The position numbers and the translations under genes are program-made. 49,618 nt of DNA from a virus. Numbering within the stretch: position 1 is the first letter of the stretch; each line of letters starts with the position of its first letter. Positions 1 to 49,618 of this stretch are shown piece by piece. The stretch lies in the IMG/VR virus record IMGVR_UViG_3300045988_183527. One strand, written 5' to 3'. Under the pieces are notes generated by a model. That model worked only from the letters and a program-made list of their open reading frames with translations. It was not told where the DNA came from and did no database searches.

Positions 1-75
1 CTTTTTTGTTGACGCGGGCGTGGAAGACAATTATGCGACGCCGCAGAGTTTCACCACGGGACTTCAGCACCTCGA
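1..75 (+). repeat. Terminal direct repeat, copy 1 (circular-contig overlap)
   Basis: CTTTTTTGTTGACGCGGGCGTGGAAGACAATTATGCGACGCCGCAGAGTTTCACCACGGGACTTCAGCACCTCGA is found at both window ends. Confidence 0.95.
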
Positions 76-508
76 AGGCGAAACGGTGTCGATCCTTGCC
101 GACGGAAAGGTGATGCCGCCCACGGTGGTGAAAAACGGCCGCGTGGATTTCCCTGACAAAGCGACGCACGTCATCGTCGGGCTCCCGATCGAAGCCGATA
201 TCAAGACGCTTCCCGTGGCGCTGCAGACGCAGGACGGCGGGTACGCCCAGGGGTCGAACAAGAATGTGACGCGTGAGTACATCCGTGTCTACCGCTCCTC
301 GGGGATCAAAGTCGGGGCGACGTTCGAGAACCTTTATCTCGTGAAGCCGCGTACCTTTGAGCCCTACGGTTTGCCCCCGGCCTTAAAGAGCGAAGAGCTC
401 GAAGTCATGCTGGGGCCGAAGTGGACGGACTCAGGCGCCGTCTGTATCCGGCAAGACAATCCGCTTCCCCTCATGATCTGCGGACTGACGTCGGATATCG
501 CTCTCTGA
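2..508 (+). CDS. Tail nozzle / tubular protein B-like structural protein, C-terminal part (continues 47970..49618 across the junction)
   Basis: The frame opened at 47970 has no stop to the window end. Through the 75-bp overlap it continues in frame to TGA at 506..508. The joined CDS is 2082 nt (693 aa). Confidence 0.65.
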   Translation, partial: FFVDAGVEDNYATPQSFTTGLQHLEGETVSILADGKVMPPTVVKNGRVDFPDKATHVIVGLPIEADIKTLPVALQTQDGGYAQGSNKNVTREYIRVYRSSGIKVGATFENLYLVKPRTFEPYGLPPALKSEELEVMLGPKWTDSGAVCIRQDNPLPLMICGLTSDIAL

Positions 509-559
509 CGATTGACCTCCGACGCGTGGGTAAGAATCCCGCCATCGGAGGTTTTTCTT

Positions 560-1207
560 ATGGCCTACACCTATCACACCCAATACGGGGTGGACTACTA
601 CAAGCTGCTTCGGAACGGGCGGGTACCGATCTACGAGCAGAAAATTAACGCCGCGGGGCCGGATCGCCAGGCCACGGGCGAAACCGAACTGACGGCCTCG
701 GGCTGGGCGGGCGCTGCCGGTGTCGGGATGGAAATCGGCAAGGGCATCGGCGAAGCCATCGGCGGCTACATCACCGCCCGTGCGCAAGCCCATGCGCTTC
801 GCGCTCAGGCCGCCGTGACGGAAGACAACGCTTACGCCGCACAATTTGGCGTGGAGCAGGCGTTCCGTGCGGGGGAAGCCCAGTTGGCTCAGATCGGCTA
901 CAAGCAAGCGCAGACGAAGGCGGCGCAGCGCGTGGCCTACGCGGCCAACGGTATCGCTATCGGCGTCGGCTCCTCGGCGGAAGTTATGGCTTCCACGGAT
1001 ATCCAAGCGGAGGCGGACAAAATCACTGCGCGGCAAAACGCCCTCGCGCAGGCCTGGGGCTACCGCCGTCAGCGCATCATGGGCTTTGCGCAGGCCAAAG
1101 GGAATCGCATTATGGCGAACGCGACGCCGCGGGCAGGACGCGCGACGATGGTGGCGGGCTTGGCCTCGACGGCTTTGTCCGCTTGGGCAGGATTTGCAGG
1201 AGCTTAA
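560..1207 (+). CDS. Internal virion / ejection protein (small, Ala/Gln-rich)
   Basis: ATG at 560 lies 8 nt after a GGAGG. The protein is A/Q/G-rich (MAYTYHTQYG...AQAHALRAQAAV...). Its position directly after the nozzle gene matches the first internal core protein of T7-like gene order. Confidence 0.55.
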   Translation: MAYTYHTQYGVDYYKLLRNGRVPIYEQKINAAGPDRQATGETELTASGWAGAAGVGMEIGKGIGEAIGGYITARAQAHALRAQAAVTEDNAYAAQFGVEQAFRAGEAQLAQIGYKQAQTKAAQRVAYAANGIAIGVGSSAEVMASTDIQAEADKITARQNALAQAWGYRRQRIMGFAQAKGNRIMANATPRAGRATMVAGLASTALSAWAGFAGA

Positions 1208-1210
1208 GGT

Positions 1211-3694
1211 ATGGCAATTGTTCCGGAATACGGCGGCCCGCAGGTGTCGCCCACCGTCGGCGCCGGTACGCAGGGCGCTCAGTTTCAGGCGATGGCCGCT
1301 CCGAAGGCGAACGTCCTCGCGCCGATGGAAAAGGCGATGGACAAAATCGGTCGCATGCAGGCGCAGCTCCTTGAGGAGCAGGACGACGCCATCGCGACGG
1401 ATATCGACACGAAGTACGCCCAATATTGCCAGCAGCTTTTGAACGATCCGAAGACGGGGTTCATGGCTCGTAAGGGGATCAATGCGCTGCAGCCCGATAA
1501 GGACGGCGTGTCGCCCGTAGATGCGATGATGCAGAAGGCGGACGTGTATCTGCAGGAGCTGATGGACGGCCGCACGAAGAACCAGATTGCGCGCGTGAAG
1601 GCGAAGACGGACTCTCGCACGACCGGGCTTTATGCTTCGGGGATGCAGCACGCAATGGCGGAGAACATCAGCTACAACGTTTCCGTTTACCGCGCCAATC
1701 TGCAGTCGGAGCAAGACGCCGGATTGGCGGACTTCAATCAGCCGGAGAAGTTGGCGGAGCACGTGGCGCGTGTGAAGCGCAGTGCCGGTATCCTCTCGAA
1801 GTACACGGGGGAAGACAGCCGCGCCAAGACGCGCGAAGCCGTGGCCGGGGTGTATAAAAATGCCGCCCTGGGCTTTCTCTTCGGCGCGAACAACGACCCG
1901 TCGCTTTACGGGCAGGGCTTGGCCTTTGTGCAGAAGAATGCCAAAAGCATGTTGCCGCAGGACGTCTTTGCGCTGAGTACGCAGTTCAACACGGGGATGA
2001 AGAACTATGAGGCGGTGATTTCCGCACGGGAAGGCATCGCCGCGCTGACGCCGCCGGATGCTCCGACGGATCAAGTGATGGCGGCGATCCGCGGTAACGG
2101 CGCCGGTGCGAAGCCCTTGGCGGGGAGCGAGCATTACGTTATGTCCCAGGGCATTCGCGGTAATCAGCTCGAAGACAAGAACGGCGTCGTATCGATCGTT
2201 GAGACGAAAAAAGGCGGAGAGACGGCCTACGGCTCCGACGGCGTGACGCGCTCTATGGCCGAGGCCGTGGCCGGGAAGAAGCTCACGGACGAGGAATGGA
2301 GAGCGATCTACACCAACAAGGATGAAAGCCAGCGTGTGGGGCTTTCCTATCTCGGCGTGCTGGGAACGAAGTATGGTGAGACGGAAAAGGCCGTAGCGGC
2401 GTACGTCGGAACGCAAAAGGAAGTGGACGACGCCGTGGCGAAGGCGAAGAAGGAAGGCGGTGTTTGGACGCAATACCTTTCGAAGGAAACCGCGGAAGCC
2501 GCGGCGACCGCTTTACGCCGCCTGGACGGGGCGTTTGATACCCCGGTGAAGGGGGCGGACGGCTCGGCGTTGTCGTTCCTTGACAACCGCTACGCGGCCC
2601 GCGCCTATCAGGGTGTCTCTGAAGAAGCCATGCGCGCTTACGCCCGCCAGCACCCGATGTCGATCGACCCGGATTTTGAGGATCGGATGGTGGCCTATAT
2701 GAAGCGCTACGAGTCCGAGCGCATGAACGCTTACACGACGGAACACCAGAACGCCGTCAATACGGCGTGCAGCGAGTACGAACAAAACGGGCAAATATCG
2801 GCGCAGACGCTCATGCGGCTTACGACGAAGGAACGGGGGGCGGTGCGAAAGTACTGCCAGGAATTAGACGCGGGCGGCTTTACCACGAGCACTCATTACG
2901 CCGCGTACCTGGATACCCACCTTGACGAGTTGGGGAATTTCACCAAAGACGAACTTGACAACGCAATGCGCCTGGTGCCCAAGGCCTCCCAACGCCGTTT
3001 CCGCAAGGAGTGGGAACGCCGACACGGGCAGACGCAGGAACAGCTCGAAGCGCGCTATGCCGCCCAAAACGGCATGGTGACGATGGGAAAGACGGGTGTG
3101 CACGTTGGCATGACGATGAAAGCGTTGGGCGATCTTCTCCCGGGGTTCAAAAAGCTCGATACCGATCAGAAGGCAACGATCGCCGAAGGCATCATGAACC
3201 TCGCGGGTTTGACGGCGGCGATTGAAGGCGTGGACTTGAAGGATGCCAACAAGGCGCAGCAGTTCGTTACAGATTTGGTGAAGGACAACGTGTATACCGC
3301 TGGCCACTGGTACGACTGGCTCCCGTGGATTACCAAGGATCGAAAGTCGATTTTCGAATTTAAGTACGGTGATCTCGGTTCCGAGCAAAAGTGGATCGCC
3401 GACGAATTGGCGAAACTCTCGGGGAATGGTCGAAAGATGACGCCGGGGCAACGCATGGGGAATTTGGTGAACTTCATGCTTCTGAAGAACGTGAACATCC
3501 CCGTGGGCTCCATCGCGCAACAACCGCGCGTCCGCAACAAGGTTTACCAGCTGGTCGATCAGGATATGCAGCGTGATCCGAAATACGCGGGCATGAGCCC
3601 GGCACAACGTCGGGCTTTGATTGAGCCTGCTATGAAGAATGACACGGAGGTGGTGCGCCAATATTTGACGCACCTCTTTACGGAGGGCGAATAA
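1211..3694 (+). CDS. Internal virion protein (827 aa), possibly with a divergent lytic-transglycosylase-like segment
   Basis: GGAG lies 8 nt upstream. The stop overlaps the next start (TAATG). The stretch GSDGVTRSMAEAV...ESQRVGLSYLGVLGTKYGETEKAVAAYVGT resembles the GxxQ...YL...AAYNAG part of SLT domains. This is a by-eye similarity only. Confidence 0.5.
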   Translation: MAIVPEYGGPQVSPTVGAGTQGAQFQAMAAPKANVLAPMEKAMDKIGRMQAQLLEEQDDAIATDIDTKYAQYCQQLLNDPKTGFMARKGINALQPDKDGVSPVDAMMQKADVYLQELMDGRTKNQIARVKAKTDSRTTGLYASGMQHAMAENISYNVSVYRANLQSEQDAGLADFNQPEKLAEHVARVKRSAGILSKYTGEDSRAKTREAVAGVYKNAALGFLFGANNDPSLYGQGLAFVQKNAKSMLPQDVFALSTQFNTGMKNYEAVISAREGIAALTPPDAPTDQVMAAIRGNGAGAKPLAGSEHYVMSQGIRGNQLEDKNGVVSIVETKKGGETAYGSDGVTRSMAEAVAGKKLTDEEWRAIYTNKDESQRVGLSYLGVLGTKYGETEKAVAAYVGTQKEVDDAVAKAKKEGGVWTQYLSKETAEAAATALRRLDGAFDTPVKGADGSALSFLDNRYAARAYQGVSEEAMRAYARQHPMSIDPDFEDRMVAYMKRYESERMNAYTTEHQNAVNTACSEYEQNGQISAQTLMRLTTKERGAVRKYCQELDAGGFTTSTHYAAYLDTHLDELGNFTKDELDNAMRLVPKASQRRFRKEWERRHGQTQEQLEARYAAQNGMVTMGKTGVHVGMTMKALGDLLPGFKKLDTDQKATIAEGIMNLAGLTAAIEGVDLKDANKAQQFVTDLVKDNVYTAGHWYDWLPWITKDRKSIFEFKYGDLGSEQKWIADELAKLSGNGRKMTPGQRMGNLVNFMLLKNVNIPVGSIAQQPRVRNKVYQLVDQDMQRDPKYAGMSPAQRRALIEPAMKNDTEVVRQYLTHLFTEGE

Positions 3695-6600
3695 TGGGGC
3701 TTCTTGAAGAAATGCAGCGGGCGTCGGGGGCGTTGCCCGACGTGACGGTGAAGACGGATATCGAACCTGAGGCGGCGTCTCAGTCCTACAAGGCCGCGGC
3801 GGCCTACGGGGCGGACGTGAACGAAGTGGACGAGGATATGCGGCGGCGCTATAAGGAAGCGTCCATATTTGCCGATACGGAAGACGTCTTCCAAGACAGC
3901 ATGCAGAGCCCCGTATTCCGCGCGGCGGTAAAGGGTGACGAGAAATCCGCTTCCACCCTGGGGCGTATCGTCCAAGCCACGGCCGGAGAAGTGGACGTGG
4001 ATGAGGACGGGTACGTTTCGACGATCCGGAAGTCCGCCGCTCGCGGGGAGATCGGCCTCTCGCAAATGGGTGATATATCGAAACTCCTCGCCAAGCGCCA
4101 GGAAGTGAAGCGCCTTGATCGGCTCCTTTCTCTCGGCCTCGGTAAGGATGAAGATGCTCGCGCGTACAAGGCGGCGACGTCGGAGATCAAGGCACTCGCG
4201 AAGGATATCGTCCTGCAGGACGCGATGAGGAAAGTCCTCTCCGCCGGTACCCCCACAGCCAAGATGGCCGAAGCCTACGAGAAAGACGGCATGAGCGGGG
4301 CGATAAAGTCCATGGCCGACTCCGGGTTTTGGAAGACGGTGGCCGACGTCGGGGTTGAGTCCGGCGTGGAATTCGGGGCGGCAGCCCCCTTGATTGCCGT
4401 CGCGGGGAAAGTCCCGGTGTTGGGTAATGTCGTGAGCGGTGTCGCGAGCGGTTACCAGGACTTTACGCTGGGGCTTCTTGAGCGCATGGCGGAGCGCGGC
4501 GTGGACACGAGCAACGCCGATGAGGTGGCGAAGTTTGCCATCCAAAGCCCGGACTTTGACGACGCCGTGGCCGACAGTCTGAAGCACGCCGTGGGTGTGG
4601 GGCTTTTCGACGGCTTGAGCTTCGGCTTGGCGACGAAGGTAGTTCCGAAGTCCCTCGGCTCAAGCGTCGCTGTGAAACTCCCGAAGACGGCGCAGCTTTA
4701 CGAGAACATCAACCGCAACGCCTTCGGCCACGCTTTCACCAACCTTGCCGCGCAGACGGTGGGACAGGGTGCGATGGGCGCGGCGGGTGAAGCCACGGGG
4801 CAGCTGATTGAAAAGGGCGAAGTTACCGACCCCCTGAGTGTGATGCTCGAAGCCGTGGGCGAATTTACCGGCGCGCCGCTCGAAGTTGCCACAGCGGCCG
4901 TGGGCGCCCGGTCTCGTGCTCGTTTCGCCGCCGCCAAAGCGCAGCGCGTACAGGATCAGCTCCGTGCGGCCGCGCAGGTTATTCAGTCCTCGCCCTCCAT
5001 GCAGAAGACGCCGGAACTGCGGGATGCCATGATGCAGCACTTGGCGGAACGCTACGAGGGCGCGGAATCGATTACGGTAGACGTCGCGACGTTGCACCAG
5101 GCGGATAACGGCCAAGAAGTTATTGCCGCGATTGAAAAGGCACTCCCTCACCGTCAGGCGGAGATTGACGAAGCCGTGGCGTCCGGCGGCCCGGTGGATT
5201 TACCTCTGCAGGAATACGGTAAGGTGATTGCCGATCAGCAACTTTCCAATGCCGTCATCGACAATTCGAGCCTCCCGGGGGATGACTTGGCGGTGGAGGC
5301 GAAGGATGCGGAAAGTTCTGTCATCGCCGCAAAGAAGTTCTCGCTTGACAAGTTGTCCGAAGGGCAGACAGACGACTTCAAGGCTTCCATGCGCGAAGTT
5401 GAGACTAGCATCGGAGCCATGCTTGATACGGGAGAAGACGGCCGCAAGACGGAGAACGCCGCCGTCGCCAGCATCATCTTGGCGCAGGTGTCCGCCATGG
5501 CGCAGGATACCGGTATGACGCCGATGGAGGTTTGGCAAGCGCATGGCATCAAGGCCGTCTTGAGCGAAGCCGACGTGAAGCGCAACGAGGACGGGACACT
5601 GACGGCGGTGTCGGAGAAGGCGAAGAAAGTTCTCGCTGAAGGCCGTAGCCTTGACGAAGCCCTGACGCAACCCACGAAGGGCGAGTTCATCCCCTCGAAG
5701 AACGTCATCATCCGTTGGGCGAACGCCGACCGATCCACGCTCCTCCACGAGGCGGGCCACTGGTTCTGGCAGACGCGCATGGAATTGGCGGTCGATCTTA
5801 AGGGCCGCCCGGGATTGACGCCGGAGCAACAAAGATTCGTCCGCAGCACCGAGGACGTCGCCAAGTGGTTGGGCGCAAAGGACGTGGAGCACTACGCCGC
5901 GATGTCTCTCGAACAACGCCGGGCGGCCGAAGAGAAGTTTGCACGCTCCTACGAGCAGTACGTGAAGGAGGGCGTTGCGCCGACGTCGGCTCTGCGCGGG
6001 GCGTTCCAAAAATTCAGCGCATGGCTTAAGCGCATTTACGGCGCGTTGACGGCTGTAAAGGGCTCGGAATTGACACCCGACGTCCGCGAGATGTTCGACG
6101 CGATTATGGTGAGTTCGCAGCAGGTGAAAGAAGCGCAGCTCCGGCGGCACCTTTTTGTTTGGCTCGATCAGGCGGCGCGCAATGAGAACGGCGATCTTAC
6201 GAGCGAGGAGGATCGCCGGGCGTTGAACGTTCTGATGGCCGATCAGGATTACGACGCCGCTGAGGAATTCTTAAAGCGCGGTAAAGCCGTGGTGGGGTAC
6301 CTCGACCGCCTGCGTAAGCGGGTGTATGCCGATATTGAAGCCAAGGCGAAGGAAATCCGCGCGCAGTTCACTGCCGAAGCCATCGCACGTGTCTACGGCG
6401 AAAAGCGCCTGCAGGCGATGGAGAAAATCGACAAGGGCATTAAGGTGCGGGATGCGAAGGGGCGCGAGATGAGCATTCGTCCGCAGATTCCGCTGAAGGA
6501 ACTCGAAGCCGCCGGGGCCACCAAAGAAGAGATCGAAGAACTGCGGCGCCAAAAGTTGGTTACGAATTCCGAAGGGCTCCACGCCGTGCCCGGCGATTAC

Positions 6601-9489
6601 TTAGCCGAGTACCTGGGGTATTCGAGCCTGCAGGAATTTATCGCCGAATTCGGTACCGATCCGTTCCACGGGCAAGAACCCGTGCAGGCGGTAGCGGCTG
6701 AAGTGGAAGCGCGGATGCTGGATGAGCACCCGGAACTCTCCGACAAGGAAACAATTGAAGACGCCGCCGATGCCGCGGTGTTTAATCCGTCGGCGTCCCG
6801 CCTTGTGTTGCTGAAGCTTAATCTCCTCGATCGATCGATCCGCAAGCCCCTGTCGATGGATTTGGTGGAAGCCGTGGCGGAAGCCAAAATCCGCGATAAG
6901 AAAATTGGTGATCTCGATCCGAAGGCCTACCGCAGTTCTGCGGCGAAGTTGGCGAAGCAGGCGTTGAAGGAATCCGACGCGTTCCGTGCGTCCGAATTGC
7001 GTCGCCAGCAGCTCGTGCAAATGAAGACGGCGGAGAAGGCACAGGCGGCGAAGGATCGGGCGGAGCGTTTCGTGAAGACGATGCAGAAGCGCTTTGACGG
7101 CAAGATCGAAACGAATTCGATGCAGCTCGAGTATCTGAAGCAGATCAAAGCCATCCTGAAGAACCTCGGCATTCTCAACCCTGCGGATAATCCTTCTATG
7201 GATGAGAAGGATTGGAGGGCGTTTTTCTCAGACGAAAGTCAATACGTCGGCGTTCCGTCTATGCCTGCGTCCGTCGCCGGGGGCACGTTCTTCGACCGCA
7301 TGACGGTGGAGGAAATGGCACAGACGATCGAATTCTTGGACGATCTGATGGCCGCCGCCCGCGAACGAAATTCCGTCATCGTTAGCGGCAAAAAAGTGGC
7401 GATGGCGGATTTGGATGCCCGCGCCGTTGCGGCGATTGAAGCGCACGCGCAGAAGATGGGGCGTAAGCCTGTGCGCCAAAACGAAGAGCGCGGCTTTGGG
7501 CTGATGGCGGGGCACGCACTCCGTCGGTTCTTCTTTGAGCACATGCGAATCCAAACCCTGTGGTCGATTTTCGAGGGCGAACAACTCGGCAATCTCGGCG
7601 AAGCCTTCGGCCTTCGGATGAATAAAGCCCGCGACAGCGAAACGGAACTCCGCAATCAGTACTCCACCGCCATGTACAAGGCTATGGCGCCTTTACGTCA
7701 GGCGGTGAAAGATACGAAAAAGTTCTTCATCAAGGAACTTGGCGGGACGTTCGACAAGAACCAGCTCATCGCCATGGCGCTTAACGTCGGCAACGACGAG
7801 AACTTCGAGCGGCTCCTTGCGGGCTCCCCAAAGTACACGGACTTCCGCAGCAGCGATGCTGAGTGGACGCGCGACGACGTGCTGAGCGCTATCGGGCGGC
7901 ACCTCTCGAAGGCGGAGCTCGAAGCGGTGCAAAAGGTTTGGGATACCGTCGGCTCCCTGGGGAAGGACGTGCAGGCGTTGGATGAGCGCACCCGCAACCG
8001 CTGGACGGCGCTCGTTGACGCCAAGGAGGTGACGTTCACTACAGCGGACGGCGAGACGGTAACGCTGAAGGGCGGCTACTACCCGATCCAATACGACCGC
8101 TACGCCAGCCTCTTCCGCGGCAAGGCTGACGCGTACGAGAACGGCGTGGATTCCATCATGGCCCACGGGCGCCGCAATTCTGACACCGGCCACAGCAAAG
8201 CGCGCAAGGGCATCAACGGTAATCCCATCGCGCTCACGCTGGACGCAGGTTTTACGGCGCTTACCGACGTCATCCACGATCTCACGTGGCGTGAGCTCCT
8301 GATGGATATGAACAAGCTCTTCAACTCTGAGTCGGGCGTGGTGGAGACGATCAAGAAGTACTACGGCGCTGAGGCCGTCAATTCCATCAAGGATTGGATG
8401 GAAGACGTCGCGACGAACGGCAAGTCCATTCCTTCGATTTGGTGGGTTGACTTCATGCGGCGGAACGTTTCTATCGCCGGGTTGGGGCTCAATATTCAGA
8501 CGGCGGCGCTGCAACCCATCGGGCTTACGCAGTCCTTCGCCGTCGTCGGAGTTCCCGCGGTACTGAAAGGCTTCGGGCAGTTTTGGCTTAACCCTGTGCG
8601 CGCCAACCGTGATGTGCTTGCGAAGTCCGCCCTGATGCGGGATCGTATGCGCACGCGCTTTAAGGAATTAGCGGAAGCGCAGAAGGAAATCGCGCAGACG
8701 AACGGCGTGGTTCGAGGGCAGAACGCCATTGCTCGTGTAGCTTTCGCGCCGATCGTCTTCGCCCAAATGCAGTGCGTGGATATCCCCACGTGGCTCGGCT
8801 CTTATCAAAAGCACTTGAACGAGGGTACCGCCAAGGGGCTGAGCGGGGAAGAGTTGGAGGACTTCGCCGTAGCCCGCGCGGATGACGACGTTGTACGTTC
8901 CCAGGGCTCCGGCGCTTTGTCGGACTTGGCGAAGGTGGAGCGAAAGAAGAATATTTGGAACATCTTCTACAGCTTCTTCGGTACGGCATTGAACGCCGGA
9001 ACGCTCGTCTATAACACGCAGGACGGATGGCGCAAGTGGATGGCCTTCGCATCGATTTATGCCGTTCAACCGGTGATCGAATCCTTCCTGCGCGCCGGTA
9101 TCCAAGGTGCGACGGGGGATGACGACGACTATTGGGATCGGGTCTCCGGACGCGTTTTAGGCGATCTCGCCGGTATGTGGTGTGGCCTCTTTATGGTTTC
9201 CCGCGAAGTGGGGACGATCCTCAGCAATCGTATCGGCGACAATAACTACGGCTACAGCGGCCCCGCGGGCATTCGCACGTTGGTCGATGCCGACAAACTC
9301 GTTGCCCAGGTGTTGCAGGGTGAGAACGATGTTGCGTTGGCGAAGTCGATTAACTCGTTCGTTCTTGGCGATATCTTCGGGTTGCCGTCTACGGCGTTTA
9401 ACCGTTTGGCCGAAACAGCTTACGCGGTGAACGACGGTGAAGACGTCAACGCGCTGATGAGCGTGCTCTTTGGGTACAAGAAGAATTAG
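3694..9489 (+). CDS. Giant (1931 aa) polyvalent virion/ejection protein with HExxH zincin motif
   Basis: The frame is uninterrupted. LLHEAGHWFWQ (HEAGH at 5746..5760) is followed by EEKFARSYEQYVKEGVAPTSALRGAFQKFSAWLKRIY. The C-terminal third contains hydrophobic segments. The gene occupies the slot of the largest internal core protein of podoviruses. Confidence 0.7.
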   Translation: MGLLEEMQRASGALPDVTVKTDIEPEAASQSYKAAAAYGADVNEVDEDMRRRYKEASIFADTEDVFQDSMQSPVFRAAVKGDEKSASTLGRIVQATAGEVDVDEDGYVSTIRKSAARGEIGLSQMGDISKLLAKRQEVKRLDRLLSLGLGKDEDARAYKAATSEIKALAKDIVLQDAMRKVLSAGTPTAKMAEAYEKDGMSGAIKSMADSGFWKTVADVGVESGVEFGAAAPLIAVAGKVPVLGNVVSGVASGYQDFTLGLLERMAERGVDTSNADEVAKFAIQSPDFDDAVADSLKHAVGVGLFDGLSFGLATKVVPKSLGSSVAVKLPKTAQLYENINRNAFGHAFTNLAAQTVGQGAMGAAGEATGQLIEKGEVTDPLSVMLEAVGEFTGAPLEVATAAVGARSRARFAAAKAQRVQDQLRAAAQVIQSSPSMQKTPELRDAMMQHLAERYEGAESITVDVATLHQADNGQEVIAAIEKALPHRQAEIDEAVASGGPVDLPLQEYGKVIADQQLSNAVIDNSSLPGDDLAVEAKDAESSVIAAKKFSLDKLSEGQTDDFKASMREVETSIGAMLDTGEDGRKTENAAVASIILAQVSAMAQDTGMTPMEVWQAHGIKAVLSEADVKRNEDGTLTAVSEKAKKVLAEGRSLDEALTQPTKGEFIPSKNVIIRWANADRSTLLHEAGHWFWQTRMELAVDLKGRPGLTPEQQRFVRSTEDVAKWLGAKDVEHYAAMSLEQRRAAEEKFARSYEQYVKEGVAPTSALRGAFQKFSAWLKRIYGALTAVKGSELTPDVREMFDAIMVSSQQVKEAQLRRHLFVWLDQAARNENGDLTSEEDRRALNVLMADQDYDAAEEFLKRGKAVVGYLDRLRKRVYADIEAKAKEIRAQFTAEAIARVYGEKRLQAMEKIDKGIKVRDAKGREMSIRPQIPLKELEAAGATKEEIEELRRQKLVTNSEGLHAVPGDYLAEYLGYSSLQEFIAEFGTDPFHGQEPVQAVAAEVEARMLDEHPELSDKETIEDAADAAVFNPSASRLVLLKLNLLDRSIRKPLSMDLVEAVAEAKIRDKKIGDLDPKAYRSSAAKLAKQALKESDAFRASELRRQQLVQMKTAEKAQAAKDRAERFVKTMQKRFDGKIETNSMQLEYLKQIKAILKNLGILNPADNPSMDEKDWRAFFSDESQYVGVPSMPASVAGGTFFDRMTVEEMAQTIEFLDDLMAAARERNSVIVSGKKVAMADLDARAVAAIEAHAQKMGRKPVRQNEERGFGLMAGHALRRFFFEHMRIQTLWSIFEGEQLGNLGEAFGLRMNKARDSETELRNQYSTAMYKAMAPLRQAVKDTKKFFIKELGGTFDKNQLIAMALNVGNDENFERLLAGSPKYTDFRSSDAEWTRDDVLSAIGRHLSKAELEAVQKVWDTVGSLGKDVQALDERTRNRWTALVDAKEVTFTTADGETVTLKGGYYPIQYDRYASLFRGKADAYENGVDSIMAHGRRNSDTGHSKARKGINGNPIALTLDAGFTALTDVIHDLTWRELLMDMNKLFNSESGVVETIKKYYGAEAVNSIKDWMEDVATNGKSIPSIWWVDFMRRNVSIAGLGLNIQTAALQPIGLTQSFAVVGVPAVLKGFGQFWLNPVRANRDVLAKSALMRDRMRTRFKELAEAQKEIAQTNGVVRGQNAIARVAFAPIVFAQMQCVDIPTWLGSYQKHLNEGTAKGLSGEELEDFAVARADDDVVRSQGSGALSDLAKVERKKNIWNIFYSFFGTALNAGTLVYNTQDGWRKWMAFASIYAVQPVIESFLRAGIQGATGDDDDYWDRVSGRVLGDLAGMWCGLFMVSREVGTILSNRIGDNNYGYSGPAGIRTLVDADKLVAQVLQGENDVALAKSINSFVLGDIFGLPSTAFNRLAETAYAVNDGEDVNALMSVLFGYKKN

Positions 9490-9752
9490 CCGTGGCTGAT
9501 AAGCCAGCAAAAGGTATTCCCGAGAAACAGTAGGAGCCCCACAGCGGCGATAAGGTAATTTACCTTTTCGCCGCCGGGGAACTTACCGATCAGCCCACCG
9601 ACGAGGGCGGCAGCGGAAAGAAAGAGCAGGGGTATGGCGATTGGTTGCGCGTAGATGGCATAGCCTAAACCGAAGACACCGACGGCGATCATCCCGTAGC
9701 CGAAGGCGTATGCGAGGGTGTACACGATGGCCGCCCATACTTTGCCCAGCAT
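9486..9752 (-). CDS. Small integral membrane protein (3 predicted TM), opposite-strand moron inside the structural operon
   Basis: 88 aa, almost entirely hydrophobic (VWAAIVYTLAYAFGYGMIAVGVFGLGYAIYAQPIAIPLLFLSAAALVGGLIG...). AGGGGA lies upstream of the ATG. The 3' end overlaps the stop of the giant gene by 4 nt. Confidence 0.6.
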   Translation of the reverse strand: MLGKVWAAIVYTLAYAFGYGMIAVGVFGLGYAIYAQPIAIPLLFLSAAALVGGLIGKFPGGEKVNYLIAAVGLLLFLGNTFCWLISHG

Positions 9753-9785
9753 TCTTTTCCCCTGACGAATGACAGAATCGGCGCG

Positions 9786-9820
9786 CCTCAGAATCCATCC
9801 TACCTAAAACGATTCTGAGG
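9786..9820 (+). promoter_or_regulatory. Perfect 10-bp inverted repeat (CCTCAGAATC N15 GATTCTGAGG) whose 3' arm contains the GAGG SD of the tail-fibre gene
   Basis: Read directly. The arms are 9786..9795 and 9811..9820. The ATG of the next CDS is at 9826. Confidence 0.4.
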
Positions 9821-9825
9821 CCGCC

Positions 9826-10848
9826 ATGGCAGTTGATTCTACAGAACGGCGCGTGGTTTATGCCGGTAACGGCAAGACAACCGCCTTTCCTTTTGTCTTT
9901 AAAGTCTTCGCCGACACGGACGTGTCCGTGTCGGTAGGGAAGCCTGATGGTTCTGAGTCCTCGGTTGAACTGAAGGTAAACAGCGACTACACCGTTGTTC
10001 TCAATACCGATCAGAACACTACCCCCGGCGGTACGATTACGGTGAAAGTAGCACCAGCGGAGGGCTACAACCTTGCAGTTGTGTCCGCCGTTCCCTATAC
10101 GCAGCCAATGGTTTTGACACCGCACGGAGGCTTCAATCCGGAGACGCTCAATGACAATTCCGATCTGCAGTGCATTCAGATTCAGCAGATCGTTGAACGA
10201 CTTAACCGGGCGATAACGACCGACCCGACGGACGAACTTACTCCGGGCGAGTTGAAAAACAAACTCCTCGACGCCGCCAACGACGCTACGGTTATCGCTA
10301 AGGGTTACGCGGAAGCCGCCGCCGCGAGCGCGACGGATGCGAAGAAAAGCCGAGACGACATTCTCGAACATCAGCAGGAAGTCATTGCGGCTGTTACTGC
10401 TGAGGGCGACAAGCAGGATCAGCGACTTGTCACCGAGGGCGATACTCAGATCAACCGGATCAAGGCAGAAACAGACAGCACGCTGATTGTGAACGGTAAG
10501 GGCTGCGCCGAAAAGTTTTGGACGCTCTCAGCGGATACACCCGCTGGCACAGATATCGTCATCCCGGCAGGCATCAAGTACCTCGTGAACCGTCACCACC
10601 TCCGCGTCTCCTGGAACGGCCTCGTTCTTGCTATCGGGCAGAACTTCACGGAAGTCGGCGCGGAGGATACGTTCTCCGACGCGTTTCGCCTGACGTTTGA
10701 CGCGAAGGCAGGCGACGAACTGGATATTTGGATCGGTGCGCTTGGCAAGGGTGATGTGTCTCAGGCGATTGCCTTGGCAGGCGAAGCGTCGGCGGCAGTG
10801 GCCGACTTGAGCCGAAAGGTTGTGTACAAGGAGTCTCAATCCCTTTAA
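9826..10848 (+). CDS. Tail fibre protein (particle-proximal part)
   Basis: The N-terminus RRVVYAGNGKTTAFPFVFKVFADTDVSVSV...DYTV is the typical podovirus tail-fibre N-terminal pattern. A coiled-coil-like Ala-rich middle follows, and further fibre genes come next. Confidence 0.65.
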   Translation: MAVDSTERRVVYAGNGKTTAFPFVFKVFADTDVSVSVGKPDGSESSVELKVNSDYTVVLNTDQNTTPGGTITVKVAPAEGYNLAVVSAVPYTQPMVLTPHGGFNPETLNDNSDLQCIQIQQIVERLNRAITTDPTDELTPGELKNKLLDAANDATVIAKGYAEAAAASATDAKKSRDDILEHQQEVIAAVTAEGDKQDQRLVTEGDTQINRIKAETDSTLIVNGKGCAEKFWTLSADTPAGTDIVIPAGIKYLVNRHHLRVSWNGLVLAIGQNFTEVGAEDTFSDAFRLTFDAKAGDELDIWIGALGKGDVSQAIALAGEASAAVADLSRKVVYKESQSL

Positions 10849-10863
10849 AGCAGGGCAAACAAA

Positions 10864-11835
10864 ATGGCAACAAGTCTTGTAAAAACCAAAATCTATTCGC
10901 ACGAGGGGAATGAAAACACGCCCCTCGCCCCCGAAACCCTCGCCGAGCAAGTGCATATTAACGACGTTGACGGCAATGCGTCCACGGTCGAAGCAGAAAT
11001 CGTCGCGCTCCGCAAAGCTGTTGAAGCCGCCGTCTCGAAAGGGCAACACTTTCAGGGCGTAGTGAACTCCACGGCTACGTTGCCTCCATACAACTACAAA
11101 GCCGGTTGGCTTTACTCGGTGCAGGAAGCCGGTACCTACGCGGGCAATGCCTGCGAAGTCGGGGACTTGATTATCTGCATCAAGGACTACGCCTCGGGCA
11201 GTGCTTCAAACTCTGATTGGGCAGTGTTGCAGGCGAACTTGGACGGCGCTGTGACAGGGCCTTCTCAGAGTGTAGCGGCGCATGTCGTGGTCTTCGACGG
11301 CACGTCCGGTAAGCGCATTAAGGATTCCGGTTTTACCATCGGCTGCAGTGTTCCGGCGAATGCAAAGTTCACCGACACGACTTACAACCCCGCAACGGAT
11401 GCCGCCGACGGTCTGTTGACTGCATCCCTGCACAAGAAACTCGTCGGTATCGAAGAAGGCGCGGACAAAACGGATGCTACCAATGTGAAAGCCGCCGGGG
11501 CTTTCATGACGGCCACGAATACTGCCGACGATATTGCCGACGGTACGACGAAAGTCGTCATGACTGCCGCTGAGCGTACCAAGCTCACGGGCATTGCGAC
11601 TGGAGCCGAAGTCAATCAGAACGCTTTTGCAAAGGTGAAAGTCGGCACGACGACGATTACGGCTGCGGCGAAGCAAGATACCCTCGAAATCGAAGCCGGG
11701 GAAGGTGTGACGATTACCGCGTCCGGCAAGAAAGTGACGATCAAGGAAACGTACGTGGATTCGTGCGTCGTCTCGTCGCTTGACAACGTGCCCGCGAATC
11801 TACGGAACGGCGGGCTCGTTATCCTCAAGGGCTGA
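10864..11835 (+). CDS. Tail fibre protein with repeated GLLTAxxxKKLxGIxxGA-type motifs
   Basis: DGLLTASLHKKLVGIEEGADKTD and VVMTAAERTKLTGIATGAEVNQ are two copies of a common phage fibre repeat. The gene lies between other fibre genes. Confidence 0.65.
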   Translation: MATSLVKTKIYSHEGNENTPLAPETLAEQVHINDVDGNASTVEAEIVALRKAVEAAVSKGQHFQGVVNSTATLPPYNYKAGWLYSVQEAGTYAGNACEVGDLIICIKDYASGSASNSDWAVLQANLDGAVTGPSQSVAAHVVVFDGTSGKRIKDSGFTIGCSVPANAKFTDTTYNPATDAADGLLTASLHKKLVGIEEGADKTDATNVKAAGAFMTATNTADDIADGTTKVVMTAAERTKLTGIATGAEVNQNAFAKVKVGTTTITAAAKQDTLEIEAGEGVTITASGKKVTIKETYVDSCVVSSLDNVPANLRNGGLVILKG

Positions 11836-11836
11836 T

Positions 11837-12115
11837 ATGACATACAGTCTATGGACGAAAAACGCGAATGGGTTCGAGCAGGTTGAGATTGGCGGTAGCG
11901 GCTCAACCCAAACGGTGCAGACGGACAAAAGCCGCGACGCGGTGTTGAAGGCCGGGACTGCCTACACCGTGCCCGCACATACAGTTGGCAAAGGCGTTCT
12001 CGTCTATCTCGGCGGGTTGCTCTACACCGACTTCACCGACGTGAGCACCACCACTATTTCTTTTGATGTTGATATTCCGGCAACGATGGAAATCGTCGTT
12101 GTCGTTGAAGCATAG
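11837..12115 (+). CDS. Hypothetical protein in the tail-fibre cluster (93 aa)
   Basis: ATG at 11837 lies 1 nt after the upstream stop. The gene is tightly packed between fibre genes. Confidence 0.55.
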   Translation: MTYSLWTKNANGFEQVEIGGSGSTQTVQTDKSRDAVLKAGTAYTVPAHTVGKGVLVYLGGLLYTDFTDVSTTTISFDVDIPATMEIVVVVEA

Positions 12116-12123
12116 GAGGCGGT

Positions 12124-12918
12124 ATGCCTTTTCCTTACTTTATTCGGAAACTTTTTCAGAACGACGGGGCAGGTGAAAAGCTGAACCCCGGTATCGTGCC
12201 AACGACGGTAAACGGCGTCGCGGCGGATGCGTCGGGGAATATCGCGATTAAGGACACCAATATTCCGAATGGGCCGTTCCTCCCGCTAGCCGGTGGAGAC
12301 ATGCAGGGGTGGTTTTCTATGCGTGCGGGGGACAAAATTTGTGGCGGTAAAGGGAACTCCCCCAATACGACCCGTGCTGGCTTCGGCACTGCCAGTGACG
12401 ATAATTTCTGCTGCGTTGAGATCGCCGGTGGAACAACCGGGGTTTTTTCGGAAAAAGCCGGCGCAGCGTTATACCTCGCGGGGAAGGATCACGGTAAAGA
12501 AACCGACGCTGGACAGATGATAAACGCCGGAACTTTTTTGCTGGAGTCCTGTGATGGAACGACAGTTAGATACCTGCAAGGCTTCCCAGACGGCCGCTTG
12601 ATTTGGGGTGACCAAAATGTGCATTGCGTTGCGTCGTTTAACGATAATGGTGAGCAATGGGCTCGCAAGTACTCTGATGGGTGGATCGAGCAGGGCGGGT
12701 GTCGCTACGTAAATTTTCTTAATAACGTTACAGTTAATCATTTGATCCCCTTTGAGCATAGATGCTGTTACATAAATGCAATGTATCTTTTGCAGCGCAC
12801 GGGCTGCACCCCCCGAGTGCTCTCACCCGGGAATAGCTCCTTTGTGCTCGGGCAAGACCACTGGACAACCGAAGGGATAAACGCGGGTAACGTGACTTGG
12901 TTTGCCTGTGGCTATTAG
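12124..12918 (+). CDS. Distal tail fibre / receptor-binding protein
   Basis: AGGAGG RBS. The FLPLAGGDMQGW motif matches the LPLsGGtMtG fibre signature. The C-terminal ARKYSDGWIEQGG resembles gp53-like fibre tips. The last roughly 250 nt are visibly AT-richer than the genome. Confidence 0.7.
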   Translation: MPFPYFIRKLFQNDGAGEKLNPGIVPTTVNGVAADASGNIAIKDTNIPNGPFLPLAGGDMQGWFSMRAGDKICGGKGNSPNTTRAGFGTASDDNFCCVEIAGGTTGVFSEKAGAALYLAGKDHGKETDAGQMINAGTFLLESCDGTTVRYLQGFPDGRLIWGDQNVHCVASFNDNGEQWARKYSDGWIEQGGCRYVNFLNNVTVNHLIPFEHRCCYINAMYLLQRTGCTPRVLSPGNSSFVLGQDHWTTEGINAGNVTWFACGY

Positions 12919-13023
12919 TAGCCCACCGCATACCAGACAAAGCTACCGGCCGGATTCGAGCTTGAGACGAACACATCCTGCTCCATGGTGAATCCGGTCT
13001 CACCATTTAACTAGGGGACACTA

Positions 13024-13428
13024 ATGATTGGAACTAAATTTACCAAGCCGTTACAGGCGAATAAAATCACCCGCTACGAGGGGATGAAGGAGATCAAGGA
13101 GGACAACCCTGCCCCCAACACCTACGCCAAGTACGCCGAAGCCGCGGCATGGTGCAACGCCAACAACGCGATGATCGAGGACAAGGGCGACTACTGTGAG
13201 GTGGTGGCGATACCCGCTCCTACAACCGAAGAACTCGCGGCTCAAGCCCGGTCTCAGCGCGACGCGCTCATCGCGGCGACGGACTACCTGATGGCGACGG
13301 ACTACCCGCTCACTGACGAGAAACGGCATGAGCTCACTGTCTACCGTCAAGCGTTGCGAGACGTTCCGGAGCAATCGGGTTTCCCGACGGAGATCGTTTG
13401 GCCGACAAAACCCACGTGGGTGAAGTAA
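13024..13428 (+). CDS. Tail fibre assembly chaperone (Tfa)
   Basis: The C-terminal RDALIAATDYLMATDYPLTDEKRHELTVYRQALRDVPEQSGFPTEIVWPTKP is the classical tail-assembly-chaperone signature. It lies directly after the receptor-binding gene. Confidence 0.85.
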   Translation: MIGTKFTKPLQANKITRYEGMKEIKEDNPAPNTYAKYAEAAAWCNANNAMIEDKGDYCEVVAIPAPTTEELAAQARSQRDALIAATDYLMATDYPLTDEKRHELTVYRQALRDVPEQSGFPTEIVWPTKPTWVK

Positions 13429-13445
13429 CTTCAGACGGCGACAAC

Positions 13446-13470
13446 AAACCCCGGCTCGACCGGGGTTTTT
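13446..13470 (+). terminator. Rho-independent terminator ending the long rightward operon
   Basis: AAACCCCGG-CTCGA-CCGGGGTTT followed by a T run. It starts 18 nt after the Tfa stop. Confidence 0.75.
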
Positions 13471-13488
13471 CGTGCGCGTACAGACCGC

Positions 13489-13674
13489 CTATTCTTTGCA
13501 GACTGCCTTCATGGTGGCGATGGCGCACCACGCTTTTTCAAGCACGCGAACGTCCTCACCGCTTAAGCCGCCACTGTCGCGGGCTTCATCGCACACCTTG
13601 TCGATTTTTTCGAGCAGGCAGTGCATGGATTGCTCCGCGCGGGCCTTCATAAGTTCCTTCGTTTCCATAATCAT
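13489..13674 (-). CDS. Hypothetical protein (61 aa), last gene of the Com-associated cassette
   Basis: ATGA start/stop overlap with the upstream gene. No recognisable motif. Confidence 0.55.
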   Translation of the reverse strand: MIMETKELMKARAEQSMHCLLEKIDKVCDEARDSGGLSGEDVRVLEKAWCAIATMKAVCKE

Positions 13675-14006
13675 TCTCCATGCCGGTTCATGATTTCCTT
13701 CAGCGCATCCAGGTCGCCTCGATCAGGCTTGTACGGCCCGATGGCGAACGGGTGCGCTTCAAGGTTCTTTGCGGCTTCGCCGTACAGTAAGTCCACGTCG
13801 ATTCGGTTTTGCTCATCCACCGCTCCCAAAGACTTAAGCATCGGCAGATAAGGTTCGATCATCGCCGGGGCCCGCTGTGCGACGAGCCCCGAGACGATGC
13901 CGACGGTGAAGGGCAGAGAGCCGCCCTGCTTTTCTGCGGCAGGAATGAGGACTTGCTGAGCAAATTCCACAACCACCGCAGGCAAGTTTCCAATCGGCAT
14001 TCTCAT
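13671..14006 (-). CDS. Hypothetical protein (111 aa), Com-associated cassette
   Basis: Starts 4 nt after the stop of the 212-aa gene. No recognisable motif. Confidence 0.6.
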   Translation of the reverse strand: MRMPIGNLPAVVVEFAQQVLIPAAEKQGGSLPFTVGIVSGLVAQRAPAMIEPYLPMLKSLGAVDEQNRIDVDLLYGEAAKNLEAHPFAIGPYKPDRGDLDALKEIMNRHGE

Positions 14007-14009
14007 GGC

Positions 14010-14648
14010 TTAACCCCGGTTGACGTTGATGCTGCCAGTCACCGGCTGAACCGCCGGAGCCGCGGCTGTGGGCGCAACCCACGAGTTGTAGCGTTCCATC
14101 ACTTCAGGGCAGATCGCTGTGCGCGGGATAACCGTGTGGGTGATCTGGTTCAACGTGTTGTTGATACCGGCGACAGCGTTGTTGAGCTGGGCAATACCAC
14201 AGCCGCACGTCTGCGCAACGGAATCAATTCGCGCACCAAGTTCGGAACGCACCAACTTTTCGCGGAGATCAGCAATTTCGCCGTTCTTGGCCTGCTGGGC
14301 TTCGAGCACCGCAACACGTTCGCGGTTGCTCGCGGCTTCCTGAGAGAGCGGCGTGATGAAAGCCATCAAACGATTTTCGAGTTTCTCGTTTTCAGAGCGC
14401 GTCGCCTGATAAAGCGTCGCGTCCCGATTGTCCGAGTACTTCTGCGAAGTGAGCTCGGCGATCTTGGCGTCCTTTTCAGCAATGACGCCCATCGCGGCCA
14501 TCTGCGGGGCGCAGTTGTTTCCACCAAAAAGGCCGCCGAGGATTCCACCGTTGCCGTTATTGGCAGAGCCAAGAAAGCCGAGGGAGCCCAAGACAAGGGC
14601 AGGGATGCCTACACCATTAGCGAGGCCTTTAGAAGCAAATTCAGCCAT
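14010..14648 (-). CDS. Membrane-anchored Gly-rich/coiled-coil protein (212 aa) of unknown function
   Basis: N-terminal hydrophobic segment GIPALVLGSLGFLGS, then NGNGGILGGLFGGNNC, a long heptad-like region and a Cys-containing C-terminus. Its SD and AUG lie inside a perfect hairpin (14645..14669). Confidence 0.7.
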   Translation of the reverse strand: MAEFASKGLANGVGIPALVLGSLGFLGSANNGNGGILGGLFGGNNCAPQMAAMGVIAEKDAKIAELTSQKYSDNRDATLYQATRSENEKLENRLMAFITPLSQEAASNRERVAVLEAQQAKNGEIADLREKLVRSELGARIDSVAQTCGCGIAQLNNAVAGINNTLNQITHTVIPRTAICPEVMERYNSWVAPTAAAPAVQPVTGSINVNRG

Positions 14649-14669
14649 AGCAAACTCCTTTTGCTATGG
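14645..14669 (-). promoter_or_regulatory. Translation-inhibitory hairpin: CCAUAGCAAA-AGGAG-UUUGCUAUGG (SD in the loop, AUG in the 3' arm)
   Basis: A perfect 10-bp stem read on the minus strand. The loop is exactly AGGAG. The AUG (14648..14646) of the 212-aa gene is base-paired. A small GAAC-CUCGA-GUUC hairpin sits immediately upstream. Confidence 0.7.
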
Positions 14670-14680
14670 AACTCGAGGTT

Positions 14681-14842
14681 CTATTTGGCGCTCGGTTGGC
14701 GCTGGCTAGTAGGCTCAGAGGCCTTGCGATCGATGGCGACCGAAGCTTTACACCTCGGGCACTTTGCTACGATCTTGCCCCGAAGATCGGGGCTTATGTC
14801 AAAGAGACGTTTCCCGCAATGCGGGCAGAGCACTTGTTCCAT
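14681..14842 (-). CDS. com: Mu Com-like zinc-finger protein (53 aa; below the 60-aa cut-off of the ORF track)
   Basis: Minus-strand translation gives MEQVLCPHCGKRLFDISPDLRGKIVAKCPRCKASVAIDRKASEPTSQRQPSAK. The CPHCGK...KCPRCK spacing matches the Com translational-activator family. AGGAAGG lies 7 nt upstream of the ATG. Confidence 0.7.
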   Translation of the reverse strand: MEQVLCPHCGKRLFDISPDLRGKIVAKCPRCKASVAIDRKASEPTSQRQPSAK

Positions 14843-14884
14843 GATTTGCCCTTCCTAAAACTCTGTGCAGGAAGGACTTTAAAT

Positions 14885-16045
14885 TCAGGGCTCTTCTTCA
14901 TTCGTCAGGGCATCCGCCCAACGCTGCATGAGCGCCCGTCGTTGCTCGAGAAGATCGGCTCTGTAGTAGGCCACCGTGGTGTTCGTTCCCCACCGATGCC
15001 CGAGGGACTTTTCTGCCTCCGCGTCGGGCTCGTGGTTTAAGGCGCACCAGTCACGGAAGGTGGAACGAATCCCGTGGGTCGTTATCTGCGGCGGCTCATC
15101 CTCATCCTCGTTTTCCTCCCCCTCAGACTTAGCCGGGGCGAGGCGGGGGCATATTTCCTGCAGATTATCCAAGACAGACTTTTTATCTACGTGCCTGCCC
15201 GCGCCTTTTCCTTCGAAGACAAAAGCTCCTTGCGAAGCCATGGCAAGCGCTTCTTCAGCAAGAGACGACAAAGGAATGCGAAGGGTGTCGTTCGTCTTTC
15301 GGTGCTTGTCCGGGCAAGTCCAAACCCCCGGCTGCAGCTCGCCTGGCTCCGCCTTACAAGCTTCGTCAACACGGCAGACCGTGGCTATGACAAAGAGCAG
15401 GCAAGCCCGAACTTTGGAAGGGTGCGCTCGGATGAAACGAACGGCGTGGCGAAGTTCGGCCATGGTTGGGGTGACAAAGTGCTCCGTTTTGTGCACCTTC
15501 CCCAGGGCGGGGAGTTTGGTGCTGAGCTTGCCTTTCCAAACGGCAGGATTTGGATCGTCGCGGTAGCCATTGTTGATGGCCCAATCAAACAGCGCCTCAA
15601 GCCTGACGCGGATAACAGAAGCGGTCGGGGGAATGGATACCCACAATGGCTCCAATAGGCTAAAGATATCTTGCCGCGTAATCGTATCGATAGGCATAGC
15701 GCCGATCACCGGGGCAACGTGGGTAAGCATGGTGCTGCGCCAGTGCTTGTACTGCGCTTCCGTTTTCCAACGACGCAACTTGCGTACCCCTTCCAAGCCT
15801 ATTGGAAGAAATTCGGCGAACGTCGGCTTCGGCGCCGCTTCTTTGGTTTTCTCCTCTGGCTTGCTGGTAAGGCAGACGGCAACGGCGTGCTTTGCGTCTC
15901 GCAATCCTATGGAATCCACGGTACCGAGGCTGCGCTCGATGCGCTTCCCGGCAATGGTTCCGCGGAACACGTAATACTCGTTGCCGTTCTCCCGCGCGTA
16001 AATGTATAGATGATCTGCGACTTTAACTTTGGTTATCTTTGACAC
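14885..16045 (-). CDS. int: Tyrosine integrase (P4-type)
   Basis: 386 aa. The N-terminal YIYARENGNEYYVFRGTIAGKRIERSLG arm-binding-type domain is present. The C-terminus carries HGIRSTFRDW...LGH...VAYY catalytic residues. GTG start with GGGGGA upstream. Confidence 0.92.
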   Translation of the reverse strand: MSKITKVKVADHLYIYARENGNEYYVFRGTIAGKRIERSLGTVDSIGLRDAKHAVAVCLTSKPEEKTKEAAPKPTFAEFLPIGLEGVRKLRRWKTEAQYKHWRSTMLTHVAPVIGAMPIDTITRQDIFSLLEPLWVSIPPTASVIRVRLEALFDWAINNGYRDDPNPAVWKGKLSTKLPALGKVHKTEHFVTPTMAELRHAVRFIRAHPSKVRACLLFVIATVCRVDEACKAEPGELQPGVWTCPDKHRKTNDTLRIPLSSLAEEALAMASQGAFVFEGKGAGRHVDKKSVLDNLQEICPRLAPAKSEGEENEDEDEPPQITTHGIRSTFRDWCALNHEPDAEAEKSLGHRWGTNTTVAYYRADLLEQRRALMQRWADALTNEEEP

Positions 16046-16046
16046 T

Positions 16047-16089
16047 TTGTTCCCCCGATTGTTCCCCGATTTGCGGCGTTGTTCCCCGC
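16047..16089 (+). repeat. Three direct copies of TTGTTCCCC(C)G(A/C): candidate Int arm-type sites (attP left cluster)
   Basis: Copies at 16047, 16059 and 16079. Copy 1 overlaps the SD of int. Confidence 0.5.
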
Positions 16090-16168
16090 AAAAAGGCGTA
16101 GTCGGGCGAAGTCTAGCGAATAAACGCGTAGAAAGGCAAAGACTACTAACGTAATAAAATCAACGAGT

Positions 16169-16195
16169 AAAAAGAAAAGCCCGTGGATACGGGCT
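16169..16195 (-). terminator. Rho-independent terminator of the leftward (replication-lysis) operon
   Basis: On the minus strand AGCCCGU-AUCC-ACGGGCU is followed by UUUUCUUUUU. It lies about 95 nt downstream of the spanin stop. Confidence 0.75.
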
Positions 16196-16263
16196 TAGCA
16201 GGAAATTCTATTCCTCTTTGTAGAAAAAACGAGTGAACATAGCAATTGCAGGACTTAGCAGGT

Positions 16264-16286
16264 TTGTTCCCCGATTTGTTCCCCGA
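16264..16286 (+). repeat. Two more direct copies of TTGTTCCCCGA (attP right cluster)
   Basis: Copies at 16264 and 16276, in the same orientation as the 16047..16089 copies. CTTAGCAGG is also repeated at 16194 and 16254. Confidence 0.5.
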
Positions 16287-16288
16287 AA

Positions 16289-16714
16289 TTATTTTAGGAT
16301 TTCGGCGAGGGCGTCGTGGTTGGCTGCGCTCCGTTGATAGTGTCGGCCGCATTCCGAACCAGCGTCAACCAGTCGTTGAACCAGCTTTTCCAGCTCGGTA
16401 ACTCGGGCGTTAAGAGCGTCTGCGGAATTTCCTTCGGCGCTTCGGCGACGGTTCGCGTCGCGCAACCGGGCGCGATAGCTATCAAGATCGCCGCGCAGAG
16501 CGTCGTACTCAGACGACGCCAATAAGATAGTGTCCGTCGCTTTTGCAAGTCCTGCGGCATGGCTTTCCTGCGCCTCCTTCAGCGCGATGGCTTGCGCCCT
16601 TTCCATCTCGGCAATTTGCTTCTCGTACTTCAACTCCGCCGCGTGGTAGCCGAGGTAGGCGCAGATTAGAAGCAGGCACACACCTGCGGCAGTGGTTATA
16701 AAGCCTTTGTTCAC
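16289..16714 (-). CDS. Rz: i-spanin (Rz-like)
   Basis: N-terminal TM (ITTAAGVCLLLICAYLGYH), a coiled-coil periplasmic domain, and last position in the lysis cassette. It contains an embedded +1-frame lipoprotein ORF. Confidence 0.75.
   Translation of the reverse strand: MNKGFITTAAGVCLLLICAYLGYHAAELKYEKQIAEMERAQAIALKEAQESHAAGLAKATDTILLASSEYDALRGDLDSYRARLRDANRRRSAEGNSADALNARVTELEKLVQRLVDAGSECGRHYQRSAANHDALAEILK
16294..16560 (-). CDS. Rz1: o-spanin (Rz1-like), fully embedded in the i-spanin gene
   Basis: Basic n-region KRRTLSYWRR, hydrophobic core and AILIAIAPGC (non-canonical lipobox). The mature part is short and Pro-rich (PKEIPQTLLTPELPSW...). Confidence 0.55.
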   Translation of the reverse strand: MPQDLQKRRTLSYWRRLSTTLCAAILIAIAPGCATRTVAEAPKEIPQTLLTPELPSWKSWFNDWLTLVRNAADTINGAQPTTTPSPKS

Positions 16715-16938
16715 TTCTTCGCCTTCTTCACTCGGCGGCCTTGGCGGTAGTCATAGGCTTCCTTCAGCATCCACGCGAAGCAACGCTGGTCTTCCTCGTT
16801 CAACTTCAGCGGGGCTTCGGCTTCATCCTCGCCATTGCTGATGCGCACGTCGATGTAAATCTTGCCGCGGACGCGGCGCATGCGGAGATCGATACCCTTG
16901 CCGGTGAAACCTTCTTCGGATAAATACTTCTTGCTCAT
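16711..16938 (-). CDS. Hypothetical protein (75 aa) between endolysin and spanins
   Basis: 4-nt overlaps at both ends. The protein is charged and soluble, with no motif. Confidence 0.6.
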   Translation of the reverse strand: MSKKYLSEEGFTGKGIDLRMRRVRGKIYIDVRISNGEDEAEAPLKLNEEDQRCFAWMLKEAYDYRQGRRVKKAKK

Positions 16939-17309
16939 TTCTTTGTCCTCTTATCAAAACGCGCGGCGTAACCGCGGCGGTCTACGTGAACGAACGTGTC
17001 ATAGATTCCCACGCCGCCCGTCACGTTCAAACGGCGGCAGAGTTCCCACAGCGTGGGTAAATCTTTCTGATCCTCCGGCCGGATATCAGCGGCCAGCCCT
17101 TGGGTGTGGTAGGAATTGGGAACGCCGCCCACGTGTGCGTTCCGCGACGGACTGCGATAGCCGGACGTCACGATGAGGGGCTTACCGAAAAGGAGACGCA
17201 CACGGTTTAAAAAATCCACGAGTTCTTGGCGCACGTTCATCGGGCCCCAAGGGGAGGGGGCGCCGTCGTGGGAAGCAAACTCTTTGCTGTCGAAGAAGCC
17301 GTCTTTCAT
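16935..17309 (-). CDS. Endolysin, peptidase M15 (VanY/L-Ala-D-Glu peptidase-like)
   Basis: SGYRSPSRNAHVGGVPNSYHTQGLAADI...FVHVD supplies the H-x6-D...H zinc ligands. The start was chosen at the internal ATG 17309, which forms an ATGA overlap with the holin stop and has GGAAGG upstream. Confidence 0.85.
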   Translation of the reverse strand: MKDGFFDSKEFASHDGAPSPWGPMNVRQELVDFLNRVRLLFGKPLIVTSGYRSPSRNAHVGGVPNSYHTQGLAADIRPEDQKDLPTLWELCRRLNVTGGVGIYDTFVHVDRRGYAARFDKRTKK

Positions 17310-17602
17310 CCTTCCACCCCCGTGCGCTTGCGCAACAGGGCGAAGGCAAAGCTCACGCCTTCCTTCCCGGCAAAGCCGCCGAGGCCGGAAAGCGCGCCGT
17401 AAAGCTTCACGTCCAAACCGTAGGATTCGCCCGCAAGGGCAATGAGAAAGCCGATGAAGCCCGACAAGGCCACGGCCCAAAAGAACTCCCAACCCGAGAA
17501 GGGCTTGCCTTTCTCCCGCGAGTTGAGATACATGAGTGCTTGTGCCATAGCTGCTACCCCCGTACAAAAGAGGTAAGGAAAGAAACCGTGCTGATTGTCC
17601 AT
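17306..17602 (-). CDS. Holin
   Basis: 98 aa with three hydrophobic segments and a charged C-terminus (LLRKRTGVEG). It lies immediately upstream of, and overlapping, the endolysin. Confidence 0.7.
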   Translation of the reverse strand: MDNQHGFFPYLFCTGVAAMAQALMYLNSREKGKPFSGWEFFWAVALSGFIGFLIALAGESYGLDVKLYGALSGLGGFAGKEGVSFAFALLRKRTGVEG

Positions 17603-17649
17603 GGTGCGTCCTTTATCTGTACGTCCATTGTGTGGTACAAATCAGCCGT

Positions 17650-17668
17650 CTTTCGTCACTGACGAAAG
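17650..17668 (-). promoter_or_regulatory. 9-bp perfect inverted repeat CTTTCGTCA-C-TGACGAAAG upstream of the holin gene
   Basis: Read directly in the 165-bp gap between the AlpA-like gene and the holin gene. Confidence 0.35.
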
Positions 17669-17724
17669 GACTTCGCGGAATCAGCTATGCTTCCGCGCAG
17701 AGTACCTCGAGTACCATGCCCTTC

Positions 17725-17775
17725 GCCCGGTCGAATATCTGTGCAAACCTTCGACCGGGCTTTCCTTTTATTTGC
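17725..17775 (+). terminator. 11-bp GC-rich hairpin (GCCCGGTCGAA N14 TTCGACCGGGC) with its T run only on the + strand
   Basis: The hairpin is followed by TTTCCTTTTATTT on the + strand. On the minus (coding) strand no U run follows, so it may stop antisense transcription or act as a processing or antitermination element. Confidence 0.4.
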
Positions 17776-17971
17776 GCAGGTTCTTCTCCGACCGGCGGCG
17801 CAAAGTCTCAAGTGTCTTCTCCACGGCGTCGTCAAACCAGTAGGTGCTGAGGCCGATCCGGACGGGCGCGGGAACTTTCCCCTGCCTCACCCATTTACAC
17901 AGCGTAGTTTCACTAATACCCAGGGCGTCCTTTAATTGCTGACGCGAAATCATTCCTTTAGGTGCAGTCAT
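17768..17971 (-). CDS. AlpA/excisionase-type HTH DNA-binding protein
   Basis: ISRQQLKDALGISETTLCKWVRQGKVPAPVRIG matches the AlpA/Xis (MerR-like winged helix) pattern. 67 aa. Confidence 0.7.
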   Translation of the reverse strand: MTAPKGMISRQQLKDALGISETTLCKWVRQGKVPAPVRIGLSTYWFDDAVEKTLETLRRRSEKNLRK

Positions 17972-17995
17972 GCTTTAATCTCTTAAGGGTTATTC

Positions 17996-18463
17996 CTAAG
18001 TCTTCTGAGATGCGAAAGTTTTTTGGATCGGTCGGAGCTTGTGGGACTCAGCCCATGCGTTGAACGCAGTTCGGCAATCGGAACGTTCCAAACAAAGATA
18101 GCCGTAAGCCATCAGCACACCGTGGATTCGTTCTTCAAGCGGCAGTTCCAAGATGCCGCGGTGATCTTTCCGGAATCGCTCGGGGAGGCTCCCCCAAAAC
18201 TGTCCCGCCAAAACCCCCACATCTAAGGCGGCGCCGGAGCGCGTGCAATAGAAAGGCATCCTCGCCACCGGCGATTCGCGCACCCTGTCTTTCCGATTCG
18301 TCGCCCAATCTTTCACGACGCGTAAGGCGTGTGGATAGGTTCTTCCGAACTCTTCGCACAGATAGAAGGCCAACTCCGAAGCGCTCACCCATTCTTGCGA
18401 CAGTTGATCCAGGCGGTTGTACATTGCCAACGTCTTCGCCTGCAGTCCTCCGCGACGGCTCAT
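17996..18463 (-). CDS. Hypothetical protein (155 aa)
   Basis: Starts 3 nt after the SNF2 helicase stop. No motif. Confidence 0.6.
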   Translation of the reverse strand: MSRRGGLQAKTLAMYNRLDQLSQEWVSASELAFYLCEEFGRTYPHALRVVKDWATNRKDRVRESPVARMPFYCTRSGAALDVGVLAGQFWGSLPERFRKDHRGILELPLEERIHGVLMAYGYLCLERSDCRTAFNAWAESHKLRPIQKTFASQKT

Positions 18464-18465
18464 GT

Positions 18466-19842
18466 TTATCTCCTCGTATCCAAAATGAAATCCAAAACAT
18501 CTTTCTTCCCCTGTAATGCCTGAAGGACGGCATAGTCCAAAGTCTTTTCCGCAACGATGCGGTGGATGAAGACGGGCCGCGGATGCCCCGCCTGCGCCTG
18601 GCGCGTGGGCCCGATACGCTCACACATCTGCGCGTATTGCTCGTAGTTGTAGCCGCAGCCGAAGAAGACGAGAATGTTTCCGCCGTCTTGCAGGTTGAGG
18701 CCGTGGCCGCAGGAAGCGGGATGCGCGAGAAGCATCGGAATCTCCCCCGCATTCCAGCGGCGGATGGTTGCGGGATCGCGGTCGAGGAGCTTCGCCTGGG
18801 GGAACGCCCGCATAATGCGTTGCGCCTCATGGCGAAACTGATACGCGACAAGGATCGGTGCGCCGCAAGCCTCTTCAACGACGCTCCGGAGTGCATCGAT
18901 CTTGGCCTCGTGGATCGGCGCGTAGGCGGAATTGTCCTCGTTGTAGACGGCGCCGCTTGCGATCTGCAGGCACTTCCCCATCTTGGCGAGGGCGTTCACC
19001 GCTTCGAGCTCTTCGCCGTCTTCGAGGCAGACGTAGAACTCGCGCTCCATCTTGTTGTAAATCTCACGGGCGGCCGTGGGCAGCGTGACGACGATATCGT
19101 TCACGATCGGCTGAGCGATATCGAACCAGTCCTCCGCCTTCACAACAATTGTCATCGGCTGTAGCTTCCGCTTGATCTTTTCGTCGGCGCCATCCTGCGG
19201 AACGTACTTCACCATGTACGCTTCGCCGCCCGTCTTCACCGGGTAGAAGAAGGCCTGTTCGTACGCGGCCATTGTGCGGCCAAGCGTCGCACCCTTGTCG
19301 ATGAACCAGGCTTGCCCCCACAGATCGATGAGGCCGTTTGCCGTCGGCGTACCCGTGAGTTCGATGAAGTGCGGGGACTTGAAGGCGACAGTCGCCAGGG
19401 CTTTCGCACGCTTCGTGCCGGAGCGAAGACGAAAGCCCTTCAGCCGCGTGGCTTCATCGCAGACGACAACGCCGAACGGCCATTCGCCTTTCAACGCCTC
19501 AACGAGCCACGGGAGCTGCTCGTAGTTCGTGCAATAGACGTCTGCCTTGGCTTCGAGCGCCGCCGCCCGTTGCTTTGCCGTGCCGACGATGACGGACACG
19601 CGGAGATCATGGAGGTGATCCCACTTGGCGATCTCATCCGGCCACGTGCTCTGAGCCACGCGCAACGGCGCGACGACAAGCGCCGGGCGGGACGTGAAGA
19701 AGTCCCGGATATAGCGCAGCGCCGTGAGGGTGGATACCGTCTTGCCGGTACCCATCCCCGACCACACCATAGCCCGCGTACGGGACAAGATGTGGTCAAT
19801 GATGAGCCGCTGGTAGGGGCGGGGGGCGAACTGCTTGCTCAC
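18466..19842 (-). CDS. SNF2-family helicase
   Basis: PYQRLIIDHIL...SGMGTGKT (motif I), VVCDEATRLK (DEAx, motif II), and a C-terminal helicase domain with HPASCGHGLNLQ. Confidence 0.88.
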   Translation of the reverse strand: MSKQFAPRPYQRLIIDHILSRTRAMVWSGMGTGKTVSTLTALRYIRDFFTSRPALVVAPLRVAQSTWPDEIAKWDHLHDLRVSVIVGTAKQRAAALEAKADVYCTNYEQLPWLVEALKGEWPFGVVVCDEATRLKGFRLRSGTKRAKALATVAFKSPHFIELTGTPTANGLIDLWGQAWFIDKGATLGRTMAAYEQAFFYPVKTGGEAYMVKYVPQDGADEKIKRKLQPMTIVVKAEDWFDIAQPIVNDIVVTLPTAAREIYNKMEREFYVCLEDGEELEAVNALAKMGKCLQIASGAVYNEDNSAYAPIHEAKIDALRSVVEEACGAPILVAYQFRHEAQRIMRAFPQAKLLDRDPATIRRWNAGEIPMLLAHPASCGHGLNLQDGGNILVFFGCGYNYEQYAQMCERIGPTRQAQAGHPRPVFIHRIVAEKTLDYAVLQALQGKKDVLDFILDTRR

Positions 19843-19878
19843 AATACCCCCGCAAGGTGAGGCACAAAAACGATACGA

Positions 19879-20316
19879 TCAAAAAGGTAGGCCATAGTAG
19901 TACCACCGATATCCTTTCACGACGCCGCATTCCTTCGCGGCGCGCTTGATGTAATCCAATAAATCCGGGACGCCCTTGTATGCCGGGGCCCGCTTTGACG
20001 GGACAGACCGCGGGTGCTTGATCTCCAACTCTCCCTCCACCGGGCGCAATGGGATGCACCGCTTCGTGCAGAACTTGAGGCAGTCTTCGGTCGTCGATTT
20101 GGGCGCCCGATGAAGCACTGCCTTCCACAGAGACCTGTCCGTGCGCCACCCATATCTGCGATGCAGATAAGAAAGCAGGCGATCTACACGGTACTCGAGC
20201 GCCTCCATCCCACGTTCCTGCAGAAACTCGCGAGCAGAAGCGGCTGTCGCGACGGAGTAAGCCGCGGCATAGGCCGCCGCCACATCCGTCACATGGAGGG
20301 TTTCACGCTCTTTCAT
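19879..20316 (-). CDS. Hypothetical protein (145 aa)
   Basis: Internal ATG 20316 with AAGGGAG upstream was chosen because the longer ORF overlaps the VRR-NUC gene. Confidence 0.55.
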   Translation of the reverse strand: MKERETLHVTDVAAAYAAAYSVATAASAREFLQERGMEALEYRVDRLLSYLHRRYGWRTDRSLWKAVLHRAPKSTTEDCLKFCTKRCIPLRPVEGELEIKHPRSVPSKRAPAYKGVPDLLDYIKRAAKECGVVKGYRWYYYGLPF

Positions 20317-20677
20317 TCTCTGCGCGCTCCCTTCTGCGCCAAAACGCCCACAGCTCGTAGGCCATAAGGCAAATCTGACGCTCCGTTCGGCCGTCTGACA
20401 GCGAGTACCGATCGGCGATGAGTTTGGCGACGTCGGATGCGGTGTCGTAAACATGCACCTCACAGCCCGACTCGGCCATCACTTTGTGCTCACGCAACTG
20501 GTGCTTCTTCGGCTTCTCGCCGGGCGCTTTCACCTCGACCCAAAAGTGCCACCCGGGCATCATGATGAAGAGATCGGGGGCGCCGATATGCCCAACCCAA
20601 GACGTCTTACGGACTTCGCCGTGGAGTTCTTTGATTACCGACTTGATCGCGGCAACAACTTTTCCTTCGGGAGTCAT
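20303..20677 (-). CDS. VRR-NUC domain nuclease
   Basis: GAPDLFIMMPGWHFWVEVKAPGEKPKKHQLREHKVMAESGCEVHV carries the D...ExK...Q PD-(D/E)xK pattern of VRR-NUC. It shows the usual pairing with a phage SNF2 helicase. Confidence 0.75.
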   Translation of the reverse strand: MTPEGKVVAAIKSVIKELHGEVRKTSWVGHIGAPDLFIMMPGWHFWVEVKAPGEKPKKHQLREHKVMAESGCEVHVYDTASDVAKLIADRYSLSDGRTERQICLMAYELWAFWRRRERAENERA

Positions 20678-21081
20678 TCTTTTTCCTCCTTTTTCGTAAC
20701 CGCGCCCCAGTCATCGACAATCCATCGGCCGTTGGGGATGCCGCCGAAAATCGTTGCCCAAAGCGTTAAGATTCCGCGCCGGATTTCTTCTACCGTCTCG
20801 GCAAGAATGGGCTGGTTCGTCCATGGCATCGGGTACAGCGCCGGGTTCTTAAGCGCGGCCAGTCGAGCATCTACGAGTTGATCGATGTAAGGGACGTCCT
20901 GAGGCTTCACCCAATCGCCGCAGATACGTATCCCTTGCACCATGACAGACACCTTCACGCTTCCTGCCGCATAGCCGCAGGGGCCGATCTTGACTTGGCA
21001 CACAAGAAGGGTGTTCCCGGTGTCCATGCTCCAATTTGAGACGAGCGGGTGGCCGTAGAACGAATCGCTTTTAGCAGTCAT
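20674..21081 (-). CDS. Hypothetical protein (135 aa)
   Basis: 4-nt overlaps with both neighbours. Confidence 0.6.
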   Translation of the reverse strand: MTAKSDSFYGHPLVSNWSMDTGNTLLVCQVKIGPCGYAAGSVKVSVMVQGIRICGDWVKPQDVPYIDQLVDARLAALKNPALYPMPWTNQPILAETVEEIRRGILTLWATIFGGIPNGRWIVDDWGAVTKKEEKE

Positions 21082-21512
21082 TCTTCGACCTCTTCATCCC
21101 ACGGGCGGAAACGGTCAATCACCATACCCGGAAAGAGGGAGCGGTAAAGGCGGGGGTCGGTACTATCGAAACAAAAGCCGCCGTCGAGGTATCTCAGAAT
21201 GGCTCGGAATGGCCGCCCGGTATCGTGATCGTGTCCTTCACACCGCAAAGAGATATCCTCCGGTGGCGTCACTTCGGGGTAGTTGTTCCACGCGTTGGGG
21301 TCGTACGCATGTTCTGCGCAGATCGCTTCTTTTTTGATGGATAAGATACCGCCGACCGCGCAAGTTTCGTGGTTGCTAATCATCGCGTGGACGTAGCAGA
21401 ACCCGTCGTCGTATTCACCCTCGCAGGCTCTCTGCAGGTCTTTGCCGAACCCCGGGAAAACTTTCTCCAAAGCGGCCTGGTATTCCTTGTCTTTCAGTTT
21501 ATAGCGGATCAT
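21078..21512 (-). CDS. Hypothetical Cys/His-rich protein (144 aa)
   Basis: 4-nt overlaps with both neighbours. No recognised motif. Confidence 0.6.
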   Translation of the reverse strand: MIRYKLKDKEYQAALEKVFPGFGKDLQRACEGEYDDGFCYVHAMISNHETCAVGGILSIKKEAICAEHAYDPNAWNNYPEVTPPEDISLRCEGHDHDTGRPFRAILRYLDGGFCFDSTDPRLYRSLFPGMVIDRFRPWDEEVEE

Positions 21513-21697
21513 TCAGCAGCTCCTTCAGGATCAAGCTTGTCGGCCATAGCAGTAAGAACCGCGGCAAGTTTGCGGGCTTCGTCTACAGTGAGGTAGTTGC
21601 AGTTGTCGTCCCTGTCGAACGTGTCGAGTTCGATCGTCTTATCGAATTCGTAGGAATAGACAGAAACACGCTCGTTGATTTCAATCGATTCTTCCAT
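21509..21697 (-). CDS. Hypothetical acidic protein (62 aa)
   Basis: ATG 21697 preceded by AAGGAG at 8 nt. This start is preferred over the TTG at 21715. Confidence 0.55.
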   Translation of the reverse strand: MEESIEINERVSVYSYEFDKTIELDTFDRDDNCNYLTVDEARKLAAVLTAMADKLDPEGAAE

Positions 21698-21699
21698 TT

Positions 21700-21939
21700 T
21701 TATCTCTCCTTCCAACCGACGTTCTGCAACCGGTGCACCTCACGCGCCTCGTCCGCACGGCCCTGAAGCCAATCCACGAGATCGTTGATGTCCGCGGGGA
21801 TGCCCTCAAGGATCGTTGTTACCTTGCCCTCACTTTCGATACCGACGGCAACCGAAGGCTGATCCTTTTTGCCGAACGCCTCCGCGATAAAGATGAGCTT
21901 CTTGCCGTCGCCCAGCTTACGTTCACACTGCATCCACAT
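21700..21939 (-). CDS. Hypothetical protein (79 aa)
   Basis: Packed in the operon. Confidence 0.55.
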   Translation of the reverse strand: MWMQCERKLGDGKKLIFIAEAFGKKDQPSVAVGIESEGKVTTILEGIPADINDLVDWLQGRADEAREVHRLQNVGWKER

Positions 21940-21941
21940 CT

Positions 21942-22130
21942 TTATTTCTCCTTGTGTTCTTCCTCACGCTTCATACGCGCCTTGTACCCGGCGATAAACC
22001 CGTGTGTTTCAGCGAACGCCGCCAACAAACCGGGGCACGATTCCGGGTCGAAGTGCTCTTCGAACTCGACCTCGATCGCGGTAATCAGCCGGTCGATTTC
22101 GTCAAGGTCTTCAGGTTTAAGATCAGTCAT
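21942..22130 (-). CDS. Hypothetical acidic protein (62 aa)
   Basis: Packed in the operon, with an 8-nt overlap with the upstream gene. Confidence 0.5.
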   Translation of the reverse strand: MTDLKPEDLDEIDRLITAIEVEFEEHFDPESCPGLLAAFAETHGFIAGYKARMKREEEHKEK

Positions 22131-22431
22131 CGCTTTTCCCCTCCATGCTTATCCTCGTCCACCAGTCGGGGGCGTTGACTTCGGCCCAAGCAATTTCGTC
22201 GCAATCGTCGGGGCTAAAAGTATTTCGTTTGGTGACGTACCACGAGCCATCCTTTCGCACACGCTTGCTGATGACTTCATAGAAGTTCTTTGTCCACCCC
22301 ATATACCCGCGGTGGAACTCAGCCCTCCCCCGGATCAGGGTTAAGAAAACAATATCCGCTGAAGCGTTGGGCCACGTGGTTCTGTCCTCGGGGTCAAACC
22401 GCTTCCAATCAATCTTTCCGGTCTCAGTCAT
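22123..22431 (-). CDS. Hypothetical Trp-rich protein (102 aa)
   Basis: ATG 22431 forms an ATGA overlap with the upstream stop. Confidence 0.55.
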   Translation of the reverse strand: MTETGKIDWKRFDPEDRTTWPNASADIVFLTLIRGRAEFHRGYMGWTKNFYEVISKRVRKDGSWYVTKRNTFSPDDCDEIAWAEVNAPDWWTRISMEGKSDD

Positions 22432-22856
22432 CTTTCTTTTCTCCAATTGCGCCAATCCATGCCAAGCCCGCTTGCTAGGCGTTGTTCGCACTCATCCAAA
22501 CGACCCACCTCGATTGCCTTTAAAACCGCTCTCCTCGCGGCTTCCTTCGCCCACTCTTCCTCAGGCTTAGTCCCAAAAATCGAAGGCAAACGAATCGTGG
22601 TTTCAAACCGTCGCCCTGCATACCACGGGCTATCCAGATAGACGTACGCGGTATACGTCCCGCCCTGTCCCTTCGGAATCTCCTTTTCCCACCGAACGGT
22701 TACGTCCAATAAATCCAAAAAATCAGGCTCATCCATCGTCGACCAGCGCTTACTGAAATCAACAACGAACTCCCATACCGGCGGAGGCGGTGAAAAGCGA
22801 ATGCCCATCGTCACCCAGCCGCAGTCCATCGCTTCTTTCAAAAGGTTCTCGCTCAT
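22428..22856 (-). CDS. Hypothetical protein (142 aa)
   Basis: ATG 22856 forms an ATGA overlap with the upstream stop. Confidence 0.55.
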   Translation of the reverse strand: MSENLLKEAMDCGWVTMGIRFSPPPPVWEFVVDFSKRWSTMDEPDFLDLLDVTVRWEKEIPKGQGGTYTAYVYLDSPWYAGRRFETTIRLPSIFGTKPEEEWAKEAARRAVLKAIEVGRLDECEQRLASGLGMDWRNWRKER

Positions 22857-23140
22857 GGCTCGGCCCCCAATGCTTTCCACACTCCGTCGATATCCCCAGC
22901 GCTGAGGCGGTCAACTGCCTTAATCACTTGCGCCTTCAGGGCTTCGAGCTCTGCCTTCTCCGGACAGACGTCTTCGGCGATGATCTCGGACTTCGGGATG
23001 CCGATGGTGACGAGAATGTCGCTGCGGTACTTTTTGTCCCAATCTTCAAGACAACTCTGTCTCAACTCGTTTTGAAATTCCTCCGACCGGATGTACCGAG
23101 TCAGAAAGTCCGGGTCTTTCAGTTTGAATTGCATTGCCAT
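22853..23140 (-). CDS. Hypothetical protein (95 aa)
   Basis: ATG 23140 with GGAG about 10 nt upstream. Confidence 0.55.
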   Translation of the reverse strand: MAMQFKLKDPDFLTRYIRSEEFQNELRQSCLEDWDKKYRSDILVTIGIPKSEIIAEDVCPEKAELEALKAQVIKAVDRLSAGDIDGVWKALGAEP

Positions 23141-23227
23141 ATCACTCACTCCAACCAAAATTCGGGGATGCGATCCCTGTGTGTTCTTGACGGTTCTTGT
23201 CCTTATTGCTGTATTCCATTCCCCTTA

Positions 23228-23794
23228 TCATTTGTAATTCCTCCAATCGCAGGTGCTGACGACGGACAGTTCGCCCAGTACGCCGCGCACCATCCGGTCG
23301 TCAATCCCTTTGGCCTTGCCGCGGCGCAAAAGCGTCTGCATCGCGAAGAATTCCCGCAGCGTGCGGTTGGGTTCGACTTCGAGCGAATCAGTAATAAAGT
23401 CCCGGGAGGCCCCGACGGCATCGCGGATGGCGTTCAACTCCGCCGACGTGCAGATAAACGTCGGCTCCTTGCTTGCGTCCGTGCGCCGGTCGTAGCCTTT
23501 CTTCACGACGTCCATCAGCGCCTGGCCGCCCTTGTCGAGCACCGCCTGGGCGTTTATTCGTTCGGCTTCGTCGAGGTAGTTGCGGCTCACAATGCCCGTA
23601 AGGGCGTGGTTGATGAGCGTCTTCATGCAGCTCAGTTGCTCGACCGTCGCGACACCGCGGGGGAGGGAGATTTCCGCCGCCAACGCCGTGCGGTTAATCA
23701 TGTCCTGTAGCCCCGAGATATCCTCCCGGGCAACGCAGAGCGTACGCACCGCCTTCGGGTGGTAGGCCTTGCGCGGTTTCTTGTTCTTCGCCAT
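23228..23794 (-). CDS. Hypothetical protein (188 aa) with basic N-terminus MAKNKKPRKAYHPK
   Basis: Internal ATG 23794 was chosen. The longer ORF overlaps two better-supported small genes. Confidence 0.55.
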   Translation of the reverse strand: MAKNKKPRKAYHPKAVRTLCVAREDISGLQDMINRTALAAEISLPRGVATVEQLSCMKTLINHALTGIVSRNYLDEAERINAQAVLDKGGQALMDVVKKGYDRRTDASKEPTFICTSAELNAIRDAVGASRDFITDSLEVEPNRTLREFFAMQTLLRRGKAKGIDDRMVRGVLGELSVVSTCDWRNYK

Positions 23795-23796
23795 GG

Positions 23797-23970
23797 CTAA
23801 CTTCCGATGCGGGTTAAAAACGCGCTTCCGGAGAAGGCGACGGCCACCGTCAAGCCGATGGAAACGGCGCTCGAGAAGAAGTAGGCAAAGAGCGAGTACA
23901 CCGCCGCCCAAAACACCATGCAGATCAGCACCGAGAGGAAGACGATCCCCAGTAAATCTATCGTGCGCAT
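23797..23970 (-). CDS. Small membrane protein (57 aa, 2 TM)
   Basis: ATG 23970 preceded by AAGGAGG. Sequence MRTIDLLGIVFLSVLICMVFWAAVYSLFAYFFSSAVSIGLTVAVAF. Confidence 0.55.
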   Translation of the reverse strand: MRTIDLLGIVFLSVLICMVFWAAVYSLFAYFFSSAVSIGLTVAVAFSGSAFLTRIGS

Positions 23971-24218
23971 ACCGCCTCCTTGATCTGAGCCGTGGTTTTG
24001 AGCGTCGGATTGCAGCGTTTCTGCGCCTCGATGTCGTGTTCCGTTTTGATCTTGTAGGCGCACTCACGCAAAGAAAGCGCGCAGGTAACGAGCTCTTCCG
24101 CGGCGTCCGTGAGCACGCGGGGGCTGCTGTGAAGCGAGATTTCGATGATCTGGCTCATGCGCCCGACTTGTTTGAGCGAGGCGAGTATGCACATTGGCGT
24201 CGTATCGATTACAGTCAT
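23958..24218 (-). CDS. Hypothetical protein (86 aa)
   Basis: ATG 24218 preceded by AAGGAGA. First gene after the polymerase. Confidence 0.55.
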   Translation of the reverse strand: MTVIDTTPMCILASLKQVGRMSQIIEISLHSSPRVLTDAAEELVTCALSLRECAYKIKTEHDIEAQKRCNPTLKTTAQIKEAVCAR

Positions 24219-24229
24219 GAAAGTCTCCT

Positions 24230-26314
24230 TTATTTGTGATAGCGATAAGAGTTGAAGCCCGCCGCGGCCAACGGAAGTCCCTTTGCCCAACGGGGCAGAA
24301 TCTCCATAGCTGCTTCGAGTTGTTTGAAGTCGTGCGCGTCGTCATCCGGCGCTTCCGTCAGGATTTCGTCGTGCACGGTGAGGATCGGTTTGAACCCCGC
24401 CCGATCCACGTTGAAAAGGGCGTTGCAGAGCACGTCGCAGGCCACGGCCTGGGTAATGTTTTCCACAGCTTTGCCGCCGTACGTCTTGATCCGCTGCCAC
24501 TTGCGCGTCATCTGGTGCACGCCCATGTAGGAGAAGGTGCAACCTTCGTCTTCCGTCCCGACACGCGCAGAGGGGTAGAGGAGAGTGCGGTTTGAGGGCA
24601 GGGCGATGCCGAGCCATCCTTTCGATGCCCAAGTCTTCAGCCCGCGGTGCAGGTGCTCCGTGCAGTACGTCTGCAGGGACGCAACGCAGGCCTCCTCAAC
24701 GCGCCCCCAAAAAGCAACGATCTGAGGATTGGCACGCCGCCACAGGCGCTTCACGCTGTCGCAGGCAATCCATACGTCGTGCTCAAGGCCGCAGAGGCGC
24801 TTCGGTGTCGTTGCCGCCCATTCGTACGCCCGTTCGGCCTCGTCGCGAACGTCCGCCGGGACGACGGGAAGTGTCGCTTTCGCCATGTCGTGAAGGTCGA
24901 TGCCGTAACCCATGGCGAAGGTGACGAATGCCCCCGGGCCGCCGCCGTAACCCATAGCAAGTTCCAGTACCTTGCCCATCTGGCGCTGAGCTTTGGTGAC
25001 GGATTCCACCGGGACGCTGAAAGCCTTGGAATACGTGAGTTTGTAAAGATCGGGGCCGGTACCCGCGTCGTACGCACGGAAGGCGTCGAGCTTCCACGAC
25101 TCGCCTGCAAGCCACGCTAAGACGCGGCCTTCGATATTGGAGTAGTCGGCGACGACCATGCGCTTGCCCTCGGGGACGATGATCGCCCCCCGAAGACAGT
25201 TCGAGAGCACCGCAGGGAACTCGGAAGGGCTGTAAAGGAGGTCGAGATCGCCGCGTTTGACTGCCTCAATGGCGTCTTCGATCGGTTCGTCCTTCATCGT
25301 CGGGCGCGCTAAGTTCTGCGGCTGAAAGAGTCGGCCGGAGAAGCGCCCCGTGCGGCTTGCACCGCGGAACTGCAGGCATCCGCGCAAACGCCCGTCGGAG
25401 TTCGCACAGTCAAGAAGGGATTGGAATTTCTTCACACCTGCCTTCGCAGCGTTCAAGCGGATGCGCAGCAGTTCTTTCATGGGCTCCGGGAGATCAGGCG
25501 ACTCCGCCAGGTGCTCGATTTCGCCCTTGCGCAGGTTCGCGAGTTCAATACCCCACGTGTCCTTGATGTAGTCGATCGTCGCCTGAGTGCGCGTCGTCGT
25601 GTCCAGGGCGCCGTCCGTGAGCTCCATCGTTTGCGCACGCAGTTCCGCCCCGTGGTGTTCCATCAGATCAACGGCCGCGCGGGCAAGATCAACGTCCATG
25701 AGCATCCCGCGACGGTTGATCTCGGCGTCCATAACGGCGAGGTCGCGCTCGCGCCCGGTGCGGTTGATCTTCGGGAGCCGCCGATAGAGCTCTCGTTCGG
25801 CTTCCACGTCAAGGCGGCAGTAGTTGACGAAACGCTTCCAGTCTTCCGGGTTCGTCTCGCGGTTCTTCACGCCGTCGGCGCGCGGAACGCAGAAGAGGCG
25901 GATCAAACGGGCGCCGTCCTTGTCCTTAGCCTTGTCTTCGCCGAGTTTGTAGATGGCGCAGAGATCAGCCAAGGAGCCGGGGAGCCCGTGCTCGTAGGCG
26001 ATCTGCATCGTATCTTCAACACGGTCGAGCGGCATGGCGAGCTCCGGCATCACGCGTTCGATAAACACGGTGTCGAAGTTCATGCCGTTGTGCCACACGT
26101 GGAAGTCGCTTCGACCGCCCTTTTGGATTTGACGGATCGCCGCCAAAAGGTCGTCCGGAATCGGCTCGTATTGCACCTGCCACACTTTGGCGGGCGCGTT
26201 GTCGATGGCATAACCCCACAAAAGGATTTTTGCCTTCGGGTCTTCAGCGTACTTATGAGTACCGAATTTGATCGGCGTCTCAGAGTACGTTTCGAGATCG
26301 CAAAACAGAAACAT
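24230..26314 (-). CDS. Family A DNA polymerase with N-terminal 3'-5' exonuclease
   Basis: FCDLETYS (ExoI), VVADYSNIEGRVLAW (motif A), RQMGKVLELAMGYGGG (motif B), LTVHDEIL (motif C). Confidence 0.92.
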   Translation of the reverse strand: MFLFCDLETYSETPIKFGTHKYAEDPKAKILLWGYAIDNAPAKVWQVQYEPIPDDLLAAIRQIQKGGRSDFHVWHNGMNFDTVFIERVMPELAMPLDRVEDTMQIAYEHGLPGSLADLCAIYKLGEDKAKDKDGARLIRLFCVPRADGVKNRETNPEDWKRFVNYCRLDVEAERELYRRLPKINRTGRERDLAVMDAEINRRGMLMDVDLARAAVDLMEHHGAELRAQTMELTDGALDTTTRTQATIDYIKDTWGIELANLRKGEIEHLAESPDLPEPMKELLRIRLNAAKAGVKKFQSLLDCANSDGRLRGCLQFRGASRTGRFSGRLFQPQNLARPTMKDEPIEDAIEAVKRGDLDLLYSPSEFPAVLSNCLRGAIIVPEGKRMVVADYSNIEGRVLAWLAGESWKLDAFRAYDAGTGPDLYKLTYSKAFSVPVESVTKAQRQMGKVLELAMGYGGGPGAFVTFAMGYGIDLHDMAKATLPVVPADVRDEAERAYEWAATTPKRLCGLEHDVWIACDSVKRLWRRANPQIVAFWGRVEEACVASLQTYCTEHLHRGLKTWASKGWLGIALPSNRTLLYPSARVGTEDEGCTFSYMGVHQMTRKWQRIKTYGGKAVENITQAVACDVLCNALFNVDRAGFKPILTVHDEILTEAPDDDAHDFKQLEAAMEILPRWAKGLPLAAAGFNSYRYHK

Positions 26315-26493
26315 CTTTTACCCCTGTAGTTCGGATGTCTTCAAAGGAGGGCTGGTGCACGGCCGTGGGGTTGCGGTACCTCGGCCGTTTTGTTCACGTC
26401 GGCGAAGAGACTCCGAACGCCGCGTGTCCCGTCACAATGGCCTGCCCACACCAGTCCCCCTTTGAAGCCGCCCGAAAGCGGCTTTCTTTGGGG

Positions 26494-27051
26494 TTACATC
26501 AGGTCGTCATCGGACTGAGGAGCCTCCGGGGCTTCCAATTCATCGAATTCGTCGCGGCAGGAAGCGGCGGTCGCACCGGCTCCGAGCGGTTCGCCGTCCT
26601 TGGCGAATTGGACGCCGTTTAAGTAGGACGTCACGCCGCCGCCGTTCTTCGTGTAGCAGAAGACGTCGATGGAGCAGTTGACGTAGCAACCCGCGTAGGG
26701 CTTTCCCGCGTCCGCAGGGATGTTGTGCTTCTTCTGATCCAACACCGTCGGCGCGCCTTGTTCTTCCTTGCGCTTCGGCGTGATGGAATAGCCGCCGTCT
26801 TCGAGTTCCTTCAGCGGCCACGTCTGGTTCGACTTCTTGAACCGCTTCAGCATCTTGTCGGCGTCGCCGGGGTAGGCGGCTTCGACCGCCGCCCTGATCG
26901 CCTTTTCAATCGTCGCGAGGTTTTCGGAGTCCTCGTTGATGAGCAGGCCGATGGAGAAATTCTTCTTGCCCATGTATTCCTCGGCCGTGTAGAGCTTCGG
27001 GAACACGCAGCGGGCGTTACGGATCATGATTCGCTGAGATTTACCACTCAT
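26494..27051 (-). CDS. Phage ssDNA-binding protein (DUF2815 / T7 gp2.5-like)
   Basis: Typical position between the DUF2800-type nuclease and PolA. Has an acidic C-terminal tail (EAPEAPQSDDDLM). The OB-like N-terminal pattern RNARCVFPKLYTAE was read by eye. Confidence 0.65.
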   Translation of the reverse strand: MSGKSQRIMIRNARCVFPKLYTAEEYMGKKNFSIGLLINEDSENLATIEKAIRAAVEAAYPGDADKMLKRFKKSNQTWPLKELEDGGYSITPKRKEEQGAPTVLDQKKHNIPADAGKPYAGCYVNCSIDVFCYTKNGGGVTSYLNGVQFAKDGEPLGAGATAASCRDEFDELEAPEAPQSDDDLM

Positions 27052-28238
27052 TTTGTTTCCTCAATTACGTCAAATTCGTCTCGGGTCGAGACAGAGATTG
27101 CAGGTCGAGCGTCGAACACGGGCGCAATAGCGGGCTTTCCGTCGCTCTGGGTAATCAATTGGCAGATCGCGTTCCACTGACGGGGGCCGATCAAGCCGTC
27201 TTTGTGCGCTCGTTCGGCTTGCGCCGGGGAGATGAGCGCGCGGGTGTAGAGAACGTCGCGGCGGATGCGCATGGAGTTCAACGCCTCTTCCGCGCCGGGG
27301 CCCCACTTGCGCGGGCCTTTGCGCCCGGCGACGATCTTGAAGCCCTCAATCTTTCCGCCGTCCATGAGAAGCGCCAGGGCTTTCGCGCGAACGGCGTCGC
27401 ACCACTTTTCGATCGTCTGCAGCCACGGGAGGACGCGGGCGAGCTGGTCGGCCGTTTCCGGGAGCTTCGGCGCGTTGTCTTCAGCGGGGAGCACCTCGAA
27501 GTCGGCCGCGATGAGCTCGCGCGTCTTTGCCATGAGCGCCGGGCAGTTCGCCTTCGCTTTGCAGAACCGGCACTGCGATTCACCGGGGTTAAGGAACTTC
27601 AGCGCTTCGTCTTCGTGGCCGATAAGGGACTGAGCCTTGTCGGCGCAGGCGCGGACGCGCTTACCGAAGTCGGCGAGCTCTTCCATATTCCATTCGTACG
27701 TCTTCTCATGCGCCGAAATCCGGGGCTGATAGATGATGAGGCGTACGCCGGTGATCTCTTGGAAAATCCCGAATTCTTCGATGGCCGCGAGGGCGTAGAT
27801 AGAAAGCTGAGGGTTCTTCTCGGCCTCGACCTCTACGCCCATGCCGTACTTAAAGTCGGCGATGGTGAGGAGGCCGTTGGCGTCGATCGCGAGAAAGTCA
27901 GCGGTGCCCTTGGCCCCGGGGCGATTCGTCACCACGCCCACGGGGAGCGCGCGTTCCGTTGCCCAAAACGCGAGGTTGCGCACGTCGAGATGAGCACCCA
28001 ACATCTTCGCCCAGCCGCGGGCGTGCTCGATCATTTCGGCATCCTCGGTCGTCGGGAAGTAAGTGGTCGATTCGAACCAGGATTTGGCCGCTCGTTCGGC
28101 TTCCGCATGGGCGGCCGTTCCCTCTTCGGCGTACACCGAAGAATCGTCGCCATTGCCGTAGATCGTGCCGAGAGCGATGGCCCCCGGACAGATCATCCAA
28201 CAATGAGCGGACGACGGGGAGAGAAGGTCGTGCGCCAT
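27048..28238 (-). CDS. PD-(D/E)xK exonuclease, DUF2800/Cas4-like with C-terminal Cys cluster
   Basis: N-terminal LSPSSAHCWMICPG, the nuclease core ...TADFLAID...IADFKYG, and CRFCKAKANCPA. Confidence 0.7.
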   Translation of the reverse strand: MAHDLLSPSSAHCWMICPGAIALGTIYGNGDDSSVYAEEGTAAHAEAERAAKSWFESTTYFPTTEDAEMIEHARGWAKMLGAHLDVRNLAFWATERALPVGVVTNRPGAKGTADFLAIDANGLLTIADFKYGMGVEVEAEKNPQLSIYALAAIEEFGIFQEITGVRLIIYQPRISAHEKTYEWNMEELADFGKRVRACADKAQSLIGHEDEALKFLNPGESQCRFCKAKANCPALMAKTRELIAADFEVLPAEDNAPKLPETADQLARVLPWLQTIEKWCDAVRAKALALLMDGGKIEGFKIVAGRKGPRKWGPGAEEALNSMRIRRDVLYTRALISPAQAERAHKDGLIGPRQWNAICQLITQSDGKPAIAPVFDARPAISVSTRDEFDVIEETK

Positions 28239-28751
28239 TTAGAACCCCTCCTCGTCGAGGAACGATTCGAACGCGTCGAACTCTTCCCACGTTTCCACGT
28301 CGGAGGCGCGCTTAAGTTCGCCGCCGCGGATTTTCGCGCGAGCCCGATCGGCTGCCCCCGTGTTCTCCGAGTGGAGGAGGGCGGCCAGGCGTGTGCGCAG
28401 CTTCGACCGATCGGCTTCCGTCGGCGCATCGCCTCGTTCGGCTTTTTGTTCTTCCGCGGGCGCGGGTTCTTCAGCGGGCTTCGCCGCCGGGGCCGTGGCT
28501 TTTTTAGCCTCGGCCGCTCGTTCGGCTTCCTTCATTTTGGCGAGCGCGGCTTGTTCGATCTCGGCGGGCGAGCGGGATTTCTTCGCTTTCGCGGGCTGAG
28601 TTGCCCCTTCAGCCGCCTTACTGGGCTTTTCAGCGGGCGCCGGGGCGGCCGGTTTATCAGCTGCCTTTTCGGCGGCTATCCCGGCGGCCTTTTCAAGCGC
28701 GCTAATACGTTGTTCGATGCTTTCAAAGTAACGGATGATGTCCGGTGTCAT
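28239..28751 (-). CDS. Ala/Pro/Lys-rich hypothetical protein (170 aa), first gene of the leftward operon
   Basis: Start was set at the internal ATG 28751. The low-complexity AEKAADKPAAPAPAEKPSKAAEG middle is followed by the acidic C-terminus ETWEEFDAFESFLDEEGF. Confidence 0.55.
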   Translation of the reverse strand: MTPDIIRYFESIEQRISALEKAAGIAAEKAADKPAAPAPAEKPSKAAEGATQPAKAKKSRSPAEIEQAALAKMKEAERAAEAKKATAPAAKPAEEPAPAEEQKAERGDAPTEADRSKLRTRLAALLHSENTGAADRARAKIRGGELKRASDVETWEEFDAFESFLDEEGF

Positions 28752-28784
28752 TTCTTCACCCCTGTTATGAGTAGCGCGGCGACT

Positions 28785-28935
28785 GCTAAGCCGTGCGCTA
28801 TCGTTTAGCCGTACTTTAGTGGTGCGTATTCGCCGATACGTCACGAATGTTTGATTATTGTCAAACTAAAAGCATCATTAAAGTGCTTAACGCTATTGCA
28901 TTAACGGCTAAACAGGCGAATACTTACGGCTAAGC
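28785..28935. promoter_or_regulatory. Divergent early promoter region with four ACGGCT(A/T)A(A/G)C sites arranged symmetrically around a GTTTGA-N6-TCAAAC dyad
   Basis: Minus-orientation sites are at 28785..28794 and 28803..28814. Plus-orientation sites are at 28901..28913 and 28923..28935. The dyad is at 28849..28866. A possible rightward promoter is TTGCAT(28896)-17 nt-AATACT(28919). Confidence 0.45.
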
Positions 28936-28985
28936 GTTATTGAAGCGCCTCAGCCGGGGCGCGCCTACCTACAGGGGTTCAAAAA

Positions 28986-29240
28986 ATGGCTGATCTTTCT
29001 TTCTCAATCGCCGTAAAAAACGGCGTCCCTCATATCAATAGCGGCCTTATCTACTCGGCCGCTACTTTCGCTTTCGAGCGTATCGAATACAGCGCCGCTG
29101 AGTACGCCCGGGCTCAATCCGAGATCGCGGCGCATAGCGCGGAAATCAAGGCGGGCGAATTGAACGCCCTCCCGAAGTACGTGCCCGATCTCTCTAATTT
29201 CGAGGCCTTTTATTGCCTCGAATCTCCCGCTTTCCTCTAA
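28986..29240 (+). CDS. Hypothetical protein (84 aa), early ORFan operon
   Basis: AGGGG RBS. No motif. Confidence 0.6.
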   Translation: MADLSFSIAVKNGVPHINSGLIYSAATFAFERIEYSAAEYARAQSEIAAHSAEIKAGELNALPKYVPDLSNFEAFYCLESPAFL

Positions 29241-29261
29241 CTGACTGAAAGGACTTACACC

Positions 29262-29714
29262 ATGATGATTAAGAACAACAAGGCAGCCGTACGCCGCGCC
29301 TACACCGCCGCCCGTGCGTACATCAATGCACACGCCGATAAGTACGGCGACGAAACGACTGTCCGCCTTAACGCGCTTCGCGTTGTACGTAATCAGCTGA
29401 TCGAACTGCTAGACGAGATCAATCAGCCGCGCCCGGCCGCCTTCACTAACTACGGTGACTTAGAAAAGTGGTTTCTCAATGGCGCGCGGGATATCTATCA
29501 GCTTGTTTGCGGCGGCGGTTCCGTTTTCCCCTTCTTTACTACGGACGTTCTGCGTCTTTTCTATACCCCCGCTCAGGCCGCTAAATGGCACCTGTGGGCG
29601 GGCGGCAGGGGCCCGGCTGACTACGCCCGGGCGGACGTTATGGCGGTTGAAGCCGATTGCGTCGCCGTGGGTTTAACCCACATGTGGGCCGCGCTGAAGG
29701 CGACTCGCAACTAA
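29262..29714 (+). CDS. Hypothetical protein (150 aa), early ORFan operon
   Basis: AAAGGA RBS. No motif. Confidence 0.6.
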   Translation: MMIKNNKAAVRRAYTAARAYINAHADKYGDETTVRLNALRVVRNQLIELLDEINQPRPAAFTNYGDLEKWFLNGARDIYQLVCGGGSVFPFFTTDVLRLFYTPAQAAKWHLWAGGRGPADYARADVMAVEADCVAVGLTHMWAALKATRN

Positions 29715-29730
29715 CCGGAGGGATTCGATC

Positions 29731-30162
29731 ATGTATGCACAGTTAAACGTTACCGGCCGCGCCGTCACCGTAGGCGCGCTCACGATTACCGGCACCTTCG
29801 CCGGGGAAATGGAACCGACCGACCGCGTAAGCGAAGAAGAAACGCCGGGCGTGTGGTGCGCTGACGGCTCAGTATTCTTTGAATACCGCGGGCGCGAATA
29901 CTCTCAGGACTTTTCGGCCGCGTGGTTCGATGATGGAACGTCCGATTATTGGGACGACAACGCGCCGCTGATGATTTACAGCGAAAAAGACGGCGGGATG
30001 ATTGAAGCCACCGGCGCGGAATGCGCTGCCATCGAACGCGCGGCAAACGGCCCGGCGGCGCTGCATATGGCGATCTTATCCGCTCAGCGCGCCGCCACTG
30101 AAGCGGCGAACAGTAAGGCTCAGCGGTTTTTAGATCAGTGCGTAAGCGAAGGGGAGGCGTAG
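29731..30162 (+). CDS. Hypothetical acidic protein (143 aa), early ORFan operon
   Basis: GGAGGG RBS. No motif. Confidence 0.6.
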   Translation: MYAQLNVTGRAVTVGALTITGTFAGEMEPTDRVSEEETPGVWCADGSVFFEYRGREYSQDFSAAWFDDGTSDYWDDNAPLMIYSEKDGGMIEATGAECAAIERAANGPAALHMAILSAQRAATEAANSKAQRFLDQCVSEGEA

Positions 30163-30165
30163 GCC

Positions 30166-30429
30166 ATGAGTTGGACATATTTCACCGCGCGTATCTGCAG
30201 CGCTGATGGCGTTACGTATCGCGTGTTAGACGCACAGGAATACGTACAGGAATTTAAGTCACTGAACGCGGCTAAAAAAGCCGCTACGCGGCTGTACCGG
30301 GGAGCGGAAGCCGTGAGCGCCGTGCCGATTGTTTTCGCCGCGGTCGATTACTTCGACGGTGACGATAGCCATTTGGCCGCCCAAAAATTTGGGGCTGATG
30401 GCGAATGGATTAACGCAGTTTTGGACTGA
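30166..30429 (+). CDS. Hypothetical protein (87 aa), early ORFan operon
   Basis: GGGGAGG RBS. No motif. Confidence 0.6.
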   Translation: MSWTYFTARICSADGVTYRVLDAQEYVQEFKSLNAAKKAATRLYRGAEAVSAVPIVFAAVDYFDGDDSHLAAQKFGADGEWINAVLD

Positions 30430-30440
30430 AGGGGGCGGGT

Positions 30441-30860
30441 ATGTACACGGCAAAGAAGGGCGGCGAAGTGCTGCAAAACGGCGCGCGGGCTATCCGCTAC
30501 CGCGATTTACAGACGGCGGTTACAACGGCTTTTAAGTATGCGGTTAAACAGTGCCGCGCGCTCAGCGAGACTGACGCGGAATTCGACAAAACGCGCTGCG
30601 GTGACGCCGATACGGCCGAAGATTTTCAGGGCTGCGCCCGCTGGCCTATTGATAACCGTTTCGGCGTGATCGAAATCGAAAACGAGAAAACGCACACCAT
30701 AGCCGCGCGTATCACGGCGCGCTTTTACAACATAGAGGGAATTAGAACTGCCGGTTATGAGCGCGTTAAATCGCCTTACGGTCGGACGTATGAAACACCA
30801 ATAGACGAACGGTTTACCGGCGTGCGTTTCACTCTTACCACTGAGGTAATCGAAAAATGA
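30441..30860 (+). CDS. Hypothetical protein (139 aa), early ORFan operon
   Basis: GAAGGGGG RBS. No motif. Confidence 0.6.
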   Translation: MYTAKKGGEVLQNGARAIRYRDLQTAVTTAFKYAVKQCRALSETDAEFDKTRCGDADTAEDFQGCARWPIDNRFGVIEIENEKTHTIAARITARFYNIEGIRTAGYERVKSPYGRTYETPIDERFTGVRFTLTTEVIEK

Positions 30861-31222
30861 GTTTTACCTACATTAAGGGTAAGTTTTACCCCGTGGAAAT
30901 CGAAGGGCGCGGTTTTACCGCGGTGGCCATCACGGCGCCGTCGAACGTAGCGGACGGCCGCGGCCGTCTGTGCTGGCGTACTAGCCGCACGGGGATTTTC
31001 AAGTCCCTGGCGGAACTGCGCGCCGATATTGGGGATTGCGCTGCAGCTGAGTACTTCAGAACATTACGCCGCACCCCGGCGAAAAGGATAGCGCGTGAGC
31101 GGTTTACCGTCCCGGCTGCCTATGCGGATGAGTTCCTGAGCGCTAAAGGGTTAGCGCTTTACACCGACAGGCCGTTAGAGCTTTACGCCGCCGGGCGCCG
31201 TTACTGCGGAGTAAAAGCATGA
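30857..31222 (+). CDS. Hypothetical protein (121 aa), early ORFan operon
   Basis: ATGA overlap with the upstream gene. Confidence 0.6.
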   Translation: MSFTYIKGKFYPVEIEGRGFTAVAITAPSNVADGRGRLCWRTSRTGIFKSLAELRADIGDCAAAEYFRTLRRTPAKRIARERFTVPAAYADEFLSAKGLALYTDRPLELYAAGRRYCGVKA

Positions 31223-31452
31223 TTCGCACCGAATATACACTGCTGGCGGAGTACCGCGGCGGCCGGAAAGAGGAATTGTTAAACCACAAAGGGCGGCCGT
31301 GGGCGCAAGATTGGGGCGCTAAGCGCTACGGGGAAAAATACGTTACGGCCGCCGCGGGGCTGCAGTCGCTTTCTATCATCGTGCGCCGCTTTGCCCCGGA
31401 CGGCCGTTGCTTCGACCTACAAAGGAAATGGGTTTACACCGCCTCAGCTTAA
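31219..31452 (+). CDS. Hypothetical protein (77 aa), early ORFan operon
   Basis: ATGA overlap with the upstream gene. The 3' end overlaps the repressor gene 3' end by 9 nt. Confidence 0.55.
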   Translation: MIRTEYTLLAEYRGGRKEELLNHKGRPWAQDWGAKRYGEKYVTAAAGLQSLSIIVRRFAPDGRCFDLQRKWVYTASA

Positions 31453-32154
31453 TTTCCCTCCCCTTAACCAGTAGGCCGCGCGGCCTATTACCTCAGCGCC
31501 CGGCGTCAGTGGAATACACTGCGCCGGGTTTTTCTCTGTCGTAATCATCAGCTCCCCGGTAAGGGACGGCGTAAGAGTGCGAAGAATTTTCCGCCCGTCT
31601 AAATTCAAGACGAAAAAGCCGGGCGCCGGTGTCGTATCTTTCAGATCGATCAGTAATCGATCCCCGGGGATAAAACGCGGCGACATGATATCGCCCGAAA
31701 CTATCCACCCGCGGAAATCATCCGGCGCCCGGCCGGGAAAGTTCGCCGTCATATCCGCACGATCAAACAAAACCCGGGGTTTTATCCCCGGGCGTGCCTC
31801 AGGCGTATGTAAAAGCTCAATTTCGAGCGCGTCGTTTTCTTTAACGCCGCCCTCAGGGCTCACGGAAAAAGGGCGCGGCAAACTTCCCGGCGCGCGGCCG
31901 TGATCTTCGCTCATCCATCCAAGCGGTAGGCCTAAGGCCTTTTCGATTTCGAGGCATTTTGCGGGGCCTAATGAGCGGGGGCCGCCGCCGGTGTGCTTTG
32001 TTCCGGAAGCAGCTTGATACAGGTAGGGATGGCGCCGGGGTAATCCAAGCTTTACGTTTATCTCAGCGATTGATCCATGCTTAGCGGCTAAAAGCTTTAG
32101 GTTTTCCCTTCGGACGTCACCTAAGGGCAGCGATTTTGTTTCAGTTTGTAACAT
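31444..32154 (-). CDS. CI-like repressor (HTH plus S24/LexA-like C-terminal domain, catalytic dyad apparently degenerate)
   Basis: The N-terminal HTH-like region is followed by VSGDIMSPRFIPGDRLLIDL...FVLNLDGRKILRTL...VIGRAAYWL (S24 fold pattern). The canonical GDSM Ser position reads Ile, and the VxGKV Lys position reads Arg. No SD precedes the ATG. Confidence 0.75.
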   Translation of the reverse strand: MLQTETKSLPLGDVRRENLKLLAAKHGSIAEINVKLGLPRRHPYLYQAASGTKHTGGGPRSLGPAKCLEIEKALGLPLGWMSEDHGRAPGSLPRPFSVSPEGGVKENDALEIELLHTPEARPGIKPRVLFDRADMTANFPGRAPDDFRGWIVSGDIMSPRFIPGDRLLIDLKDTTPAPGFFVLNLDGRKILRTLTPSLTGELMITTEKNPAQCIPLTPGAEVIGRAAYWLRGGKLS

Positions 32155-32209
32155 AACTAGGTGTTTTTAGCTTAGTTGATTAGGGGGCGTCGCCGCGTTG
32201 TTTTATGCT

Positions 32210-32278
32210 CTTACGCTTTTTCGTGCGTTTCGGAGACTTTGCGCGGCTTTAACGCCTTACGCTTTTTCGTGCGTTTCG
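32210..32278 (+). repeat. Two perfect 23-bp direct repeats CTTACGCTTTTTCGTGCGTTTCG (32210..32232 and 32256..32278)
   Basis: Read directly. The period is 46 bp, and the repeats lie 55 to 125 bp upstream of the repressor start. Confidence 0.8.
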
Positions 32279-32325
32279 CAACATTTAGTTGCTTATGTTT
32301 CCTTTAGTCCTACGCAAACTGTGTT

Positions 32326-32370
32326 CAAAGTGTGCGGTAGTCTTTATTTCCGCACACTTCGCACACTTTT
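32326..32370. promoter_or_regulatory. Operator-like AAGTGTGCG sites O1-O3 (O1 and O2 form a 10-bp inverted repeat with a 12-nt spacer)
   Basis: CAAAGTGTGCGG at 32326..32337. Reverse-orientation copies CCGCACACTT at 32350..32359 and CGCACACTTTT at 32360..32370. Confidence 0.5.
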
Positions 32371-32442
32371 AAAGCCCTGTCAATAAAAGTCGTACGTGAG
32401 AGATAAAAGAAAGGCCTCACGTAAGGGGTTTTATGATCGGCC

Positions 32443-32472
32443 TTGAAAAGTGTGCAAAGTGTGCGGTGTAAA
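32443..32472 (+). promoter_or_regulatory. Candidate rightward early promoter (TTGAAA-18 nt-TGTAAA) with tandem AAGTGTGC operators O4/O5 filling the spacer
   Basis: GAAAAGTGTGCA at 32445..32456 and AAAGTGTGCGG at 32456..32466 lie between the -35-like and -10-like hexamers. Confidence 0.35.
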
Positions 32473-32770
32473 AAATTCCGCAGATTATAAGCAAAATTAA
32501 AGTTAAGGCTAACACCGCGGCGGCTTATCCACCCCGAAGCCGTGGAAAAACCGCGAATCCCTGGCGCGCGCGGCCGCTACCCTCAGCCCCATATCGCCGC
32601 CGATAATTTCCTTTGAAATCAAAGCACGACAATTAAACATAATTACAGTTATGTTGAATTATCGGGGGTGTTTTTCCTGCAAAATCGCGACGGGGTGGGG
32701 GGAGCCCCAAAGCCGCGCCGCGCCCCTTGGGGTGCTCGACCGGATGGCGGCGGGGGTTTCGGAGTGAAAA

Positions 32771-32802
32771 GAACTTTCGCGGCGAAAGTTCCGATAATTT
32801 TT
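32771..32802 (+). terminator. Leader hairpin/terminator GAACTTTCG-CGG-CGAAAGTTC followed by CGATAATTTTT (also followed by TTTT on the opposite strand)
   Basis: A 9-bp perfect stem about 50 nt upstream of the first rightward CDS. A GC-rich structured stretch (32690..32760) precedes it. Confidence 0.45.
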
Positions 32803-32849
32803 CGGCTATGATGCGGGCTACGTGAGCAACTCGTCGGGAGCAGCGGAAG

Positions 32850-33098
32850 GTGAAGCACGAGGTGAACGAGCTAGGACGGCGCATAGGGGAAGGCCACCCC
32901 AGGGCACGCTACTCGGACGCCACGGTGGAGCAGATTCTGCGGGCTTCGGAGGCGAAGGTTTCGAGCCAGACGATCGGGGCATTGCTGAAAATGCCTTCAT
33001 CGACGGTTCGATCGATTTTGAACGGGAAAGCACGACGGCAGGAGCCGAGCGTTTGGGAGAAGCGGGCATGGCGGCTACGACGAAAGCAAAGCCAATGA
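32850..33098 (+). CDS. HTH DNA-binding protein (82 aa), first gene of the rightward operon
   Basis: GTG start with GGGAG 9 nt upstream. GHPRARYSDATVEQILRASEAKVSSQTIGALLKMPSSTVRSILNGK is a typical HTH pattern. Confidence 0.55.
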   Translation: MKHEVNELGRRIGEGHPRARYSDATVEQILRASEAKVSSQTIGALLKMPSSTVRSILNGKARRQEPSVWEKRAWRLRRKQSQ

Positions 33099-33628
33099 AG
33101 CGGGCACTGACTACCGCTTTGAAGGCGAAGCGGACGGCGGACGCAGGGCGCACTCCCCGCAAGCGCAACCAGGTGGTGCTTGCCACGAAAATCGCGGAGT
33201 ACGAGGCGGTGATGCCGGAACTGTGGGAAGCCCTCAGGAACGGCGAAAGCGCTTCGGCGGTGGCGCGAAAGCACGACATGGTTCCGGGCAATCTTCGGAG
33301 CTACGCCTGGCGAAACCACCGCGAAGAGTACGACGCGGCTCAGAAGGAAGGCGCGGATATCCTCGCCGACCGGGCGGTAGCCGCGGCGTCTCAGGCGAAC
33401 GAAGCGATGGAGACGATTGAAACGACCTACGCCGACGGATCGACGACGGTTGCGGTGAAACGCTTCGACAACGTGAACCGGGCGAAACTCGCCGCGGACT
33501 CGCTGTGGAAGATGGCGGCCACGAAAGACCCGGAACGCTACGGGTCGAAAGCGGGGCAGCAGGAAGTTTCATCGATCGCGGCGGAGATCGTCGCGGCACG
33601 TAAGCGTATTTGTTCCGAGACCACGTGA
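33068..33628 (+). CDS. HTH protein, possible small terminase subunit-like protein (186 aa)
   Basis: Internal ATG of the 32822 ORF. ESASAVARKHDMVPGNLRSYAW (HTH) and the C-terminal RAKLAADSLWKMAATKDPERYGSK resemble TerS-type proteins by eye. The gene is not adjacent to terL. Confidence 0.4.
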   Translation: MAATTKAKPMKRALTTALKAKRTADAGRTPRKRNQVVLATKIAEYEAVMPELWEALRNGESASAVARKHDMVPGNLRSYAWRNHREEYDAAQKEGADILADRAVAAASQANEAMETIETTYADGSTTVAVKRFDNVNRAKLAADSLWKMAATKDPERYGSKAGQQEVSSIAAEIVAARKRICSETT

Positions 33629-33759
33629 GCCGAGGCGGAGTACCTGCGGGGAAGAGCACAGTAGGGATCGTGCAAGGCCGATAAAGGGCCGGTTCTCGGA
33701 GCAAAAAATTTTCCTCAGGTGGGAAGCGAGTTCCCCGGGCTCGATAAAAGCCGGGGGCC

Positions 33760-33810
33760 AATTCCTTTTGTCTGGGCGTTCGCCCGGAGAGCGCTTAGAC
33801 AAAAGGAATT
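33760..33810 (+). repeat. Perfect 14-bp inverted repeat AATTCCTTTTGTCT N23 AGACAAAAGGAATT upstream of the tRNA gene
   Basis: Arms at 33760..33773 and 33797..33810. A third partial copy, AATTCCTTTG, is at 33852. Confidence 0.6.
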
Positions 33811-33872
33811 CCCGCGAGTAACGCAAACTGTCGCTGCGCCAAAGCGGGGTTAATTCCTTTGCAGACGTTGGG

Positions 33873-33947
33873 AGGGGCGTAGCCAAGCGGTAAGGCATCG
33901 GATTTTGATTCCGTTTACCGGTGGTTCGAATCCATCCGCCCCTGCCA
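33873..33947 (+). tRNA. tRNA-Gln: tRNA-Gln (anticodon UUG), CCA encoded
   Basis: Cloverleaf: AGGGGCG/CGCCCCT acceptor, a GCCAAGCGGTAAGGCA D-arm identical to the E. coli tRNA-Gln D-arm as I recall it, anticodon loop TTTTGAT, T-arm GGTGG-TTCGAAT-CCATC, and discriminator G plus CCA. Confidence 0.9.
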
Positions 33948-33954
33948 TAAGTGC

Positions 33955-34027
33955 GGGAACCTAGCTTAACGGAGAGAGCGCCGGAAGTAAACCGGAGGGC
34001 GAGGTTCGAATCCTCGGGGGCCCGCCA
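33955..34027 (+). tRNA. Non-canonical tRNA-like element (possible pseudo-tRNA), 7 nt after tRNA-Gln
   Basis: Good T-arm CGAGG-TTCGAAT-CCTCG, D-arm GCTT/GAGC, and G plus CCA at the 3' end. However, the acceptor GGGAACC/GGGGCCC has tandem A-G mismatches, the anticodon loop AAGTAAA lacks U33 (nominal GUA), and the variable region is only about 3 nt. Confidence 0.4.
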
Positions 34028-34288
34028 GTAACGAAACAACACCCGCTACGCTGAGCTTCCGGTATTGCGCCCTCCGATCTGAGGGAAAGCTCACAGGATG
34101 ATGCGCAACCGGGCGGGTTATCTAACACAAGCAACGCATCGCGCCAGGGCCCCCTGTCCCGGCGGTGCGGCCCCCGGAGGGCGGTAGGAACGGTTTTCGC
34201 CGTGCTCTCCGGGGGTGCTGATCGGGCTCATCCTCTAAATGAGAAGGATTGCCCCCAGGCTTCGGGTGAGGCTTGGGGGTTATTTTTT
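34028..34288 (+). ncRNA. Candidate structured non-coding RNA (about 260 nt) co-transcribed with the tRNAs
   Basis: No ORF on the + strand. Nested stems are TGAGCTT(34052)/AAGCTCA(34087) enclosing CCCTC/GAGGG, GATGCG(34100)/CGCATC(34135), and CCCCCGGAG(34171)/CTCCGGGGG(34207). A strong intrinsic terminator ends the region. Confidence 0.4.
34251..34288 (+). terminator. Rho-independent terminator
   Basis: CCCCCAGGC-loop(10)-GCTTGGGGG (9 bp including one G-U) followed by TTATTTTTT. Confidence 0.8.
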
Positions 34289-34320
34289 CGCCTTGGGTTA
34301 AGCGAAGCTTGATTTAAGTC

Positions 34321-34392
34321 AAAAGTGTGCGACGTATCCGCTTTGCTACTATGCTTTAATACGGCTTAACGTATTAGCAATGAAGGCTAAAC
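34321..34392 (+). promoter_or_regulatory. Promoter/operator region of the primase operon carrying one AAAAGTGTGCG site and ACGGCTTAAC / AAGGCTAAAC sites
   Basis: AAAAGTGTGCGACG at 34321..34334, ACGGCTTAAC at 34361..34370, GAAGGCTAAAC at 34382..34392. The same two motif families occur at 32.3 to 32.5 kb and 28.8 to 28.9 kb. Confidence 0.4.
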
Positions 34393-34395
34393 AAA

Positions 34396-34638
34396 ATGCT
34401 TTACCAAGGATTTACCCCGAGAGGAATTGTCGAAATTCTTCTGAATTTCGGCTGGTCACAGAAGGACATAGGCGATGCTATCGGCCGTAGCGACGTTGCT
34501 ATCTGCAATATCGCGACAGGACGGTCGAAGCCGAAGAAGGAAACCGTTGACAAGTTGCTTGAGCTTGCAGAGCGCGAAGCGAAGAAGCTCGACGATCTTC
34601 GCGAACGCCTCGTCAACTATTTGGACGCCGCTAAATGA
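34396..34638 (+). CDS. XRE/Cro-type HTH regulator (80 aa)
   Basis: WSQKDIGDAIGRSDVAICNIATGRSKPKKETVDKL is an HTH_3-like pattern. Confidence 0.7.
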   Translation: MLYQGFTPRGIVEILLNFGWSQKDIGDAIGRSDVAICNIATGRSKPKKETVDKLLELAEREAKKLDDLRERLVNYLDAAK

Positions 34639-36986
34639 CCACTTCTTTCATCCATCGCTACGGGCCTGAGATCGCCCACGATTACCCCGTCTGCGCCATT
34701 GAGCCGGGGCAGAAGCGCCCCATCGGTAAGGAATGGCAGAAGCATCCGCTCTCACCGGAAGAATGCCGCGATTACCCGAACGAAGCCGCAGGCGTCGGCA
34801 TCATGTGCGGGCAGGGCGACAATCCGGTGTACGCCGTTGACGTAGACGTTTACGCCGATGCGGACTGCGCCCATGCCATCTACCACATGATCGAGGAGGT
34901 GACGGGCCAGGCTGATCTCCCGTACCGCGTCGGCAACTATCCGAAGCTTCTCGTTCCGCTCATTGGTACGGAAGTCGGTTGGAAAAAGATGACGACGGCC
35001 TGGTACGAGAAGGACGGCCTCCGGTCGCGCATCGAGCTTCTCGGCGACGGGCAGCAGTTTGTTGCGGCCGCCATCCACCCGGATACCAAACAGCCGTACG
35101 AATGGCACGGCGAACGTCTGGGCGGTTCGCTGATCGACATCCCTGAGGCGATGCCGATCGTTTCTCTGGCGAAGCTGCAGGACATCCTGCGGAAGGCTGA
35201 GAAGATTCTTGAAGCCCACGGTTGGCAGAAAGCGGACGGCGGTTCCGAAGTGAAGGGTACGGAGATTTCCGCCGACGAACTCGCGCCCCAATACCCGATC
35301 GGGGCTACGATTGAAGAAGCCCGTACGTGGCTGGCGGATATGCCGGGCAAGGACGATTACGACGTTTGGCTCAAAGTCGGTATGGCGCTCAATCACGAGT
35401 TCGGCAAAGGCGCATACTCGGAAGAAGCCCTGCAGGTTTGGGACGAATGGAGTCGGGGCAGTAAGAGCTACAAGGGCTTTGACGATCTGCTTTACCGTTG
35501 GACGGGTTTCGGGCGCCGACTCGGGCGCTCCGTCACCTGCCGCTGGCTTCAGTACGAGTACCAGCGCAGACACTTCGACAAGGCCGCGGAGCCGACGGAA
35601 GAAGGCCGCGCCGCGCGGTTTGCCTCGTACTTCCGAGGTTCCGTGCGTTATGCCATCGACACCGAACAGTGGTATCAGTGGACAGGGCTCTTCTGGCGGT
35701 TGCTGAGTCCGTCGGAAGCGGAAAGTCTCGCGGGGTACGCGATCGATGAACTGCTCCGTTTTGACATCGACGCGGCTCGTAAGGCGGGGAAAGAGGACGC
35801 GGAACTCGCGCAGTGGAACAAACTCTACCGTGCGATGCAGAGCGGCAACAAGCCCCGGATGATTCTCGCGGAAGCCCGCAAGTACAAGATCATTCACTGC
35901 CTCTCGACGGACTTCGACAGCAATGCTCGGTACTTCGGCGTCCGCAACGGTGCGATCGACCTTGAGACGGGGGCGTTCTGCAAACCCGAACCCGCGATGC
36001 TCATCAGCTTCCGGGCGGGTACGTCGTACGATCCTGAGGCGAAGTGCCCTACGTGGGAACAAACGGTGAGCGAAGCGTTCTTCGACGACCCCGGGATGAT
36101 CGACTACGTGCAGCGGCTTTTCGGCTACACGATCCTCGGGAAGCCGTACGAAGAAGTCATGGCGATTTTCTACGGCAACGGCTGTAACGGTAAGTCCACG
36201 ATCGTGAACGTCATGCGTGATCTCTTCGGGGACTACGGCCATACGGCAAGCGCGGAACTGCTTACGAGCGTCGGCCGCCGCTACAGTAACGCAGGCGGCG
36301 CCCGCGCTGACTTGATCGCCTTAAAGAGCAAGCGCTTTGTCGTCGTGTCGGAAATCGATCAGCGGGCGCGCATGCAGGAATCCGACATGAAAGCGCTGGT
36401 CTCGACGGACGAGGTGTCGGCCCGCGGTATGTATCAGTCGCAGATGAGCACCTTCCGTCCGACGTGGGTGGTGACGATGCTCACGAACTATCTGCCGACG
36501 ATCGACGGTACCGACAACGGCGTCTGGCGTCGTATCCATGCCGTGCCCTTTGACCGCGACTTTGACAAAGACGAGACGGTGAAGAAGGACGTGCACCGCG
36601 CTGACAAACTCCGTGCGGAACTCCCTGGCATCCTCAATTGGGTGCTCGAGGGGGTGAGAAAGTACAACGACCGCGGGTTGAAACAACCGCCGAAAGTCGC
36701 GGCTGAAAGCGCAGAGTACAAGTCGTCGCAGGACATCATCGGTGAGTGGCTCAGCGAGCGGTGCGTGAGCAAGCCCGGCGCAGCGGCGCCAACGTCCGTG
36801 GCGTGGGCGTCGTGGGACGCATTCTCAAAGCAGAACGGCTACCAGCACGACATCAACAGCAAAGCAAAGCTCACGAGGGCCTTGGCGCGTCGCGGGTTCC
36901 GGGTGCAGACGCAATGGATGAACGGCCGTAACGTGCGTTGCTATATGGGGATATCCGTCGGGGATGACTTTGAGGAGTTGTTATGA
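34635..36986 (+). CDS. Bifunctional primase-polymerase / SF3 helicase (P4 alpha / D5 family)
   Basis: N-terminal prim-pol-like domain (VGIMCGQGDNPVYAVDVDVY). C-terminal D5/P4 NTPase with FYGNGCNGKST (Walker A) and FVVVSEID (Walker B). Confidence 0.88.
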   Translation: MTTSFIHRYGPEIAHDYPVCAIEPGQKRPIGKEWQKHPLSPEECRDYPNEAAGVGIMCGQGDNPVYAVDVDVYADADCAHAIYHMIEEVTGQADLPYRVGNYPKLLVPLIGTEVGWKKMTTAWYEKDGLRSRIELLGDGQQFVAAAIHPDTKQPYEWHGERLGGSLIDIPEAMPIVSLAKLQDILRKAEKILEAHGWQKADGGSEVKGTEISADELAPQYPIGATIEEARTWLADMPGKDDYDVWLKVGMALNHEFGKGAYSEEALQVWDEWSRGSKSYKGFDDLLYRWTGFGRRLGRSVTCRWLQYEYQRRHFDKAAEPTEEGRAARFASYFRGSVRYAIDTEQWYQWTGLFWRLLSPSEAESLAGYAIDELLRFDIDAARKAGKEDAELAQWNKLYRAMQSGNKPRMILAEARKYKIIHCLSTDFDSNARYFGVRNGAIDLETGAFCKPEPAMLISFRAGTSYDPEAKCPTWEQTVSEAFFDDPGMIDYVQRLFGYTILGKPYEEVMAIFYGNGCNGKSTIVNVMRDLFGDYGHTASAELLTSVGRRYSNAGGARADLIALKSKRFVVVSEIDQRARMQESDMKALVSTDEVSARGMYQSQMSTFRPTWVVTMLTNYLPTIDGTDNGVWRRIHAVPFDRDFDKDETVKKDVHRADKLRAELPGILNWVLEGVRKYNDRGLKQPPKVAAESAEYKSSQDIIGEWLSERCVSKPGAAAPTSVAWASWDAFSKQNGYQHDINSKAKLTRALARRGFRVQTQWMNGRNVRCYMGISVGDDFEELL

Positions 36987-37219
36987 CGGGGCTGTTTGAA
37001 GAAATCGGTGTACGTGTTGACGCGGCGAATCGTGAGGGGCGGGCGATTCGCACAGCGCGGGATTTAGCCGACAAAGCAATGGGCGCATTAGAACGGAGCA
37101 CACCCGCCAGCAAAGTAAAAGGGACTACCGTTTGTCAGGTTTGCGATTGGCTGGCGGAGATTTTCTGCCTGCTGGAAGCCCCTGAAAAGGAAGAGGATAA
37201 GCGTCGTGGTCGCGCGTAA
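36983..37219 (+). CDS. Hypothetical protein (78 aa)
   Basis: ATGA overlap with the primase stop. GAGGAG RBS. Confidence 0.55.
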   Translation: MTGLFEEIGVRVDAANREGRAIRTARDLADKAMGALERSTPASKVKGTTVCQVCDWLAEIFCLLEAPEKEEDKRRGRA

Positions 37220-37243
37220 AATCGTTTGAAGGAGGGCATGGTT

Positions 37244-37684
37244 ATGGGACTGACGAGAGATCGTAACGCTCTGTTGAGCCAAGATGAAATCGAGGCCATT
37301 AAGGTGTGCCAAGGCATCATCAATCGTATGGCTGAGAATTCGGCCAAGGCGAAGAATCTCTTTTTCACAATCTCCGCCGCCTTTGTAGCGTTGCTGGGCT
37401 CATCGGCTTTCGAAGTCGATGAGCGGACGCTCGGCGGATACGCTGTGATCTCCATCGCGCTGTGGTACGTGGATGCGCGATATCTGCAGTTGGAGCAGAT
37501 GTTTCGCGGCGTCCATCGGCGCATCATCAACGGTTGCCTGCCTTACTTGGACGCTTGGATGTTCAAGCCCACGAAGGAAGACGCGGCGTCCATTTGGAAG
37601 CTCATGCTTTGGAACTTCTCGACGATGGTGTACCCGGCGGTAGCGGCGGCGTTGATTGCGATAGCGTTACTTGCCAGCGCGTAG
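37244..37684 (+). CDS. Small membrane protein (146 aa; N-terminal amphipathic helix plus 3 hydrophobic segments), possible SLATT-like effector
   Basis: ATG 37244 lies 8 nt after GGAGG. TM candidates are LFFTISAAFVALLGSSAF, GGYAVISIALWYV and MVYPAVAAALIAIALLASA. The 3' end overlaps the TIR-like gene 3' end by 18 nt. Confidence 0.6.
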   Translation: MGLTRDRNALLSQDEIEAIKVCQGIINRMAENSAKAKNLFFTISAAFVALLGSSAFEVDERTLGGYAVISIALWYVDARYLQLEQMFRGVHRRIINGCLPYLDAWMFKPTKEDAASIWKLMLWNFSTMVYPAVAAALIAIALLASA

Positions 37685-38152
37685 GCAGGCTTCTTCGATC
37701 CATTCGCCGATGTTTTCTGCCCCGTTGTTGCTGATCCAATGGTATTGGTTGATTTGGTAGCCGAGGCCGGAAGTGTAGAGGCCGTGATAGCTATAAGGAT
37801 CGAATCCGTAGCCACAGATGCTGCCGTCTTTTCGGCGCATGCCGTCAAGGTGGACGATGAAGCGAGCCATGCACTTTTCACTCGCGAGTTGCAACTCGAA
37901 CTTCACCCAATCACTTTGGTAGGTTTTCTCGCCGACAAAGAGGATGAGGCAGGAGCAGCCCTCCATGTTGCGTCTGATCCAATTCTCAATGGCCTTGGGA
38001 TCGGTTAAGCCTTCTTCGGCGGGTACGCCTTTAATAAAACCGACTTCTTCGCGGCCTACGACGATCGGTCGGTTAATGATCTGATTGACGAGCCAGGCGT
38101 CGTCCCAATCGTAGGACGGGAAGACGATTCTGAATTTTGGTTGTGTTGTCAA
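37667..38152 (-). CDS. TIR-like domain protein (MTH538/DUF1863 type, ThsB-like)
   Basis: TTG start 38152 lies 5 nt after GGAGG. The pattern KFRIVFPSYDWDD...CSCLILFVGEKTYQSDWVKFELQLASEK...FIVHLDGM...YHWISNNGAENIGEWIEEA follows the DUF1863 TIR-like layout. Confidence 0.7.
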   Translation of the reverse strand: MTTQPKFRIVFPSYDWDDAWLVNQIINRPIVVGREEVGFIKGVPAEEGLTDPKAIENWIRRNMEGCSCLILFVGEKTYQSDWVKFELQLASEKCMARFIVHLDGMRRKDGSICGYGFDPYSYHGLYTSGLGYQINQYHWISNNGAENIGEWIEEACLRAGK

Positions 38153-38246
38153 AGTTTTCCTCCGTGAGGTGGTTAATGGGGCAGAGATTGCTGGGCCCTG
38201 CACCTGCAATCATCTCACGGGGGTCTTGGAAAAGAAAGGAGTAAGT

Positions 38247-38705
38247 ATGACATACCCTGTTTGTCCCTTGCCCGAAGTTGAACTTCGCGGGCGCAAGGAG
38301 CGTGAACGCGATGCGGCTATCGCGGCGGCGTTCCACGAAATTGCTACTAGCGCCCAAGCCCTCGGCGCGCATCCGGCGAAAGTCCTTTTGTCTCGCATCG
38401 AACAGCTCTGCAAAGAATGCCGCGACACACTGGAGAAGCCGCTTCTCATGGACATTTTGTTGACGACCGAGTGGAGCTACGTGATTAAGAACGGCGATTA
38501 TGAAGACGCTGGGTTTAGAGCCATATCGAAGGACGAAAAGCTCATGGTGATTATGTATCCGCGGGAAAAGGCTGCCGCTGTTTACCCTCTCGACGCCGAA
38601 GGCGGCATGGACGTAGATAAGGGGCCTTCGGTGCAGGAAAAGCTTGTCGCGTTCGACTGGAAACGCGCCATGGCGGTTTTCGATCGGCTGATGAGACGGC
38701 CCTGA
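38247..38705 (+). CDS. Hypothetical protein (152 aa), first gene of the SPFH operon
   Basis: ATG 38247 preceded by AAAGGAG. Divergent from the TIR-like gene. Confidence 0.6.
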   Translation: MTYPVCPLPEVELRGRKERERDAAIAAAFHEIATSAQALGAHPAKVLLSRIEQLCKECRDTLEKPLLMDILLTTEWSYVIKNGDYEDAGFRAISKDEKLMVIMYPREKAAAVYPLDAEGGMDVDKGPSVQEKLVAFDWKRAMAVFDRLMRRP

Positions 38706-38706
38706 T

Positions 38707-38892
38707 ATGAACCGCGCACTTTGGATAACGATTGCAGGAATCGTTGTTTTCCTTTTGTATACCTGCGTCGCCCCGGCGCTTTTGTCGTCGGACGACTTTA
38801 TCTGCATCACACTCGGCTTGCTGGTCGTGGCATTGCCGATTGTGGCGGGGGCTATGTATTTCACTCTGAGGAAGAAAAATGTTGAAGAATGA
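38707..38892 (+). CDS. Small 2-TM membrane protein (61 aa), NfeD-like position upstream of the SPFH gene
   Basis: LWITIAGIVVFLLYTCVAPALL and ICITLGLLVVALPIVAGAMYF. Overlaps the SPFH gene start by 14 nt. Confidence 0.6.
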   Translation: MNRALWITIAGIVVFLLYTCVAPALLSSDDFICITLGLLVVALPIVAGAMYFTLRKKNVEE

Positions 38893-39742
38893 AAACGGGT
38901 ACGTCGGTGCGTTCACTGCGGCGGTGACGGCGCTTGTCGGCTTAGGCGCGGCGGCTTATGCGCTTTGGGCGTTGACGACGATCGAAGCTGGGTACGTCGG
39001 TGTTCGCGTGAACCTTTACGCCGACAAGGGCGTGCAGAATGAAGTCGTCGGTACCGGGCGGTACTTTCTCGGAATCAACGAGCAAATGTATCGCTTCCCG
39101 ACGTTCAACCAGTTGAAGAACTACGAGCAGCCGTTCTTGTTCCAATCGTCCGACGCAATGGAAATCAAGGCTCGTATCGGCGTTGAGTACAACATCGATC
39201 CGAAGAAGGCGGCCACTGTTTTTGCCACGTACCGCAAGGGCATCGATGAGATTACGGAAGTCAACATCCGCCAATATATCTCCGATTCTCTCATCAAGAA
39301 CGCGACGCTGATGGACGTGAACGCCATTACGCAGGGCGGCAAGTCGAAGCTTCTCGAAGACGTCACGAAGGAAATCCGCGCCAAGCTTGATCCGGTCGGC
39401 ATCCGCATCGTGAAGCTTTCGTGGATGGACGACCTGCAGTACCCGGCCCAGGTGCGGGCTTCCATCAACGCCAAGATCGAGGCGACGCAGCGCGCTTTGC
39501 TCCGTGAAAACGAAGTCGCGCAGTCCAAGGCGGAAGCCGAAAAGCTCCGCGTGGCGGCGCAAGGTGAAGCCGATGCGCGTCTTACCCGCGCCAAGGCCGA
39601 GGCTGAGGCGATCGCCATCAAGGCGAAGGCACTGCGCGACAACCCCGGCATCCTGCAGTTGAACGCTATCGACAAGTGGAACGGCGTGTTGCCGCAGTAC
39701 ATGACAGGCGGCGCAACGGTTCCCTTTGTCCCGGTGAAGTGA
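38879..39742 (+). CDS. SPFH/band-7 (prohibitin/HflC-like) membrane protein
   Basis: N-terminal TM, then IEAGYVGVRVNLYADKG...IRIVKLSWMDDLQYPAQVRASINAKIEATQRA...AEAEK coiled coil, which is the typical SPFH architecture. Confidence 0.85.
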   Translation: MLKNENGYVGAFTAAVTALVGLGAAAYALWALTTIEAGYVGVRVNLYADKGVQNEVVGTGRYFLGINEQMYRFPTFNQLKNYEQPFLFQSSDAMEIKARIGVEYNIDPKKAATVFATYRKGIDEITEVNIRQYISDSLIKNATLMDVNAITQGGKSKLLEDVTKEIRAKLDPVGIRIVKLSWMDDLQYPAQVRASINAKIEATQRALLRENEVAQSKAEAEKLRVAAQGEADARLTRAKAEAEAIAIKAKALRDNPGILQLNAIDKWNGVLPQYMTGGATVPFVPVK

Positions 39743-39745
39743 TTC

Positions 39746-39800
39746 CGTAGGTGCTCGTAGCCGTTCGTAGACGTCCGACAGCTGACGAATGAAAACGGAC
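39746..39800 (+). repeat. 10-bp phased CG(T/A/G)A-type repeats (CGTAG x3, then CGACA, CGAAT, CGGAC) just upstream of terL
   Basis: CGTAG at 39746, 39756 and 39766, followed by related pentamers at 39776, 39786 and 39796. Confidence 0.5.
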
Positions 39801-39812
39801 TTGAGTCCGACG

Positions 39813-39847
39813 ATGCCCTTTCAGATCAACACTGAGGGGGCATTTTT
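39813..39847 (+). terminator. Hairpin ATGCCCTTTCAG-loop-CTGAGGGGGCAT followed by TTTTT, abutting the terL start codon
   Basis: Read directly. The T run ends at the ATG at 39848. Confidence 0.5.
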
Positions 39848-41404
39848 ATGGACTCAAAAACCGCGCAGCTTTTGGCGGAGGACTTGGCGGCTTGTTATGA
39901 CGATCCTCTCCGTTTTGTCCTTTGGGCGTTTCCTTGGGGCACGATGCCGGAAATGTCGCTGGTGAAGCTTCCGGAGAAGTGGCGGGCGAAGTATCCGAAC
40001 TGCGAATACGGCCCCGACGTGTGGGCGTGCGAATTGTTGGACGACGTGGGTCGCCAGGTGAAGGAGCGCAAGTTCGACGGCAAGCACGCCGTGGAGCCGA
40101 TTCGCATGGCAGTGGCGTCCGGGCACGGGATTGGCAAAAGTTGCATCACCGCATGGATTGTGTGTTGGATCATGGCGACGCGTCCCAACTGTAAGGGCGT
40201 CGTGACGGCCAACACGGCGGCGCAGCTTGAGACGAAGACGTGGGCTGAAATCACAAAGTGGATGCGGCGCTCCCTCGTGAAGGATTTGTTTGACTGCAAG
40301 TCCACGTCCATCACGGCATTGGAGTCGCCGGAATCGTGGCGGGTGGACGCGCTCACTTGCCGCGAAGAAAACGCCGAATCTTTCGCAGGCCAGCACGCGG
40401 CTTCTTCGACGCCTTTCTACGTCTTTGACGAAGCGTCCGCTATCCCCGAGGCCGTCTACGACGTGGCTGAAGGCGGCCTGACCGACGGTGAGCCGATGAT
40501 CTTTCTCTTCGGCAACCCGACGCGTAACAGCGGCCGATTCTTCGAGTGCTTCCACAAGCGCTCCAAGTATTGGAACACACGCACGATTGATAGCCGCAAC
40601 GTCGCCATCACCAACAAAAAGCAGATCGCCCAATGGGAGGAAGAGTACGGGGAGGACTCCGACTTCTTCAAAGTCCGCGTGAAGGGCGAGTTCCCAAGCC
40701 AAGGCGCCGATCAGTTCATCCCGGCGGCGCGTGTGCGTGCGGCGATGGATCGGGGTTCTCTCGCGACGAACGCGGCGACGTGCGCCATGGTGGGCGTGGA
40801 CGTGGCGCGGTTCGGCGACGACGACACGGTGATCTTTACCCGCATCGGGCGCGACGGGGCGACGGTACCGGTGAAGCGGTTCCACGGGCTCAACACGGTG
40901 CAGGTGGTGGGGCAGGTGAAGGAGCATATCCGCTACCTCCGTACGACGCTCAAGGTGCCCCGTGTGCACGTGTTCGTGGACGAAGGCGGCGTCGGTGGCG
41001 GCCCCGTGGATATCCTCAAAGAAGACGGATTCCCCGTGCGCGGCATCAACTTTGCCGAGACGCCGGACGACAAGGACAAATACCCCGGCAAGCGCGAGGA
41101 GATGTGGGATCGCATGGCCGAGTGGCTGAAAGAAGGATCGCTCCCGGACGACAAGGAGCTGCAGGAGGATTTGGTGTCTCCGACGTATTCCTTTGACACC
41201 TACGGTCGCAAGAAGCTCGAAAGCAAGAAGGATATGAAAAAGCGGGGGCTCCGTTCTCCGGACGCCGCCGACGCCGTGGCGCTCACCTTTGCCTGCCGCG
41301 TGAACGAGTACGAGGGCGAATACGGCGGACGCCGGGAAAGCCAGCTGGCGCAGGGGCGGCGCAACTACAACCCCTTTGCGAATCTCATGCGGAAGTTCTT
41401 CTGA
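39848..41404 (+). CDS. terL: Terminase large subunit
   Basis: ASGHGIGKSC (Walker A), FYVFDEASAI (Walker B), a C-terminal nuclease-type region, and position ahead of the portal. Confidence 0.9.
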   Translation: MDSKTAQLLAEDLAACYDDPLRFVLWAFPWGTMPEMSLVKLPEKWRAKYPNCEYGPDVWACELLDDVGRQVKERKFDGKHAVEPIRMAVASGHGIGKSCITAWIVCWIMATRPNCKGVVTANTAAQLETKTWAEITKWMRRSLVKDLFDCKSTSITALESPESWRVDALTCREENAESFAGQHAASSTPFYVFDEASAIPEAVYDVAEGGLTDGEPMIFLFGNPTRNSGRFFECFHKRSKYWNTRTIDSRNVAITNKKQIAQWEEEYGEDSDFFKVRVKGEFPSQGADQFIPAARVRAAMDRGSLATNAATCAMVGVDVARFGDDDTVIFTRIGRDGATVPVKRFHGLNTVQVVGQVKEHIRYLRTTLKVPRVHVFVDEGGVGGGPVDILKEDGFPVRGINFAETPDDKDKYPGKREEMWDRMAEWLKEGSLPDDKELQEDLVSPTYSFDTYGRKKLESKKDMKKRGLRSPDAADAVALTFACRVNEYEGEYGGRRESQLAQGRRNYNPFANLMRKFF

Positions 41405-41439
41405 CGAATGTAATCGGAAGAGCGGCGGATGATGCGGCC

Positions 41440-41880
41440 ATGACGAACGAAATCACCACCCCAAAGATGCACGCCGTTTCTGCCGGATGGCAAAAGCGTG
41501 TGAACGCCCTTGCTGATTTGTTTTCTCAGATCGGCGAGGTTCCCCTACCCGTGGAGCAGCACCTTCACGGCGGTGTCTACTCGCGCACGTTGCTGCAGAA
41601 GGCAGGTGTCGTCTGTGCGACGGCTCTCGTGCGCGTCCCGACGCAGCTCATCGTGAGCGGCCACGCCCGCATTTATTGCGAAGACAACGTAATCGAGGTG
41701 AAGGGCTACCGCGTACTGGAAGGCTTGCCCGGACGGCAAATGGTTGTCTACACGCTCGAGGATACATGGGCGACGTGCTTCTTTGCGACGCAGGCGAAGA
41801 CCGTGGCGGAGGCAGAGGCGGAAGCCGTGGGCGAAGAGGTGGCGCGGCGTTTGACGAATCATCGGCTTTTGGAGGGATGA
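41440..41880 (+). CDS. Hypothetical protein (146 aa) between terminase and portal
   Basis: Conserved-looking beta-rich protein (HLHGGVYSRTL...). Function unknown. Confidence 0.55.
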   Translation: MTNEITTPKMHAVSAGWQKRVNALADLFSQIGEVPLPVEQHLHGGVYSRTLLQKAGVVCATALVRVPTQLIVSGHARIYCEDNVIEVKGYRVLEGLPGRQMVVYTLEDTWATCFFATQAKTVAEAEAEAVGEEVARRLTNHRLLEG

Positions 41881-41881
41881 C

Positions 41882-42202
41882 ATGACTTTTGGAATTTCGA
41901 CGGCGGGGGCCATCATGATCGCCGGGGCGATGGCGGCCGGGGCTTCTGTCTACAGCGCCGATCAGCAGCGGCGCGCGACGAACCGTGCTTCCGACTTGCA
42001 GGCGCAGGCGTCCCGTGACGCACTGACGCAGCAGCAGGCGGAGCAGAACCAGGCGAACCAGCGCACGGCGGATACGGAATCGATCCTCGAAGGGAACAGT
42101 CAAGGGGATACGCAGTCCACGATGCTCACGGGGGCGAACGGGTTGACGCTTGACGATTTGATCCTCGGACGTGGTACGTCTTTACTCGGAGGGCGTCAGT
42201 GA
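41882..42202 (+). CDS. Small virion-associated protein (106 aa; N-terminal hydrophobic segment, Gln-rich)
   Basis: GGAGGG RBS. MTFGISTAGAIMIAGAMAAGASVY then QQ-rich. Confidence 0.55.
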   Translation: MTFGISTAGAIMIAGAMAAGASVYSADQQRRATNRASDLQAQASRDALTQQQAEQNQANQRTADTESILEGNSQGDTQSTMLTGANGLTLDDLILGRGTSLLGGRQ

Positions 42203-42753
42203 TGGAAGACGATCTGATGGAAGGCCTCTCTCTCGGGGATGAAGCGCCGGAGGAAGAAAACCCGGCGCCCGCTGAGGACGAATTGGGCGGCGGATTGTCG
42301 TTGGGTGAGGGCGAGGAAGAGAAGCCCAAAGAAGCGCCGCAACCCGACGACGTACCGGAGAAGTACGAAATCGAAGGCGAGAACGACGCCTTTAACGAGG
42401 CCGTGGGGAAGGTGGCTCGTGAACTTGGCCTGTCGCAGGAGAAGTTGCAGAAGGTTTCTACGGCGATCGATACGGCTCGGGACGACGAAACCTACGAGAT
42501 GGCGAAGGCGTGGGCGGTGCAGGTTAAGCAGGACGAAGAGATCGGCGGCGAGAAGTTTGAAGAGTCGCGGCTTTTGGCGCGCGAGGTGTTCGATAAGTAT
42601 GCACCGTCCGAGGAGCTGAAGTACATGCTCATCAACTCGGGGCTGTCGAATCACCCGGACTTTATGCGGATGATGGTGCACATCGGGCGTGATCTGAAGA
42701 AGGGCGGCACTCAGATGCGCAGCCGGTTCCCGAACAGTCGCATGGGAGGCTGA
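42199..42753 (+). CDS. Scaffold-like protein, paralogue A (start GTG 42199 or ATG 42202)
   Basis: Acidic N-terminus, then VPEKYE...ARELGLSQEKLQK...EIGGEKF...GLSNHPDFMRMMVHIG. The same motif order occurs in 45141..45758. Confidence 0.6.
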   Translation: MMEDDLMEGLSLGDEAPEEENPAPAEDELGGGLSLGEGEEEKPKEAPQPDDVPEKYEIEGENDAFNEAVGKVARELGLSQEKLQKVSTAIDTARDDETYEMAKAWAVQVKQDEEIGGEKFEESRLLAREVFDKYAPSEELKYMLINSGLSNHPDFMRMMVHIGRDLKKGGTQMRSRFPNSRMGG

Positions 42754-42754
42754 C

Positions 42755-43192
42755 ATGGGTTTTTTCAGCAGTATTACGAAGCCCTTTAAGAGCATTGGGC
42801 ACGGCATCAGCAGCGGCTTTAAGAGCCTTACAAAGGCACTGGGAAAAGGGGTTAAAGACGTCTTCAAGATGGGTAAGTCGGCGGTGAAGAACAGCTTCAG
42901 CGATCTGCTTCACCCCGATCGCCTGATTAAGAACACGCTGAGAAATCCTTTGGGGCAGATAACCCGGATGGTCGGCGCCGACATCTTTTTCCCCGACGGC
43001 CCTAGCGCCGGGCAGCAAAAGCAGTTGGCGCAGTATTCGAGCGGCGACGGTGATACGGCGTCCCCGCAGGAGCGTGCTCGTATGTTGTCTCGTCAGGGTA
43101 TGCAGGGTACGAACCCCATCATGCTCCTTGGGCAGGACTTTCAAGACACGGCGCTCGACCACGAGGAAAAGCTCGGAGGTAAGGACGTATGA
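42755..43192 (+). CDS. Hypothetical virion protein (145 aa)
   Basis: GGAGG RBS. Overlaps the portal start by 4 nt. Confidence 0.55.
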   Translation: MGFFSSITKPFKSIGHGISSGFKSLTKALGKGVKDVFKMGKSAVKNSFSDLLHPDRLIKNTLRNPLGQITRMVGADIFFPDGPSAGQQKQLAQYSSGDGDTASPQERARMLSRQGMQGTNPIMLLGQDFQDTALDHEEKLGGKDV

Positions 43193-44847
43193 CGGACGAT
43201 CTGAAGCGCCGCTGCCTCGAACGCTGGGAAGCGCTGAAGTCGGAGCGCACCTCGTGGATGACGCATTGGCAGGAAATCTCCGAGGTGTTGACACCGCGTA
43301 CGGGGCGGTTCCTCGTTTCCGACAACAACAAAGGCGACAAGCGGCACCGCGCTATTTTGGACAACACCGGGACGCGCGCTCTGCGCACCTTGGCGGGCGG
43401 CATGATGGCGGGCATGACGAGCCCCGCGCGCCCGTGGTTCCGCTTGACGACCTTGAACCCTGAGCTCGACGAGAGTTACGAGGTGAAGGATTGGCTCGGA
43501 CGCGTGACGAGCCTCATGCAGATGGTGTTCGCTAAAAGCAACATCTATCAGTCCCTCACGATGGCTTACGAGGAGTTGGGGGCGTACGGCACGGCGGCGG
43601 TGATCCTTTACGACGACCCCGATAACGTCATCCACTGCATGCCTTTGACGATCGGCGAGTACGCCATTGCCACGGACGGCCGCGGGCGGGTGAACACGCT
43701 CTACCGCGAATTTCGCATGACGGTGGCGCAGCTTGTGCAGGAATTTGGCTACGCGAGTTGTTCGGGAGCGACGCAGCAGATGTTCGACAAGCGTCAGTAC
43801 GACGAATGGGTAACGGTGGTGAACGCCATCGAGCCCCGCGATATGCGCGATCCCGAAAAGATCGACAATAAGAACATGCCGTACCGCTCGGTGTATTTCG
43901 AAGACTGCGCGGAAGATAAGAAGATTCTCCGCGAGTCGGGCTTCCGGACGTTCCCGTGCCTCTGCGGCCGTTGGGGCGTTTCGGGCGGCGACATCTATGG
44001 TACGTCCCCGGGGATGGAAGCCCTGGGCGACTTGCATCAGTTGCAGCAGGAACAGCTCCGGAAGTCGCAGGCGATCGACTACCAGTCCAATCCCCCGGTG
44101 CTTGTCCCTGCGGATTTGAAGGACGACGAGTCGGCGATTGTTCCGGGCGGCACGGTGTTCGTGGATTCCGTCTCGCAAGCGCAGATGGTGCGTTCTGCGT
44201 ACGACGTACCACTCCGCCTGGACTTCTTGCTGCAGGACATCCAAGACGTCCGCGCTCGTATCAACGAGGCGTTCTACAAGGACATTTTCATGATGCTCAC
44301 GGAGCAGGGCGGTGATCGTATGACGGCCACCGAAGTTGCGGAGCGTCACGAGGAAAAGATGCTGATGTTGGGGCCGGTGCTCGACCGCCTCAATTCCGAA
44401 ATGCTTGACCCGCTCATCACGTTGGTGTTCGAGCGCCTGCAGGCGAACGGCATGCTGCCGCCCTTACCGGAAGAACTCCAAGGGGTGGAACTCAACGTGG
44501 ACTTTATTTCGATCCTCGCGCAGAGCCAGAAGGCGGTGACGACGAACGCCATCGACCGCTTTGTGAATTCGCTCAATGCCGTGGCCGGGATGAAGCAGGA
44601 CGTGTTGGACAAGTTCAACGCCGATCGTTGGGCGGACACATACGCCGACTCTCTGGGCATCGACGCGCAGCTCATCGTGCCTGACAAGGAAGTGGCGAAG
44701 TTGCGCGAAGCCCGCGCCCAAGCGCAGGCGCAGCAGGCGCAGTTGGAGCAAGCCCAGCAGGCGGCCTCGACGATGAAGGATGTGGCGCAGGCGCAGATCG
44801 ATCCTATGCAGCCGCAGGACATCAACAACCTCTTCGCGGGGTACTGA
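43189..44847 (+). CDS. Portal protein (podovirus head-to-tail connector type)
   Basis: N-terminal RWEALKSERTSWMTHWQEISEVLTPRTGRF and TGTRALRTLAGGMMAGMTSPARPWF match the T7 gp8-type connector family pattern. 552 aa. Confidence 0.85.
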   Translation: MTDDLKRRCLERWEALKSERTSWMTHWQEISEVLTPRTGRFLVSDNNKGDKRHRAILDNTGTRALRTLAGGMMAGMTSPARPWFRLTTLNPELDESYEVKDWLGRVTSLMQMVFAKSNIYQSLTMAYEELGAYGTAAVILYDDPDNVIHCMPLTIGEYAIATDGRGRVNTLYREFRMTVAQLVQEFGYASCSGATQQMFDKRQYDEWVTVVNAIEPRDMRDPEKIDNKNMPYRSVYFEDCAEDKKILRESGFRTFPCLCGRWGVSGGDIYGTSPGMEALGDLHQLQQEQLRKSQAIDYQSNPPVLVPADLKDDESAIVPGGTVFVDSVSQAQMVRSAYDVPLRLDFLLQDIQDVRARINEAFYKDIFMMLTEQGGDRMTATEVAERHEEKMLMLGPVLDRLNSEMLDPLITLVFERLQANGMLPPLPEELQGVELNVDFISILAQSQKAVTTNAIDRFVNSLNAVAGMKQDVLDKFNADRWADTYADSLGIDAQLIVPDKEVAKLREARAQAQAQQAQLEQAQQAASTMKDVAQAQIDPMQPQDINNLFAGY

Positions 44848-44866
44848 CGAATGAAGGAACACGCCG

Positions 44867-45199
44867 ATGAAAGAATCCGCACCAACCGAAAAGGATATTC
44901 GTCGTGAGCAGTTTGAGAGCGACTTCCGGTGGTTCATGGGCGACGCCCGCGGCCGCCGACTGATGCTGAGGCTCCTTTCCGACATCGGGCTTTACCGATG
45001 CTCGTACGACCCGGGGCTTCAGAACGCGACGACGGAGATGCTTTTCCGCGAAGGAATGAAAAACGTGGGGTACCGCCTGGTGAGCGACATCAACCGGGTG
45101 TGCCCTGAAAAGTATCACCTCATGTTGAAGGAAGGAACAAATGGCCGAAGAACCGATTCCCGCAGCGCCGGAGACAAACCCGACGCCGCCCGCGCCTGA
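44867..45199 (+). CDS. Bbp19-like small protein (110 aa)
   Basis: FRWFMGDARGRRLMLRLLSDIGLYRCSY...FREGMKNVGYRLVSDINRVCPEKYHLMLKE resembles the BPP-1 Bbp19 family by eye. Lies directly after the portal. Confidence 0.5.
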   Translation: MKESAPTEKDIRREQFESDFRWFMGDARGRRLMLRLLSDIGLYRCSYDPGLQNATTEMLFREGMKNVGYRLVSDINRVCPEKYHLMLKEGTNGRRTDSRSAGDKPDAARA

Positions 45200-45758
45200 A
45201 ACGCCGCCCGCAGAACCCGCAGCGCCTGCCGCTCCGGAAGTACCCCCGGCGCAACCGGCGCAGGACGAAAAGCCCGCGGAGACGGCGGACGCGCCGAAGG
45301 AAGAAGTCCCGGAAGACTACGGCGACTTCACCGATGAGAAGGGCGTGGCGTTCTCCTCGAAGGACATGCCGGAATTTACGGCGATGGCGAAGGAGCTCGG
45401 CCTCTCGAAGGATCGGGCTCAAAAGCTTCTGATGACGATGGTTCCCACGGTTCGCACGAAGCTGCAGACGTCCATCAAGGCCGTCAACGAATCGTGGAAG
45501 CAGGCGACGCTCACCGATCCGGAAATCGGCGGCGCGAACGTGAAGGCCAATTTGGAAGTCGCGAACGTCGCATACAAGAAGTACGCCTCGCCCGAACTCG
45601 CGAAGCTTTTGAAGAGCACGGGGTTGTCGATGCACCCGGACTTCATTCGCATGTTTTACCGCATCGGCAAACAGATTGAACAGGATCAGGGTGTTCAAGG
45701 CACCGGGGCTCCGCAGCCCAAGGCGCGCCTCTTTAAGAACTCCCCCGGCCTTTATTAG
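45141..45758 (+). CDS. Scaffolding protein, paralogue B
   Basis: Pro/Ala-rich N-terminus, then VPEDYGDF...AKELGLSKDRAQKL...EIGGANV...GLSMHPDFIRMFYRIG. Lies immediately upstream of the capsid gene. Confidence 0.65.
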   Translation: MAEEPIPAAPETNPTPPAPETPPAEPAAPAAPEVPPAQPAQDEKPAETADAPKEEVPEDYGDFTDEKGVAFSSKDMPEFTAMAKELGLSKDRAQKLLMTMVPTVRTKLQTSIKAVNESWKQATLTDPEIGGANVKANLEVANVAYKKYASPELAKLLKSTGLSMHPDFIRMFYRIGKQIEQDQGVQGTGAPQPKARLFKNSPGLY

Positions 45759-45759
45759 C

Positions 45760-45781
45760 TCTTTTTAAAAATTTAAATACA
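45760..45781 (+). promoter_or_regulatory. AT-rich island CTTTTTAAAAATTTAAATAC upstream of the capsid gene (candidate promoter/UP element)
   Basis: A striking AT-only stretch in a GC-rich genome, about 80 nt upstream of the capsid start. Confidence 0.3.
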
Positions 45782-45857
45782 GCGCTTCGGCGGCCCTTTC
45801 CTCGGGGCACAGGTGGCTCGAACGCGAACTCGAATCCACAGTGACAAGGAGGAAAGG

Positions 45858-46859
45858 ATGAGTGAACTCAATCCGACCTTGGCCGATCTGACGAGTCGCA
45901 TGACAAAGGACGGCCGCATCGATACGGGCATTATCGAAATGCTCAACGAAACGAACGAGATGTTGGATGACATCACGTTCCAAGAAGCCACGGGCGTAAC
46001 GGAAAACGTTTCCACCGTCCGCACGGGGCTCCCGTCCGTCGCATGGCGTCGTTTGAACTACGGCGTCCCGAAGAGCAAGAGTAAGACGAAGCAAGTCTCC
46101 GATTCCATCGGCATGCTCGAAGCCTACGCGGAAGTCGATAAGAAGCTGGTCGATATCGCATCCAACAAGGAAGCGTACCGTCTGACGGAAAATCGCGCCT
46201 TTATCGAAGCGATGAACCAGGAATTCCAACGCGCGCTTTTGTTCGGCGATATCGCGGAAGACCCGGCGAAGATTCTCGGCCTCTCGGCGCGCTATACCAC
46301 GGGTGTCCGCGCGGACGCCGACAACGCCATCAACGTCATCAACGCGGGCGGTACGGGCGACAACCTCACGTCCATGTGGCTTTTGTGCTGGTCGCCGCTC
46401 ACGATGTTCTGCACCTACCCGAAGGGCTTGCCCGGCGGTTTGAAGGACGAAGACTTGGGCGAAGTCACGCTGCAGGACGCGGAAGGCCGTTACTACCAGG
46501 GCTACCGCAGCCACTACGAATGGAACGTGGGCTTTGTGCTCCGCGACTGGCGCTATGCCGTGCGCATCGCCAACATCGACACGAAGGCCTTGAAGAACGA
46601 TCCGAAGACGGGTGACTGCGTTTTGGCCGATCTCATGATCGACGCCCTCGAATCGCTTCCCAACATCCGCATCGGCCGTCCGGCGTTCTACTGCAACAAG
46701 ACGGTGAGTGCGTTCCTCCGGAAGCAGATTCGCAACGCGAAGAACGTGAACATCACCATGGGCGAAATCGCGGGTAAGACGGTGACGCAGTTCGATGGCG
46801 TGCCCATCCGCCGCGTGGATGCCCTGACGGTCGGCGAAGCCGCGGTTCCTTTTGCTTAG
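45858..46859 (+). CDS. Major capsid protein (HK97 fold, BPP-1 Bbp17-like)
   Basis: ATG 45858 follows AAGGAGGAAAGG. 333 aa. Lies after the scaffold gene and before a cement-like gene and a terminator. Confidence 0.8.
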   Translation: MSELNPTLADLTSRMTKDGRIDTGIIEMLNETNEMLDDITFQEATGVTENVSTVRTGLPSVAWRRLNYGVPKSKSKTKQVSDSIGMLEAYAEVDKKLVDIASNKEAYRLTENRAFIEAMNQEFQRALLFGDIAEDPAKILGLSARYTTGVRADADNAINVINAGGTGDNLTSMWLLCWSPLTMFCTYPKGLPGGLKDEDLGEVTLQDAEGRYYQGYRSHYEWNVGFVLRDWRYAVRIANIDTKALKNDPKTGDCVLADLMIDALESLPNIRIGRPAFYCNKTVSAFLRKQIRNAKNVNITMGEIAGKTVTQFDGVPIRRVDALTVGEAAVPFA

Positions 46860-46868
46860 GAGGAAGAC

Positions 46869-47297
46869 ATGCTGGTAGATCAAAGTTTGGTTCTCACGGA
46901 GAATCAAAAGCTCACGGCGGCCGCTGCAGGCCAAAACGTGATCGATCTTGAAGAAGAAACTAGCACCACCGGTTTCTCGAAGGTTCTCGAAGTGTCGGCG
47001 ACGATCGTCGCTGACGTAGCGGGTACGCTGCAGGTGAAGCTGCAGGAATGTGCGACGAAGAGCGGGACGTTTACGGACGTCGCCGCAGGCGCAGTGCTCA
47101 CGGCGCCCAAGAAGGGGACGGTGATCCAATTCCCGATGCCGTACCACACGAAGCAGTTCCTCCGGATTTACTTCGGCGGTTCTCCCACGGCGGGCACGGT
47201 TACGGCGTTCCTCACCGAAGGCCGTCAGCAATGGCGCCCTGCAAAGCAGGCTCCGTCTTTGGCTGAAGTCACGGTGACGGAACAGGCGACTGAATAG
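46869..47297 (+). CDS. Capsid cement/decoration protein (Bbp16-like)
   Basis: 142 aa, beta-rich, directly after the capsid gene. AGGAGG RBS. Confidence 0.5.
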   Translation: MLVDQSLVLTENQKLTAAAAGQNVIDLEEETSTTGFSKVLEVSATIVADVAGTLQVKLQECATKSGTFTDVAAGAVLTAPKKGTVIQFPMPYHTKQFLRIYFGGSPTAGTVTAFLTEGRQQWRPAKQAPSLAEVTVTEQATE

Positions 47298-47316
47298 TTT
47301 TTGCCTTGGGACTTTT

Positions 47317-47343
47317 GAGGGGCTTCGCGCCCCTCTCTTTTTT
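47317..47343 (+). terminator. Rho-independent terminator after the capsid genes
   Basis: GAGGGGC-TTCGC-GCCCCTC followed by TCTTTTTT. Confidence 0.8.
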
Positions 47344-47354
47344 AGGAGGACGCG

Positions 47355-47966
47355 ATGGCAACTCCCGTTACGATCTGCAATCTGGCGTTGTCGAGAATCG
47401 GCGACAGCGCTACCGTATCATCGATTGATCCGCCTGACGGAAGTGCTCAGGCCGAGGCCTGCGCCCGTCTTTACCCGGTGGCGTTGGACGCCTGTCTCGA
47501 CCTTCACAATTGGTCGTTCGCCACGCGCCGTGCGTCTTTGTCGGAGTTGGCGGCTAACCGCGTGCCCTTGGGCGAGTGGAAGAAGGCGTACATGCTTCCC
47601 GCGGACTGCAAGCGCGTAATCGACGTGAAGGGCGCCTGCGGGTTTCCGAGTCCGATGAAGGAGCGGTTCGAAGTCATCGGCACGGACTTCGGCCGCGTGG
47701 TGCTCACAAACGCCGACGAAGCCCACGTCCGCTACGTCTGCGGCGAACCGAAGAGCGGGCAGTTCACAGGACTTTTCACTGACGCCCTGGCTTGGCTACT
47801 TGCAAGTTACTTGGCGGGCGAAACGATCCGCGGGGACTCGGCTTTTGCGTACGCGCAGAAGTGCCAGCAGCAGTTCTCCCAGGCATTGTCTTTGGCTATG
47901 AAGCAGGACGCTCGTGAAGTCCACGCGCCCCGTAAGTACGTCGCGCCTTGGATCGCTCGGAGATAA
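47355..47966 (+). CDS. Head-tail adaptor (T7 gp11 / P22 gp4-like)
   Basis: ICNLALSRIGDSATVSSIDPPDGSAQAEACARLYPVALDACLDLHNWSFA is the common adaptor N-terminal pattern. AGGAGG RBS. Confidence 0.55.
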   Translation: MATPVTICNLALSRIGDSATVSSIDPPDGSAQAEACARLYPVALDACLDLHNWSFATRRASLSELAANRVPLGEWKKAYMLPADCKRVIDVKGACGFPSPMKERFEVIGTDFGRVVLTNADEAHVRYVCGEPKSGQFTGLFTDALAWLLASYLAGETIRGDSAFAYAQKCQQQFSQALSLAMKQDAREVHAPRKYVAPWIARR

Positions 47967-47969
47967 GCC

Positions 47970-49618
47970 ATGGGACGAAAACATCTTCAGCAGAGTTTCG
48001 CGGGCGGCGAACTGTCGCCCTCTATGTACGGCCGCCTGGACGATCAGAAGTATCAGCAGGGTTTGGCAACCTGCCGCAATTTTGTCTGCCTCCCGCAAGG
48101 CCCCGTGCAGAACCGTGCCGGGTTCGCGTTCGTGGGGGAGGTGAAGGACTCCTCGAAGCCGCCGCGTCTTATTCCCTTTGTCTTCAGCTCGTCGGACACG
48201 ATGGTGTTGGAGTTCGGGGAAAAGTATGTGCGCGTCATCACCCGCGGGGGCTTTGTCCCGAAGGCCGCGGGGAGTTCCGAGAAGCTCGTCATCACCACGC
48301 CTTACACGGCGGCGGACGTAAAGAGCCTTCACTACGCGCAGTCGGGCGACGTCTTGACGCTCGTGCATCCCAACTATCCCCCGAAGGAACTCCGGCGCTA
48401 CGGCGCTTACGATTGGCGATTGGTGGACGTGGATTTCGCCGCGCCTTTGCCTGCGCCTACGGGGCTTTCCGGGAGTTATTACTGCGGCGACGAGAATGCC
48501 AAGGATGCGGAGAAGAAGGCCTACACCATTCGCTACCGCGTGACGGCCTTGAAGTCTTCGGACGAGGGCGACAAGGAAGGCCCGGCGTCTTCGACGCTCG
48601 AGGTGGTGGGGAACGTCTACCTTTCATCGTCCCGCGTCAGCATTACCTGGGGCGCCGTTACGGGGGCGGAACGCTATCGCGTCTATAAGACGTATTCGGG
48701 CGTTTACGGCTACATCGGCGAAACCGAAGGCACGTCCTTTGTGGACAACAACATCGGCGCGGATACGAGCGTCACGCCGCCCCGGTACGAGGCGCCCTTC
48801 TCAGAAGGGGACTACCCCGGTGCCGTCTCCTATTTCGAGCAGCGCCGCATCTTTGCGGGCACCGACAAGCGGCCGCAGTTCGTGTGGATGACGCGCCCCG
48901 GCACGGAAAGCGATATGCACTACACGCTCCCGAGCCAAAAGGACAACCGCATCAAGTTTCGCATCGCCGCGTTGCAGGCGTCCCGTATTCGGCACATCGT
49001 CCCGTTGTCGAGCCTCATCCTCATGACGACGGGGGCGGAGTTCCGCGTGACGACCGCCAACGACGATACCCTCACGCCCTCATCCGTCGGGGTGAAGCCG
49101 CAGTCCTACGTGGGGGCAAGCAACGTCTCACCGGTGCTCGTCAATTCTTCCATCGTCTACGCGGCCGAACGCGGCGGACACATGTGGGAATTGGGCTACA
49201 ACTGGCAGGCCTCGGGCTTTGTGACGGGGGATATGTGCCTTCGCGCGGCACACCTCTTTGATACGAAGGAGGTACAAGATATTGCGTTAGCGAAAGCGCC
49301 GTACCCCATCATTTGGTGTGTTTCGTCCGATGGGACGCTTCTCGGGTGTACCTATGTTCCGGAGCAGGGTGTAGGGGCTTGGCACCGGCATGACACGAAG
49401 GACGGGGCGTTTGAGTCCGTGGCGTGCGTGGCGGAGGGCGACGAGGATATTCTCTATGCAGTCATCCGTCGCACGGTGAACGGAAGGACGGTACGGTACA
49501 TCGAACGCATGCACGAGCGCGAAGGGCTGTCGCTGGAGAAGTCCTTTTTTGTTGACGCGGGCGTGGAAGACAATTATGCGACGCCGCAGAGTTTCACCAC
49601 GGGACTTCAGCACCTCGA
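47970..49618 (+). CDS. Tail nozzle / tubular protein B-like structural protein, N-terminal part (continues at 76..508 of the circular genome)
   Basis: MGRKHLQQSFAGGELSPSMYGRLDDQKYQQGLATCRNFVCLPQGPVQNRAGF resembles the GGxSQQP...R...Q...N...G...RP start of gp12-type proteins. No stop occurs before the window end. This frame is absent from the ORF track only because it is open-ended. Confidence 0.65.
   Translation, partial: MGRKHLQQSFAGGELSPSMYGRLDDQKYQQGLATCRNFVCLPQGPVQNRAGFAFVGEVKDSSKPPRLIPFVFSSSDTMVLEFGEKYVRVITRGGFVPKAAGSSEKLVITTPYTAADVKSLHYAQSGDVLTLVHPNYPPKELRRYGAYDWRLVDVDFAAPLPAPTGLSGSYYCGDENAKDAEKKAYTIRYRVTALKSSDEGDKEGPASSTLEVVGNVYLSSSRVSITWGAVTGAERYRVYKTYSGVYGYIGETEGTSFVDNNIGADTSVTPPRYEAPFSEGDYPGAVSYFEQRRIFAGTDKRPQFVWMTRPGTESDMHYTLPSQKDNRIKFRIAALQASRIRHIVPLSSLILMTTGAEFRVTTANDDTLTPSSVGVKPQSYVGASNVSPVLVNSSIVYAAERGGHMWELGYNWQASGFVTGDMCLRAAHLFDTKEVQDIALAKAPYPIIWCVSSDGTLLGCTYVPEQGVGAWHRHDTKDGAFESVACVAEGDEDILYAVIRRTVNGRTVRYIERMHEREGLSLEKSFFVDAGVEDNYATPQSFTTGLQHL
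49544..49618 (+). repeat. Terminal direct repeat, copy 2 (circular-contig overlap)
   Basis: Exact copy of nt 1..75. Confidence 0.95.

Follow-up and report, generated by a model that had tools for sequence, protein, structure and literature searches.

A candidate Com-type translational switch ahead of a three-gene module other than mom in a Sutterellaceae phage

Introduction

A phage genome recovered as IMG/VR record IMGVR_UViG_3300045988_183527 carries, beside its integrase gene, a very short zinc-finger gene followed by three further genes. The question raised by this locus is whether the small gene controls translation of the three, in the way that Com activates translation of mom in phage Mu, and what the three would then be for. 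Com is reported to recognize CC(N)2-3GAG where it stands in a short hairpin, closed by an invariant C-G pair, beside a translation-inhibition structure (PMC6483171). Com-like genes preceding cargo other than mom have already been described, the cargo being DNA methyltransferases, bacteriocins, lytic enzymes, and levansucrases (PMC3299994, PMC6240691). The window (the whole stretch of 49,618 nucleotides that was analyzed) had been given a first-pass annotation made from its sequence alone, and every sequence feature described there is present where it had been placed. We read the locus as a variant form of the established Com mechanism of translational activation, acting on a target new to it. 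We assign a probability of roughly 0.78 to the explanation as a whole, in which the region would act as a translational switch of the Com type, similar in construction to com-mom in Mu but directed at another target, and which includes the reading of the module's role given below.

The locus and its transcript

The host phage is an integrase-carrying, siphovirus-like, lambda-like gut phage of Sutterellaceae and not a transposable, Mu-like phage. By a reading of the sequence, int, com, and the three target genes form one unit, all in the same orientation and with a terminator at the end, made up as follows.

14885..16045, minus strand: tyrosine integrase gene, int (Pfam Phage_int_M, E 1.5e-16; Phage_integrase, E 4.6e-7; PHROG 1, E 4e-38)
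14848..14877, minus strand: hairpin hiding the Shine-Dalgarno sequence (SD) of com, GUCCUUCCUG / UAGGAAGGGC (sequence; in both the MFE and the centroid fold)
14681..14842, minus strand: com-like gene, 53 aa, MEQVLCPHCGKRLFD...KCPRCKASV (ORF list)
14010..14648, minus strand: target gene 1, 212 aa (sequence)
13671..14006, minus strand: target gene 2, 111 aa (sequence)
13489..13674, minus strand: target gene 3, 61 aa, helical (sequence)
13441..13470, no strand assigned: bidirectional, intrinsic-terminator-like hairpin, AAAAACCCCGG-UCGAG-CCGGGGUUUGUUGU (sequence reading)

The int gene lies directly upstream of com in the same orientation. The start codon of the 111-aa gene is 3 nt past the stop of the 212-aa gene, and the start of the 61-aa gene overlaps the stop of the 111-aa gene (ATGA). 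Because the starts and stops of the downstream genes overlap or abut in this way, closing the first ribosome-binding site (RBS) should silence all three. The terminator-like hairpin, which a consensus scan did not list, separates the cassette from a convergent tail fiber assembly gene. A sigma-70 promoter scan of positions 13300-18000 found no promoter-like site, and none of 50,697 phage records searched by blastn matched the region.

The SD of com is itself hidden. The 7-bp stem that had been assigned to it is present, with AGGAAGG (14856-14850) paired with 14875-14869, and G-U pairs extend it to 10 bp (14877-14868 with 14857-14848). Since this hairpin begins 8 nt past the int stop codon, synthesis of Com may depend on ribosomes that finish int. 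Folding predicts anti-SD stems upstream of com in about 8 of the 15 com-bearing relatives examined.

The cassette had been placed in an int-proximal moron slot. It does adjoin int, but the likely attP is on the opposite side of int from the module, and in relatives the module directly adjoins the lysis cassette or follows a tail fiber assembly gene. The phage already has lysis genes of its own (holin, endolysin, and Rz/Rz1), with an Rz1-like lipoprotein ORF embedded in Rz at 16289-16714.

The Com-like protein

Judged by its sequence, the 53-aa ORF encodes a Com-family zinc ribbon. The product has an N-terminal Cys4 zinc ribbon (C6-x2-C9 ... C28-x2-C31) and a C-terminal tail that is probably disordered, in agreement with the Com-family layout of about 40 to 75 aa, an N-terminal CxxC-(16-20)-CxxC zinc ribbon, and a variable tail. 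The kinship with Mu Com proposed on first pass was borne out both by BLASTP with the single sequence (32% identity, E 2e-7) and by hhalign with a profile of 14 relatives (probability 96.3%, E 1.8e-9). When searched against the Com families, the peptide matched PHROG 6417, "translational regulator" (E 1.2e-7), and PHROG 13819, gpCom (E 1.4e-4). It did not reach the curated Pfam cutoff for Zn_ribbon_Com, PF10122, and this family was outside its best 25 Pfam matches. PF10122 was matched at an E value of 0.1 or less by only 9 of the 16 aligned sequences (15 com-like peptides and Mu Com), the best at 2.7e-9.

The com-like peptides are only 30 to 56% identical, yet they keep the four cysteines, P7, R12, and D15. 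The residues invariant among relatives are C6, P7, C9, R12, D15, C28, and C31, and the four cysteines are invariant in 16 of 16 aligned sequences, Mu Com included. K11, L13, F14, the P-R pair of the second knuckle, and the lysine that follows it are common to this protein and Mu Com. A CxC...CxC knuckle variant is present in the Com set of this phage lineage.

These searches also bear on whether the peptide might belong to another zinc-finger class, for example a Lar-like restriction-alleviation protein or a DNA-binding regulator, with the hairpins described below being generic mRNA stability, RNase III, or attenuation elements. For this protein, Zn_ribbon_Com is equaled or outscored by generic zinc-ribbon Pfam families, and there are weak matches to the Lar family (TIGR03655, 7.7e-4; PHROG 6422, 0.015). 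However, the Lar and generic matches are below curated cutoffs and cover single knuckles, whereas the best full-length matches are to Com families. We consider another class very improbable, and the hairpins, to which we return, argue against it as well. As a Com-family member, the 53-aa protein would be expected to bind zinc, to bind RNA, and to make translation of its target Com dependent.

A closed start site and three Com-type hairpins

Between the 3' end of com and the first codons of the 212-aa gene lie the following elements, all on the minus strand; loops are in brackets.

14711..14724, minus strand: Com-type hairpin A, AGGC[CUCUGA]GCCU (sequence and regex scan)
14688..14702, minus strand: Com-type hairpin B, GCGC[CAACCGA]GCGC (regex scan)
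14669..14681, minus strand: Com-type hairpin C, GAAC[CUCGA]GUUC (sequence and regex scan)
14645..14669, minus strand: translation-inhibition stem, CCAUAGCAAA[AGGAG]UUUGCUAUGG (sequence and folding)
14636..14675, minus strand: predicted OFF-state extension of the stem (MFE structures)

The start-site stem is as first described, a perfect helix of 10 bp whose loop is the SD, AGGAG, and whose 3' arm contains the AUG (14648-14646), with 32 nt between the com stop codon and the AUG at 14648. The stem forms on folding, at -11.8 kcal/mol alone, and the AUG of the 212-aa gene is paired essentially always in the fold ensemble. Folding of the 81-nt leader gives -27.9 kcal/mol (z = -3.6), a value reached by only 1 of 200 shuffles. 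In the predicted OFF state the stem is extended further, with CGAGUU (14675-14670), the 3' half of hairpin C, paired with AAUUUG (14641-14636) in codons 3 to 5. Hairpin C is excluded from this structure because its 3' half is taken up, and forcing it to form costs 4.3 kcal/mol. The same competition between hairpin C and an extended stem is predicted in the distant com-bearing leaders L074, L087, and L093.

A single small hairpin had been reported before the stem. It is present at 14681-14669 as hairpin C, but it is the last of three in tandem, and the first two lie within the 3' end of com. Hairpin A, in the com coding region, carries a hexaloop on a C-G closing pair and fits CC(N)3GAG exactly (CC-UCU-GAG). 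Hairpin B, within the last com codons, also has a C-G closing pair and carries a 7-nt C...GA loop, one base longer than the SELEX consensus. Hairpin C fits the motif exactly with two intervening bases (CC-UC-GAG, CC-N2-GAG). Its first base is the last base of the com stop codon, C14669 is common to it and the start-site stem, and alone it is weak (-0.8 kcal/mol).

Single hairpins of this type are common by chance. Counting both strands, the window has 23, against 30.7 +/- 6.1 in shuffles, so that a lone Com-type hairpin was rejected as a significant signal. Three within 56 nt form the sole such cluster in the window. No Rfam family matches the leader, and a reading of the sequence finds no U-tract after hairpins A to C.

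Comparison of leaders with and without com

Conservation, covariation, and co-occurrence with com provide stronger evidence than either folding or the chance of a motif match, as far as sequence comparison goes. For covariation, we used 19 distinct leaders whose target proteins are 29 to 95% identical. In these leaders, which like the relatives compared below are not independent of one another, the positions of hairpins A to C are 95.6% paired, and 8 of the 12 pairs have compensatory changes on both sides. None of 500 shuffles reached 8 of 12, and slid registers collapse. Individually, hairpins A and B each have compensatory changes in three of four pairs, and B is 100% paired. The closing C-G pair is invariant (19 of 19 leaders) in A and C and is kept in 18 of 19 in B, and the loops conserve the C...GA and C-G features beyond the stems alone. 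In the start-site stem, compensatory changes from AG/CU to GA/UC occur in L003, L004, and L084. These were taken from individual folds because the MAFFT alignment of the start-site stems, which was discarded, mis-registered L003 and L084.

The hairpins also go with com. All 22 of the 22 com-bearing leaders have a Com-type hairpin no more than 45 nt from the AUG, as against 1 of 51 com-less leaders (Fisher p 9e-18), and the last 100 nt hold a mean of 2.8 such hairpins with com and 0.02 without. The RBS, open in com-less relatives, has a mean unpaired probability of 0.37 where com is present and 0.63 where it is absent, and for the AUG the values are 0.22 and 0.64 (Mann-Whitney p 2.7e-9). Because the sequences are related, these p values overstate the support. 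Anti-SD stems are found in a distant subgroup of com-bearing leaders as well. Together, these comparisons indicate that the operator structure is kept by selection and is tied to the presence of com. Generic stability, RNase III, or attenuation elements beside a zinc finger of another class are opposed by the conserved C...GA loops and C-G pairs, by the occurrence of the hairpins only where com occurs, and by the lack of a following U-tract and of an Rfam match.

An explanation in cis needs to be set against the same data. Ribosomes that translate the micro-ORF and terminate on it could unwind the downstream stem, the peptide itself being functionless. A ribosome terminating at the com stop codon (14683-14681), which precedes the stem's 5' arm by 12 nt, would unfold hairpin C and come up to the stem, and the distance from stop to AUG is also short (38 to 42 nt) in L076, L084, and L093. 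In other com-bearing loci, however, this distance is 57 to 94 nt, beyond a ribosome footprint, and the hairpins and the closed RBS are still kept. The peptide, moreover, keeps its four cysteines, P7, R12, and D15 despite low identity and resembles Mu Com, and the hairpin loops match a SELEX-derived protein-binding motif (PMC6483171). We therefore regard cis coupling with a functionless peptide as improbable.

The proposed switch

The reading that we prefer is activation by the Com-like protein. The logic of Mu com-mom, a Com-binding hairpin beside an inhibition stem, had been suggested at the outset and is supported by homology, by the published motif (PMC6483171), by covariation, and by co-occurrence with com. 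In the proposed mechanism, the 53-aa zinc-ribbon protein would be translated from the same mRNA and would bind hairpins A to C. Hairpin C, once stabilized, would remove the lower part of the inhibitory helix. Together with Com bound at A and B, this would open or remodel the stem so that ribosomes could start. Against such an opening, the core stem (-11.8 kcal/mol) far exceeds that of Mu (-6.8 kcal/mol) in stability, and stabilizing hairpin C alone would leave it intact. Under the proposed mechanism, the three-gene module would probably be translatable only when Com is present. The net effect would be a threshold or a delay, with the module made only when both transcript and Com are abundant. 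Such tight gating probably marks the trio as harmful or timing critical.

The three-gene module

As had been noted before, the controlled genes are not Mom-like. Domain searches found no Mom, methyltransferase, or other enzymatic domain in the trio proteins, and comparison with Pfam, PHROGs, NCBIfam, and PADLOC gave only coiled-coil noise. The description of the 111- and 61-aa products as ORFans has to be given up, and the 212-aa protein is no ORFan either. The trio is conserved in phages of Sutterellaceae, Bacteroides-type, and Firmicutes hosts (three host phyla). Its homologues number in the thousands, and the hosts of the phages that carry them include diderms as well as monoderms. Identity is 29 to 40%, with a nearly invariant N terminus, across several morphotypes.

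The 212-aa protein has a conserved N terminus, MAEFASKG, and, at its other end, a conserved Pro/Cys/Trp motif. It also has a long helix and a Gly-rich hydrophobic segment (Kyte-Doolittle hydropathy 1.75, residues 13-29), which may serve to anchor it in a membrane. A single-sequence search found 726 homologues and a profile search more than 5,375, with no Pfam domain or name among those found. The family forms 860 clusters at 50% identity; the best 150 of the 860 are 70 to 271 aa long and are all stand-alone proteins with no domain fusions. Family members have conserved ends and a coiled coil of variable length. AlphaFold2 models a single helix at residues 47-171 (mean pLDDT 63.6) with low-confidence ends and a C-terminal region of only about 40 aa past the helix. 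A profile search of PDB sequences with the family returned coiled-coil noise only.

A homologue of the 111-aa protein follows that of the 212-aa protein in most loci examined. Its AlphaFold2 model has a mean pLDDT of 94.3, and Foldseek found no PDB fold match for it; the Bak/Bax and globin rows had E values above 2 and were discarded as meaningless. In BFVD, the model matched only uncharacterized phage proteins, two of them from crAss-like phages. Homologues of the 61-aa protein occupy the same position in Sutterellaceae-type and L026-type loci, and small helical ORFs take its place in other lineages.

The usual neighbors of the trio are tail fiber or lysis genes. The gene order is holin-endolysin-Rz-com-212-111-61 in L083, com-212-111-61-holin-endolysin-Rz-int in L084, module followed by endolysin-holin-Rz in L076, and holin-amidase-regulator-module in L078, and the annotated neighborhood of DAC23 reads "hypothetical protein" throughout. 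The small regulator just upstream of the module varies by lineage, being Com, a sigma-like HTH protein, or an AlpA/Xis-like HTH protein.

From these neighborhoods, we tentatively suggest that the module is an accessory complex that acts late, on the envelope, in connection with lysis or egress; this is the weakest step of the explanation, and we hold it at less than even odds. The N-terminal Gly-rich segment would anchor the 212-aa protein, which would extend through a long coiled coil to a conserved C-terminal tip, with the 111- and 61-aa proteins as its partners. Against this role stand the lack of a domain, fold, or defense match, the phage's own holin, endolysin, and Rz/Rz1, the occurrence in both diderm and monoderm hosts, and the position in a cargo slot. 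Slots beside lysis and tail fiber genes are classic cargo slots too. Readings of the 212-aa protein as a spanin or a holin were rejected; a separate Rz/Rz1-like pair exists, the module has no lipobox ORF, and homologues occur beside Gram-positive-type holin-amidase cassettes.

The same switch could also serve another payload, for instance a superinfection-exclusion function, a toxin (bacteriocin-like or acting on membranes) together with its immunity partner, or a virion fiber with chaperones, and we take this to be a serious possibility that falls somewhat short of an even chance. The module occupies both classic lambdoid cargo slots (after tail fiber/tfa genes, adjacent to int, and alongside the lysis cassette), its upstream regulator is exchanged between lineages, conserved ends around a coiled coil of variable length would suit a fiber equally, and Pseudomonas com-like genes precede tailocin bacteriocin cargo (PMC6240691). 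On the other hand, the degree of conservation over three phyla and several morphotypes would be unusual for receptor-specific exclusion proteins or baseplate-attached fibers, no PADLOC defense-system model matched any of the three proteins, and the region past the helix is small for a toxin domain. A bolder proposal, which we think doubtful, is that the trio is an unrecognized cross-phylum envelope machine (a lysis, egress, or membrane-remodeling complex) or a general exclusion system, harmful enough that lineages have each given it a dedicated small regulator; in Sutterellaceae phages, a cooperative three-site Com operator would open a stem far too stable for ribosomes unaided. The trio, with thousands of members in human gut phages, nothing annotated, and one partner with a confident but unmatched fold, is worth characterizing.

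Comparison with known systems

In topology, the 212-aa protein resembles Rz-type i-spanins, which likewise have a short N-terminal hydrophobic anchor, a long helical coiled coil, a conserved Cys/Pro C terminus, and lysis genes as neighbors. Two-component spanins pair an i-spanin with an o-spanin lipoprotein and are required only in diderm hosts. The protein differs from them in that this phage already has an Rz with an embedded Rz1-like lipoprotein ORF, that homologues occur in phages with Gram-positive-type lysis cassettes, and that it has no sequence similarity to spanin families.

Among Com systems that do not control mom, com homologues precede adenine methyltransferases in FluMu (HI1522.1-hin1523), Pnm1, H. 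influenzae (comHia-hia5), and phage B3 (ORF47-48) (PMC3299994), and Pseudomonas com-like genes precede llpA, other bacteriocins, tailocin lytic enzymes, and levansucrases (PMC6240691). Like these, the present locus has a com-like, PF10122-type gene directly before variable, potentially harmful cargo in phage- or prophage-derived elements (PMC3299994; PMC6240691). The hairpin-plus-stem layout is also found in phages Chuche (com-methyltransferase) and JD024 (com-Mom-like), the latter with two hairpins. The present system differs in its cargo, a cross-phylum three-gene module, and in its host lineage, gut Sutterellaceae phages. We know of no covariation support for operator RNA in other non-Mom com systems. 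To our knowledge, there is also no structure of a Com-RNA complex. The roughly 20 natural Com/operator pairs, with their covarying stems, conserved C...GA loops, one to three sites, and CxC...CxC variant, are a ready mutational series for recognition rules and cooperativity.

The closest parallel is Mu com-mom. In both, the target's mRNA also encodes, shortly before the target, a small Cys4 zinc ribbon whose tail is disordered, or probably so in the present case. Both also have a CC(N)2-3GAG hairpin, closed by a C-G pair and located within the 3' end of com or after it, that abuts a stem; the loop of this stem presents the SD, and its 3' arm contains the start codon. In Mu the hairpin is AUGC[CUGCGA]GCAU, and the mom stem that it abuts is CCCAC[GGAGAAACAUU]GUGGG. 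The present system differs from Mu in that its target is neither Mom nor a DNA-modifying enzyme, in having three tandem hairpins instead of one, in an inhibitory stem about 5 kcal/mol more stable, in com and target genes that do not overlap, in the sequestration of com's own SD, and in its setting in an integrase-carrying, siphovirus-like Sutterellaceae phage instead of a transposable one. Com control would thereby no longer be confined to Mu-like phages and to DNA modification, but would take in a lambda-like gut phage and a module with a membrane protein.

A Com-like protein ahead of a three-gene module

The first-pass annotation proposed that a 53-aa ORF next to the integrase gene (int) encodes a protein like Com of phage Mu, and that a hairpin closes the start site of three downstream genes (212, 111, and 61 aa). 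Each of these elements is present in the sequence, as are the small hairpin that it placed before the start-site stem and the stem over the Shine-Dalgarno (SD) sequence of com itself. The small hairpin turns out not to stand alone, in that two more of the same kind lie inside the com 3' end. The features are as follows.

14681-14842, minus strand: com ORF, 53 aa
14877-14868 with 14857-14848: stem over com's own SD, 10 bp counting G-U pairs
14724-14711: hairpin A, AGGC[CUCUGA]GCCU, inside the com 3' end
14702-14688: hairpin B, GCGC[CAACCGA]GCGC, inside the com 3' end
14681-14669: hairpin C, GAAC[CUCGA]GUUC (CC-UC-GAG), with its last C common to the start-site stem
14669-14645, minus strand: start-site stem, CCAUAGCAAA-AGGAG-UUUGCUAUGG, perfect, 32 nt downstream of com
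16177-16196: strong terminator between the Rz-like gene and int
13441-13470: bidirectional terminator-like hairpin at the end of the com-module unit, read from the sequence

Using a Mu Com query that matched the Mu genome at 100%, we found that the window peptide is 32% identical to Mu Com (E 2e-7) in an alignment covering the entire zinc ribbon. It also matches PHROG 6417 "translational regulator" (1.2e-7) and the gpCom PHROG (1.4e-4). Residues C6, P7, C9, R12, D15, C28, and C31 are kept in fourteen homologues, which lie in other phages upstream of the same target gene, and the profile of these fourteen aligns with Mu Com at an hhalign probability of 96.3% (E 1.8e-9). PHROG 6417 matches 13 of 16 aligned sequences, and Pfam Zn_ribbon_Com matches 9 of them, Mu Com included, at E <= 0.1. 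The window's own protein falls below the Pfam threshold for Zn_ribbon_Com. On the profile evidence, we assign the peptide to the Com family even though the Pfam threshold is not reached.

The leader RNA has the layout of the Mu operator

Com is reported to select CC(N)2-3GAG on a short hairpin that is always closed by a C-G pair, and in Mu the Com-binding hairpin adjoins a translation-inhibition structure containing the mom start codon (PMC6483171). In the Mu sequence, AUGC[CUGCGA]GCAU directly abuts CCCAC[GGAGAAACAUU]GUGGG; the loop of the latter contains the SD, and its 3' arm the GUG start codon. The window is built like this operator: hairpin C joins the start-site stem, whose loop is AGGAG and whose 3' arm holds the AUG of the 212-aa gene (14648). 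For the 81-nt leader, the predicted folding energy is -27.9 kcal/mol (z = -3.6). A lone Com-type hairpin is unremarkable, as the window has 23 of them and chance predicts 30.7; the three within 56 nt are the only such cluster in the window.

Hairpins and start-site stem covary among relatives

With the 212-aa protein as query, viral and genome collections yielded 97 loci whose targets are 26 to 95% identical, and an upstream com-like ORF was found in Sutterellaceae-type loci only. Over 19 distinct leaders, hairpins A to C are 95.6% paired, and 8 of their 12 pairs carry changes in both partners (such as GCGC/GCGC to AAGC/GCUU, and GAAC/GUUC to AAAC/GUUU or AAGC/GCUU). The closing C-G never varies in hairpins A and C, and hairpin B keeps it in 18 of 19 leaders. 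These pairing and covariation values were reached by 0 of 500 shuffles, and slid registers collapse. All 22 com-bearing leaders and 1 of 51 com-less leaders have a Com-type hairpin <=45 nt from the AUG, and the mean unpaired probability in com-bearing versus com-less leaders is 0.37 (mostly paired) versus 0.63 (open) at the ribosome-binding site and 0.22 versus 0.64 at the AUG, although p-values for such leader comparisons are generous because the sequences are related.

The inhibitory stem beside the AUG is likewise compensated, AG/CU becoming GA/UC in L003, L004, and L084. A distant subgroup (L072-L093) uses another register, with an anti-SD run paired to the SD, and the run tracks the SD sequence (UUUCCUC/GAGGAAA in L074 versus UCUCUU/AGGAGA in the others). 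The feature is real and was correctly interpreted at first reading.

Several relatives depart from this arrangement. In L008, L020, and L085 (Duodenibacillus massiliensis NZ_LT635856 prophage), each of the two zinc knuckles of Com is reduced to CxC (MEVQVRCRCGKRLFD...ILCRCKT); this ORF lies ~240 nt upstream of the 212-aa homologue, the complete three-hairpin leader is retained, and the variant either forms a working CxC...CxC zinc site or is a regulator in decay. The com ORF is gone upstream of position 3001 in L014, which keeps the hairpins and closed start-site stem, and in L015 the same region has a frameshift within com. Should these changes be genuine rather than artifacts of assembly, neither phage would be expected to translate the module. 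In L024 and L025 (2662-3000), com is replaced by a Cys-rich ORF of 85 aa whose N-terminus resembles a signal peptide, and the SD is flanked by another 10-bp anti-SD stem, CCUCCUGUAU...AUACAGGAGG, perhaps an independent means of gating the same module. Low-GC com-less relatives (L038-L065) carry a small covarying hairpin between about -30 and -15 relative to the 212-aa homologue, just ahead of an SD-like AAAGGA (for example, CUAGC-UUAAU-GCUAG, CUAGUC-UACAU-GACUAG, and CACGUGU-ACG-UUACACG); this hairpin could act separately in regulation or processing.

A model for the switch

The core stem is worth -11.8 kcal/mol versus -6.8 kcal/mol for the Mu stem, and hairpin C alone only -0.8 kcal/mol. Folding predictions for the unbound RNA pair codons 3 to 5 with the 3' half of hairpin C, which lengthens the inhibitory helix, and forcing hairpin C costs 4.3 kcal/mol. 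The same competition is found in the distant subgroup, where GUUU from hairpin C has its alternative partner downstream of the SD. Com would stabilize hairpin C and occupy A and B, and its binding would strip the base of the helix and promote opening of the remaining 10-bp stem. A model in which com acts purely through coupling in cis is unlikely because, in many relatives, 57 to 94 nt separate the com stop codon from the AUG. The 111- and 61-aa genes each have a start that abuts or overlaps the stop codon of the gene before, so a single switch should gate all three. The stem hiding the com SD begins 8 nt past the int stop codon, and anti-SD stems lie upstream of com in about half of the relatives; one may speculate that com translation is coupled to that of int.

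The target module

None of the three target proteins is an ORFan. For the 212-aa family, 726 homologues were found by searching with the single sequence and >5375 with a profile. Clustering at 50% identity gives 860 groups, and the best 150 listed (all 70 to 271 aa) contain no extra domains. A nearly invariant N-terminus, MAEFASKG, is followed by a Gly-rich hydrophobic segment (KD 1.5 to 1.9), a helix of varying length, and a conserved C-terminal motif (P175, C180, P181, W190, and P193). In most loci examined, the 111-aa partner (13671-14006 in the window) comes after the 212-aa homologue. Its AlphaFold2 model, of very high confidence (mean pLDDT 94.3, pTM 0.85), had no match in a PDB fold search, and its structural relatives are only uncharacterized phage proteins, including those of crAss-like phages cr118_1 and cr108_1. 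For the function of the three proteins, Pfam, PHROG, NCBIfam, PADLOC, and PDB gave no informative match.

The trio directly follows a tail fiber assembly gene on the same strand in low-GC Bacteroides-type phages, directly precedes or follows holin-endolysin-Rz in the Sutterellaceae group (L083, L084, and L076), and follows holin-amidase in a Firmicutes-type phage. Lineages other than the com-bearing one have their own small regulator gene directly upstream of the module: L078 encodes a sigma-factor region-4-like 70-aa HTH protein (2692-2904; PHROG 1190, 8e-5) and L026 an AlpA/Xis (excisionase)-like 77-aa HTH protein (2643-2876; PHROG 66, 8e-7). Tentatively, we favor the module as a late, envelope-acting accessory linked to lysis or egress; a cargo function (exclusion or a membrane toxin) or a fiber role is comparably likely.

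Genome setting and host

The window resembles a whole phage genome (~49.6 kb, ~58% GC). The plus strand carries head and tail genes, ending with the tail fiber assembly gene (13024-13428; Pfam Phage_tail_APC), and the minus strand reads holin, endolysin, an Rz-like gene with an embedded lipoprotein ORF, terminator, tyrosine integrase, com, and the three genes. The host is probably a gut member of the Sutterellaceae, since the closest isolate with the module is Duodenibacillus massiliensis (79% identity).

Four minus-strand copies of TCGGGGAACAA, one mismatched, lie in region 16046-16290, two within the 3'-terminal part of the Rz ORF (16276-16286 and 16264-16274) and two just upstream of the int start (16079-16089 and 16059-16069); 1.07 matches would be expected in the whole window, which has 6. 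The four copies resemble arm-type integrase sites on either side of attP, an arrangement that would place attP between int and the terminator of the lysis operon. The Rz-like ORF (16289-16714, minus) contains an out-of-frame 88-aa ORF (16294-16560) with a lipobox-like IAPGC, by sequence a classic embedded Rz/Rz1 spanin pair. As listed, the endolysin ORF (16935-17567) begins with TTG and shares sequence with the holin ORF (17306-17602, minus), so the endolysin gene probably starts further downstream. The phage also carries tRNA-Gln(UUG) and tRNA-Tyr(GUA) genes separated by 7 nt (33873-34027, plus) and, in the tail region, a single 1931-aa ORF (3694-9489, plus), unusually large for a ~50-kb phage.

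Comparison with known systems

Genes like com precede adenine methyltransferases in FluMu, Pnm1, and B3 (PMC3299994). In Pseudomonas, they precede bacteriocins, tailocin lytic enzymes, and levansucrases, and the authors of that study considered Com's wider role still to be explored (PMC6240691). Because com ahead of non-Mom genes has already been described, the kind of system is known. Pseudomonas phage JD024 has two Com-type hairpins. New here are the target, a conserved three-gene module spanning host phyla; the three-site operator with its far stronger inhibitory stem; the sequestered SD of com itself; the phage lineage; and what, judged from aligned leaders, would be comparative proof that the SELEX-defined motif is in natural use far from Mu.

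Follow-up and report, generated by a model that had tools for sequence, protein, structure and literature searches.

Thoeris systems in which a Toll/interleukin-1 receptor (TIR) protein acts together with a transmembrane effector have been published as types II, V, VI, VII and X (10.64898/2025.12.03.692087). Small transmembrane effectors have been described among them, one being a three-transmembrane (three-TM) protein with positively charged pockets between protomers (10.64898/2025.12.03.692087). In type V Thoeris, which consists of ThsB and ThsF/DUF2270 (Yirmiya et al., 10.64898/2025.12.03.692087), the signal is 3'cADPR, which is proposed to bind in pockets of positive charge within a homo-oligomeric ring. 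Table S1 of the same preprint lists a putative and untested '3TM' effector class (10.64898/2025.12.03.692087). PADLOC-DB v2.0.0 contains a further two-gene candidate, PDC-M50 (PDC-M50A plus PDC-M50B), which is computational only, and a literature search found no paper naming it.

The window analysed here, the whole 49,618-nucleotide virus record IMGVR_UViG_3300045988_183527, carries a TIR gene that converges on a gene for a small three-TM protein. The carrier phage is temperate, with an integrase gene at 14885-16045. A first-pass annotation had regarded the gene combination as undescribed; judged by profile matches, the pair is already catalogued as the PADLOC candidate PDC-M50, and Thoeris systems combining TIR proteins with transmembrane effectors are in print. 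The observation behind that annotation was confirmed, and its interpretation was partly supported.

The TIR protein and its three-TM partner

The TIR gene (37667-38152, minus strand) starts at a TTG codon 5 nt past a GGAGGA Shine-Dalgarno sequence and encodes a 161-aa protein, a candidate infection sensor and signal synthase. The protein was assigned to the ThsB type, as first proposed, by matches to the Pfam ThsB_TIR family PF08937 (E = 1e-9, passing the curated threshold) and to the PADLOC models for ThsB (E = 5e-26) and PDC-M50B (E = 1.3e-25). Profile searches of the PDB recovered EcThsB (8wcf, 3e-22) and BcThsB (6lhy, 2.5e-16), as well as 9b7d, and 8wcf was also the best structural match (Foldseek TM score, 0.77) to an AF2 model with a pLDDT of 88. 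The glutamate expected in the WVKFE(LQ) motif is E86 of a WxxxE motif (W82-E86, WVKFE); it is retained in 22 of 23 TIR homologues and aligns with the Glu of the BcThsB motif WVRYE. Among the best 25 of the 28 PADLOC families matched by the 66 window proteins, only ThsB, PDC-M50A and PDC-M50B, together with generic SNF2 and Cas4-like models, were represented, and no ThsA-type partner was present, in agreement with the first reading.

The three-TM gene (37244-37684, plus strand), preceded by GGAGG, encodes a 146-aa protein and candidate signal-gated membrane effector that matches PADLOC family PDC-M50A (E = 1.2e-14). The family comprises 5109 representatives at E <= 1e-3, and all of 38 diverse relatives matched PDC-M50A models. 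The three hydrophobic segments noted originally were recovered both in family hydropathy and in an AF2 model (pLDDT 90.8) with long helices at residues 13-52, 60-96 and 117-145, which leaves only about 75 residues outside the membrane. Near-invariant juxtamembrane residues (Q23, R28, N32, S33, K37, W74, D77, Y80, L81, E84 and R88) fall into two motifs, Q..I.RMA.NS...K and FW.LD..YL..E[RQ]..R, and in the model, helices 1 and 2 carry the conserved charged and aromatic residues at the ends nearest the membrane. Pfam and NCBIfam searches returned no family and no recognised ligand-binding domain, and a fold search of the model against the PDB gave no match, so that signal binding by this protein is conjectural. 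Assignment of the effector to DUF2270, SLATT or Macro was rejected after profile searches found no such domain.

The TIR and three-TM genes form a conserved, mobile pair

Positions, strands and the 18-nt overlap of the two 3' ends (37667-37684), which is seen directly in the sequence, were verified on the open reading frames; with such an overlap, no terminator fits between them. With the three-TM protein as the only query, 60 loci were recovered, and 47 of them had an adjacent TIR gene detectable by HMM, which bears out the suggestion that the three-TM gene is a conserved TIR partner. The TIR gene lies on the strand opposite to the three-TM gene in 12 of these 47 loci and on the same strand in 35, and seven loci contain two TIR genes. 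Two of the 13 TIR-negative loci stop at a contig edge (L024 and L061), and on visual inspection three others (L023, L047 and L049) contain a TIR-like ORF. In all six independent phage or prophage contexts, the TIR gene is accompanied by a convergent gene for a protein of about 142 aa, and these partners are mutually homologous. Tail-to-tail convergence recurs in L001-L019, L021 and L028-L030, where the 3' ends overlap by up to 33 nt or are separated by up to about 50 nt. The window pair belongs to a phage-borne subclade with convergent, overlapping order, whereas more distant members (35/47) form co-directional operons. Copies in bacterial chromosomes adjoin genes for Type I methyltransferase or restriction endonuclease, AbiEii or DruE, and a search of 50,697 cultured phage records gave no homologue. 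The TIR and three-TM genes are thus a conserved, mobile pair of prophages and chromosomal defence islands.

In the window, the pair lies downstream of the primase gene in an exchangeable accessory slot (36992-38272), which also holds a 78-aa ORF (36983-37219, plus strand), whose ATG overlaps the primase stop codon, and the intergenic region upstream of the TIR gene. By blastn, the sister phage L154 is 95-96% identical in both flanks, and the slot is replaced by 925 nt encoding an antisense 233-aa DUF4145 protein (Pfam, 9e-13) that matches PADLOC PD-T7-4 (1.8e-29), the validated RAZR defence system (PMC13017515). The near-identical phages L154 and L155 both lack the TIR pair and carry this PD-T7-4/RAZR homologue in its place, which indicates that the slot after the primase gene is a defence hotspot. 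At 37-39 kb the GC content is 54.6%, against 57-62% in the flanks, a difference noted earlier; the TIR gene has 52.3% and a 61-aa gene downstream 49.5%. The first-pass annotation placed the island where a small terminase gene would be expected, but this detail was wrong: an Sf6-type TerS gene of the window is at 32822-33628, and in related phages TerL directly follows the primase.

The 94-nt divergent intergenic region (38153-38246) is presumed, on position only, to contain the promoters driving the TIR gene and the ORFan, two-TM and SPFH genes that run away from it. A scan of 36800-39900 for the sigma-70 consensus gave no match, so expression in the lysogen is suggested by gene orientation only. 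The TIR gene of the prophages L006, L008 and L010 points the same way as the integrase or repressor genes.

Proposed mechanism and rival explanations

On balance, the pair is probably a two-gene anti-phage cassette of a temperate phage, and Thoeris types II, V and VII suggest by analogy that an NAD-derived signal from the TIR protein gates the three-TM inner-membrane effector. The TIR protein would sense an incoming phage in the lysogen and convert NAD+ to an ADP-ribose-derived signal by means of the conserved WxxxE glutamate E86. The signal might then bind a cytoplasmic juxtamembrane pocket of the three-TM protein, built from its two near-invariant motifs, whereupon the protein would oligomerise or open and breach the membrane, aborting infection. 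From the same analogy we infer a sensor role for the TIR protein and a killer role for its partner. The best reading is thus close to the one originally offered, a Thoeris-like module that resides on a prophage and has a membrane effector but lacks a ThsA of the SIR2, SLOG or Macro kind.

The roles could also be reversed, with the three-TM protein as sensor or anchor, responding for example to membrane perturbation at DNA injection and activating a TIR protein that kills by NAD+ depletion with no diffusible signal. TIR domains deplete NAD+ as effectors of CBASS, Pycsar and pAgo systems (10.64898/2025.12.03.692087), the three-TM protein lacks a known nucleotide-binding domain, and a membrane sensor would fit prophage superinfection exclusion. 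This arrangement is nevertheless unlikely, since the TIR protein is a stand-alone member of the ThsB family whose nearest structures are Thoeris ThsB proteins (8wcf, 6lhy and 9b7d), and the effectors of Thoeris types II, V, VI, VII and X are small transmembrane proteins. In several loci, moreover, one three-TM gene is accompanied by two different TIR genes, as in multi-ThsB Thoeris, where many sensors feed a single effector. A counter-defence function, in which the phage would benefit from a TIR protein that either consumes or mimics the Thoeris-type signals of the host or else reshapes its NAD metabolism, was raised at the outset and has in its favour that the module is phage-borne and that phages target NAD-derived signalling with sponge proteins (10.64898/2025.12.03.692087). 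It is very improbable given the distant homologous pairs of bacterial chromosomes within restriction-modification, AbiE and Druantia neighbourhoods, the temperate carrier, a TIR gene that runs opposite to the lytic genes and, in three prophages, in the same direction as lysogeny genes, the defence gene that is the allelic alternative in sister phages, and the lack of any homologue among the cultured phage records. Equally hard to credit is a toxin-antitoxin, addiction or lysis-timing pair in which a holin-like three-TM toxin is restrained by the convergent TIR transcript or protein. The three-TM protein has the size of a holin, and convergent overlapping transcripts would permit antisense control, but most of the family forms co-directional operons with no overlap, and the obligate partner appears to be a catalytic TIR protein with a conserved active-site Glu. 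The window endolysin is encoded elsewhere (16935-17567), and in L010 a GTA_holin_3TM gene adjoins a lysozyme gene apart from the pair.

The first-pass annotation had joined all genes of 36983-39742 into one TIR or abortive-infection system with several membrane effectors, and their contiguous, back-to-back arrangement and shared low GC would agree with this. Beyond the pair, these are the 78-aa ORF, a 152-aa ORFan (38247-38705), a 61-aa two-TM gene (38707-38892) and a gene for an N-terminally anchored, 287-aa SPFH/Band-7 protein (38879-39742), all on the plus strand. Their distribution makes a single system scarcely credible. The 78-aa ORF, which matched no family, lies in the variable slot and is not conserved with the pair; in the sister phage L012 (95-99% identical), an unrelated 93-aa ORF replaces it while the pair is kept and SPFH is lost. 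The ORFan likewise matched no family and was found only in three near-identical phage contigs, and L154 and L155 keep it and the 61-aa gene in the absence of the pair. Window positions 38862-39688 are missing from L012 and L153-L155. The suspected SPFH identity was upheld (Band_7, E = 4e-22; phrog_200, 4.7e-77), and the 61-aa protein matched phrog_1130 (1.3e-5). A small TM ORF, often with a P.L.SS.D-like motif, lies immediately upstream of SPFH in 68 of 80 phage SPFH loci, whereas neither a TIR nor a three-TM gene occurs within 4 kb in any of the 80, and no SPFH gene is among the called neighbours of the TIR homologues in the 11 loci L001-L011. Comparison of phage SPFH loci thus sets the 61-aa and SPFH genes (38707-39742) apart as a two-gene module, which matched no PADLOC defence model. 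Of the co-occurrence first envisaged, the part concerning the TIR/three-TM pair held, and that concerning SPFH, the ORFan and the 61-aa gene did not. On sequence comparison, the 78-aa ORF, the ORFan and the 61-aa/SPFH genes are separate accessory genes outside the TIR system, and the island is three independent pieces.

Comparison with known systems

The 61-aa and 287-aa genes match, in conserved order, families from phages and bacteria that pair an SPFH/Band-7 protein with a small membrane protein (phrog_200 plus phrog_1130; HflK/C-like), a system unrelated to the TIR pair. In Thoeris types II (ThsB plus TM-Macro) and VII (ThsB plus SLATT), a ThsB-type TIR protein signals to a membrane-spanning effector, as is proposed for the window, and the best structural match of the window TIR protein was deposited as 'EcThsB'. 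The 146-aa effector differs in having neither a Macro nor a SLATT domain: the SLATT resemblance suggested at first was not recovered, as the SLATT profile did not match the window protein and matched one of 38 family members weakly (E = 0.054).

Type V Thoeris also joins a TIR protein to a small three-helix membrane effector, and the window effector shares with it three helices and conserved Arg/Lys beside the membrane. PF10028 (DUF2270), however, did not match the window protein at E <= 1 and gave only five weak matches among 140 family members (best E = 0.028). The '3TM' class resembles the window in placing a TIR gene beside a three-TM protein, and in L036 (Prevotella) the TIR gene that follows a three-TM gene is of a kind, 'SHSW', that the listing for this class includes (E = 1.7e-22). 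The preprint gives TIR sequences only for this class, and these belong to a clade other than the DUF1863/ThsB type of the window. PDC-M50 has the same two-gene make-up, both window proteins match it, and embedding in restriction-modification loci is common to both; the window copy differs from this candidate by its convergent, overlapping gene order.

Gene order after the primase and the TIR protein

The window has a tyrosine integrase gene at 14885-16045 and is a temperate phage. Downstream of the primase gene (34635-36986, + strand), the ORF calls and the underlying nucleotide sequence place a 78-aa ORF (36983-37219, +), a 146-aa three-transmembrane (three-TM) ORF preceded by GGAGG (37244-37684, +), a 161-aa TIR ORF that starts at a TTG 5 nt downstream of GGAGGA (37667-38152, −), a 152-aa ORFan (38247-38705, +), a 61-aa ORF (38707-38892, +), a 287-aa SPFH ORF (38879-39742, +), and the large terminase gene, TerL (39848-41404, +). 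Gene positions and the description of the TIR/three-TM pair in the first-pass annotation were thereby borne out. The two genes of the pair are convergent, and their overlapping 3' ends have 18 nt in common (37667-37684). The lower GC content noted for this island was also found: 54.6% at 37-39 kb versus 57 to 62% in the flanks, with 52.3% in the TIR gene and 49.5% in the 61-aa gene. A promoter scan of 36800-39900 found no sigma-70 consensus, and terminator-like sites in the island region were no more frequent than expected by chance.

A small terminase gene had been expected within the island (36983-39742). This was wrong, because an Sf6-type TerS is located at 32822-33628; in the related phages L015 to L019, the primase gene is followed directly by TerL. 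TerS lies ~6 kb upstream of TerL, an unusual split of packaging genes (an element at 33873-34027 is listed with TerS in this observation), and the intervening DNA holds tRNA-Gln, tRNA-Tyr, a small HTH gene (34396-34638), the primase gene, and the accessory slot. TerS is adjoined by a gene for a 236-aa protein (31444-32154, −), as it is by the gene for an HTH_3 protein in L003, a locus found through a TIR homologue. The 236-aa protein has a GDIMSP...GD motif, resembles S24 (LexA/CI) peptidases by eye, had no Pfam or profile match, and may, judging from its sequence, be the phage repressor.

The TIR protein exceeded the curated cut-off of the Pfam ThsB_TIR model (PF08937; E = 1e-9) and matched the PADLOC models for ThsB (5e-26) and PDC-M50B (1.3e-25). 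A profile of 23 homologues matched ThsB structures in the PDB (8wcf, 3e-22; 6lhy and 9b7d, 2.5e-16), and the AF2 model (pLDDT 88) superposed best on EcThsB (TM score 0.77), followed by BcThsB and ThsB1. The WxxxE motif is W82...E86, and both residues are conserved; E86 is kept in 22 of the 23 homologues and aligned with the glutamate of WVRYE in BcThsB. The Pfam and PADLOC matches and the best-fitting fold confirm the first-pass identification of a ThsB-like TIR protein, and the glutamate sought as its catalytic residue is present.

Conservation of the pair and the three-TM protein family

Six homologues of the TIR protein (50 to 68% identity) led to 11 loci on six different phage or prophage backbones, and in every one a homologous gene of ~142 aa converges on the TIR gene. 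The three-TM protein alone led to 60 loci, of which 16 are on viral contigs and 44 in GTDB genomes. A TIR ORF was detected directly adjacent by HMM in 47 of the 60, on the opposite strand in 12 and on the same strand in 35, and seven loci had two TIR genes. Of the other 13 loci, two (L024 and L061) are cut off by the end of their contig, and in three (L023, L047, and L049) inspection by eye picked out an ORF that resembles a TIR gene. Co-occurrence in homologous phages, proposed as a check on the island, was upheld for the TIR and three-TM genes. A convergent arrangement with overlapping 3' ends characterizes the phage-borne subclade, which includes the window, and distant members are ordinary operons. 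Among the hosts are Desulfovibrio, Bilophila, Spirochaetia, Alphaproteobacteria, Arenicellales, Oligoflexales, Campylobacterota, Prevotella, and many Dehalococcoidia. No match to either protein was found by tblastn against 50,697 cultured phage records, and a search with the island DNA returned weak SPFH matches only.

Nine of 10 tested chromosomal neighbors of three-TM genes matched defense models, namely those for Type I methyltransferase (five loci), Type I restriction enzyme (two), AbiEii (one), and DruE (one). In six Dehalococcoidia/Chloroflexota loci (L039, L043, L047, L054, L057, and L067), the three-TM gene often lies between two different TIR genes; a Type I restriction-modification methyltransferase gene adjoins it in five of these and DruE in L039. 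AbiEii adjoins the three-TM gene in another locus, L051.

The three-TM protein matched four PADLOC PDC-M50A models (best E = 1.2e-14, residues 14 to 142) and no Pfam or NCBIfam family. A profile of 29 sequences, run in a full HMMER search, collected 5109 cluster representatives (E ≤ 1e-3), almost all of them stand-alone proteins of 130 to 160 aa, and PDC-M50A was matched by all 38 family members sampled. The AF2 model (pLDDT 90.8) has helices at residues 13-52, 60-96, and 117-145. The C-terminal part of helix 1 (40 residues) forms TM1, helix 2 starts with TM2 and then runs out of the membrane, and the last helix is TM3. Hydrophobic cores span about 38-52, 62-76, and 120-145, leaving ~75 non-membrane residues. 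A Foldseek search of the PDB with this model gave nothing below E = 1.6.

Two patches are near-invariant in 102 family members: Q23, I26, R28, M29, N32, S33, and K37 just before TM1 and W74, D77, Y80, L81, E84, R/Q85, and R88 just after TM2. In the model, the two patches are on the same side of the membrane and sit where the arms of a helical hairpin meet it; only a short loop joins TM1 to TM2, and nearly all residues outside the membrane are on the side opposite to this loop. The side of the conserved patches is taken as the cytoplasm; charge counts across the family gave no settled membrane orientation. Sub-threshold Pfam matches were recorded among 140 relatives for DUF3278 (18 proteins, best 1.8e-5) and for 8xMP, a family of octameric membrane proteins (matched by 13 proteins, best 4.5e-5). 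By sequence similarity these could be remote relatives of the three-TM family; a literature search for “8xMP” returned nothing relevant.

The general guess of a Thoeris-like TIR protein with a membrane partner was correct, and the gene pair is real. The most likely mechanism follows Thoeris precedent by analogy at every step: the TIR protein would detect infection and, via E86, would make an ADP-ribose-derived signal from NAD+. This signal would bind the conserved Arg/Lys/aromatic juxtamembrane site of a three-TM oligomer, after which membrane integrity would be lost and infection would abort.

A defense hotspot beside an independent SPFH module

Three sister phages from IMG/VR (L012, which is the same contig as L153; L154; and L155) are 95 to 99% identical to the window across the primase and terminase genes. 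L012 retains the three-TM, TIR, ORFan, and 61-aa genes, has a different small ORF at the position of the 78-aa ORF, and lacks window positions 38862-39688, almost the whole SPFH gene. L154 and L155 retain the primase gene, ORFan, 61-aa gene, and TerL; the TIR and three-TM genes are absent, window positions 36992-38272 being swapped for 925 nt. Both carry an antisense gene for a 233-aa protein (L154:3064-3765, −) that matched DUF4145 (9e-13) and the PADLOC model PD-T7-4 (1.8e-29). PD-T7-4 is the experimentally characterized RAZR zinc-finger/HEPN RNase defense system (PMC13017515). The homologue in L154 and L155 consists of a zinc finger and DUF4145.

The TIR/three-TM genes of the window and the RAZR homologue of L154 and L155 are therefore two alternative defense cassettes in one slot. 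Both cassettes are antisense to the surrounding phage genes, and their carriers are near-isogenic. The slot after the primase gene is a defense hotspot in this phage lineage. Defense hotspots are known from P2/P4-type elements, and a primase-downstream slot in gut-type temperate phages extends that idea. In three prophages with TIR homologues (L006, L008, and L010), the TIR gene is co-oriented with integrase or repressor genes, and the orientation of the TIR gene would fit expression in the lysogen.

In the TerL genes of the sister phages (L012:6565-9174; also L153 to L155), an extra 351 aa are inserted in frame; this segment matched Hom_end and LAGLIDADG_3 and resembles an intein that contains a homing endonuclease. 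It lies between codons 97 and 98 of the window TerL, which has no insertion.

The first-pass annotation had combined five genes of the island into a single system, which was an over-extension. The SPFH protein has a hydrophobic N terminus, as expected for an anchored SPFH/Band 7 protein, and matched Band_7 (PF01145; E = 4.2e-22, residues 34 to 221) and phrog_200 (4.7e-77), while HflK/HflC models matched far below their cut-offs only. At least 103 relatives occur in viral contigs. In 68 of 80 loci kept (L073 to L152), the SPFH gene directly follows a small TM ORF, and a TIR or three-TM homologue lies within 4 kb in none of the 80; thus, the 61-aa and SPFH genes form a widespread phage module of their own. 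Most of the upstream ORFs encode 55 to 75 aa with two TM helices, many with a P.L.SS.D-like motif as in the 61-aa protein of the window. Neither the 61-aa nor the SPFH gene had a PADLOC match. The SPFH gene is lost in the sister phages, L012 with its intact pair among them, and the 61-aa gene and ORFan persist without the pair in L154 and L155; the ORFan was found only in sister phages. A 16-nt direct repeat (15/16 identical; 38883-38898 and 39783-39798) brackets the SPFH gene, but the end-points of the deletion in L012 lie elsewhere. For annotators, the region is a caution that an apparent phage “island” can be several independently mobile modules.

Relation to PDC-M50 and Thoeris types

The three-TM protein matches PDC-M50A, the adjacent TIR protein, whose gene overlaps at the 3' end, matches PDC-M50B, and the pair is therefore the PADLOC computational defense candidate PDC-M50. 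This candidate originates from a guilt-by-embedding screen (10.1101/2024.01.29.577857), and our literature search found no paper naming it. The combination had been called undescribed, which does not hold, as it is already catalogued. The locus offers a small, naturally occurring instance of an abundant candidate family of TIR proteins with membrane effectors, with a core of 909 bp (37244-38152). It is a good and compact choice for validation, although no surprise to specialists. If validated, it would represent a Thoeris type with an effector made of three helices and little else and would be useful for understanding how NAD-derived signals gate membrane proteins. A fuller joint reading is improbable as a whole. 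In it, the pair would act as a functional Thoeris type, and the 146-aa effector, from a family of >5000 clusters with no Pfam model, would be among the smallest signal-gated membrane effectors; in the phage-borne subclade, convergent overlapping transcription would couple effector dosage to the transcriptional state of the prophage (the TIR gene reading with lysogeny genes and the effector gene with lytic genes).

ThsB-type TIR proteins signal to many effector families, and small membrane-protein effectors are described for Thoeris types II, V, VI, VII, and X (10.64898/2025.12.03.692087). In place of the SIR2-SLOG ThsA of type I, the window has a 146-aa TM protein, and no ThsA model was among the PADLOC matches listed for the 66 window proteins, in agreement with the first-pass annotation. 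The TM and Macro effector of type II also differs, as the three-TM protein had no Macro match in Pfam or PADLOC and, with ~75 non-membrane residues, is too short.

ThsF (DUF2270), the type V effector, spans the membrane with three helices and is triggered by 3'cADPR; its modelled form is a ring in which neighboring protomers enclose positively charged pockets (10.64898/2025.12.03.692087). Three membrane-spanning helices are shared by the window protein according to its AF2 model and hydropathy, but DUF2270 (PF10028) had no match in the window at E ≤ 1, a separation that is one of Pfam profile matches; weak DUF2270 matches in five of 140 relatives (2 of 38 and 3 of 102; best E = 0.028) were below a credible threshold. 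The topology had also been likened to that of SLATT proteins, the effectors of type VII. The window protein had no SLATT match, and SLATT_1 appeared weakly in one of 38 relatives (E = 0.054) and not among the 25 families listed for 102 more. With no Pfam or NCBIfam family for the protein itself and only scattered, weak matches in the 140 relatives, assignment to type V or type VII was therefore rejected.

The same preprint names a “3TM” class, an untested candidate effector class coupled to a TIR clade other than that of the window (10.64898/2025.12.03.692087). None of six short motif strings of the window TIR family occurs among the rows listed for its Table S1, which holds no effector sequences. 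In a Prevotella MAG (L036:3589-4493), a three-TM member is followed by a TIR protein of the “SHSW” clade (E = 1.7e-22), the clade coupled to the “3TM” class, rather than the DUF1863/ThsB clade; therefore, the three-TM effector family has partners from at least two TIR lineages. Through this one locus, the “3TM” class and the three-TM family may be one effector family. With Thoeris systems in general, the window shares a stand-alone ThsB-type TIR protein with the WxxxE glutamate and a conserved adjacent effector gene (47/60 and 11/11 loci), and the pair adds a new phage-borne member, located in a defense hotspot, to a catalogued candidate Thoeris-like family.
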